The notes beneath the pieces were generated by a model. It had not been told where the DNA came from. It did not search any database and saw nothing but the letters and a program-made list of their open reading frames with translations. A stretch of DNA of 44,364 bases from Lenisia limosa (taxonomy: Eukaryota > Protista > Breviatea), in contig LPNZ01008929.1 in NCBI GenBank assembly GCA_001655205.1, positions 1 through 44,364 on the forward strand. The letters run 5' to 3'. Position numbers and translations under genes: made by a program. Every line of letters starts with the position of its first letter. The first letter of the stretch is position 1. Shown one piece after another: positions 1-44,364 of this stretch.

Positions 1-455
1 GGGGGTTTGTAGGCATTTCGAAGACTTTCGAATGTTTTTCGGTCACTATTTCCCTAATTTCTCCAGTGGCTCCGGAGTGATGCTTGCGGAGCCCCGTGTG
101 TCAAACTCAAGGGGCCAGTTTTGCTGCTTTTGACTTCTTATGTTATGCTGGTCTATGATAGGGTATTTGGAAGAAGTCATTTTCAATTTTCAAGGTCAAG
201 GTCTAACCTGTAAGATATCTGGGACGTTGTCGCATCGACAGCCCCCCCCCCCTTCCCAACATAGGGNNNNNNNNNNNNNNNNNNNNNNNNNNNNNNNNNN
301 NNNNNNNNNNNNNNNNNNNNNNNNNNNNNNNNNNNNNNNNNNNNNNNNNNNNNNNNNNNNNNTGAATGAAGTGTCTGCTACAAGCTCTAATTACCTAAAA
401 GTTTCTTCAATTCAATGGAGGTATAAGAAACTGCATAATCTATCAAGTGCTGAAA

Positions 456-1256
456 TTAATCGAACTTCAATTCGAATACTTCGCGTCGAGTCTCATCCTT
501 AGTAATAATGAGAATTTCCACATAGTCACCAGTGAAGATATCCCCTAAAAAGCGTTAGAACATCAGAAAACAAGCTTACTTTCTCCACACGATGTGAAAG
601 CCTGTTTGAAAATCTCAAGGGACTGTTCAAGGGTGTGGTCAACAATGGGTGCTGTCCTTGTTTCCTTGCCAAGCTAGGAAATAAACTCGATATTTTTTCT
701 TACAAGGCTATCTAACAACGGAATGACGAGGGCAGATCCAGTCCCTGTGCAACACCATCCTTCAGCATGATATGACCCAACCGCATCATAGGCATACACA
801 ACTCCTTCGCCTGAATGTGTCACCAAACAAAACCACTGCTAACCTTTCTCATTCATGCCGCCTGTGATTGAGAACACATAATAAGGGAAAAGACGCCTTC
901 CATAAAGCTGCCTTGATACCACTTGCGCAGTGGCATCAAGACCCATTTCTTTGAAGTGCTGTTGTTTGTACTTTATACGTTTCTGAACTAACAATTTTTG
1001 GAACGCGTCTCTGTCTCCTTGGCATCCTGACCCAGCAAAAATAATTTTGGGCGAGCTAAATGGCATAAAGATATATATGAGGAACCTACAGCTCGTAAAG
1101 TTTACTTGCCTTTCTTGAAAGGATGCTGTATCCGGTAGACATTCTTGTATCTGCACCAATAATACAGTAGTCCTTTCCAGCAATGGCTATGCAAGTTCCG
1201 CCATGGTTGTCGTAGGGTTCAAAGCCTCTTTCCTGTATTCCGCTGCTATTTTCCAT
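456..1256 (-). CDS. PSMB1: 20S proteasome subunit beta-6 (PSMB1/PRE7 family), 5 exons
   Basis: Spliced translation MENSSGIQERGFEPYDNHGGTCIAIAGKDYCIIGADTRMSTGYSILSR...LYGRRLFPYY...GVVYAYDAVGSY...GTGSALVIPLLD...RDIFTGDYVEILIITKD...ELKFD*, matching family motifs. All introns GT-AG. Confidence 0.95.
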
Positions 1257-1689
1257 AATAAAATTCAAATATTAAAACTAAAACACTACTAAAATCAAGT
1301 TTGAGGTTCCTTTTTTTGTTTCTCAAAAAAATTTCAATTTTTCCCCCCCGAAATACCCCCGGGGCCCTTCAGCAGGGACCGTCCGGTACAGTGATTTTTT
1401 TTTCACTAATGCCTCCGCCGCCGGTAGTTGCCCTACGCAAAACCCCACCACCCCCCCACCCTCCTGAACGACCCTGATAACGACCACACACCATAACGAA
1501 CAAACGAACAAAACCTGAACAAAACAACTCTCTGCGTCTGCCAACCACACCACAAAAAGCTCTCGCTTCCCCTCAGTCCCTAAGCATCTTGTTCGTGCTG
1601 TTTATACTACTACAACACGTTTACTTCTGCCAGTGCTATCAAAATTTTCACCAAAGCTACAATGGAATGACGCTTTTGACTAGGTCAAC

Positions 1690-3063
1690 AGTGGCACTTC
1701 TCAGAGGTGTCTGGTCTGAAGTGGAATGAGGCCAGCCAAGAAGGAGTCAATTTTCAAGGTAGGATGGGCAATGTAGAAGACTGATGAGTGTGTTTGTTTT
1801 TTTTTGGAATACTGTTCTAATTTAAAGAAAACAAAGTCGATTTCTTCCCAGTCCCAGGACAAGCCCAAGCCTATTTCTTTTGAAGGTTTGTTTCATGGAT
1901 TTGGATGGTCTTGTGTGGAAGGGTGATTTGAACTGTCTTTTTTCAAGCTTTAGGTCTTTCTAAAAAAGAAGCATTTGAACTTCGAAGAGTACACTCCAAA
2001 AAGAAGTCCCAACTCAAAAGACAGAAGCAGGTTAACAGTCTAATTATTGCTGAACCCCATCATAGTTTCCGTGTATCCTTGATTATTTGTTTAGGTTGAG
2101 GCTAGAACTTTAGAGAAGAAACAACTCCTCAAATCGATAGAGTCATTATCTCAAAAGAAATCTAAAGATGCCCTTCAAAGTATTGTGGCTTCACGTAAAA
2201 ACCAAATTCGAAAAAAGTCACGGGATTACTCTGATTGGAGCGCCACTTTGTCGCATCATCAACCTCTAAAGGTAGATTCGTAATTTGGTACTAATTAATA
2301 TTCTTCGTGTTTTTTTAATCATATGGAACATATCATACGCCATTATTGAACTTTTAGGTTCATAATATCAACAACGAATGGTTAAGCAACGACATCATTG
2401 AGATTCATCAGGAGAAGACACCAGTAAAGAAGAAGAAGGAGACACCTACTCGGATTCGAATCCCTCCATCACCGTCTCCACAGAAGCTGGTCACAAAAAA
2501 ATCGCCGACAAATACCAAGATCAATATTGGTATGTAACATATTCTGTTATTCTGTCAGCCGACTTAGGAGGACAAAACACCCAAAAAAGACGACAAAATA
2601 TGAGGACCTTGGTTGATACACTGAAACCAAAACCGCGGCTGACTAAGCAGCTCCAAGTTTGTAAATTCTACTTATTCAGCCTTTGCCTTCGGTCCGATCA
2701 GGAGTTGCTCTTTCACTGGATTCTGATGACGATGATGATGCTGATAATTTTATCAATCCGGTATATTTGCCGAACCAATCGGTACTTCTTGACAAAATAT
2801 ACAGCTCTGTCTGAGGGCTGTTACAAGAAACATTCTATTTGACATTTGAAATTGTTTTTTTTTTGTTCTTTTTCACATTTGTAGTCTCCAGATTCGCCTT
2901 CAAGTTCTCTCAAAAGTCCTGTTGATAGGTCTTTAACAGATAAATACATTTTACGAAAACTAAAGGTTGGCCTGGAGATCATCATATCATCTTGTCTTAT
3001 AATTTACTCTCAGGTCCCCAACATTGACCAGAGGACAATACATTGGATATGAATTATTTATGA
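1690..3063 (+). CDS. Hypothetical Lys/Ser/Asp-rich multi-exon protein (ends uncertain)
   Basis: Open exons with GT/AG edges join in frame, e.g. GLSKKEAFELRRVHSKKKSQLKRQKQ|VEARTLEKKQLLKSIE... and later LSLDSDDDDDADNF. No family recognised and the start was not located. Confidence 0.45.
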
Positions 3064-3069
3064 TGTTTA

Positions 3070-5400
3070 GGATAAGAGAAGTCTATCCAAGTGTAAAAAG
3101 AAGCTGTGAAAGCAGTTGTAGTAGAATATGATATGGTATAATTTATTGTTTTTCTTCACATGTAACTTGGGTGGTATTATTGTACATACATAACTTTTTA
3201 ATAATATACATCTACGCTTCTTGGTTTGAGTTCTCATTATATTGCTCTGCATATTCACTCCATTCTCCTGGAAGGACATTAAAACTTAACAACCTTTGAA
3301 TTCCTCTTCATTTTTGGCTCACCTTCATTCGCATATTCCGCGTAGTTTTCACCAGATTCTGCATACTCTCCATTTTCATATGCTTGTCCTTCTTCTGGGT
3401 ACTCCTCTTGATATTCACCTTGCTAAAAGAATGATAAACCCACCGGATCAATACCTGGAATTCTCCTTCAGTGTATTCTGCTTCCTGATAGCCTTCGAAC
3501 TGATTCTCCTCAGTCGCACAATGCTCCTCTTCATAGTACTCCTCACCTTGCTCATTTTGATATTCTTCTGCCACGGCTTCGTTCCCTTCTTGATAATCCT
3601 CTTCCTTGTACTCACAAGCTTCTTCCATGGTCTTATTTTCACTGTCTTCTTCAACAATAGGGTTTTCTTCAATATGCTCTTGAGGTTGCTCTTCCTCTTG
3701 GATTTCAACGCTAAAAAGTAAATAAATAATCATTTGCCAAACCTTTTTACAACCTGCTGCTCAGTTTCGGGCTCTGGAAGAGGAGGGGGAACTTCTTCAT
3801 TTCTTGGAGGTTACTAACTTGAGGACACGAACCTTGTCGGAGAAGAGATCAGGTTCATCTCGGTCGTAATGGGAGTCTCAGTCCCATCATTTTCAACTAC
3901 AGAAACAGATCCATCAACAACCTCTGTTACTTCTTGAACTGGTACCCTAGAAATGAATTGATCATTATCTTCATACTCTTGCACCAAGGTTGTGGCGTGT
4001 GACTTGCTTTCCTCTGATTCTTTCAATTGCTGAAGTTATAAAGAAGTACCATATTAACAAACTTGTTTTAAAGCTGCAACTGTGGCTGCCATAGCTTTGC
4101 TCTCAGATTCCCACTTTTCTTTTTCCTCCGCCAAATTTTCTAAAGAAAATAAGAAGCAACAAAAATATTACCAATTTGCTTTTCTGTGTAGTTCTGTTCA
4201 GTTTTCAAATTTTTAATGACATTTTCAAGATTTATATTCTGATTAATTATACGAAAAACCTTTTCCGAAAGTTCTTTGTTCATTTGCTCTGCTTGTTGAG
4301 CATATTCATCGAATTTTCTACATAGTAAAACATTCATATTTCAAACTGTAATTCAACTTCTTTGCTGTCAAGAATTCTTTTTAAGTCGTCATTCTTTTTG
4401 AAAGTTGAGTCAAACTAGGTGAATACAACAGAAATAACTTTTTTTTCAATTTTTTGTTTTTCCTCTTTAAGCTTTTTGACTTCTTCCTCATTTCCTCCAT
4501 TTCCACAATCAATGGGAGGTGCCTGGTTAGTGTCTCAAATAACTTTATAAATTTCAGAATTTTCAAGATTTTCCAGGGTTTCCAATGGAAGATTTAATTG
4601 AAAGCGCAAATCATTGACTTGTTAGAAGTAAAATAAACCTTGGGAAATGAGAAGCAGAACCTTCGAGTGTTCTCTACTCACTCTCTCATTCAGCTGTTTT
4701 TCAGAATAAAATTGATGATAATCACGCAGCTTTTTGTTAAATTGTTGCAAATCATTTGCATATTTTCGCCTCATTAACATTAAAAAATTTACTTAATTTG
4801 ACTGATTTCCTCATCATGCTTCTCAATTTGCGTAATATATTTTTGATTTGTGGTCTGACTGATTTTCATTGAATCATTGAGCTCCTTCATCTTCTCATCT
4901 TGAATCATGTAGGTGGACAGTTTAGATGACACAATAAACTCTTAAATGGGAATATAATCGTTGAACTTCAGCACATTCACGGGTTTTGGCTTCCATTTTT
5001 TTCAATTCTGTATAAGCAACAAAATGTACCTTCATCAAGTTGGGTTTTTGTTGAAGCATGACGTGTTTTTTCTTGTTGAAGCAGCGCCTCTGTTTTGCGA
5101 TTGATATGCTCAAGTTTTTGGACCTAAATAAATATTTTAAGGTTAAATATTGAGAAATATCCTACTTGTTGAAGAAACTGGTCCACTTCTCCATAACGAG
5201 GTGCCATTGTTACCACAAAAGAGACAAGGTGCTTGAAAGCGACTCGGCTAAATTAAGTTTCAGCTGATATTCCTTTTGTTTTATAATTTTATATCTGAAG
5301 CTACTCTAAATAAGGACAGGAAGGGAGAAGAAGAGCTTTACACAAAGTAAATAAATGAATGACAGAAATGATGAATATCTTGGATGGAATGCGGCGGCAT
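3070..5400 (-). CDS. Hypothetical coiled-coil protein with Glu-rich C-terminal region
   Basis: Several minus-strand exons rich in E/K/Q with heptad character (e.g. KFDEYAQQAEQMNKELSEKVFR, EIQEEEQPQEHIEENPIVEEDSEN). Boundaries approximate. Confidence 0.55.
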
Positions 5401-5579
5401 AATATACAAAGTCCCAGCAAAAATGGCCCTGATGTGTTTTAAGTTTCAAAAAATAATTTTTATAAATATATAAACTAATAAATAAGTAAATAAGACAAAA
5501 TAAATTGGACAAATAGTCAGGCTAGAGAGTGATCTTTGGAAAGCTGGCTTTCAAGCCTTCTTCCTTCCAAGCCCTCACT

Positions 5580-8500
5580 ATGCATCAAGGAAATAGCACA
5601 ATTGATGAACAAATGTCGGATATTAGAGTTCGAATTGAAGCTCTGAAGGTACTTTCCCGTTATTTACAATAGGCAGTTGCATATGAGGTGGTCAATGGTC
5701 AGGGGTCGCAATTCTCAACGAACAAACAGGTAGGTCTGGTCAAAGGCTGACGGAATAGTCACTTGGCCTCCTTCCTGTGCATGTCAAGGAAATCGCGGAG
5801 GAGGTTGCGTCCATTTCAAGCCGAAACAAGAAGGTGTGTTGGGTGTGTTTTTGGCTGTCAGTTACTCATTAACAACCTAGGTTGACAACTCGGTGGCAAT
5901 AGAAAGTGAGGTTAAAGCTGCAGAAGGAAGCCTCCACGCTATTTCCAACATCGCTAAGGTAAATCAATATCTTAATTTTGATTCTTTTAGTTCCTCACAA
6001 CAGTCGAACTTGTGGATTCCTCTCTCCTGTATGTGACAGAATTTTCTGTTTTCGTTTTTTTTTTTTTCATTTTCATTTTTTTTAGTGCTGGCAACATTAT
6101 TCAAGCTGCTCAACATGTTTTAGTCTTGGTTTTTTTTTTCTCTTCCTAACTTCAGATTGAGTGTCTTGCAGAGCTGCCTGGAGGAAAGGATGGGAGGACT
6201 AGAGGCTCTGCTGCTGATATTTCTGTCATTCGTTTGGCTAGGGTAGGCTTAATTGGAGTGATATTTGAAAACCACAAAGAGGAGAGATATCAAATTAATT
6301 GATCGAACGCTATGATAACGGTTTCAGAACCAAATGTTTAGAAGGCGAATTCTTGTGGTGCGAAGGCTTGTTGATCTCTGGGCTTCTACTGTTTCTGTTA
6401 CAACAAATGGCATCGAAATTTCTTCATCCCCAACTGGTAAGATTGGTGTGATACCTTTTTGTTGTTAGATGTTTTTATTGAAACGGCCCTGTTTTTGCCA
6501 TGCTAACGCAATAACACGTTAGCTCCTGAGCCAACGGAGATTCTGCACCTTTTAGCCGGTCTCGAGGCTGTTGACCCAGTTTTGTCGTGCTTAGCTGAGT
6601 CTCTCTCCTCGGATGTTTATTTACGACTTCTTTCTCCTCCATTTTCCCAAGCCTCTTTCTACACAGAAGCAGGAAAAAGCATTTTTTCCTTTTCCCAGCC
6701 CCATGAATGCCTCTCTGTAAGCTTCTATTCTACCAGAGCTTCTTTTCTCTTGGTTAATCATTTCTTTGCTATATCCATTTTCTTTTTACATTTTAGACCC
6801 CAATCCCAGTCTTGAAAACTATTGTTGAAGTTTCGGAATTCATCTACAAGAATATCTTTTCGGGTAATTTTGAGGTTTGTTTGGGGATGTCTCCTGTAAT
6901 TCATCTTTGTCTCTTGACTCTTGTAGCTTTTTTCTCTCGTAAGCAGTGTTGTATGGCCTTTGATTGCAGAAGCTATGAACACAAATCTCTTCACCAACTT
7001 GCTTCCTACTTCCATGGCCGATCTTTTCCCCTGGAAAGAGTCGTGTGAGGAAGTTGCAGGTTAGTTATTGTTTTTGATTGGGGGGGGGGGTGATTCTCCA
7101 TATTTTCTGATTTCTCTAGACTTGGAGATTCAACTCGCTGAAATTGGCTTTATTACAAATTCTGACAAGGTAGGATTTTACACCTTTTATCAAATCATCT
7201 TTTTTACCCTTTCACACCCCAGAGACTCTCACAATGGGCATCTGAATCGTCAGCTAGGTACGCCAATATCAAGAGGCAAACAAGACTGCAGGAAGCGAGG
7301 GAGATCATTCTTGATAAGTGAGCAGTAAAGCTGAACCACAATTATTGACATGATTAGGAACTCCAATCTCATCGACGTCACTTCAGAAGTTGAATTTTCT
7401 GGCAACTCCCCTGTTCATACTTATTATGGAGGTTTGCTCACCCATAACAACATTTATTTTTTCATTTTGTGTGAATGAACTTTGGTCCAAAAAGTCTGAA
7501 ATGCATGATCAATCCTGAACGATATTTTTCCTCGCTTTTTTCTGTTGTAAAACCCAAGATTATCGATCTCAATATCCAGCTGATGAAGCGCTTCGAATCG
7601 AGCACAATTCTGGAACCCCAAGTGCTAAAAAGAAAGGAAAGGTGAGTTGACTAGTAGGTCCTCTCTTTTGACTGAGCAGGAAGCCCAAATCGGAGATAAC
7701 TCATCATTTTTCCATTTTCCGTTGTGCAAAATCTCTTCCAACACGTACAAGCTGTCACTGCACATTGCAGAGATTCTTGCAGAAGGTTAATTCTTTTTTG
7801 TAATACAGCTGCGTCGTCACCGTCTTTCATTGCTGCATCGTTGATTCTGGCTGCAAGAGATTGTCTCACTCTCTGGCGTGCAATCATTCAAGCCAAAACG
7901 TGGGCTGCTTGCGCTAAGTTTAATTAAACATTCGTTTTATGACCCCCCCCCCAGAGTTAATGAAAGCGGGATTGATTCGACATCTTCCATGGCTCTTCAT
8001 AACGATTACCTTTACCTCAGGTCTGATTAGAGGACATTAGTGTATTATTGTGGCCTGACTTCTCATTCCTTAGTCACCGATGCTTAACTTACGGCCTTGC
8101 GCTGCGGAACCACATCCCGGAGGAAGTTGCCCCTGTGTGCACCCTGGTCGATCTCTTTCCTGTCCTTAGGGACCTTGGCGATGCGAAGTTCAAGGACTGT
8201 GTTGACAAAAACAGGGAAATCGTCATCAGCCTGCTTCAGTTTGGGGCGTTTGCTCTTGGTCCTATGGATATCTGTTGTCCCCATTACTCATTTTTACTAT
8301 ATTAACGTTTCTACAGAGAATCCGGAGGGTTGTTTGCGACTCACACAGACAACAGGTTCCATGCAGGTTTGCTGATGGGTGCTTTGCCTCAGTCGTGAGC
8401 GGACTGACGATGCAGTTGACATGGCCATCAAGCAAGCCCTTCACCATCTGGCCACTCTGAACAACCACTGGCGCCCCATTCTCCCTCCCGCCGCCTACCT

Positions 8501-9513
8501 CTACGCCATGGGTTCTGTGTTTGATGCGCTTCTCGCCTCTGTGGTGAAGAACATTCTTGGTCTTCCTTCAATGGAAGCTCAGGTGTGCCCCACGACATCT
8601 TTATTAAAGCCTTACTACATTCTTACTCGTGTCTTATTCGTGTTCCTATTCCACCTCCCCCACCCCTCGTTTTTTCACACGTTTAATAAGAATACTGTGC
8701 GTTTTAGTAGCACTTCACTCTTATTGTTCATTCTTTATGTATTATTTATTTCCACCGCCAGTTAATTTTTTTGCTCCGTAGATCATTCCGATAGTAGCTG
8801 TGGTACAATACGGTGATTGAAGTATAATCTGCTTTGGTTATTGTGCCGGGAGTGATGGGATGTGGTGCTGCAGAAGCGATTGGCAAGGGCTTTGTTTATT
8901 TTGTTGTTTAACCTTTGTGTTTTTTCCAAATACTAGCCACCAGAGTTGATTCTGAGTTTTTTTAGTTTCATAAATGTCTTTCGTTTTACTCCCCCCCCCC
9001 CCCCCNNNNNNNNNNNNNNNNNNNNNNNNNNNNNNNNNNNNNNNNNNNNNNNNNNNNNNNNNNNNNNNNNNNNNNNNNNNNNNNNNNNNNNNNNNNNNNN
9101 NNNNNNNNNNNNNNNNNNNNNNNNNNNNNNNNNNNNNNNNNNNNNNNNNNNNNNNNNNNNNNNNNNNNNGGTTGGAAGGATTGTAATTGCTCGAATTTGA
9201 TTCTTTAGGGTGAATTTCACTGTGTGTCCAAGTCCATTGCGTCATGGTCAATAGCTGAAGCTCTTGCTCTCGTTTTGAGTCGCGATATGTCCTCGATTAC
9301 TTCGCTTTACCGCTCAAATAAGCTCTATCCTCTGGAGTAAGTACTCTCTTTTGTGACTTTGCAGTTTCCTCTGTTCCAGATAAAGCTATAATAGTACAGC
9401 TTTCCCATTTCTACTTTCATATCTCAATATTCAGTGCCAGCCAAGTTCGCCATCTTATCCGTGCCATCTTTGCTGATACAGCTGATCGCCGAGGGTGTTT
9501 GGAGAAAATTTAG
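5580..9513 (+). CDS. ZW10: Centromere/kinetochore and Dsl1/NRZ tethering protein ZW10 homolog
   Basis: TLVDLFPVLRDLG, AIKQALHHLATLNNHWRPILPPAAYLYAMGSVFD and the C-terminus FSASQVRHLIRAIFADTADRRGCLEKI* match ZW10 family motifs as I recall them. Multi-exon, one N gap (9006-9169). Confidence 0.85.
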
Positions 9514-9630
9514 TTTTTTTCATTGTTTCTGTTTTCTTAATGTATTATGCTACTACTTTGTGCCAGTTTTGAGAATCTTTACACCAGTACAAATATGTTC
9601 ACATAGTACATAATTTCATACAGAAGAGAG

Positions 9631-12600
9631 TTAGATTTTGCGAACATAGAAGTCGACAACAGTGTATGGTCTAGCAGAGTAATCCGAGCAATCTGCGGTT
9701 GACGCTAAGACCGGAGCACGGACCTGAATGTTGTCAAGCAACTCACATTTCGCTTCGAGGCAAAATGTATCAAGTTGAGATAATCATTCTGCAAAACATG
9801 ACTGAGATTATGGTTGTAATTTGCTACAAAAGAGGCTCACAGAGTCTCTGCAAGTTACGTCCTTTCTGTAGTCCAAAATCACAAGTGCGTTTCTGAAAAG
9901 CTTGTTGACAAACGCTGAAGAATGAGATACGATTTTTAATCACAAATATTACCAAAAAATTAATTTCTGCTATATGAAGGTAAGCCTTACTTGTGGTGAC
10001 ATCACCAGCAGTATTTTTAATAGCGTGCCCTTGCAGCACCACAGTTTCCGAACCGGAAATAGGGTTGACAACGTCAAGCTGAGGCTACAAGGGGTAAAGT
10101 GTGAATGGCTGAAAGATAAAGCCCAAATCATTTTAGACCAAAGTTGGGGAGAACAAAGAAACTAAATAATTATGAAAATAAATCACAATGGGGGCGGCGT
10201 GAAGGGTAAATTAGATCCCAAACTGAGAGTTGAATTTGTTCTTACAATCTTTAGACAACTAAGTTGGCCCATACCTTGCCATCACACTGGGAGGGCACTC
10301 TACCGTCAACTGGGTTAGACACCTGCAAAATGACAAAGGAATATCGACCAAAGCCGTCCACACTTAAGTAATACTAATAATATACATTTATCATTTGCTG
10401 GCACCAGCATGTAAACAGCTTTCTGAGCAGCTTATGTTCATATTATCAAGGATAAACGAGTAGATGAGCTCACGGGAAGGCCAAAGTGGCCCATTTGGGG
10501 GTTTGCGGAACATCCAATTGCGGTCACATGCCCGAAGTCCACCTAATGGTTAAGTTGCACATTTTTGGCCACTGGATACACCCTAAAAACAATGAGCCCC
10601 CAATCCAACCAACCCAGTTTCTGTAAATGGCATCATAACCTTCAACATAAGCAGTTCCTCCGATGTCAGGACATGTGTTGACTACAGGCTACAGAATAAC
10701 ATGGGTTGCTCATAGTGGATAGGGAATAGAACAAATAGAAACATGCTTACTTCAACAAACAATGATGCCATTGAGGCGCCTAGAAACAATGAAAAAGGAA
10801 AGAGACTGTGTGCAGCATCAATTGAACACTCACCATCTCTGAAGATGAACTTGGCGAACCCGCTCTGAAGGGCATAAGAGGTGGATTTCGATGTCGAAGT
10901 CTGCATGGTCGTGAATTTCATGATCCACTCGGTGTCCTAAATAATGGTCAAAACAAGAAAACTTAAAACATAGTAGCTTTTACAAACAAAGGTGTTATTC
11001 AACCCACAGTTTCGGCATAATGTACATGTCCAGTGGAGAGACCACCGGTGGACGTAATGGACGCAGGAAGCATAATCTGCTTATGTTATCGTAAATTATA
11101 ATATTAAATCAAGAATGTTGAAAACAGCACCAGAACAGCTTTTTCCAAAGTTCCTCCTTCCCCATGAGACAAAACACAGTCCTTTCACCTCTTCAGCTTC
11201 ACCGTTGCGGATTTGGGTGCGTGTCATTGAATCCCGTCCGCTGAATGAGTGCGATAAGGCGAACGCTGAAGTGTGACCTCAGGGGTAATGGGGTCATGAA
11301 GAGGAGTATGGTGTTAAATATAATGAAATACAATAATACTATGCTTAACATCATTCCAAGTATTATACTGATAATGCGTAATTGGTACAGCGAAACAGGA
11401 CGTGTTACTCACCTCCTAGGCCTCGCATATTGAAGTCGCAATACTGCAGCCTCTGAAGCCCTGTACTTGTAAGAGATCACACAAGACACCCACCAGCATG
11501 GCTTTTCGCCTGAACATAGTACTGGCCATTAGCAAGCTCTGGGCGGGCCTCATGAAGCTGAGCACACGAGCGGGCAGGATGGTGGAACTGAAAAGTCAGA
11601 AAGATGTCCAACGCTCTTAGATCACCCACAGTGCCCATAAGTGGGAATGATGCCGGCTCCACAGCGCTCAGTTTCCGCACGTATGACTCGACATGCTGTA
11701 TGGTTAAGCAATCCAACAATCAGGCCACCTTACCATGAAGCCACTGTATGCGAAGTTACCAGCGCTGGTGCAGCGGAAAATACAGCGGTTGCTCTAAGGG
11801 TTGTCACAAATATGTTATGTCACATAGTACATCTATCTTAATGTGTTCTGAGTAGACATTATCTTGAAAAATATCAATATAAAAGTGTTTGGTAGATTTG
11901 CCTAAGTCGTTCCCTCTCACAGTGAGGTAATCTCCATCACCAGCTTCCCATCTGTAGAACATGTGTCGGATGAGGGAGGGGAAGCCCACGTCTGTTTGCG
12001 TTAATAATTCCAAAGCAAAGGTGATGAGTATTCCAAAGACAGATTCTTCCCGTTATCACGATATCCACCAAACAAACAACCATTCTTGGAACTCACCCAA
12101 AGGTTCAGTGACGGTCTAAATGAATAAGATGATGAACTAACAACTCTTGACTCAGATACCAAACAGCATCATGTTCATAGAGTATCATCGAAAATCGCAT
12201 ATTTTCCAGCACCAACCCTGTTAGCTTCAGGGCAGTAGAGATTCTCAAGGTAGCCGCGGCCGTAGTAATTATCTATACATTGTAAATCGATTCAGCTCAG
12301 ATCCTCATCTTGCGTTGATGTTCAGTCAAAGAGGGATCATATCTTTCCGTACCCCTCCCCCCCACTGGTACTCAAGTCATTGGAGACGAACTCACTCACA
12401 CCAAGGTCATAAGTGGTACCACCCCAAATAGCCTGGAAGTCAGTTATTAAAGCGGTGTGGTAGGAAGACCTCCATTGTCCATACCCCCCCACTTTAACCT
12501 CCACTTGTCCACTAAGTTTTCGACAGTAACTAGTGAAGACCTCTTGTCCTGGGAGAGTTTCTCCGAGGCTGCAAATAGTCAGAAGCTGATCGGAACATAA

Positions 12601-14336
12601 GCGAGACAATGCCGAGCCGAAGTCCTTCAAACCTTGCGCCCCCAGTGAACTTCAGGTTGATGGTGACCTCTTGTTGGACCTGGTACTGTCAAATGTTCAA
12701 AAAATAGCATTCTATTTTCAACAAAAGAAGCAAGAACGTGGCAAAAGGTAAATAGCAAATTTCACATAATTAACAACGGGGTACCTTGTTGTCGAGATAG
12801 TCAATGAAGCGAATAGCCCATTCCACGTCTGAAAAGTTAGTTGGAACTGTACTTGCGTGTCTTATTGAACTGAATGCCCCTTTGAAAAGATTTCTCACCG
12901 GTATCATGTAGCATTGACTGGAAAATGCCAGTTTGAACACCTAGGCTGTGAGTGGTCATATTCAAGTCTTTAAATTGCCCCCCATCAGACCTTCGGAAAC
13001 ATATTGGTCAACTGGGGCAACCAGTGGTTTGACAACCTTCAGATCATAGAGATCAGCCATTCCAACCGCATTCTCAAAGCCATCGAGATCCTTCAGAGCA
13101 AGGGTATAGCCTGGGGGGGGGGGTCAAGAATAAAAATGATATCATATATTATACATATAAGAATTTTGACAAGGATTCTGAGCAAATATGTGAGAAATGT
13201 TTTTTGAGGGTAGAAAATACTTCACAATAGTTTTAGAAATTTATATCACATGAGAAAATTTAATTTCTTGAATTTAGAATTTCCAACGAAATAATTAATG
13301 TACTTCGAGCATCCGAATTGAATTTAAAGAAAAACAACCCCTAGTCATATAGTGCATACAAAATAATAATATCAGATAATAAATGTCAGTCTTAATTGTA
13401 ACTCATTCTATAAGTGCCTGGGAAATATCAAGTGCAAGGTTCCATTTTTTTTCTGTGAAAATAAACTGCACCTGCCAATAGAGTTGAACCACATGAAACA
13501 ACGAGACTAACTATCAAAACAAAGAGTAAATATTAAAGGTTTAGCGCGAGCCTACCTCCATCGAAAAGGTCATTATTGCAGTACACCTCCGTGGGCCCAA
13601 CAGCAGACAAAACTGCGCAGTAATTCAAAGGATATACTATGACATGAGAACATTTATTGCTTGCTAATAGCAAGACATCCACTATATCATTATATGTATC
13701 ATACATCATATAATTTTCTAATATCAATGAAGAGAGCTTGGACAAAGATGTTGAAATAGAGCAACACCAGAAGGATTGAAACATACCGAAATACCGTCCT
13801 GATGCGAGACCCAGATCATTGACATGATTGCAGGACAGGTAGGGCGAAGATACCTGGGGGTGAGTATCAAATATGTATTACCTCAACCAAAGTGCCCTGT
13901 TACCGAGTTACGAGGAGCTGCGGCCACAGCGATCCAGTCGGATCCCGAGCAAAACTCCAAAGAAGAGAAACCCAGTGGCGTGTTCACGCTCCTCATTGAT
14001 CCTGAGGAGTTAGGTGTCCAAGGGACTTGGCTTCAATTGAATTCTCCCCACGGGAAGTGAATGAGTATTTAAGGCAATGGGAATCATGAGGAGAGAAGTG
14101 TCACGATGGATTCTCTTCACCTATCATAATACATGTATATTATTGTGCTAACTACCCCCCCCACCTTTTAGAGCATCATTGCACAGAGGGGAGGTATCCG
14201 AAGAGGGAAGCTGAAGTGAACTGAACTTGACATTGTCGGGAAAATACAAAAGGTTATTCTTGTTAAATTGTACTGATGCGAAGGCTACAGCAAACAAGGT
14301 ACAGAGAACGAAGAAAGTCTTCATCTCGGAACTCAT
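9631..14336 (-). CDS. Secreted protein with two fibrinogen-related (FReD N-subdomain/NEC-like) modules and a probable IPT/TIG-like segment
   Basis: Signal peptide MSSEMKTFFVLCTLFAVAFA. Module 1 spliced: PYLSCNHVNDLGLASGRYFVLSAVGPTEVYCNNDLFDGGYTLALK (13860-13090). Module 2: HPARSCAQLHEARPELANGQYYVQAKSHAGLQRLQYCDFNMRGLGGHT (11580-11270). Likely end VVDFYVRKI*. No TM seen. Some internal exons uncertain. Confidence 0.75.
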
Positions 14337-14599
14337 GTCTCAAGCAACCTTTTCTCCGACTTCTGTGAACCACTTACTGTAATTGTGGTCAAGTTGTGGT
14401 GATGTGTTTTTTTCACGTTTTATTTTCTTTTATTTCTGTTTGGATTGTTATGAGGGTTTAATGCGTAATTGGTAAATTTAGCTAAAAAGTGCACTCGTAC
14501 ACAAATTTTGAAATTGCTATCCTCCCGGTCCTCCAGAGAACTTTATCGTGTTATTTTTTTATTTTTCAATGCACTGCAGCACTGCACTGGATGAAAAAG

Positions 14600-16300
14600 A
14601 AAATGACTGCCCCCCCCTGCAATTGTGGTTGAAGACATGGTCTCTTGATGCAGCTCAATCTTTAACACGAAAACAATCCCAGAAGAGATGACCTGTCAAC
14701 TCGTGTCAGTCTTGGTTATGTCTCCATGACCGTCCTTGCTGCTTGAGCTCATTGAAGCACATCGAAGTGTTGTGGATTCTTTTGTTGCCACACGTTGGTG
14801 TACTTTCTTTTTTCTTTTCTTAATGTTACCAGGGAGATGAACAACAGACCATCTTCATTTAGTGTGATCATTAGGAGTGAAAAATACCGATATAAAATCA
14901 AATAATAGGGGATTAAAAGAAACAACTTGTTGGGATCGTAGCATCATTACCTATCTTCCTATTAGGCTGTTCAGCCCAAGTTGGATGTTCCTTGTTGAAT
15001 TCCTGTTATTGATTTTATTTTAGAAGGCCCTATATACAGCTAGCACTGTTACTCGTCCCTCCACCTACCAAAGGTTGGTGTGTTTTTACCAGCTAATGGT
15101 TTGAGATACACAAAATGACACTGCAGTCTGTTTTAAGCTATGGATTTAATCGGACAATAAGGGTGCAGGAATGGTTTTGAGCACATTGAACATCAAAGAA
15201 AATAGGATAAAGGACGAGAAGTGACTCATTCAACAAGTGGACAATGACGTTTTGCCGCCCGAAGAGCCTTCACTTATCTTCCCGGTCAAACAGGTGAGAG
15301 GAGCACAATAATTCCAATTGGTCATTTTCTTTTCTTGAAACACTGTTGTTTCTCAATTATTGGTGACGCTTGCTAGATCACCCCTTTTGAGGATGGACCT
15401 GTGGAGATTCAGCATAGCAGCGACGATGAAATTGAGGATTTGAGTGTCTTGAAGCCTTTTGAAGATGTGTAGGTGTTAGTCTGTTGTGGTTTGTCATTGA
15501 TTCAGCCCTACCCAAGGCCCCCTAAGACCCTCTCCAAGAAACTATGGGGATATTGGTTTCTTTTCTTATTTGATTCGCCCTGCACTTCCACCAGTCAAAT
15601 CCAGTCAGTCAGCGCCTCCAGCCAACACGTCTTGGTCACGATGAAGAGGAGTACAGGAAAGTGTCGGTGACCGGTTAGTGACCTGTCTTTATTGATAATT
15701 GATTTAGGTTCATTTGGGAAGCGGATTCTTTTTTCTGCTGTTTTGGTATTGGTTCCATTTGGCTTGTTTGCTCTGTTTGCCTTTGTTTATTTTATTTTTC
15801 CCCTACTATTGTATTCCAACCTCCCTCTGCTTTTATTGCCAGTCCCGATTGGGGATTGGTGATAATGGTTGGTGGTAGGGTTGCATCGTGTGCATTTTCA
15901 TTCTCTAAAAGCAAATCTAAATTGTGTAATGAAACCTGGTAACAAGGTCAGTAATCAGTCACTGACCAGTTACTGACAAAGTTACTGACCTTGGTCATTG
16001 ACCCTTTCTGTGGGGCTGACGAGAAGAAGTTCAGACGATTGGTGGATGAGATTTGATGCCAAGCTTGCTGCTTTAATGAAGCCCACGAGCTCCAAATGTT
16101 TCATTTGAAGAATATTCTTTTGAAAAGTTTGTCAACTCAACGCTTCAGGTTTTATTTAGTGATGAAATTGTTGTGGGATGAGGCAGAAGCCCTTCAGGTC
16201 GAGGAAAGCTTGAGCGACCACAGCCAATCAAGCGTGCTATCGAATTACGACTATCCTGAAGGAGTCTTTCGAGTTCAGTTTCTAGGCTTAAATTAAGATG
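14600..16300 (+). pseudogene. Possible decayed coding or transposon relic
   Basis: Coding-looking fragments broken by stops and frameshifts (e.g. DEKKFRRLVDEI then a frame change to DAKLAALMKP; ITPFEDGPVEIQHSSDDEIED). No coherent model or family. Confidence 0.2.
15943..15993. repeat. 12-bp perfect inverted repeat with internal ACTGAC copies
   Basis: caaggtcagtaa (15943-15954) and ttactgaccttg (15982-15993), with further actgac copies between them. Confidence 0.8.
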
Positions 16301-16499
16301 TTTCAATTTAGAGTGTTTTAACCAATGTAATGATCTTATCCCACCTTTACAACTCCAAGCACACAGATTCCTTATTATTGGGCGTGTCTGCTCCATAGAT
16401 TCAGTTGAAAACGCAATGTCAATAAGAAAGGTCAATTTTCACATTAATTTCAAAAAATAACATTACCTAACATAATATGTGGTACAAAATTCAAAACTA

Positions 16500-19400
16500 T
16501 TACCCGTAAATGTACTCAGTAAGTTGTACGGCATCTTGCTCTTCGCCCAAGGCGTCCATTTCCTGGATATCTTCATCCTCTTCGTAGTTGTCCATTTCAT
16601 ATTCATCAAGGTCTTTGTCCATTTCTAAACTATCAGCAGAAATTCAGCCTCACCATCTTGCTTTGGAGGGGCCTTCTCCTTAAAGAAGCCCTTTTTAACA
16701 CCAAAACCTATCAAGGCGGCACCCATCAATCCGCCACCTGTGTCATAAGAGACCGCAGCACAGCAGGCTCACCAATGATGAGATAGTTATTGACTTCGTT
16801 GTCGTCAACCTGTGTGACTTGTTCCACTGCGGGGGCAATAACAGGTGCGGTAAACCGCAACGGGGTGAGAGACAACACATTTTCAATGGGAGGAAACGCA
16901 AAGTCCAGGCTTGCTATCATCACAGTTTCAACCGTCTCAGTGACCTTGACGTGAGAAATGGTGATGGCCTGCCTACATTGATAGTGTCGACGCTGACAAA
17001 AATTGATATTGGCTCAAATGACACAAGGCTCTGAAAATAAAAAGAAATTACATGAGCGAGTGAACTCACCTGCACGTGAAGAGTATCAGCACTGCATACG
17101 ACAATGTTGGCTGAAGATACCGAACACGGAGATATCTGGAGCGATAAGATGAGATGAGTCCCCTACAGTTGCGTTGTATTCATCAAGTGACGGAACTTCA
17201 ATGGTGGCAGTAATACCATTTGACGTGATACCCTTCGGCAAAGCCTGCACTTCGAAACTGGAGTGTTACGAGGGTTCAAGACAAGTTACCTGAGCTGTTG
17301 TGCTGATGAGGGTCCAACGTTGTTGATGTTCCACTCCATGCTGAATGAGCCACCAGTGGTGACAGTGAAGATGGTATCGCCAGTTGAACTGATACCTGCG
17401 AAGAAGCCTTGTTGAGGTATCATCAGCATTGTCACGGATGAAGATGCAATAATCTGAAGAATGAGTGCTATTTCAGGCAAACCTCCGATGTGACATCAAC
17501 AATGTTATTGCTGAGGTCAAGGTCCTGAATTGACATGGTAGCAGCGCCATTGACAGTCCAGTTGCCGACAGACGACAATGAGTTCGTTGGCATCTGGGGG
17601 TGAGCTATAACGGTTGCCTACCAAGCTAAAAATAAGGTACAAACATCCGGGGGTTGAAAAGGTACAGGCAAGAAAATTGGACTTGGCATTGATTGTTGGG
17701 ATTTCGCATCTGAAGAAAACATGTTCCTCGGAAGTTGTCCAGTTCTGTCCAACAGCAGTGGAAATTCCGGCAATAGCAGCCACAGAATTGTTTACCTAAG
17801 TAATAAAGGTCACAAGAAAGCAAACCAAGGAACAGCTTGACGGGACGCTTGTAACTTCATAGGCAAGAGGGATGGCCACTAAATTGTTAATTCACGTTTC
17901 TATAAAACAATAAATACTCAGCAGCATTATCAGCCGTTCAGAATATCCAGTTGTGTCGGAGACATACCAGCGACCTTGACATTGGGTGACGGCGATGGCC
18001 CGTTATTTGTTAGGAGAAATGTGAATGTGGAGGATATTCCTGTGGGTGGCTTGGTAGGGTTGACGCTCGCTGAAACTGACAGGTCTGTTTGGGGGCTTGT
18101 CACTGTGATGTATGTGGTACTGTTGTTATCAGTCTGGATTGGGTCCAGTGCGTAGGTCGATTCACTGTGAACAAGATAAGTCATGTTGGTGTTTTCAGCG
18201 ATTGAAACGTCGAAAGGAGTTTTGATTGAAAACAGAATGGAGGCGATTGTTCCTGATGAGATGATGCCGGTGACGCACGTTATAGTGTCCTGAAGAGTAA
18301 CACAACAAGAAGGCCAACATGATCTGGTAGTTCACAGGTTGATGACGACGAGAAGACTGACAGCGACGACGTGTCCAATCCACCAGGGAATGAGATGAGA
18401 CCTGATGCAGTAAATTCACAACTATCAATTATTATAAGATAACCATCAGAGCCATTGGAGCCAGCCTACTTTCAACATTTTTTGCATCTGCTGGACCTGC
18501 GTTTGCCATGGTGTGAGTAACCTAACAAGTAAGTTGTTCATGAGTATATGATTGATCCACCTCAGTACTACCGCCCGAAGCGGTGGTTGATGGCGAGGCC
18601 TTGAGGCGAATCGTGAGATCGGTGTTGTGCTGAATGGCTGCGGTCACAGTCGCCTCGTTGTTTCTCATTATATTGTCAGCACCATTATGCAGAACTGAGG
18701 CCTACAGTGGTAAATGGTAAACACAATTAAAGTTGGGCTTGGGCATGCTAACCGAAGCTGTAACAGACGTGACTGTCGAGTTGATGTCGCTATTCAGTTT
18801 CCAAGAGAGCACAATCGGGGCCGATTCTCCAATGGCCACGTCACCAACGGAGCAAAGCACGGTATCAGAAGACTGGGTACAGCCCGACGGAAGGGTAATG
18901 ACTGTGACAGGAACTGACGGTTTATTGAAAGTTACAACAACCTGAAGATAAGACATACTGGAGAGGGCATACCGATGAAGCGGTACGTGGGCCCTTGTTG
19001 AAAACCGAGGAGGAGAGGACCAAATAGTGCCCTGCAGCCGTGGCTTTGGGATTGGTGATGCCAAGTGACACGTCACTGGATTGGTCGAACTACAGCGTCA
19101 GACATGAGAAGACACCAACATAGTAAACGCTGGTAATTAAATTTCCAGAGGCAGTGTCGCCGCCGCACGTGGTCGAAACCGTGAACTGCTTCTGGTCAGA
19201 CGTTGTAGTCCCTATTTCAGCCTCGGAGGGCATTGCAATCATGAAGGTGGTGGCAACCTGGGAGTGAGAGCGACAAAAAGGCATACGGATTCTCCGGCAA
19301 GAAGGCCTAGTGATGAGTAAGTGTAGTTGCAAGATGACAATGAACAATCCGCTGCAGGAACGGCACTGGTTACCGAGTCCACAAGAGCGTTGTCGCCAAC

Positions 19401-22400
19401 TAAACCGTCAACGCAACAACCGAAGGACTTCACAAAGCAACCACCCACCGAAGGAGACCACAAAGTTGTCACAAGGCGAAGGGCCGGCGTTTGTGAGAAC
19501 AGCCACAAAACGAAGAGTCGCATCCGGCGCCACATTGGTCCTAAAGGGTTATGCGGATGGCGGACCTACGAAGGGACGGCGGCAGAAAAGATGGACAGCT
19601 CGGACTTCATCATCGATTCAGCAGTGACGCTGGCAATGTTGGGGGTTGACATTTCAACGGTTGTCGTGTTGGCAGAGGCAGTGAGGGTGACGGACGGGAG
19701 GGGCTCAGTCAAGTTGGATGGAATAGCCACAAATCCTCTGTGGTGGTGAGTGTAGCTGTTACAAACCTGATGCTTTTGGATGCTGCTGAGGCAACGGTTC
19801 CAACGTTACACCTGTAAAGTCATTTAAGAACAACAAAAGATGAACAAAAAGTAATCACGCTGACATGATAGAAGTTCCGACGAACGAACAGTCCAGGCCA
19901 ATGGGAAGGCTGAGGTCCAGACCAAGGTCGCTATCCAGAGAAACAGTCACATTATCAGATGAAATGTAGCCCGAATTGCGAACCAAAATCTGAAGGTCAG
20001 ACCCCAAGGAAGGAGGCCTACCGAATATGCCAACTGGCTGCCAACAATTGCCTTGCTGCCCACGGTGATGGAAATCTAAACCGTCAATGCCATGCAAAAC
20101 TGTTTCGCAAGCTCAAAGGGGCAAACCTGGATATCCGTCCTTCTTAAGACTGTGACAGACGGGTAGGCCCCAAGATTGGCAAGGAATTCGGTACCAGCCT
20201 CCGTTGCCTTAGGGGTGAGAAGGATGATAGAGCATACCTTGCTACTGAATGTGATAACACACTCTGGTGTGGACGCTTCAACTTGGTACTGTATGGCCAT
20301 TGTCTTGGACGTGGCGACTGGCATGGACCCGAAGTCACACGTGATGTTCGTGGTGCCTGACAGTAAGAATACCTGGTAGTTCTTACCAGTGATACACTGT
20401 GAGAGACCTCCTGAAACGTAGGAGACATGAGGGGGGATGTCAATGGAGATAACCGATTGACTCGAGGGTGAAGGGCCCAGTTGCTGCATTGTATACATTA
20501 CCACAACGACTGAACCTGCGTTGACAAAGCTTGTCACGTCGGAAGACAATACAAGCGTGGCTTCAGACACCACCGGCAGCGTGACTGTACTCTCCGTCGT
20601 AACGGTGGCAGTATTCGCAGTGGTTGCGATGAACAGCGAGGCCTGCAACAATTATAATCAGAGAATTGCCCTACATTAGTAGCACCAAGTTCTGTGTTCT
20701 TTAAGGAGACTTTAGCATATGATACAATACCACTTTGCAGTGATGGCAACGTGCATCTGAAGTTGCCTAGAGAGTGAGCGGAGTGCGGAGCAAACCTAGG
20801 AACGGTCCACAAGACATTGTCGATCCCGTCGACAGAGCCACAGTGGAGCCACTTGCGGCGGTAATGTCGAGAACCACGTCTTTGGCATCAGAAGGGCCTC
20901 GGCAGAGGACAGATAGCGTCACAATACTCGCTACAAAGTAAACTACAACAAGGCCTTACATGAGCCGTCAACAATGTTGGCGGGGTGTACTGCAGAGTGT
21001 GATAGAACTGACACCTTTGACACGGGTCGGGTTACAGCAGCGGCAGTATGGCTGCACACAGCCGACGATAGTGTCGGTGTCAGAGTGATTGATGCCACTG
21101 AGAGACTGGAAGGGATCTCAAGAACGATGTCTACAAAGTAAGACCCGAAGACTTGCCTACTGTTGGAAACAATGCTCGCGGAGGTCATGTTAGTCAAGTC
21201 GAAGCTCAGATCAGCGGGGGTGCTGACAATGGCAGGAACTGTCACCGGTACGCTAATACTCAGTGTTACGTCTTTTGCCTGTTGCGTTAGCCGCAGAGCC
21301 GCCAAGAATCAGAACATACCATTGTGGGTCCTGAGTTACTCACAGATGCTACCAATCGAACCTGAAGAATGAATCCTCAAACAAGGCTTACCGATTCTCC
21401 ACTGATAAAGCTGGTATCGTTGAGAGAAATAATGGATTGGCTGAGGAACAAGCTGCAGCTGGATAGCAGGTCAAACGTCATGTCAACAACATTGTTGGCC
21501 ACGTAGGCGTCTGTAACACTCGACGTTGAGGCGGAAGCACTGTACGCGATTGCGCCTGTTGGTAAGATCTTTGGCCGGAAGTTGAGCCACTAACCTGGGG
21601 AAGCAGTCTGGTCAATGAGGAACGTCACCGAAAATGTGACCGTGTTGAGAGGGTCAACCAGCCCTGCGAAGGTGGCCACCCCATGTGTTGCATTGGATGA
21701 TGTCAGAATGTCAGGGCTAACTGACATGATAGCAAACACACTCGGGATGTCGAAGATGACTTCAATACCACTGGCCTGGCTTGGACCAGAGTTGCTGACG
21801 TGGAAGCTAGCCACTACGGTCGAGCCAATTGTCAAAGACGTCTGGCTCACAATGTTCAGCTCAAGATCCGCACCGACCACAATATCTAACAAGGCGGCGG
21901 CGCTGTTGTCTGCCAAAACTGGGTCTGTGTCACTGGATGCTGACGATGTCGAAATCGCTAGCGTCGCCCCAGGGTAGCTAATCGGAACCTGGCAGTTAGG
22001 ATTACAGACAGCTTAGATACCTTAATAACGATGACAAACGAGATAGCTTTATTGGCCAAAATCGTGTCGGTGGACCAAGACAGCGTGCAGCTTCCTGTCG
22101 TCAAGTCACTGCCTGAGGGACATCCAACGCCGCGACTCACTCCAGAACTTTCTGTCAGAATACTTACATCCTGGGAGTGAAATGGAGATGTTTGAGCATA
22201 CCTGTGGGATCACGATATCAGACACCGTCGTATCGGCCATGGTTGGCCCAAGATTGGCTACAAAGAGCGAAATCTGAAGGATAATATTCGTAGTATTACA
22301 AACCTCGAGATTCTGGCCAGCCATGACAGTTGTGACCGGTGAGCCAAGGACTGTGGTCTGCATTTCGACGCGAATGTCAGCACCAGTGGCCACACTACAA

Positions 22401-25400
22401 GCCAAGGTGGCGTTGTGGTCGTCGGTGGAGCTGTCAACAGTGCCGCCGCCTGAATGTTAGGAAGGTTGAATCGAACCAACCAATCACGATGTCCGAAGAA
22501 AAGACCAGAGCCGAGCCTTCAGCCGCGTCTGCACTTCCAGAAACCTGGTGTGTTTTATTAATTTCTTGAGAGTTTGGCCTACCTGGAATGTCAAGACTTT
22601 GCCGCGCGCAATTGACGCAATAGTGCACGTGACGGGGTAGAGGTCATCACAAACGGCCCCGGTGGGTGTGGTCACGACGCGACCGGATAGCTCGACTGAG
22701 GTGTGAGACAGGGCAAAGGACTAACCGGCGGACGGCGTGGTGAGCGTGACAGTAATGGGTCCTGCGGTGGCTGGACCAAGGTTGGAGACGTAGCTGTAGG
22801 CCGTTACTACTCTTGCCGGAAGAACGGTCTCAGCTGGGTACGTCGCGATTTGCACAGACATATCGGCTCCCTGAGAGTGAGAATACAGGCACGTGACCGA
22901 CCTTGGACACGCCAATGCTGCCAGAAATGGACGTCTCGTTGTTGAGTGTGGCGCTGGCGTCGACAGAGAACATGGCGTAGCTGCTTGTGGGTGTGAACTT
23001 GACCGAAAGAGAAACGGATGACAGGGGCTTCAGGTCCGGAAGCGGACACGAAGCGAGTGTGCACTCCAGTGTCGGGTGAGGCGGCGTGAGAAGCAGAACC
23101 GTGGTCAACTCGGGAGACTCGCTGACGGTGAGGTTCAGTACCTAGACGTAAGATGGGACTGGAAGGACCAACAGAGTTGAAGTTTGTGGACGGCCCGCTA
23201 TTAAGGACGATGAAGGACATTTCGCCGGTTGATTCGAGGAGGAGCAAGGACGGGGCTACAGGCACCACAAACGATGACAGCACCAATGTGCTTGCAACAG
23301 TGATTGTGGTGACTTGGTACGCATCGTCATTGCTGAAATCGGACTCTACCCCAGAACCGGCCGAGGTTCCTGACACGCTGACATTGGCGGTGATAATGTC
23401 GCCGGCCGGAGTGTCGCTGTCCACTATTACGGAGAGAATGCCGTTTCCTGGTTCATAAGAGCACGGGGGGAGGGGCTTACCGTTAGCGTAGTCAGTTGTA
23501 ACGCTGAGAAGGTCACACGTCACACTAGCGTTGGCGACAGGCGTTTGGTCCTGAAGAGTGCAGCTGGATGACAGCGAGCCAGTAAAGAACAAGGTCGGTG
23601 TGAACGTCAACCGGTTGAGTTTGATGACAACATTGGCTGTAGCGGCCGGGGCCGGGCCTAAATTCGCCACCTGCAAATGAGAAAAGAAGGACCCTCAAGT
23701 CCTACCAAAATGGAGAATGCGGCTGCGTCACCAGCAATAGTCGAAGTTGGGCCGGAGATGACAGTTCTCAAGTTGTAATCCTGCAGTACGTATATGGCCA
23801 GAGGGTCTGAAATGAGAGCACTTGTGTCAGCGACAGAAGCTATGGCGCCTGGGGCAGCAGGGTTGTCCAGAATCTCAACAAAGCCGTAGAGCTTGGTGGT
23901 CAGTTGTCAGCAACAGCCTACCTGCGTTTCAGTAATGGAAGCGGACACGGCAAAAGCCACAGAAACGGTGTATGATGTCACACTTGGCGTAATACCAGGG
24001 TCGACCAAACAGTCCACGTAGTAGGTCAAAAAAGTACATGTTGCTGGGATCGAACTGGATGCCGAGTTGTAGACCAGAGACGTTGGCATTGTTCCATTGG
24101 GGTGGCGGAAGTGCATGCGGTAAATAAACCTGGGGGGGTAAGTTGATCAAGAGCGAACCTACGTATACGAGTCGGAAGGGCCATAGTTTTCAACCGAGCC
24201 AATAAAGACGATGCTGGCCTCCGGAGCAGTGTACATTTGTCCGTCCTTGAACCCAGACGTTGACGCTGTAATGCGGGGGTACTGAACAGTTAACTCCAAC
24301 AAGAGCTTACCAGTTTGTTGGTCCTTGCAAATGATGACGTCATATTACTAGACGAAATGCCAGTCAGATGTGGCGTCCACGTGTAGTCCAGCGTCACATC
24401 CAGACTATGACCGGGCTCAGACGAGGGGTTGGTCAGGACCGTGACGGAGAGGAGGGAGCGTGTTCCGGAATCGATGGTCACGTCACTGGTATAGTGCACA
24501 ATCAGTCCGTTGTCTGTAGGTGTGGTGGTGTAGACGGCGGGGTAGACAGACATGAGCGTGACGGGTTGAAGGGATTCGAATGTTAGAGACACCTCCAACG
24601 ATGTGCAGGTTGAGGGACCCGAGTTAAGGATATTGGCAGTGTACGTCGTTGACTGGATGGTTACATTTGAATGAAGGCTCAAGAAAACACATACGGTAAT
24701 TGCACCTCTCCCACCAATCCTGCAGTGACAGTGGAGCTCCCTGAGATTGAAGAGGACAAGCTGGCTTCGGTCCGAACGGCCAAAGCAAACGTTTTAGACA
24801 CTCCGGTCACACTCTAAGGAGTTTAGACACCCCGGTCACACTCTAAGCCGGTCACACTCTAAGGAGTTTAAACACACAGGTCACACTCTAAGGAGTTTAG
24901 ACACCCCATTGAGCATGTAGTTGCTCCCCTTCAGCCCCATGCCCACCACTCCCGAAGACTCCTGGCCGACAACTTCCGAGGAAATGAAATACACACCGGT
25001 GGTTTTGGAGGACGGAACGATGACAACAAGGTCAACCTCACCAAAAAGACCCTCATACACCAAAGCAGTTGTGCATGTGGTCTCAGCGTCTCCGTCGCCC
25101 TGAACGTGAGTTTTACAGCGTCAAAGGGGGCTTACGTTGATGACGGGAGCGCTGCACGATGACGGTACGGATTTGAAAGTGAGGTCCGTCGGGAGGGTGA
25201 ACACGGCTTGGACGTCATACGCGGCCGACGGTCCCGAGTTGACGAGCGCCATTCTGAATAGTCACCAACACAATAAGGCCGGACCAACCGGACAAGAACG
25301 TAGTCTCCCGATACAGCCTCAGCAGGATCCGGCAGAAGCATGGTGGCTATTATCACAGACTGGGAAACGCTCGTAAACTCGTAAGCCACCACATTATTGG

Positions 25401-28400
25401 AGTCAATGAGGTCCATGGAGGCAGGAATCTGGAGCATAAGACACCATCGTTCCTGCACCTACGTCAGGGTCGGTCGACCAAAACTCAATGAACATTGACA
25501 CCTCATCCTTGTTGCTTGCCGAAGCTTGCACTTGGACAAAGAAGCTTGTTGAGTCTCCCAACGGCATAGCCGTGGTATAAGGACAAACAATTGAATTTCT
25601 GAAGGTGATGAGCAGGCAGTTTGCGACTTACAGATCTTCATCAAAAGTGCATATGTCCGGTGTTGAAGACACGAGAACCAGGGTAGAAGGGACCGAAATC
25701 TGAAGAGTCAATGATGGAAGAAGCCAACAAGAAGGTGCGAAGAAGCGACGGTGTGTGGCCCGTAAGACACAACGTCCACTGTGATGTTGAGAACCTTGGA
25801 AGCCAAAAGAGACCCGTCAGTCTCCAGCCCGTCAATCTGTGGCCTAATGAGACAATAGGTGCACTTACTTGGACATTGGTAATGGCAAGGTCTGCATGAT
25901 AGTTGCCTTTATAAACAAAGACAGCACCGTTGCCAGCCTCATAAATTGTACTATAGAGATAAGCGCTGCAGTCATCGGGGTGATACTTGAACGCTCCGAT
26001 AGCCAGGTCATTGAGTCCTAAAGCGTGACGGCTCACAGCAGCCTACCATCATCATTGAAGTCGCCTGACGCGAGGGACACGCCGAAGCCTGCATATTGGC
26101 AATCGTTTGGACCAGTGATGACTTGGTCCGGCTCGTCAGGATAGATGGGGTCTGTTGAGAGTTCCTGGGCGCGGGAAAAGTAAATGTAAACAGTGCCAGT
26201 TCCGTTGATGCCTAAAACGTGGCATTATTGACTTTGTTGAGGAAAGACTTACCGTTCCAGGGCGCGGCCACGACGGCATCCAAGCGGGAGTCTTGATTCA
26301 TATCGCAAAGCAAGACGGTATGGCCGAACTCGCCGGAATCGTCCTTCATGCCATGCGCGGTCCAGAAGGGGGTAGTTTCCAGTGTGCCAGCTTCTCGTCG
26401 GTAGAGGTGAACAGAACCGCCAGCTGTGAAGGGCTGACCGACAAGCTACATAGTTAGGCATGTGACGGAACTCTAACCAAGTCATCATCGCCATCATCAT
26501 TGACGTCTCCGGAACTCAAGGACCAGCCAAGCGCGCCGCCCGGCACGGCGCCGTCAAGAACCTGTGTGATGGACGGGGATCCTCCAACAACTCCCTGAAT
26601 GTTAGCCTCGAAGAAAATGCAATACAATTATGCTTACAGTGTAGAGCTCAACTCGACCAATAGCGGGTTTCAACTACAGGGTCAGAAGCACAACTTCGTC
26701 CCAACCTTGCCACCCAGGACAGATGGGATCGGAACGTGCATTGGCACGCCGACAGCAAAGTCTGTTGTCAGCTCACTGGGTCGGTTCAGTGCAGCAATTG
26801 AGTGTCCTCTGTAGTAGCTGTGTTCGGCAGTGTTACTTGTCGGCAGGCCAGACTCCCATGACGTACTTGACGACAGTGGCGTTGGGCTGGCTAAGTTCTC
26901 ATCCGGCACTGCGCTGAGGTGTCCAATTCCGCCTGGAGAGTTATGTGGTACTTTTCAGGTGCAGCACCAACCAGCTTTGCAGGAGTAGCCATCAGACCCG
27001 CAGGTTCCGCCAATACCATCTTGGCACCGGGCCTAATGGTAATAAACAAGGGCAAGCAAACCTCGCAACAATCGCCATAGTCATAGTCGCAGCTTTTACT
27101 GTTGTACTTTGTGTCGCAAAGTCCATTGCCAATGACAGAGGAATCAGCGGAGCATCCATCAAGTGAGAAAAGATAATTCCGCATTTTAACGTAACCCATG
27201 ACAGCAACACCCTCCGAGGTCGACGTGAGGTCAGCCATGTCAATCGAGTTCTTTGACGACCAATCATTGGAGTGGTCATTGGAACTGGACGAGACCATTG
27301 CGTTGTATGTCAACACAATCCGCGATCCCAACTGAACAGAATTCTGAGACCGGCCTGATGGTTACTTATAAATCACAGCCTACTTGAGACCTTGTAGTTG
27401 AAAGAGTTGTCATGTGCCACACCAACGAGATAAAACTTTTGAAAGTCCATTCGGAAGGGACCGTTTGTTCCCACAGCGTTCTACAGTGTGACATGCCAAG
27501 ACCCCTACCGTCATGGACGTGTCCGACACTTCCATGAAGGTATTGTCCTCACTGGTCACCGCGATTGTTTTGCTGTTTCGAAACACCACGTTGAAAGGCC
27601 TAGAAATGAGGTACTAAAGGAGCGTACCCTGCAGCGGTATCGGCTTCGTAAATGAGAAAATGCAAGGTCAAATCGGGGCAGTCAGCAGCATCAACGCACT
27701 GGAACCCAAACGCCTAGGTCATAAGTCCGAGTCCCCAACGCTTACGAATTCGTCAATGTAAACGTCGAAGTTGCGCAGTTGCAGCATGTGCCCCCAGAAC
27801 TTTCCCGAGCTTTTCCCAGTGTACTGTGTAAACTTGAACTGCAGACCTGCCATTGGGGTCTGACCAAACTACGAAATGAGACCATGGCAACCCTACATAG
27901 CTTGAAACTTGACCAAGCTTGGCTGGAGCTCCAACAACTAAATCCAGAATGCCGTCCCCATTGACGTCTGCTGGTACAATAGAGCCTGTGCCGTTATCCG
28001 ACCATTCAGATTAATACAATATTCAATATATAAAAAGTATACATATATGCATATGATGTGTTGTATCAGAGTATATTATGTCATAATATATCATATGAGA
28101 TGACTATTTATGAAAAACAAAATGTTGTCATAAATGATTAACGTGGTTCAGTTCTCTTTTTTTTATTTTGCATTGGAAAAATTGCGAAAATAATCTTAAA
28201 TGACCCTTCGAGTTAATTTCGCAGGTTAATTTGTCCACAGTTCTAGTTATGTACTTCTAGATAAGGCAGGAAAAACGGTAATTGTCAACCCCCCTACGGC
28301 CATCAGCCTTGGCAGTAAGAGTTGCGTCCGTTGCCACGCTATTGGGGTAGAGTAGGAAGTACGATGAAAAACCCGTACTAGATAAATAGATGCGAGTTAA

Positions 28401-29757
28401 CCGTTCATCTGGAATGGTAAGGTCATCTTTGGACTCAGAATACCCTACCGATGCTGGAAACAGCGAGGTCAGAGAGGCCGTCGCCGTCAACAAGGTCGGG
28501 TATCTCGCTGATAGTGGTGCCAAAGTGGCAGTTCTCCAGGGCACACTCGCCGGCAATACTAGTCAGCTGAAGAGTCAATGTGAACAGTACGTCATACCAA
28601 GGTTGAAGCAGCGACATCGGAGTAGATGTGAACCGCTCCGTTTCCATCATAAGGAGGTCCACTCGAACCTGGAGTGTAAAAAGCGTAGGCGAGGGAAAAA
28701 CTTACCTTGAACATCTTTATAAGCACCAACAGCAAGATAGTCAGCACCGTCACGCTCGAGAGTTGCCAGTGAGTATCCAAACCTCGTGTCCGAGCCCGGT
28801 ATAGATAGGGTCCATGTGGGCGAAACCATGACGGGATCGATGACAATCTAGAAATGTTACCGGAGTGTTAAGCAACCCACGGGATACTGAGTCATGTCAG
28901 TGACAAGGAACTGCACTGCCAAGCCAGTGGCTGTCACAACAAAATGACTCTCCAACTCCTCTCCTATATGGTCAGTAACCAGTAGCAAATAAAATAAATG
29001 CAAACCAAGGTCAGAGAGGACCGTCAGGCCTTTATAGGGGATTGTGCCTCCAGAAGCCTTGAAAATGGCATCTTTTTCTGACGAAAGAACCACCTGTCAA
29101 TCATCATGGCTCAAAATAGGTACCTTGCTGTTTTGGATACAATTGTAGAAAAAAAGAGAATTCAATTGCCCACTAAATCTTTTCCCAAAGGCCGCCCTTA
29201 CCGTTCCATTAACGTCATCGAAGCGAACATCAATGTAAAACGATTGCCATCTTAATAATGTCAGGACCTTCTTTTAGAATAGGAGAACACACCCTATCAA
29301 GCCTTGGGATAGAAGGAACATATGCTCGGGCTGCGTAGCATGCGTCCGAACAACTTCTTCAAAAGTGCTACAATCCCGCACCACATAGCCGGGTCTAGAA
29401 ATCCATCTAATGCGTAAATGCAGCAGTGCATCCTTGGCACTTACCCAGACTGGGGGCCGCATCGCGAGGCCAAGAGGACAGAGGCCAAAGGCCCTGCCAG
29501 CTGGAGCCTTACTCCCTGGACGTCATTCCGAGGATGCGTTCACAAAGAAAAGATCAATCAAAAAGAAAATATGTCTGCGGTAAAACCCTCACTTACAGTG
29601 TCAAAAGGGGTGAGGGTAAGGGTGCTTTCATTGTGTTCGGTTATGGATAGAGAAGTAACTAGGAAAGTCAGAAAATAGCTTTTCCACACTCGTATTTACC
29701 TTCTACAATGAAGTATATAATAAAAAGCCATGGAATACTCAAGGAAGAGCCAAGCAT
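16500..29757 (-). CDS. ITGA: Giant integrin alpha chain (~3,200-3,400 aa, many tiny introns); symbol is family-level only
   Basis: Signal-like N-terminus MLGSSLSIPWLFIIYFIVE. Seven FG-GAP repeats (RFGYSLA...LAVGAY; DGDGLSDLAVSS; DVNGDGILDLVVGAP; RGHSIA...FAVGVP; DVNDDGDDDLLVGQP; DMNQDSRLDAVVAAP; DFNDDGLNDLAIGA). ~18 Ig-like repeats, TM YLIIGGGLMGAALIGFGV, then KKGFFKEK and an acidic tail ending TEYIYG*. A continuous frame can be built using only GT-AG introns. Confidence 0.93.
16800..25900 (-). other. Array of ~18 DUF11-like Ig beta-sandwich repeats (alpha leg)
   Basis: ADL(S/A)I-type starts and an N-x-G-P motif recur every ~430-560 nt: YGP, NSGP, NSGP, NYGP, NLGP, NSGP, NLGP, NLGP, NSGP, NSGP, CRGP, QLGP, NSGY, NAGP, NKGP, NAGP, NNGP, NVGP. 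Several repeats end in D-x4-NN. Confidence 0.8.
24793..24907. repeat. ~29-bp tandem repeat (about 4 copies, one truncated) spanning an intron 3' end in integrin alpha
   Basis: Unit tttagacac(t/c)ccggtcacactctaaggag. On the minus strand each copy carries cttag|agtgtgacc. Confidence 0.9.
27062..27154 (-). other. LNR (Lin-12/Notch repeat)-like module within the alpha propeller insert
   Basis: CSADSSVIGNGLCDTKYNSKSCDYDYGDCCE fits the C-x-G(D/N)G-x-CD-x3-N-x3-C-x-YDxGDC pattern. Confidence 0.8.
28833..29660 (-). other. N-terminal pre-propeller domain of integrin alpha ending in YPIVIDP
   Basis: Spliced ...FEEVVRTHATQPEHMFLL...IPYKGLTVLSDLGEELESHFVVTATGLAVQFLVTDMTQYP|IVIDP directly precedes FG-GAP 1. 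It resembles the domain ahead of FG-GAP repeats in bacterial surface proteins (recalled pattern, not searched). Confidence 0.6.
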
Positions 29758-30181
29758 GGTAAAGTCGACAGGTAAATGATCAATTCTGAAAAGACGGGAG
29801 CGGTATCCTTCTTGCTTTCATCACTTCGAATGTATTTAAACAATTTAAGACGAATTTTATAATTATCAATTGAAATGTGTAAAATTTAGTGAAAAGGGAA
29901 AGAGAGGAATTTTCTTGACACCAATCTTTCACCCAATTCTCAAATTTTCCCCTTCCGGAACCGCTTGTGATTAATTGGTTTTTAAAGTTCGGTATTTATT
30001 GTTCGAATACAGGTTAAAAAACCCGGATAAAACCCCTCGCTTGATCTATCTTGAAATCATTCCAAAGTTCAATGATATGATTGCATTTCTTTCTCCTTCC
30101 CTGTACCGAATTGTTTACTTTGAGAAGAGGAGTTTATAACGAGTCTTTGCAAAAGCCAGAAGCCACGAGCATATCTTCAGC
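29758..30181. promoter_or_regulatory. Putative bidirectional promoter shared by integrin alpha and beta
   Basis: 424 nt of AT-rich sequence between the alpha ATG (29757, -) and the beta ATG (30182, +). Inferred from geometry only. Confidence 0.65.
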
Positions 30182-33100
30182 ATGGGAGCTTTGCGACTTA
30201 TGTCGCTCATTCTGTTCTTGTTCTCAGTGGCCTTCTTTGTCACAGAAATTGGTGGGTCATGGGAATAAGCACTGTGATTCCAAATGTAAGAGGCTGGTTC
30301 CATGATGTCGTCCACCTCTTTATTCATGAGGTCTTCATTTTGATGTCGTCCGCCACTTTATTCATGAGGTCTTTATTATTGTTGCCTTATTAATTGTAAT
30401 AGGAGCCTCTTGCAGTCTCTACCACCTTGCTGCGTCCCAACAAAGATGTGATGTTTGGTATGTTGGCTTGTTTTCTCTGGTTAGATGGTGGAAATCAAGA
30501 GATTATTTTCACTTCGTAGTGAATAATAAAGGGGAGTGAGCAGGGCATTTATTTGAGAAACTTGAGGCTTTTTATTGGGTGTTAGTTTTTTGCACAAGCT
30601 TTTTTATTGATGGTTGCCCTCACGTACAGTCTCTTGAATCCCGAATGTGGATGGTGTGCCGGTGCAGGCGGCATCTGTGTGACTGGTACCGGAGAAGACT
30701 TCAGAGGACAGCCAGCTGACTGCCCTTCAAACTGGTGAGGGTCTCACTGACAACCTAACAACCAGGGTGTCACCTTCTGGTGGTACTGTGTCGGGTAGTG
30801 AAGTCAGCGATGCCATTATGACACCTACTGAGGTGGCTGTAAAAATCCGAAAGGGAGAAACGGTCAAGGTCAACGTCACTGTGTCGGCAGTTCGCAAGTC
30901 TCTCGACCTGATCTTTGTTGAGGACTTGTCCGACTCTTTTGAGAACGACCTAGTGTTCCTCGCCAATATTGTTGAGGACCCTTCAGCTGCTGGTAAGCCC
31001 GCTGCCCATCCCCAATATCATCTATCCGGGCACCTTTTCGTCCTCTGTTCGTATTCAGCACGGGCGAAGATGACTGCAAAATATTACCTTACCATTTTAG
31101 GCCTTGTGCCGCGAATTGAGACTGAGCTTCTTGACACCACGACTTTCCCAGACCTAACCCTTCGCCTGGGTTTTTCAAGTTTCATTAACAAGGTAGGGAC
31201 TTGTTACGTTGACATTCAAGCCAATGATTCCCTTTGGACGGATTCCCTCGTCTTGCCCCAATTTTGTGTTTGAGAAGCGGGTCAGCTTAGATGGTAAGAC
31301 CAGCAATAACCGTTATTTTTAGTTCCACCTTCTTCTGGATTGCATTGCGATGGGACTGCGGATCCATTTTGTATTCTGAGAAGAGACTTGTTTGCAGCGG
31401 TCACATGTGAAGGATACAACGAACCTTCTGGTGGTATCGATGGTAGGTTAAGGACTCATTGTCACATCCAGGATGTGTGCATTCTCTTCCCGTCTTCAAC
31501 TTTGGTGCTGATGCACGCCGTATTCTCCTCCTCTCAACTGACAGTCTCGTAAGACTACATCAGCGCTTATTGTTTAGTCTGAACTTGCCGGTGACGCTCG
31601 AGCCTATATGGGCATTAGAGAGTCAGAAAGCGGTATGCTGGGCTGATATTTTTTTCTTCTTGCACTGAAACCTTTAGCTGAGGATCATATGTGGGATATC
31701 GTTACTCCAACTGGTATGATGGCGGTGCCTTTTACCAAATAGACGCTATTGTGACAAATGACATTAAACTGGTTGCGGGAGAAGTCTGGCATAGAGAAGA
31801 CATGGCTGAAGATGTTTGGTGTCGAAGAGGAATGCTCACACTGTAGTTCCCATCTCTTTTTAAACTCAAACAACAACTCATGAAATACAATGTGGTTCCT
31901 GTGTTTGCGATTTCAGGTGATGCTGACACTCAAAAGCAGTTCTACCAATGTAAGCCTCCTTCCCCTCTTTCTCAACCCATCCTCAGCCATTGTTGACGAC
32001 GTTCTTGGCTTCGGGTCAGTTCAACAGCTGAGTAAGTCACCATTTGTGCTAACTTCCAGGTTCCGATTCTTCCAATATCTTCGAAGCCATACAGGATGCT
32101 TTTAACGAGGTGTCGACTTCCATTGTTCTCTCGGTTGAGCAGGACGACTTCGATCTTATCAAGGACAACGGAATACAACCGCCATCCTTTTCTGGCGTTC
32201 CAACTGAGGCCACTCCAGGGTACGGCGTTTCATTTGATTTACGAAGTTAGAACACCCACAACGCGCACCTTTGAAGTAAGTCTCCTTTACGACGGCGCAG
32301 AGTGGCCCTCTGATACTGGAACTCAAGTCAAGCTTCAAGCTATGGGATGGGGCAGCACCACCATTAATGTTTGTCCTTTGACATCTTACAATCAGGTGGA
32401 GTTTATCCAGGACTGCGACTGCCCATTCACTTGTCCAAACGATTGTTCATCCCAAGGCTCTTGTGATGTAAGAACCGGATGAGACTGACATATGTAGTGT
32501 GGAAAGTGCACATGCAACGCCCCATTTACGCATTTCACGGTGGACTCGACAATTGAAGAGGACTGCAGTAAGTTAGCCAAAGCCTTTGACCACCAGGTTG
32601 CAACCCCACGCTGCCATGCCCTGGTGATGGGCTCTGTAGCGGACGTGGCGTGTGTGAGTGTGGCCAGTGCTTCTGTTTCGACCCCTTTGGTGTGACGGGG
32701 TCGACGTGTCAATGCCTCACCGACTGCACTGGCGGCTGCGGATATGGCACCTGCATGTGTGGTGTTGACGGCGAATACTGCCAGTGCGACTCGGGGTGGG
32801 TTGACGGTCCCCTTGGTCCCTGTACGGCGGCGACGACTTGTGACCCCGACTGCGGTTCACATGGATCGTGTGTCTACGGAGTCTGTCAATGTAGGAACTT
32901 CTCAGAAATACTGGATTTGCCGACAGTTATCTCGAGGGTACGTTGATGTCTCAGGTGACCCCGGTTATTATGGAGACGAATGTGACTGTCCCGGCGCCAG
33001 CGGACCTGAAGGCTACATTGCAGGAACTGGTACGTTAAGATAGGCTTTTGTTGGTGCTTTATTGGGCTGACCAGATTTCAGGATGCCCGACGCTGGTGGC

Positions 33101-36100
33101 GGGAGCCGACTGTTCAAACAACGGCCACTGCGACTGCGGAGTGGTAGGTCATCTTTGTCAAGCTTATTTGTAGTGTAACTGCACGGCACCCTTCATTGGT
33201 GATGATTGCTCATGTGACACATCTCTCCCTTGCCCCATTGAACCGGTTTCAGGACTCGAGTGCGGTGGCCCGACTATCGGTACGAACGGTCTCATCTTAC
33301 CAGCCAGGCACTTGTGTATGTGGTGAATGCGAATGTCAGTTACCGTATTCGGGGGACAGTTGCGGCTGCAGTGACATTCCATGCCCTGCGTTCTGCAACT
33401 ACCAGGGTACATGTAAGCATGCTTGCAAGCTTACCCCCAGGCACGTGTGGAGAATGCAATTGCGACGCTGGATGGTCTGGTGATGACTGCTCCTGTGACC
33501 TCTCAGCCACTTGCCCTGGTTAGAGGTTTACTACTCTTTTGTGCTCTAGATTGCTTGGCTGTTTTAATGTTTAGGTATTGTGCACGGTACCTGCGGGAGT
33601 TGTGGAGAGTACAACTGTGACCCAGGATACATGGGAGACCTCTGCCAATGCCCCATGGCATGCCCCTACAGGTAGGCTCCATTTGCCCTCCTGATTTGGT
33701 AGCTGCGGAGAAGTTGAAGGTCACGGCGCCTGTGTGACTGACTCTAAAAGTGCTATCCAATGTGGTAAGACTGCAATTGTCTCATGCACCAGGAACATGC
33801 GAATGCTTCGGCGATTGGAGCGGAGAGCAGTGCCAATGCAATGCGACCGCAGTCTGTCCGACCAACTGTCTTGACCCTCATGGTGAGTGTCAGTGTGATG
33901 GAACGTGCAGCTGCAACCCAGGATACGACCATCCTGCTACTGGCGACCAGGACTGCTCATGCTCTCAGCTGAGCTGCATTGGTGGATGTAATGAGGTGGG
34001 AAGGTCACATGCTAATGCTGTAGGGCTCTGGCGGGAATTGTGTTTGTGGCTTGTGCGTGTGTCCGATTGGACTGGAAGGTGACAATTGTGAATGTGATGC
34101 GTCTCTTCAATGCCCCAAAGACAAGTTGGGAGTAACATGCGCTGCCAACGGAGTAAGAGTGAACGTCGTTTTGGTCACACAAGTAGGAATGTGAATGTGG
34201 AGAATGCTCGTGTGCCATTGGATGGTCCGGCCCGGCTTGCAATTGTTCAATTGCTGCCTGTCCGTCTGACTGTTCAGGACAGGGTTAGTCGTCTTTCAAG
34301 CTCACGGACCAGGAACTTGTGTGTGTGGATCGTGCCAATGTGACCCTGGCTTTGCCGGCAGTGACTGTTCCTGTCTTGACTCTGCTGAATGCCCTTCTGT
34401 AGACGGCCTGCCTTGTGCTGGACATGGAAGTTGTGAATGTGGGGTATGTCTTTTCTTCCAAGGTGACCTCCAGACTTGTGTTTGCGACTCTAGTTGGTCC
34501 GGTGCAAGTTGCAACTGCAGCCTTCTACCTTGTCCCATTTCGGACGCAGGCGTTTGCAGTTCTATCGGAACGTGCGACTGGTAAGTTGTCACCTCCTTGT
34601 CACGTTGTAGTGGTAGCTGCAATTGTCCCGCAGGATATCTTGGTAGCGACGATTGCTCATGTTTGGACACTGCTGAGTGCCCTTCAACAGAGAATGGACT
34701 GTGGTTTGTTCCTTTCAAAACTTACAACCCAGTGATGGACATGGCACGTGCAATTGCGAGACGTGTGCGTGTGATGCTGGATGGGGCTCAGCCAATTGCA
34801 GCTGCTCCACCCTGCCTTGCCCCTTAGGCAACTCCTCTATTTGCTCTGGCCATGGCTCGTGTGACTGTGGCGAGTGCAACTGCTCCGATGGATGGACTGA
34901 TGACGACTGTTCCTGTCCCCCTGTCGGCCACCCCCTAGCCTTCTGCCCTGACGACTGCGCGGGACATGGTGGGTGATGAGCCATCTTAACCCCCCAGGAA
35001 CCTGTCTGTGCGGAACGTGTGTCTGTGACCCTGGCTGGCAAGAAAGCAACTGCAAGTTGGTCTATATCGTTATTCTGATTGTTACCCTCAAGCTGTTCAG
35101 CGCTGCCCTGTCCTTCAGACTGCAGCGGCCATGGCACGTGTGATTGTGGCGAGTGCGTCTGTGAAGCTGTAGGCTGTTTTGATATTGACAATCCAGGGCT
35201 ACTCTCTTGACGACTGTTCCTGCAACTCAACCATCCCGGCGGAGGACTGTGGTCTTTTTGGCATTTGGCAATGTGACGTTGGCGCTTATTACCTACTGAT
35301 GTTGTAGCACTGTGAATGCCTTGGTGGCTATACTAATGAAAACTGCACATGTAGCCCTCTGCCGTGCCTTTCTTGTGTTAATGGCACTTGTGAATGTGGC
35401 GAATGTATTGTAAGCCCCCCCCCCCCCNNNNNNNNNNNNNNNNNNNNNNNNNNNNNNNNNNNNNNNNNNNNNNNNNNNNNNNNNNNNNNNNNNNNNNNNN
35501 NNNNNNNNNNNNNNNNNNNNNNNNNNNNNNNNNNNNNNNNNNCTCTGTGACTCGCCTCTACTCAATAACTGTTCTGAAAGTTTGGCCCGTGGTAGCTGCC
35601 AATGTGGCGAGGTTTGTTCCTGTCGTCGTTTCATTTTAGTGTGTTTGTGAAATCGGATGGAGTCTTCCAGATTTTGGCTGCAATTGCTCAACAACGCCAT
35701 GCATCAATAGTTGCAGCGGGAACGGTAGGCCTGTGTTTACTGTTATGTCAAGGCGAATGTGAATGTGGAACCTGTGCCTGCACTGCGCCGTACACTGGTG
35801 AAGACTGTTCTTGCAATTCTGAACTCACATGTCCTAATGATTGTTCCTTGAATGGAGTGGTTTGCTGACTTTGTTTCTCACGTATTAGTGCAAATGTGGC
35901 CTTTGCATCTGTGATCCAGGATGGCAAGGCGCTGACTGTAGTTGCAGCTCAGCCCCTTGCGAAGATGACTGTTCAGGCAATGGTAAGCATCCACCTGCCA
36001 GTTATCTTCAGGCGATTGCGTCTGTGGAGTGTGTCAGTGTTCTGGTACCTTCACTGGTGACAACTGTGCATGTGACTACCTTTTGACTTGTGATGAGTCT

Positions 36101-37997
36101 TGCCTATCGTCTTCCCATGCGTACTGTGATTGTGGAGTGAGTGGCGATACCTTGTACTCCTTATTGTCTAGACGTGCGCTTGTGATTTCGGCTACACCAC
36201 GATTGAGAACAGTACTGAGCCTTGCACCTGGTTTGGCGGTGTGTTTTCTCACTTTTCAGTTCAAGCCAGTCCTGTGTCAATGATTGCTCGGGCTTTGGCG
36301 AATGTGTTTGTGGAGTCTGCCACTGTCAGGAAGGCTACTCGTGGGTTCGTCTCGTAGTTAACTGTTCAGTGAATTGGACTGTTCCTGCAATAAAACTGGT
36401 GGCGAATTGCTCTGTGCCTCCAATTGCTTCGACCATGGAGAATGCGTGGTGGGTGCTGCTTTATCTGTTGATGAAGTAGTGTGGAGAGTGTGTCTGCGAT
36501 CCTGGGTGGCAAGGCTCAGAGCTCTGCGACTGTCCAACTGATCAGCTGGACTGCGGTGGCAATGGAACCTGGGTGTGTGACGAGTGTGTCTGCGATGCCG
36601 GATTCGAAGGCACCACATGTGCCTGTGACCTCAACAAAGAGTGCGTCCTTGGCGACAACGGCCAAGCTTGCTCCGGTAACGGCATCTGCGAATGCGGGCA
36701 TTGTGTGTGCGAGCCAGGCTTTGGCCACCACCCAAACAGGACCAATGAGGACTGCTCATGCTCACAAAGCACGTGCGCATCTCTCTCCATTGATGTGGGC
36801 GCATGCTGTAGATTGACCTTTTAGCTGGAGTGCTCCGGGAACGGAGAGTGTCTTTGTGGCGAATGTCAGTGCAATGAGGGTTTCTCAGCAACCAACCTTC
36901 TCCTGCCGACAGATTGTGGTTGTGACGACTCGCTACTTTGCGACCAGTTTGACTACTGCAACGCTGGTTTGCAATGTTGCAGCTCAACTTACTTTCAGAC
37001 AAGGGACACGGGACCTGTCGCTGCAATCAGTGTGAATGTAGCAGTGCATGGAGTGGCTCCAATTGCGACTGTTCAACAAAGTCTTGTCTCTATGACTGCT
37101 GGGGGCAGGGAACGGTATGCCAGTGTTGCTGCTAACGCTGCAGTGTGTTTGTGGAGAGTGTCAGTGCAACAGCGGCTTCGGTGCGGACCCCTTGACCCCT
37201 GATGCGCCCAACACGTGCTCTTGCGTCCTTGATAAGGAGTGTCAAACTTTGGACATTGTTGACGATGTCTCGGGGTATGACCAAAGACGAGCTGACGGTT
37301 TAGCAACGTGACGTCATTGGTGTGTGGAGGCAAGGGCTCGTGCGTCTGTGGGCGCTGTGATTGTGAGACGGGTTGGGCAGGAGATGTGTGCGACATCTGC
37401 ATTAGCATGGACTGCCAAGAGGCCGCCGTGGTCGACTGCAGAGTTCAGGAGTCTTGCGGCGCATGCACAGTATGTCTTGTTTGCTACTAACATCACTAGA
37501 GTGTGGACTGTTTTTGGTGCTCAGGTGAATGCGGTGACGCTGATTACTGTGAAGACAAGGTACGCGGTAAACTGACCTCACGCCTAGGTTGTGTCGGAAT
37601 GTGTGGCAGAAGCTGTTGTCTCGGAGGAGGCGGTGGTGGTGGTGTCGTTCACGGCAGTACTAGGTTTCCTTGGCCTCGTGTCAGCTGCAGCCATTTTCAA
37701 AGGAATTCAGGTGGGTTCCTGCCAGGCCTAATGTTGTAGACGGCTCGCAACAAGCGACAATGGAACAGGTTCAATGCAGCAATGAAGGAAAAGCAATGGG
37801 ATAACAAGGGTAGGAGGTCCTTTATCGTCAAGTCACTCTTTAGAAAATGTGCTGTATGAGGGTGAAGTCGGAATGACCACCCAAAACCCTCTTTATGGAG
37901 TAGGTTATAACCAAGTCAAATGCACACTGACATTCAGGATGAAGCCTCTGTTGAGGGAGATAATGTCGACACTCTGTCCATTTTGAAAGAAATTTAG
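30182..37997 (+). CDS. ITGB: Giant integrin beta chain (~1,900 aa, ~53 introns); symbol is family-level only
   Basis: Signal peptide MGALRLMSLILFLFSVAFFVTEIG. PSI (SCSLY...RCDVCLLNPECGWC). Beta-I domain DLIFVEDLSDSFENDL, LRLGFSSFINK, ILLLSTD, DFPSLFKL, SDSSNIFEAIQDAF. Hybrid domain, ~34 I-EGF repeats, TM VVVVSFTAVLGFLGLVSAAAIFK, and tail ...QWDNKENVLY...NPLY...LKEI*. One N gap (35428-35542). Confidence 0.96.
30303..30378. repeat. 38-bp tandem duplication inside beta intron 1
   Basis: tgatgtcgtccacctctttattcatgaggtcttcattt followed by tgatgtcgtccgccactttattcatgaggtctttatta. Confidence 0.9.
32410..37400 (+). other. Array of ~34 integrin-type EGF (I-EGF) repeats (beta leg)
   Basis: Hand count of the repeated xC-x(n)-C-x(n)-C-x-GxGxCxCGxCxCxxG(W/Y/F)xGxxC unit after splicing. 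The count may shift slightly because of the gap. Confidence 0.9.
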
Positions 37998-38477
37998 GGA
38001 ATTATCTCAGGTAGTAATATTATGTACATTAGCCTCATGTTATTTTTCTTCTATTTTGATACATCTTTTCGCTTTTCTGGCCACCTTTGGTGAATAAGTT
38101 CAAAAATGAGTACAGTTTCAAGCACTGCCCAAGTGCCCAAGTCGTGTTAGTCAGGGGGGGGGTGAGCAGCTGGCGGTGGCGAGACAGGGTGATCGACCTA
38201 TCCAGACTGTATTCACTTGGTATTCACAGGCGGTGATGATGACAAGTGAACGTGTGATACTGATAAAAGAAGACTAACAAAAACCTTGGTGGGCGACCGG
38301 TTTTTTTTTTTCTCCGGACTTTCTGTTTCTAGGGTGAACACCCCCCCAGATTATTGATACATTAAAAAGTTATCAGGAAAAGCAGGAAAGAGCGAAAGAG
38401 CAAGGAGTAAGTGTGCAGGAAGGTGTATAAGTGTATAAATAACTTGGTAAGGTAGATATTCTTGATAGTCGGTTGAG

Positions 38478-40252
38478 ATGGATATGCTTTCTGCTTGCCA
38501 TAGCTTCTTTGAGGAGCCTGTTCTTCAACATTGTTTATTGACGATTGGAATTGTTGCTGTTGCTGTAAGCAGATTTTCAATTTTGACCTCATTTCTCAGT
38601 TCTATTTCCTTAAAGTCATCCGCTTTGTCTATTCCGAGTTTTTAAGGCCAGCCCAAAACTTAAGGCGTTATGGAGGCGATTATGTTGGTATGCAGTCCCC
38701 TTCCCCCTTTCCCCTTTCACAACCGAACCTCTCTTCTTTGAGTGTATTGAAGACCCCTTGTGTTTCCCTAATCTGAAAAGGTTGTTACCCTCTCACACTG
38801 CAGTGATCACTGGTGCTACTGACGGTATTGGCCTTGGCTTTGCCCATGTTCTTGCTGACAAGGGACACAACCTCGTGCTCATCGCAAGAAACCAGAACAA
38901 GCTCAATGCTGTCAAAGCTGAAATTGGTAGCTTGGTTCAATCTACCTTCATGTTCTCATTATCTTTTTTATTTGCGTTCTAACCTCCCAGCCCCTCGCGC
39001 TCGTGTTACCGTTGTTAGTATGAGGGGGGAGAGTATGTTTTAAATGGGTGACTATTGAGAGACAACGTGTAGTACATGAGATTACGTCACCTACCAATCG
39101 ATAATCCCCAATGACCATCAAGCTATCTGCGCTGACTTTGCCAACATGAATGAGGCAGATTGGGAAAAACTTGAGTCCCAGCTTTCTGGAAACATTTCTA
39201 TCCTCAGTGAGCTTTGTTGCAAAATAAGATGATTTGTTGAAGCCATGTTATTCCTTTTGTGCATTCGTTAGCTAACTATGCAGTCAACAATGTTGGAACG
39301 AACGTTGAGTACCCCTCCAAGTTCCTGGACTCTCCCGTTGAGATGGAGAAAGTGGGGCTATTCTTTTGAAATCACCTTTTCAGATCATGCATGATGTCAA
39401 TGTCGTCTCCATGCAAAAGATGACGCGTATCGTCCTCCCTAAAATGATCAACCGGTTTGCCCCGTATTCCTCGCTTTTTTTTTTTCTCTTTTTTAATTTC
39501 GAATGTAAACATCTTCTTCGTTTGTCCCCTCCCCTCATTGGATTTGAGTTAACATGTTAGTCGCCAGGGTGCCATTATCAACCTGTCATCAGCAATGGCC
39601 CTCTCGACAATGCCGCTCTTTTCGCTCTACGCTGGTTCCAAGGCCTACACCAGGTCCTTCACCAAGGTCTGAAGAGCCTGCTAGATGACATGAAGTAATA
39701 AGCAGTAATTTGACCGCTTAGGCCCTCGCCGCCGAGGTTAAGTCTTATGGCATCGATGTCATGTGTGCGACGCCCTACTTCGTCGTAAGAGGGACCGCAA
39801 TTAATGTCCCGTGATTTAACGTTTCAGGTGTCTCAGCTCTCTAAAATCCGCAAACCTTCCCTCACCGTGCCCACTCCCAAGTCTTTTGCCAAGTCCACCC
39901 TTGGTCACCTTGGATACACCGATGAAACTTGCGGATTCTGGGCCCATACTCTCATTCGGTTCGTTCTCTTGTATTACCATTTTCCTTCCTATTGTACATA
40001 CACACATATATTGTCCTTTTCTTCTACTTTTTTCTTCCTATCCCTTTCTCAGACTTTTTCCTTCTGACTCTCCAGTGACGTCATTAATGGACTTCCTGAG
40101 TTCATTGTCACCGGTCGCGTTAAGGCCATGCATGAGGACATCCGCCGCCGCGCCCTTGCCGTGAGAGAGTGTCTACTTTTAGTTTTTCATTTCATGCCTG
40201 TTTTTGTGATCCTATTTAGAAGAAGGCCCGTATGGAGAAGAAGGACGAGTAA
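38478..40252 (+). CDS. HSD17B12: Very-long-chain 3-oxoacyl-CoA reductase / 17-beta-HSD12-like SDR
   Basis: N-terminal hydrophobic anchor, VITGATDGIGLGFAHVLADKG, VNNVG, catalytic YAGSK, YGIDVMCATPYFV, PTPKSFAKS, C-terminal KKDE* (ER retrieval dilysine). Confidence 0.9.
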
Positions 40253-40311
40253 TTTGTTGATGGATTGGTTAGGAAGAAGGACGAGTAATTTGTTGTTGAT
40301 GGATTGGTTAG
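40237..40311. repeat. 36/39-bp tandem duplication covering the reductase stop codon
   Basis: gaagaaggacgagtaatttgttgatggattggttag repeated, second copy with an extra ttg. Confidence 0.9.
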
Positions 40312-40399
40312 GAAATCAGCAGGAGGAAATCAGAATAAATATCAAATCAGCTAATATTACATAATACAAGAAACACACATCCTTGAACCATGACGAGAA

Positions 40400-42640
40400 A
40401 GACTTCACTTTTTGATGATCATTTTCATTCGTCTTCGTCTTACCCCTAAAGATCTCTTGGCTTTCTACAACAATGAAAATTAGGCATTTGTGTCAACGGA
40501 CCCCCCTCCTCACATCTCCAGAAAGGTGATTTGTGGATGATGGGGCGTCTGAAAGGTTATTAGAGACAAGAGAAGATAAACAGAAGGGTTATTAGAGACA
40601 AGAGAAGATAACATAGTTCCACTCAAAACCGAGGATAGTGGCTTTCTTGAAGTGCCCGATGATAACTGCTTATGAAAACACACAAACAAGAGTTTTAACA
40701 ACAAAAAAAAAACAAAGCCCCGTATTTGAGTTGGTCCCTCAAGAGTCCCTCAATCAAGGACACTTTTGTATACAGAACAGTAATGTAGTATTTAATAACG
40801 ATAGATAATAAAAGAGAAATATGAAGCTAACCATATGTTGTTTGTGGCTGTTTTGGTTGGGTGGCTGGTAACACAGTCTGCCCAGTAGCCTTACAAGCCA
40901 TCTACAATGTAAGCCAGTTGCTCTACCAAACACTGTCAGGAAATATGTTACTTCAGTATTTGAATTGATTGTTACTAATGCAAAAGATTCAACCATGGGG
41001 GGGGGGGGGGNNNNNNNNNNNNNNNNNNNNNNNNNNNNNNNNNNNNNNNNNNNNNNNNNNNNNNNNNNNNNNNNNNNNNNNNNNNNNNNNNNNNNNNNNN
41101 NNNNNAAGGGAACTGTGTAAATGACTCACTCGACTCGCAATATGCTGGACGGGATTACTATCACGCTTGTCATCATGGTGAGAATGGATTATTGACGCAG
41201 GGGGGAATTGGTTCCTGAAGTCAGGAGACTGTGTGAATGTCGTGCTCTCATTTGTCATCTGTGTCACCTAAGGGCAGTCATTTTCTTTTATCAGACGAAT
41301 TTCATTGGTCAGCTCCTCCTACCTGGTAGCTGGCAGCAGACACTTGGGTTGTCGGCTTGGGGACAGCCATGAAGGCTACAGCCATTTTCGTGGCTTTTCG
41401 GTGCTTCATAGAGGGGGGCGGAAGTGTATCCAATATCGACACTAGAGGGAATGAAATGTCTTGTCACTTGGGAATTGAAGTTGGAATGCAGAAAAAAAGG
41501 AAGTCATATCTATCTCGCATCACTCCAAACCTGGCGCGGGTGTCTGGGAGAGAACGGGGCTTTGGCTGATGAGGTCATCTTCAAAATCAGAGTCTGAGGA
41601 TTCTGGGGGGGAATAAATAGGATTAAACAAAATATATCATATATCAGATGTATCATCAAAATACCCAGGACAGGGAATATTCATCTAAATACCCAGGACA
41701 ATATTCAAGTGGGAGACACACCCTTATACCCTGTTTTGATGAGGTAAGCGAATCAGAACTGAGACTCGAATAGCTGTCAACCTGAGTGCCTGGAGGAATA
41801 GCAGCTAACAATGTCACATGACAAGAATAATGAGACAAAAAATCTAAAAAAAATACCACATACCATCAAGAGGCTGACTGTTAAGCTTCTTATTAACGGT
41901 CCATTTTTGTGGGGGGGAAGAAGGCTCAGAATCTCGTGAAGACTAACCGATTATTCATCAAAATGCTTTTTGGTTTGCAAAGGTTTCAATTTTTAGTTTT
42001 ATATCTAGAATTTTTTTATACTTGATACCATATTGTATTACATATTATATAGCTATTATATATGATCGATATATCATGTAGTATATAGTACATAAAATTA
42101 TTTGATGTAGTACACAAGACATACATAATACACACATACATACATATGATGTGTTTTCTTGCTCTCAAAAATAGAGACTTATGAACAGGAAACTCACTTG
42201 GGATGAGAAAAAAGACGCCATTGCGGGTTTAGTGAGAGGCTGTTCGCTTGTTTTGGCAATTTGCTTTTTGACAGAACGATATTTGTTGTTATCCCGAGGC
42301 GGTTTAGGGTTCTTTTGAGGCACCCGTGATAGGGTCGGTTTTGGAGCCTCCTTCTCCAGGCTCACCTTGCACTCACTTGTGGCCTGGATAGTTAGTCTGA
42401 AATGCCTTGCTTACATCATGAATCTAACAGCAAACCTGGGATGGTAACGAAAGATGGAAAGATGATTTCGATGAAGGTGCTTGGGAAAGAAGGTTCGATG
42501 ACACCTGGAACTTGGGCGTGTTTCGTGATTCCTGCTTTTGTTAAAAATCTTAATAATTTCGCAGGTTATTCGCGGATTTCGCGGAGTATTCGGAATTGTT
42601 CTGTTTTGCGATATTTTTCGCTCGCTTCGTGCGCCTCTCA
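40400..42640 (-). CDS. Hypothetical Ser/Pro/Lys-rich multi-exon protein (ends uncertain)
   Basis: Exons with GT/AG edges, e.g. SLEKEAPKPTLSRVPQKNPKPPRDNNKY, SSDSDFEDDLISQSPVLSQ, VTQMTNESTTFTQSPDFRNQ. Interrupted by a gap. No family recognised. Confidence 0.4.
40555..40611. repeat. 25-bp direct repeat, period 32 bp
   Basis: ggttattagagacaagagaagataa at 40555 and 40587. Confidence 0.9.
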
Positions 42641-43180
42641 CATTTTAAATATGAAAACAGCGAATTGTCTCCGCCACACAGTAACATTTTTTGTTGGCTT
42701 TTTTGCGGGTTGCTACAACTTTCTTTATCTCTCTCCTTGCCTCTATTTTATATTGCAAAGCGAGATGTGCATCAAACTTTTGGGGTCGAGTCTTGCACAA
42801 GTTTGGTTTTTTTTGGAGAAAAAAAGAAAAAAAAAAAAACAGAAGAAAAAAAAAAGAAAAAAAGAAGTGTTCTCTTTTTTCTTTTTTGGGTGTTCTCAAA
42901 CAATTTCCTGATCTCTATCTATTGCTCTCTGAATTGATTGTTATTGAAAGATACAATCATTTGAAAAGAGAAAAGAGAAAAGAGAACGAGATGCATTGAA
43001 CATTGAGAAATGAGGAATTTGCCCCAAGAAAGTATCCGAATCTCCAAATCCATCCAATCGTGGTGGCGGATATTTGTTGGAATAAAAATACTTATGTGTG
43101 CAATAGACGCTCAAGGCGGGAAAAGAAACAGAAGCTCTTCCTACAATCCAAAATAACAAGCTGAAAAAAAGAAAAAAAAT

Positions 43181-43232
43181 CGCTCCTAACTGGGCTCGAA
43201 CCAGTGACCTATCGGTTAACAGCCGAGCGCTC
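43181..43232 (-). tRNA. trnN: tRNA-Asn (GTT), 5' part lost in an N gap
   Basis: Reverse complement GAGCGCTCGGCT-GTT-AACCGATAGGTCACTGGTTCGAGCCCAGTTAGGAGCG shows the anticodon arm, T-arm ACTGG/TTCGAGC/CCAGT and the acceptor 3' strand. Confidence 0.9.
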
Positions 43233-43477
43233 NNNNNNNNNNCGACAAACTTTCTAATAAGTTCAGAACAGTGAACAAAAAAAAATCCGAATTTTTGCTA
43301 AAGAAATTTTCCATGAGTACCTGACGTACCTCACCTCTCCCACCACCTCACTTACCTCAACTTTGTCTTCCAGCCTCACCCATAACCAGCCTACCAACTT
43401 TACCTTTTCTTTCCCTCATACCTCCACCTATTCGATTTACAACAATTGAATATCATCCCTATTACATTATTATGTGA

Positions 43478-44251
43478 TAGGTGAAACCTATAAAACGGTT
43501 TGCACTTCGTGAACAGATCACCATCCCGCCGCCTCGCTCTAGTCTGTTTACCCGCTGCCCAGACCGCCCACCGCCNNNNNNNNNNGATAATACATTTTTT
43601 GTTCTTTCAAAATGAACGTTCCGCAGCTATATTCATGGAATCTCACCTACGACTACAAGGTGATTTGAACCGAACCCTCCCATCCACACCCTCACCATTT
43701 TAGCCGCCATTTTAGCCACCCCTTCCCCTGTAACCACAGCTTGAGATCATTGCCTTAGTGGGCTCTAGCAGGTCCTACCATCCCTACTCCACTACCTTGT
43801 CGGTAGGTGAAACCCGTAAAACGGTTTGCACTTTTTTTAGTGCCCAGATCGTCCCATCGCTAAGGTCCCTCTCTTTGTTCTTGCCCTGCTGCCAGCCAAG
43901 ATCTTCGTTTTCTGCCCCACCGTCAAGGCTTCTCATCATGCCACCGCCTCAAAAAGCCTATTCTGTATTTCTTTATACTTTGGTTTTTTGTTTTGTTTTC
44001 TTTTTACTGAATGTTTTTACGATAAATACATTTCCCCGTCCNNNNNNNNNNNNNNNNNNNNNNNNNNNNNNNNNNNNNNNNNNNNNNNNNNNNNNNNNNN
44101 NNNNNNNNNNNNNNNNNNNNNNNNNNNNNNNNNNNNNNNNNNNNNNNNTTGTTCTTTCAAAAAAAAAACTATTTTAATTTCATTTTTCAATTTTTGTCTT
44201 TCCAAAATTTTTTAATGTTTTTTCGATGAATACATTTTTTGTCCTTTCAAA
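43478..44251. repeat. Degenerate dispersed repeats upstream of the tRNA
   Basis: taggtgaaacc(ta/cg)taaaacggtttgcactt at 43478 and 43804 (28/30 identical). A gat(a/g)aatacattt-type motif at ~43586, ~44020 and ~44225. Confidence 0.6.
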
Positions 44252-44364
44252 TATTCAAAAAAACGGGCACAAATGTATTTAAATATTTTGGAAGGAGCAC
44301 ATGACATCTGGACAACCCGTTGTGCCAAAATTTATAAAAGGAACTAATCTCAGTCGCGGAATCC

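Follow-up and report, generated by a model that had tools for sequence, protein, structure and literature searches.

Integrins are older than animals. In the animal proteins the leg of the alpha chain comprises three domains (thigh, calf-1 and calf-2) and the stalk of the beta chain contains four I-EGF modules, while a head-to-head arrangement of alpha and beta genes is, to our knowledge, not the rule in animal genomes. The most extreme integrin versions known are carried by the breviates. According to the entry given by Kang et al. (bioRxiv 10.1101/2020.04.29.069435, citing Brown et al. 2013), the breviate Pygsuia biforma has an ITGA of 3312 aa containing DUF11 repeats and an ITGB of 1793 aa with 'EGF present 34 times'. 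The ITGA (LenisMan47, 3346 aa) and the ITGB of Lenisia limosa were tabulated in the same study (Tables S1 and S2), in which the former is assigned to the type I ITGA proteins and its leg described as Ig-like. Indeed, a long breviate heterodimer with legs "of nearly equal proportions" has already been proposed by these authors.

Here we describe the L. limosa alpha and beta genes at the genome level. The window, by which we mean the whole 44,364-nt stretch of DNA analysed, lacks long open reading frames throughout and is therefore a eukaryotic, intron-rich locus. Genes were identified by a splice-aware dynamic-programming procedure that relied on codon usage and GT/AG weight matrices alone, and was thus blind to protein domains; a handful of splice sites in the final models were placed manually. 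The minus-strand model, an integrin alpha gene (ITGA), extends from 29757 to 16500 in approximately 84 exons and encodes a protein of around 3323 aa (stop codon 16502-16500). The plus-strand model, an integrin beta gene (ITGB), runs from 30200 to 37997 in 54 exons and encodes about 1908 aa (stop codon 37995-37997). Neither model contains an in-frame stop, and both genes are intact across about 138 exons. The preliminary description of this DNA had placed an adjacent and divergent alpha/beta pair between 16500 and 37997; these coordinates are exactly the ends of the two stop codons, and the divergent layout is borne out by the splice models, in which the start codons are separated by 442 bp. 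This spacer (29758-30199) is presumed to be a bidirectional promoter. The dominant intron class is about 29 nt, with 86 of the 135 introns in the two models measuring 27-32 nt, and the consensus is GTRNG on the donor side with CTRAC, followed by YAG, on the acceptor side. A fibrinogen-like gene neighbours the integrin pair; the animal origin that this neighbour might suggest was considered and rejected.

The ITGA model begins with a predicted signal peptide, MLGSSLSIPWLFIIYFIVEVTS, and an N-terminal domain ahead of the propeller (28806-29757, minus strand), as read from the model translation. These are followed by an FG-GAP beta-propeller (25887-28805), which is matched by Pfam FG-GAP (E=9.2e-8 and 1.2e-4) and contains three cation motifs of the form D-x-N-x-D-G-x-x-D, at window positions 27968, 26507 and 26062, together with a large insert that harbours an LNR-like Cys module. 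The leg (16810-25886) had been estimated to contain some 18 Ig-like repeats. A self-built HMM identified exactly 18 contiguous DUF11-like (Ig-like) repeats of approximately 130 aa each, spanning aa 870-3242, and three repeats outside the seed alignment still score 2e-5 to 2.5e-8. Three ORF pieces of the leg match Pfam DUF11 (PF01345; E=4.1e-8, 3.7e-8 and 1.6e-3), two of which exceed the gathering score (34.0 and 34.1 bits vs 24.6). An N-x-G-P-S motif recurs along the array, and the mutual identity of the repeats is only around 17%. AlphaFold prediction of one repeat from its single sequence returned a pLDDT of 37, too low for confirmation of the fold. The thigh/calf-1/calf-2 type of leg (Pfam Integrin_alpha2 type) gave zero matches on any alpha piece submitted to Pfam. 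The C-terminal region (16500-16809), delineated by frame reading and the model, consists of a TM helix, YLIIGGGLMGAALIGFGV, the membrane-proximal motif KKGFFKEK and an acidic tail; the GFFKR-type element GFGVKKGFFKEK, with its KGFFKE core, immediately follows the helix.

The ITGB model opens with a predicted signal peptide, MSLILFLFSVAFFVTEI, and a putative PSI domain (30200-30734, plus strand) in which CGWC and the motif NPECGWCAGAGGIC are visible, with a weak match to Pfam PSI (E=0.043 on the exon). The hybrid and beta-I domains (30766-32419) were assigned from the splice model, from motifs and from comparison of site residues with Table S2 of Kang et al. The MIDAS is DLSDS (aa 130-134, window position 30923), and the remaining metal-site residues comprise the ADMIDAS ND (137-138), N182, NEPS and the Asp of LSTDS, with LRLGFSSFINK, NEPSGG, ARRILLLSTDS and FPSLFKLKQQLMKYNVVPVFAISGD as further motifs of the domain. 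It should be emphasized, however, that NEPS replaces the DAPE of animals, such that the Glu shared by MIDAS and SyMBS is a Ser in the L. limosa protein, which may thus bind metal and ligand in a non-canonical way. By contrast Pygsuia ITGB, as listed by Kang et al., retains the canonical Glu (204E).

When the beta head was compared with PDB sequences using phmmer nearly all the matches were to integrin beta-8, with the MIDAS aligned, at a weak E value of 0.14. The preliminary description had suggested Pfam counts of FG-GAP, DUF11, I-EGF and Integrin_beta as a check. The first three were matched, but Integrin_beta reached only E=0.058 on one beta head exon, which is below significance because the queries were exon fragments only. 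When the beta head exon was compared with representative proteins, in a library consisting of prokaryote-style ORF calls, the only matches were the ORF of the window itself and three weak fragments, with no full-length homologue from a eukaryote among them. Two other candidates were set aside, one (P0004, locus L003) as an unrelated, prokaryote-like locus and the other (P0003, locus L004) as a 1-kb fragment from another sample.

The beta stalk (32420-37412, aa 478-1767) is an array of tandem I-EGF modules of the CxCxxCxC type, each of about 38 aa. The proposed number of repeats, around 34, proved to be precise, as the motif count (27 strict plus seven variant copies) and the number of matches to a self-built HMM are both 34. 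The stalk contains 272 Cys residues, beta pieces are matched by the Pfam families EGF_2, I-EGF_1 and EGF_integrin, and the best PDB matches of a stalk exon are the I-EGF modules of integrin beta-1 and beta-3 (E=1e-4). The gene terminates (37413-37997) with a Cys-rich tail domain and a single TM helix, VVVVSFTAVLGFLGLVSAAAIF. The cytoplasmic tail carries RFNAAMKE, NVLY and the NPxY motif NPLY.

Within the region encoding the stalk the assembly contains a gap of 115 N (35428-35542). In two other assemblies, a Logan contig (run X1) and the ENA contig ERZ3820729 NODE_75 (locus L001), the latter 100% identical to the window on both gap flanks, the Ns are replaced by 62 letters. The fill supplies the 3' end of an intron, completing a 32-nt sequence (GTAAGC, a poly-C run and CTTAG) in a region where the introns are 28-32 nt, and then translates as CDPGFSGSTCECDTML, which continues the reading frame of the flanking I-EGF modules. 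The possibility that the beta gene is broken at the gap was rejected, as both assemblies provide the same in-frame fill.

Judged on their sequences, the genes in the window are almost certainly those of the L. limosa ITGA and ITGB described by Kang et al. The beta site residues 130D, 132S, 134S, 137N, 138D and 182N are those of Table S2, in numbering as well as in type; thus, counted from the modelled 5' end, the MIDAS Asp falls at position 130, as in the tabulated protein. The residue types of NEPS agree with the tabulated ITGB, for which RFNAAMKE is also listed as a tail motif. On the alpha side the modelled and published sizes (around 3323 vs 3346 aa) differ by less than 0.7%, and propeller motifs at 697 and 821 in the model lie within five residues of those at [701] and [826] in LenisMan47. 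NPxY and GFFKR-type motifs are common to the published entries and the window pair. There are, however, differences. In the beta model the SyMBS Asn is separated from NEPS by 25 more residues than in the table, and the InterPro descriptions reported by Kang et al., 'Ig fold like 11 repeats' and 'EGF 12 times, EGF like 4', contrast with the 18 and 34 modules counted here. As LenisMan47 is a Trinity transcript of 3346 aa, the alpha repeats are not skipped in the mRNA, which, for this chain, argues against the scenario that cDNA would lack most of the repeats.

The preliminary description had regarded the architecture as the novel part of this locus. This view fails, as Kang et al. list both L. 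limosa proteins and a Pygsuia ITGB with 34 EGF modules; the giant proteins and the idea of matched leg lengths are already published, and the giant pair is a confirmation rather than a discovery. What is new is the head-to-head linkage through a 442-bp divergent spacer common to both genes, the exact module counts for L. limosa, the genome-level models of both chains with their dominant class of introns of about 29 nt, and the correction of the gap, which leaves the beta gene unbroken.

We consider it reasonably probable that this divergent breviate locus encodes both chains of one giant integrin, which pair with each other through long legs whose lengths are constrained. The short shared spacer, acting as a bidirectional promoter, would keep the two chains co-expressed, and by analogy with animal integrins the chains would associate head-to-head and TM-to-TM. 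Each leg may measure approximately 70-100 nm, an estimate that uses per-module rises borrowed from other proteins and may be in error by 25-30%. Such a receptor would exceed an animal integrin in height several-fold and might make contact with substrate, prey or epibiotic bacteria beyond a thick surface coat; signalling would rely on talin-type binding to the NPLY motif of the tail. That the legs may be of similar length is a reasonable back-of-the-envelope estimate, and agrees with published opinion. The near-equal sizes of the chains in the two breviates (3312 and 1793 aa in Pygsuia, according to its published entry, vs 3346 and about 1908 aa in Lenisia), and an EGF count of 34 in both, suggest that the lengths may be under constraint. 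As Pygsuia has chains of the same size while the alpha repeats are only distantly similar to one another, both expansions are old; they may have taken place in step, as the preliminary description suggested.

It could be argued that the subunits are indeed giant but that the similarity in leg length is coincidental, the legs being flexible spacers without register, or that each chain partners other integrin paralogs. The length estimate rests solely on assumed per-domain rises, and the genome contains a confirmed beta paralog on another contig (L002, 11 kb, truncated) with no alpha gene within 5 kb upstream; linkage is thus not universal among the integrin genes here. The 442-bp head-to-head linkage of the window pair, however, is how co-regulated partners would be expected to look, and the near identity of the sizes between the two genera, despite the low identity of the alpha repeats, argues for retained length. 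We view coincidence, or pairing with other partners, as rather unlikely, although it is the most substantial of the alternatives.

It is improbable that the chief role of the proteins is that of a tall coat or tether on the cell surface, one that spaces epibiotic bacteria or prey for instance, rather than that of a signalling integrin gated by ligand through a bent-to-extended transition. The Ser in place of the MIDAS/SyMBS Glu is consistent with such a role, as is the absence of the LLxxxHDRKE alpha-interacting motif from breviate ITGB (Kang et al., bioRxiv 10.1101/2020.04.29.069435), and 34 plus 18 modules would be hard to fit into the compact bent conformation of animal integrins. In contrast, conservation of GFFKE, the NPLY tail and most metal-site residues, and the retention of most of the intracellular adhesome by breviates (Kang et al.), point to a signalling receptor. 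Finally, the sole RNA contig that places on the locus (170 nt, run X2, colinear with the genome) retains a predicted 31-nt intron and a small number of splice sites were chosen manually, but it is very improbable that the models are artefacts or pseudogenes, with repeat arrays over-joined by the gene finder or broken at the gap, when some 138 exons are free of stops, a domain-blind procedure nevertheless recovers regular arrays of 34 eight-Cys modules and 18 repeats, the gap fill is identical and in frame in two other assemblies, and a published transcript encodes an alpha chain of the expected length.

Returning to the reading of a co-expressed giant heterodimer, it is tempting to speculate that selection holds both legs to a common length, as a molecular ruler, and that the head-to-head promoter balances the stoichiometry of the chains. 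We offer this tentatively, and consider it possible rather than probable, because 34 I-EGF modules are reported for Pygsuia and counted here, and the alpha sizes are near-identical, while the alpha repeats have diverged to such an extent. The agreement with Pygsuia nevertheless makes the length-constraint hypothesis concrete enough for testing and, if the ruler is real, breviate integrins would lend themselves naturally to studies of how the reach and activation mechanics of integrins are set by the length of the legs.

Set against described integrins, the L. limosa pair has a familiar plan built on an unusual scale. In common with animal integrins such as alphaIIb-beta3 and alpha5-beta1, the alpha chain has an FG-GAP propeller with Ca-binding motifs, a single-pass TM helix and a GFFKR-type motif, and the beta chain has hybrid and beta-I domains, the latter bearing a DxSxS MIDAS, CxCxxCxC I-EGF modules, a TM helix and NPxY, in addition to the putative PSI domain. 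The legs, however, contain 18 DUF11-type modules instead of three domains in alpha, and 34 I-EGF modules instead of four in beta. The preliminary description assumed that such linkage had precedents in unicellular holozoans, but a literature search uncovered no account of holozoan alpha and beta genes in head-to-head orientation. In Thecamonas trahens and Capsaspora owczarzaki the cysteine-rich stalk motif of ITGB is greatly expanded, but less than here, and the ITGA of Thecamonas is also long (2114 aa), but its leg consists of two Ig-like repeats and Laminin_G3, with no DUF11 array (Kang et al.). Kang et al. give no genomic arrangement or linkage for the Lenisia genes, to which the present work adds the head-to-head linkage and exon structure. 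The closest counterpart is Pygsuia, of another breviate genus and represented by transcriptome data only, which bears on any comparison of linkage; its published entry describes the same giant architecture as that reported here, with chains of near-equal size, the same number of EGF modules, GFFKR and NPxY.

Two intact, adjacent and divergent genes with the sequence hallmarks of integrin alpha and beta chains are present in the window. The alpha gene runs on the minus strand from 29757 to 16500 and encodes, in the final model, ~3323 amino acids; the beta gene occupies 30200 to 37997 of the plus strand, with 54 exons encoding 1908 amino acids. Their start codons lie on opposite strands with 442 bp between them, in agreement with the adjacent, divergent pair of the preliminary description. 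As the window lacks long open reading frames and contains seven runs of N, it derives from a draft eukaryotic assembly. Genes were modelled by dynamic programming, in which the only inputs were codon log-odds and GT/AG weight matrices, and the models were adjusted by hand at three places. At the alpha C-terminus a false 27-nt intron had cut out VKKGFFKEK, which was put back; in the beta tail a 29-nt intron at 37711-37739 brings back TARNKRQWNRFNAAMKEKQWDNK; and the beta 5' exons were set on the plus strand to 30200-30251, 30416-30457 and 30599-30734. Downstream of beta, a plus-strand gene at 38478-40252 resembles, by motifs only, a short-chain dehydrogenase/reductase (VITGATDGIGLGFA ... YAGSKAY), and a rough model of a minus-strand neighbour at 9631-14336 gives a secreted-looking protein of ~570 amino acids with a signal peptide.

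Within the beta gene the assembly has a gap of 115 N at 35428-35542. When contigs of the DNA run X1 were placed over 32000-37999, one crossed this gap with 62 letters instead, as does ENA contig ERZ3820729 NODE_75 (L001), which is 100% identical to window 20647-41398. The exon before the gap ends ...NGTCECGECI and is followed by a 32-nt intron (GTAAGC, a poly-C run, CTTAG), after which the next exon reads CDPGFSGSTCECDTMLLCDSPLL... and carries the I-EGF pattern on perfectly. Thus, the beta gene is unbroken and in frame over the gap, which the intronic poly-C run probably caused. It was the 28-32 nt introns seen at the filled gap that led to clean gene-finder models. In place of a second gap of 95 N, at 41011-41105, L001 has 47 letters (positions 20312-20358).

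Ultra-short spliceosomal introns are the dominant class in both integrin genes (window 16500-37997), which contain approximately one intron per 110-120 nt of coding sequence. Introns of 27-32 nt make up 39 of 53 in beta and 47 of 82 in alpha (86/135 together; mode 29 nt). They have GTRNG in common at the 5' end, and a branch site resembling CTRAC precedes YAG by 6-10 nt. One alpha intron, at 27967-28298 on the minus strand, is long (330 nt) and AT-rich with a NAGNAG acceptor (CCAGCAG), the upstream AG of which restores the full DVNGDGILD cation motif. In rough models the introns of neighbouring genes are apparently longer and more varied. Support from the RNA run X2 consists of one 170-nt contig (window 36390-36559, depth ~4), which is colinear with the genome and keeps the predicted 31-nt beta intron at 36449-36479, inside which lies an in-frame stop; this contig may represent pre-mRNA, intron retention or DNA carry-over.

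The preliminary description had put the repeats at ~18 in alpha and ~34 in beta, figures that proved exact when counted with HMMs. In alpha, a self-built HMM, seeded on the 15 repeats having an N-x-G-P/Y motif, delineated 18 contiguous units at residues 870-3242; the three units absent from the seed scored E=2e-5 to 2.5e-8, and mean pairwise identity among the repeats is 17%. Three alpha pieces matched Pfam DUF11 (E=4.1e-8, 3.7e-8 and 1.6e-3), and minus-strand stop-to-stop pieces matched FG-GAP (E=9.2e-8 and 1.2e-4). An insert in the alpha propeller, at window ~26900-27400 (residues ~530-570), has an LNR-like Cys motif, NGLCDTKYNSKSCDYDYGDCCEARCQDG.

The beta stalk comprises 34 contiguous modules of ~38 amino acids each (residues 478-1767, 272 Cys; HMM); of its CxCxxCxC motifs, 27 are strict and 7 are variants. 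Plus-strand pieces matched Pfam EGF_2, I-EGF_1 and EGF_integrin, and a stalk exon has its best PDB matches in integrin beta-1 and beta-3, over their I-EGF region (E=1e-4). Frame reading of the 5' end revealed CGWC, a motif of the PSI type, as well as the MIDAS sequence DLSDS, and the 3' end encodes a transmembrane helix and, after it, an NPLY-containing tail. The statistics for the head domains are those of exon fragments. An integrin beta paralog, with its head at 5615-5878, occurs on the 10983-nt contig ERZ3820729 NODE_1514 (L002) of the same metagenome assembly as L001, at lower coverage (24 vs 34). Its MIDAS reads DFSRS, its MIDAS exon is ~52% identical, and its introns are much longer; no alpha cation motif was found within 5 kb upstream of this beta on the truncated contig.

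These genes very probably constitute the Lenisia limosa ITGA/ITGB locus, judging from their agreement with published proteins. The sequencing runs in which the window occurs are from 2016, a poly-A metatranscriptome among them. The reported ITGB has MIDAS 130D/132S/134S, ADMIDAS 137N/138D, SyMBS 182N and 215N-216E-217P-218S, and the tail RFNAAMKE (Kang et al., bioRxiv 10.1101/2020.04.29.069435). All of these agree with the model, except that the NEPS tetrad, although present, lies 25 residues further along. As the model is longer by that amount between the SyMBS Asn and NEPS, the small exon at 31221-31293 is uncertain. The Trinity transcript LenisMan47 encodes an ITGA of 3346 residues (Kang et al.), compared with 3323 in the model; its GFFKR corresponds to GFFKE in the model, and its propeller motifs at 701 and 826 to those at 697 and 821. 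Since the published length is transcript-derived, the alpha repeats are not skipped in the mRNA. The giant alpha/beta gene pair of the preliminary description is confirmed in detail.

With respect to how the pair might work, the 442-bp spacer could drive co-expression of both chains, which would associate as a heterodimer through contacts at the heads and the membrane. If, in line with integrin ectodomain structures in general, each Ig-like module adds ~4-5 nm and each I-EGF module ~2.5-3 nm, the alpha leg would extend ~70-90 nm and the beta leg ~85-100 nm, equal within error. The length-matched legs of the preliminary description are a plausible interpretation, albeit not a new one.

Indeed, the giant architecture, which had been put forward as novel, is already published together with the matched-leg idea, for the same proteins (Kang et al.). 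The text of that study makes no mention of genomic linkage of ITGA and ITGB, and a literature search found no report of head-to-head integrin genes in holozoans. The additions made here are modest, comprising the linkage, exact repeat counts, gene structure and gap repair. In animal integrins the Glu of DAPEGG is common to MIDAS and SyMBS, whereas in the present beta chain it is replaced by Ser (NEPSGG, window ~31400-31440, residues ~240-243), listed as 218S in Table S2 of Kang et al.; Pygsuia ITGB retains the Glu. This Ser, and the reported lack of the alpha-interacting motif in breviate ITGB (Kang et al.), are cautions on how the pair might work. Pygsuia biforma has a 3312-residue ITGA with DUF11 repeats and a 1793-residue ITGB with 'EGF present 34 times' (Kang et al.). 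The reported EGF count equals that of the beta chain described here and the alpha size is nearly equal, which, despite old and diverged repeats, lends support to a constraint on leg length.

Follow-up and report, generated by a model that had tools for sequence, protein, structure and literature searches.

Integrin tails of Lenisia limosa with GFFKE and RNKRQ at the sites of the animal inner membrane clasp

The inner membrane clasp of integrins is described for alphaIIb-beta3, where R995 of the alpha motif GFFKR is paired with D723 of the beta motif HDRKE (Lau et al. 2009, cited in PMC5207772). The same article records that beta1 keeps the clasp Asp, in the form HDRRE, and that beta1 clasp knock-in mice had no phenotype (Czuchra 2006, cited in PMC5207772), so that the ionic clasp may not matter at all. 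In beta3, D723 and E726 make up an acidic motif that touches K316 and K324 of talin F3 (PMC7768682), and human alpha10 (KLGFFAH) and alpha11 (KLGFFRS) are natural alpha chains without the clasp Arg (PMC8748766).

Breviate integrins have been described by Kang et al. (2020, bioRxiv 10.1101/2020.04.29.069435), who published ITGA legs with DUF11 instead of thigh/calf domains and ITGB proteins without the motif LLXXXHDRKE, and who listed the ITGB motif of Lenisia limosa as RFNAAMKE (Suppl. Table 2). An acid at position +7 of the beta chain is kept in nearly all non-animal betas of the same work's table, among them those of Pygsuia (E), Ministeria (E, D, D), Sphaeroforma (D), Rigifila (D) and testate amoebae (D/E). 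In amoebozoans the beta acid is kept while GFFKR is missing from all alphas but one (Kang et al. 2020), so that conservation of this acid need not stem from a clasp with the alpha chain.

The window analysed here is a stretch of 44,364 nt from Lenisia limosa (contig LPNZ01008929.1, assembly GCA_001655205.1), in which an alpha-like and a beta-like integrin gene stand head to head: the minus strand has the ATG of alpha at 29757, and the plus strand carries the first exons of beta from about 30182-30586. The sequence-only reading had taken the two genes for partners, and this order, together with greatly extended legs in both, makes them very probably a cognate pair. The features of the alpha gene that matter here are as follows.

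16500..29757, minus strand: integrin alpha-like gene, ATG at 29757, TAA stop at 16502-16500
16738..16772, minus strand: predicted intron of 35 nt splitting the TM helix, GTGAGC...CACAG
16654..16737, minus strand: exon GGLMGAALIGFGVKKGFFKEKAPPKQD, coding for the rest of the TM helix and the tail next to the membrane, the sole open frame across the exon
16676..16690, minus strand: GFFKE motif, read directly as GGC TTC TTT AAG GAG from 16690 to 16676
16625..16653, minus strand: predicted intron of 29 nt between the GFFKE exon and the last exon, GTGAGG...TTTAG
16624-16500, minus strand: acidic last exon, EMDKDLDEYEMDNYEEDEDIQ...TEYIYG and stop

From its signal-peptide-like start (MLGSSLSIPWLFIIYF...) the predicted alpha product runs through an FG-GAP propeller and a long DUF11-like leg to a TM helix, GFFKE and an acidic tail. 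In all family and fold searches, for this gene and its neighbour, exons were queried individually. The FG-GAP beta-propeller of the alpha head is present, with Pfam matches on exon 27756-28010 (E=9e-8, above cut-off), on exon 26215-26445 (E=1e-4, at the cut-off) and on a third exon, given as 26036-24. Thigh/calf domains were absent from the Pfam results for the leg exons, where DUF11/CARDB matched instead, the DUF11 matches falling on exons 17933-18331 and 20079-20651. By these FG-GAP and DUF11 matches the giant minus-strand gene is identified as an integrin alpha.

Behind the single C-terminal TM helix the K, G, F, F and K of the motif KxGFFKR are kept and the final Arg is replaced by Glu, whose codon (16678-16676) stands at the position of alphaIIb R995; the membrane context reads ...NNYLII/G GGLMGAALIGFGV KKGFFKEK APPKQD. 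Since GFFKE shares an exon with its half of the TM helix, splicing cannot alter it, and if intron 16625-16653 were retained the tail would end in ...KQDGEAEFLLIV and a stop with GFFKE the same either way. The intron at 16772-16738 has the 35 nt that had been proposed for it. The short Pfam alpha-tail model gave no match on the GFFKE region. No single base change turns an Arg codon into one for Glu; two or more are needed. In Kang et al. (2020) the alpha motif is given as GFFKR and the Glu is unmentioned, which differs from what is read here.

The beta gene is laid out on the opposite strand.

30182..37997, plus strand: integrin beta gene, with an uncertain 5' end at 30182 or about 30586
35428..35542, plus strand: assembly gap in the stalk, true content 62 nt
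37588..37710, plus strand: TM exon, ...EEAVVVVSFTAVLGFLGLVSAAAIFKGIQ, ending ...SAAAIFKGIQ
37711..37739, plus strand: predicted intron of 29 nt between the TM exon and the tail exon, GTGGGT...TGTAG
37740..37809, plus strand: membrane-proximal tail exon, TARNKRQWNRFNAAMKEKQWDNK(E)
37746..37757, plus strand: RNKR motif by direct reading, the next residue being Q
37810-37843, plus strand: predicted intron of 34 nt after the tail exon
37844..37899, plus strand: exon carrying NVLY as its proximal NxxY, then a TT pair and NPLY as the distal motif, ENVLY...TTQNPLYG

Its predicted product has a PSI-like exon, a putative betaI domain with a DLSDS MIDAS, an I-EGF stalk, a TM helix and the tail. The stalk is cysteine-rich, with at least 17 I-EGF-type repeats of the signature C-x-C-G-x-C-x-C within one exon and Pfam matches to EGF_2, I-EGF_1 and EGF_integrin. 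Matches to the head are weaker, as single-exon queries limit the scores: the PSI match is weak, Pfam Integrin_beta (VWA) reaches E=0.058 on exon 31847-31993, and the top PDB matches across the DLSDS MIDAS are all integrin beta-8 (E=0.14-0.7). The co-linear order of PSI, Integrin_beta, I-EGF and Integrin_b_cyt matches identifies the plus-strand gene as an integrin beta, and the RFNAAMKE motif in its tail, identical to that of the ITGB of Lenisia limosa LenisMan47 (Kang et al. 2020), indicates that this beta gene has already been published as the Lenisia limosa ITGB. The pair also resembles the Lenisia ITGA/ITGB and the Pygsuia biforma integrins of that study in its giant alpha (~3,300 aa), DUF11/Ig legs and much-expanded beta stalk.

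A break in the beta gene at the assembly gap (35428-35542) was considered and is ruled out. A Logan DNA contig spans the gap with 62 letters, and NODE_75 of the ENA assembly ERZ3820729 supplies the gap letters (L002:14782-14843), which hold the rest of a 32-nt intron starting at 35410 and then an in-frame I-EGF exon, CDPGFSGSTCEC...; as the gap is filled in frame by an independent assembly, the beta gene is continuous. The alpha and beta tail regions are letter-identical in ERZ3820729.

The splice sites proposed for the pair fit local usage, with introns of 28-38 nt, GT..AG boundaries and mostly TAG acceptors. The intron at 37711-37739 has the same donor hexamer as the intron at 36449-36479, and on its retention the frame stops after six codons. 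The window is contained in two sequencing runs, one DNA-type and one polyA metatranscriptome, and in the latter 30% of sampled words were present although contigs covered only ~7% of the stretch, a hint that it may contain further, spliced contigs. A single RNA contig, 170 nt long (36390-36559) and unspliced, falls on the beta gene, leaving the tail region uncovered. Searches for relatives returned little beyond the locus itself: an exhaustive representative search with the alpha leg exon 23140-23694 found only its own ORF (Prodigal, TGA=Trp) and one weak unrelated match, word searches started from the beta MIDAS ORF, an alpha FG-GAP exon and a beta EGF exon gave their own ORF or no match, two JGI metagenome scans gave no match, and neither did a PDB sequence search with the short tail exons. 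The clasp comparison that follows thus covers one alpha/beta pair (n=1).

Direct reading places GFFKE in the alpha chain and RNKR in the beta chain exactly where the sequence-only reading had put them, and the Asn of RNKR lies 7 residues past the helix-ending Lys. The beta tail aligns over 32 residues, ungapped, with human beta3 (tail sequence from PMC7768682), anchored by the helix-ending Lys, W-D and NxxY, and the register earlier proposed is correct. In this register the Lenisia residues correspond to beta3 as K to K716, T to T720, R to H722, N to D723, K to R724, R to K725 and Q to E726, and further downstream as F to F730, WD to W739-D740 and NVLY to NPLY. The weak Pfam Integrin_b_cyt match (E=0.11, below cut-off) agrees, setting residues 4-22 of the exon on profile positions 8-26. 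The TM helix is followed by NVLY and NPLY with the spacing of beta3; HDR(R/K)E is absent from the tail and RNKRQ stands instead. RFNAAMKE was weighed as the HDRKE equivalent and rejected, as its W-D/NxxY spacing is wrong and the Pfam register differs, the true equivalent being RNKRQ.

The overall layout of the clasp region is therefore conserved: as in alphaIIb-beta3, an alpha TM helix is followed by K-x-G-F-F-K, and on the beta side the helix-ending Lys, with the clasp site at Lys + 7, precedes W-D, NxxY, a Thr pair and NPxY at beta3 spacing. The residues of the clasp itself differ. Alpha has Glu for Arg after GFFK, and beta has N, Q, Q and R for D723, E726, I719 and H722, with Asn (37749-37751) and not Asp seven residues past the TM-end Lys, so that neither residue of the R995-D723 ion pair is present, and Arg at the H722 position and Asn at the D723 position are as first described. 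With Glu in alpha and both juxtamembrane acids missing from beta, the canonical Arg-Asp ion pair is, on the encoded residues, impossible. The Gln at the I719 position alters the hydrophobic part of the clasp too, and the stretch past the Lys (G-I-Q-T-A) is polar, far less hydrophobic than the LLITI of beta3, so that the membrane depth of the beta R/N may differ from that in beta3. The change is not the reciprocal charge reversal that had been suggested: D723 and E726 are replaced by the amides Asn and Gln, by which charge is neutralised and not reversed, and the Arg lies one position off, at H722, within a run that is basic in general (R-N-K-R).

On balance we lean slightly towards the view that these are the genuine tails of a cognate breviate integrin pair whose charges complement each other in a general way. 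Packing of the helices and the GFF turn would probably hold the two chains together, and the alpha Glu with its very acidic tail would face the basic R-N-K-R of beta, this general complementarity assisting the association; a one-for-one swapped salt bridge appears less likely than that. The beta Arg(+6) lies 7 residues past the aromatic before the Lys (beta3 W715) and hence on the same side of the helix as the alpha-facing stripe, which makes a Glu-Arg contact sterically conceivable. The sequence itself shows the residues, their register, the continuity of the gene and the adjacency of the two genes; any contact of the alpha Glu with beta Arg/Lys, and any effect on activation, is inferred.

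A tentative and rather unlikely alternative, though the likeliest of the rivals, holds that there is no ionic clasp: the changes D723 to N, E726 to Q and I719 to Q would reflect another talin or membrane contact or relaxed constraint, and the alpha Glu would be drift tolerated between two lysines. This would suit the service of D723 and E726 in talin F3 binding (K316, K324), the lack of a phenotype on beta1 clasp disruption in mice, and the alpha-facing stripe of beta at +3, +7 and +10, which consists entirely of amides (Q, N, Q). The amoebozoan betas, with their acid kept mostly without an alpha GFFKR, point the same way, the alpha Arg being probably not the main constraint. Glu is nevertheless unusual at a membrane-interface site that is normally basic, and its occurrence together with an acid-less beta in the gene next door is suggestive.

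Less probable again is a polarity-inverted salt bridge from the alpha Glu to the beta Arg at the H722 position, which would keep the receptor inactive and exclude canonical paralogues that bear GFFKR or the beta acid. Both clasp residues do differ within one head-to-head pair, and an acid at +7 is otherwise the rule in non-animal betas (Kang et al. 2020), which makes the Lenisia beta an outlier; as the same authors give Pygsuia an acidic beta (KAGx4E), the acid may have been lost in Lenisia alone or just in this paralogue. The change from D to N, however, loses charge without reversing it, the Arg is one position off, and K/R at +8/+9 are ordinary in beta tails (R724 and K725 in beta3). A precedent for inversion lies in an engineered alphaIIb-beta3 receptor of 1996, in which the R995D/D723R reversal reportedly restores the inactive state. 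As in Lenisia, the acid is then on alpha and the base on beta, but the engineered swap is made position for position, whereas the Lenisia beta has a neutral clasp site and its base one residue away. That an alpha chain can lose this Arg is seen in human alpha10 and alpha11, both of which pair with beta1. They have lost the clasp Arg as the Lenisia alpha has, but to His or Ser and not to an acid, and their partner keeps its Asp. That an inverted electrostatic clasp of alpha Glu against beta R-N-K-R holds this long-legged integrin in check and at the same time acts as a pairing code, by which the pair would not mix with other integrin chains of Lenisia, is a shade more doubtful still.

An artefact, whether from mistaken splicing in the model, misassembly or decay of the gene copy, is very improbable, for although spliced RNA is lacking over either tail, the contig at 36390-36559 retains an intron and the assembly has many gaps, two independent assemblies are letter-identical, GFFKE shares its exon with a TM half and is independent of splicing, Arg to Glu would take two or more base changes, W-D, NxxY, TT and NPLY fall at exact beta3 spacing under the proposed splice model only, and the published Lenisia ITGB has RFNAAMKE, a TM helix and NPXY (Kang et al. 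2020).

For the family, the pair corrects the register of the published Lenisia beta motif, RNKRQ replacing RFNAAMKE as the counterpart of HDRKE. It shows that the animal Arg-Asp lock is not universal among integrins and can be missing from tails that conserve GFF, the W-D/NxxY talin site, the TT pair and the distal NPxY, and the loss of the lock within so conserved a tail layout bears on the age of inside-out activation. If the inverted clasp were true, the R995D/D723R swap made by engineering would have its first counterpart in nature, and there would be a hint that, in a single-celled organism, tail electrostatics help to sort integrin chains into pairs.

The residues of the inner membrane clasp are confirmed in both tails, and their interpretation as a swapped clasp is partly supported. 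Introns of the window are GT..AG and 28-38 nt long, and the window is eukaryotic (intron survey). Profile searches of both genes took individual exons as queries. The alpha gene comprises:

29757 to stop at 16502-16500, minus strand: alpha gene, signal-peptide-like start at 29757
27756-28010, minus strand: FG-GAP match in an exon (profile search, E=9e-8)
26215-26445, minus strand: FG-GAP match in an exon (profile search)
17933-18331 and 20079-20651, minus strand: DUF11/CARDB matches in exons (profile search)
16772-16738, minus strand: predicted 35-nt intron dividing the TM helix
16690-16676, minus strand: GFFKE (direct reading)
16653-16625, minus strand: predicted 29-nt intron before the last, very acidic exon

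Near the gene end, exon 16737-16654 translates by direct reading as GGLMGAALIGFGV-KKGFFKEK-APPKQD, the motif being where the sequence-only reading had placed it. Since this exon carries both GFFKE and the second half of the TM helix and has one open frame only, splicing cannot alter GFFKE, which rules out a shift of its register by different splicing at 16738-16772.

The domain matches of the beta gene are co-linear on the plus strand and range from weak to good:

30586-30735, plus strand: PSI match (profile search, single-exon query, E=0.043)
31847-31993, plus strand: Integrin_beta VWA match (profile search, single-exon query, E=0.058)
37588-37710, plus strand: TM exon, ending ...AAAIFKGIQ
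37711-37739, plus strand: predicted 29-nt intron, donor GTGGGT
37740-37809, plus strand: membrane-proximal tail exon, reading TARNKRQWNRFNAAMKEKQWDNK
37746-37757, plus strand: RNKR (direct reading, as first read)

In gene order, the PSI and VWA matches are followed by a DLSDS MIDAS whose top PDB matches in a sequence search are all integrin beta-8, then by at least 17 I-EGF signatures and the TM exon. The donor hexamer GTGGGT is common to introns 37711-37739 and 36449-36479, and downstream of the tail exon a predicted 34-nt intron is followed by ENVLY, a TT pair and NPLY. The exon before the assembly gap at 35428-35542 stops at 35409, with GTAAG and a C run following; a Logan DNA contig joins 35427 to 35543 via 62 letters, not 115, and these are supplied by NODE_75 (60.7 kb) of the ENA metagenome assembly ERZ3820729 (L002:14782-14843) as the remainder of a 32-nt intron and an in-frame I-EGF exon, CDPGFSGSTCEC... 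As the gap closes in frame and ERZ3820729 agrees with the window at 0 mismatches over 21,233 bases, the beta head and tail are one gene.

Several further observations concern the ends and surroundings of these genes. ERZ3820729 reads through a C13 run at 35428-35542; this gap and those at 267-362, 9006-9169 and 41011-41105 adjoin C or G homopolymers (PPPP or GGGG beside X runs in translation), and by analogy a similar closure may be feasible for the last three. Some 400 nt before the PSI exon, at 30182, lies the start of a good signal-peptide ORF (MGALRLMSLILFLFSVAFF...); none of the splice phases tried between the two gave a join, and one or more small exons may intervene. The beta C-terminus (37900-37997) has two possible forms, set by splicing or not of 37900-37937: removal of a 38-nt GTAGGT...TTCAG intron gives ...NPLYG-DEASVEGDNVDTLSILKEI*, and retention gives 28 hydrophobic/basic residues with a stop at 37984-37986. 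The choice leaves the clasp finding untouched. The only RNA contig placed on beta (36390-36559, polyA run) keeps the predicted 31-nt intron 36449-36479 and is either pre-mRNA or DNA carry-over; spliced contigs may exist in this run, since it contains 30% of sampled words of the window. RNA contigs gave no support for the introns of either tail. The database protein P0001 (L001:10001-11233, window about 22807-24039, minus strand) stems from prokaryote-style gene calling on a eukaryotic contig and blends coding with out-of-frame sequence; its Trp at a window stop codon suggests translation with genetic code 4; public protein sets of this assembly are unreliable. Minus-strand ORFs at 677-1271 resemble a proteasome beta-type subunit (…GGTCIAIAGKDYCIIGADTRMSTGYSI…) and are unrelated to the integrin pair.

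The gap-free alignment of the beta tail to human beta3 (sequence from PMC7768682) is upheld by three anchors, namely the helix-ending Lys, W-D and NxxY, the latter two at +16/+17 and +21 relative to the clasp residue; Pfam Integrin_b_cyt weakly agrees (E=0.11), aligning the N at exon residue 4 with position 8 of the profile. All the proposed substitutions are present, alpha R to E, D723 to N and H722 to R, alongside R724 to K, K725 to R, E726 to Q and I719 to Q. Counted from the helix-ending Lys, where D723 is +7, beta thus has R/K/R at +6/+8/+9 and an all-amide stripe, Q/N/Q, at +3/+7/+10 (37708-37769) against I719/D723/E726 in beta3.

Both genes are already known, given that RFNAAMKE, marked present in the NCBI Lenisia limosa ITGB by Kang et al. 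(2020, bioRxiv 10.1101/2020.04.29.069435), exactly matches the tail exon, and that a Lenisia ITGA (LenisMan47, 3,346 aa) is entered as 'GFFKR' in their Supplementary Tables 1-2. Neither the alpha Glu nor the correct beta register is described there. The sequencing runs that contain this DNA come from a 2016 study that includes a polyA metatranscriptome. As a membrane-proximal motif RFNAAMKE is 13 residues out of register in their table, and the window alpha has GFFKE against the entry for the sole listed Lenisia ITGA; this means that LenisMan47 is a paralogue, or else that the GFFKR column should not be taken literally. The same study reports matched long legs in breviate alpha and beta and no LLXXXHDRKE in breviate ITGB. 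In its Table 2, residue +7 is acidic in Pygsuia (KAGx4E), three Ministeria betas (E, D, D), Sphaeroforma (KGIQMVMD), Rigifila, Mastigella and several testate amoebae. The Lenisia beta of the window is the exception; it shares K-G-I-Q after the helix with the Sphaeroforma arctica beta. Sequence searches for relatives returned no second breviate tail.

The canonical Arg-Asp ion pair cannot form in the Lenisia pair. The alpha Glu is flanked by two Lys; beta +6 is on the same helix side as the aromatic before the Lys, seven residues away, and from helix geometry the Glu could reach Arg +6 or Lys +8. We lean, slightly, towards a single joint reading, in which the descriptive core is combined with a loose, polarity-inverted charge complementarity atop helix and GFF packing. 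Human alpha10 and alpha11 pair with beta1. Both lack the clasp Arg (GFFAH and GFFRS; PMC8748766), the beta1 motif is HDRRE (PMC5207772), and disruption of the beta1 clasp leaves mice normal (Czuchra 2006, as cited in PMC5207772). It is possible, if rather unlikely, that there is no ionic clasp and that the beta changes are tied to talin or drift: amoebozoan betas keep the acid, and GFFKR occurs in the alphas of only one amoebozoan species (Kang et al. 2020); D723 and E726 also contact talin F3 K316 and K324 (PMC7768682), so that talin, and not the alpha Arg, may account for the conservation of the acid. The strict swapped salt bridge marking cognate partners and excluding canonical paralogs, as originally proposed, is more doubtful still, as +7 is N and the Arg lies at +6. 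Both tail regions are exact in ERZ3820729, and an artefactual origin of the substitutions is scarcely credible. The Lenisia genes represent a divergent version of a gene pair that is known and has already been tabulated, and their interest is modest unless the idea of a pairing code is borne out.
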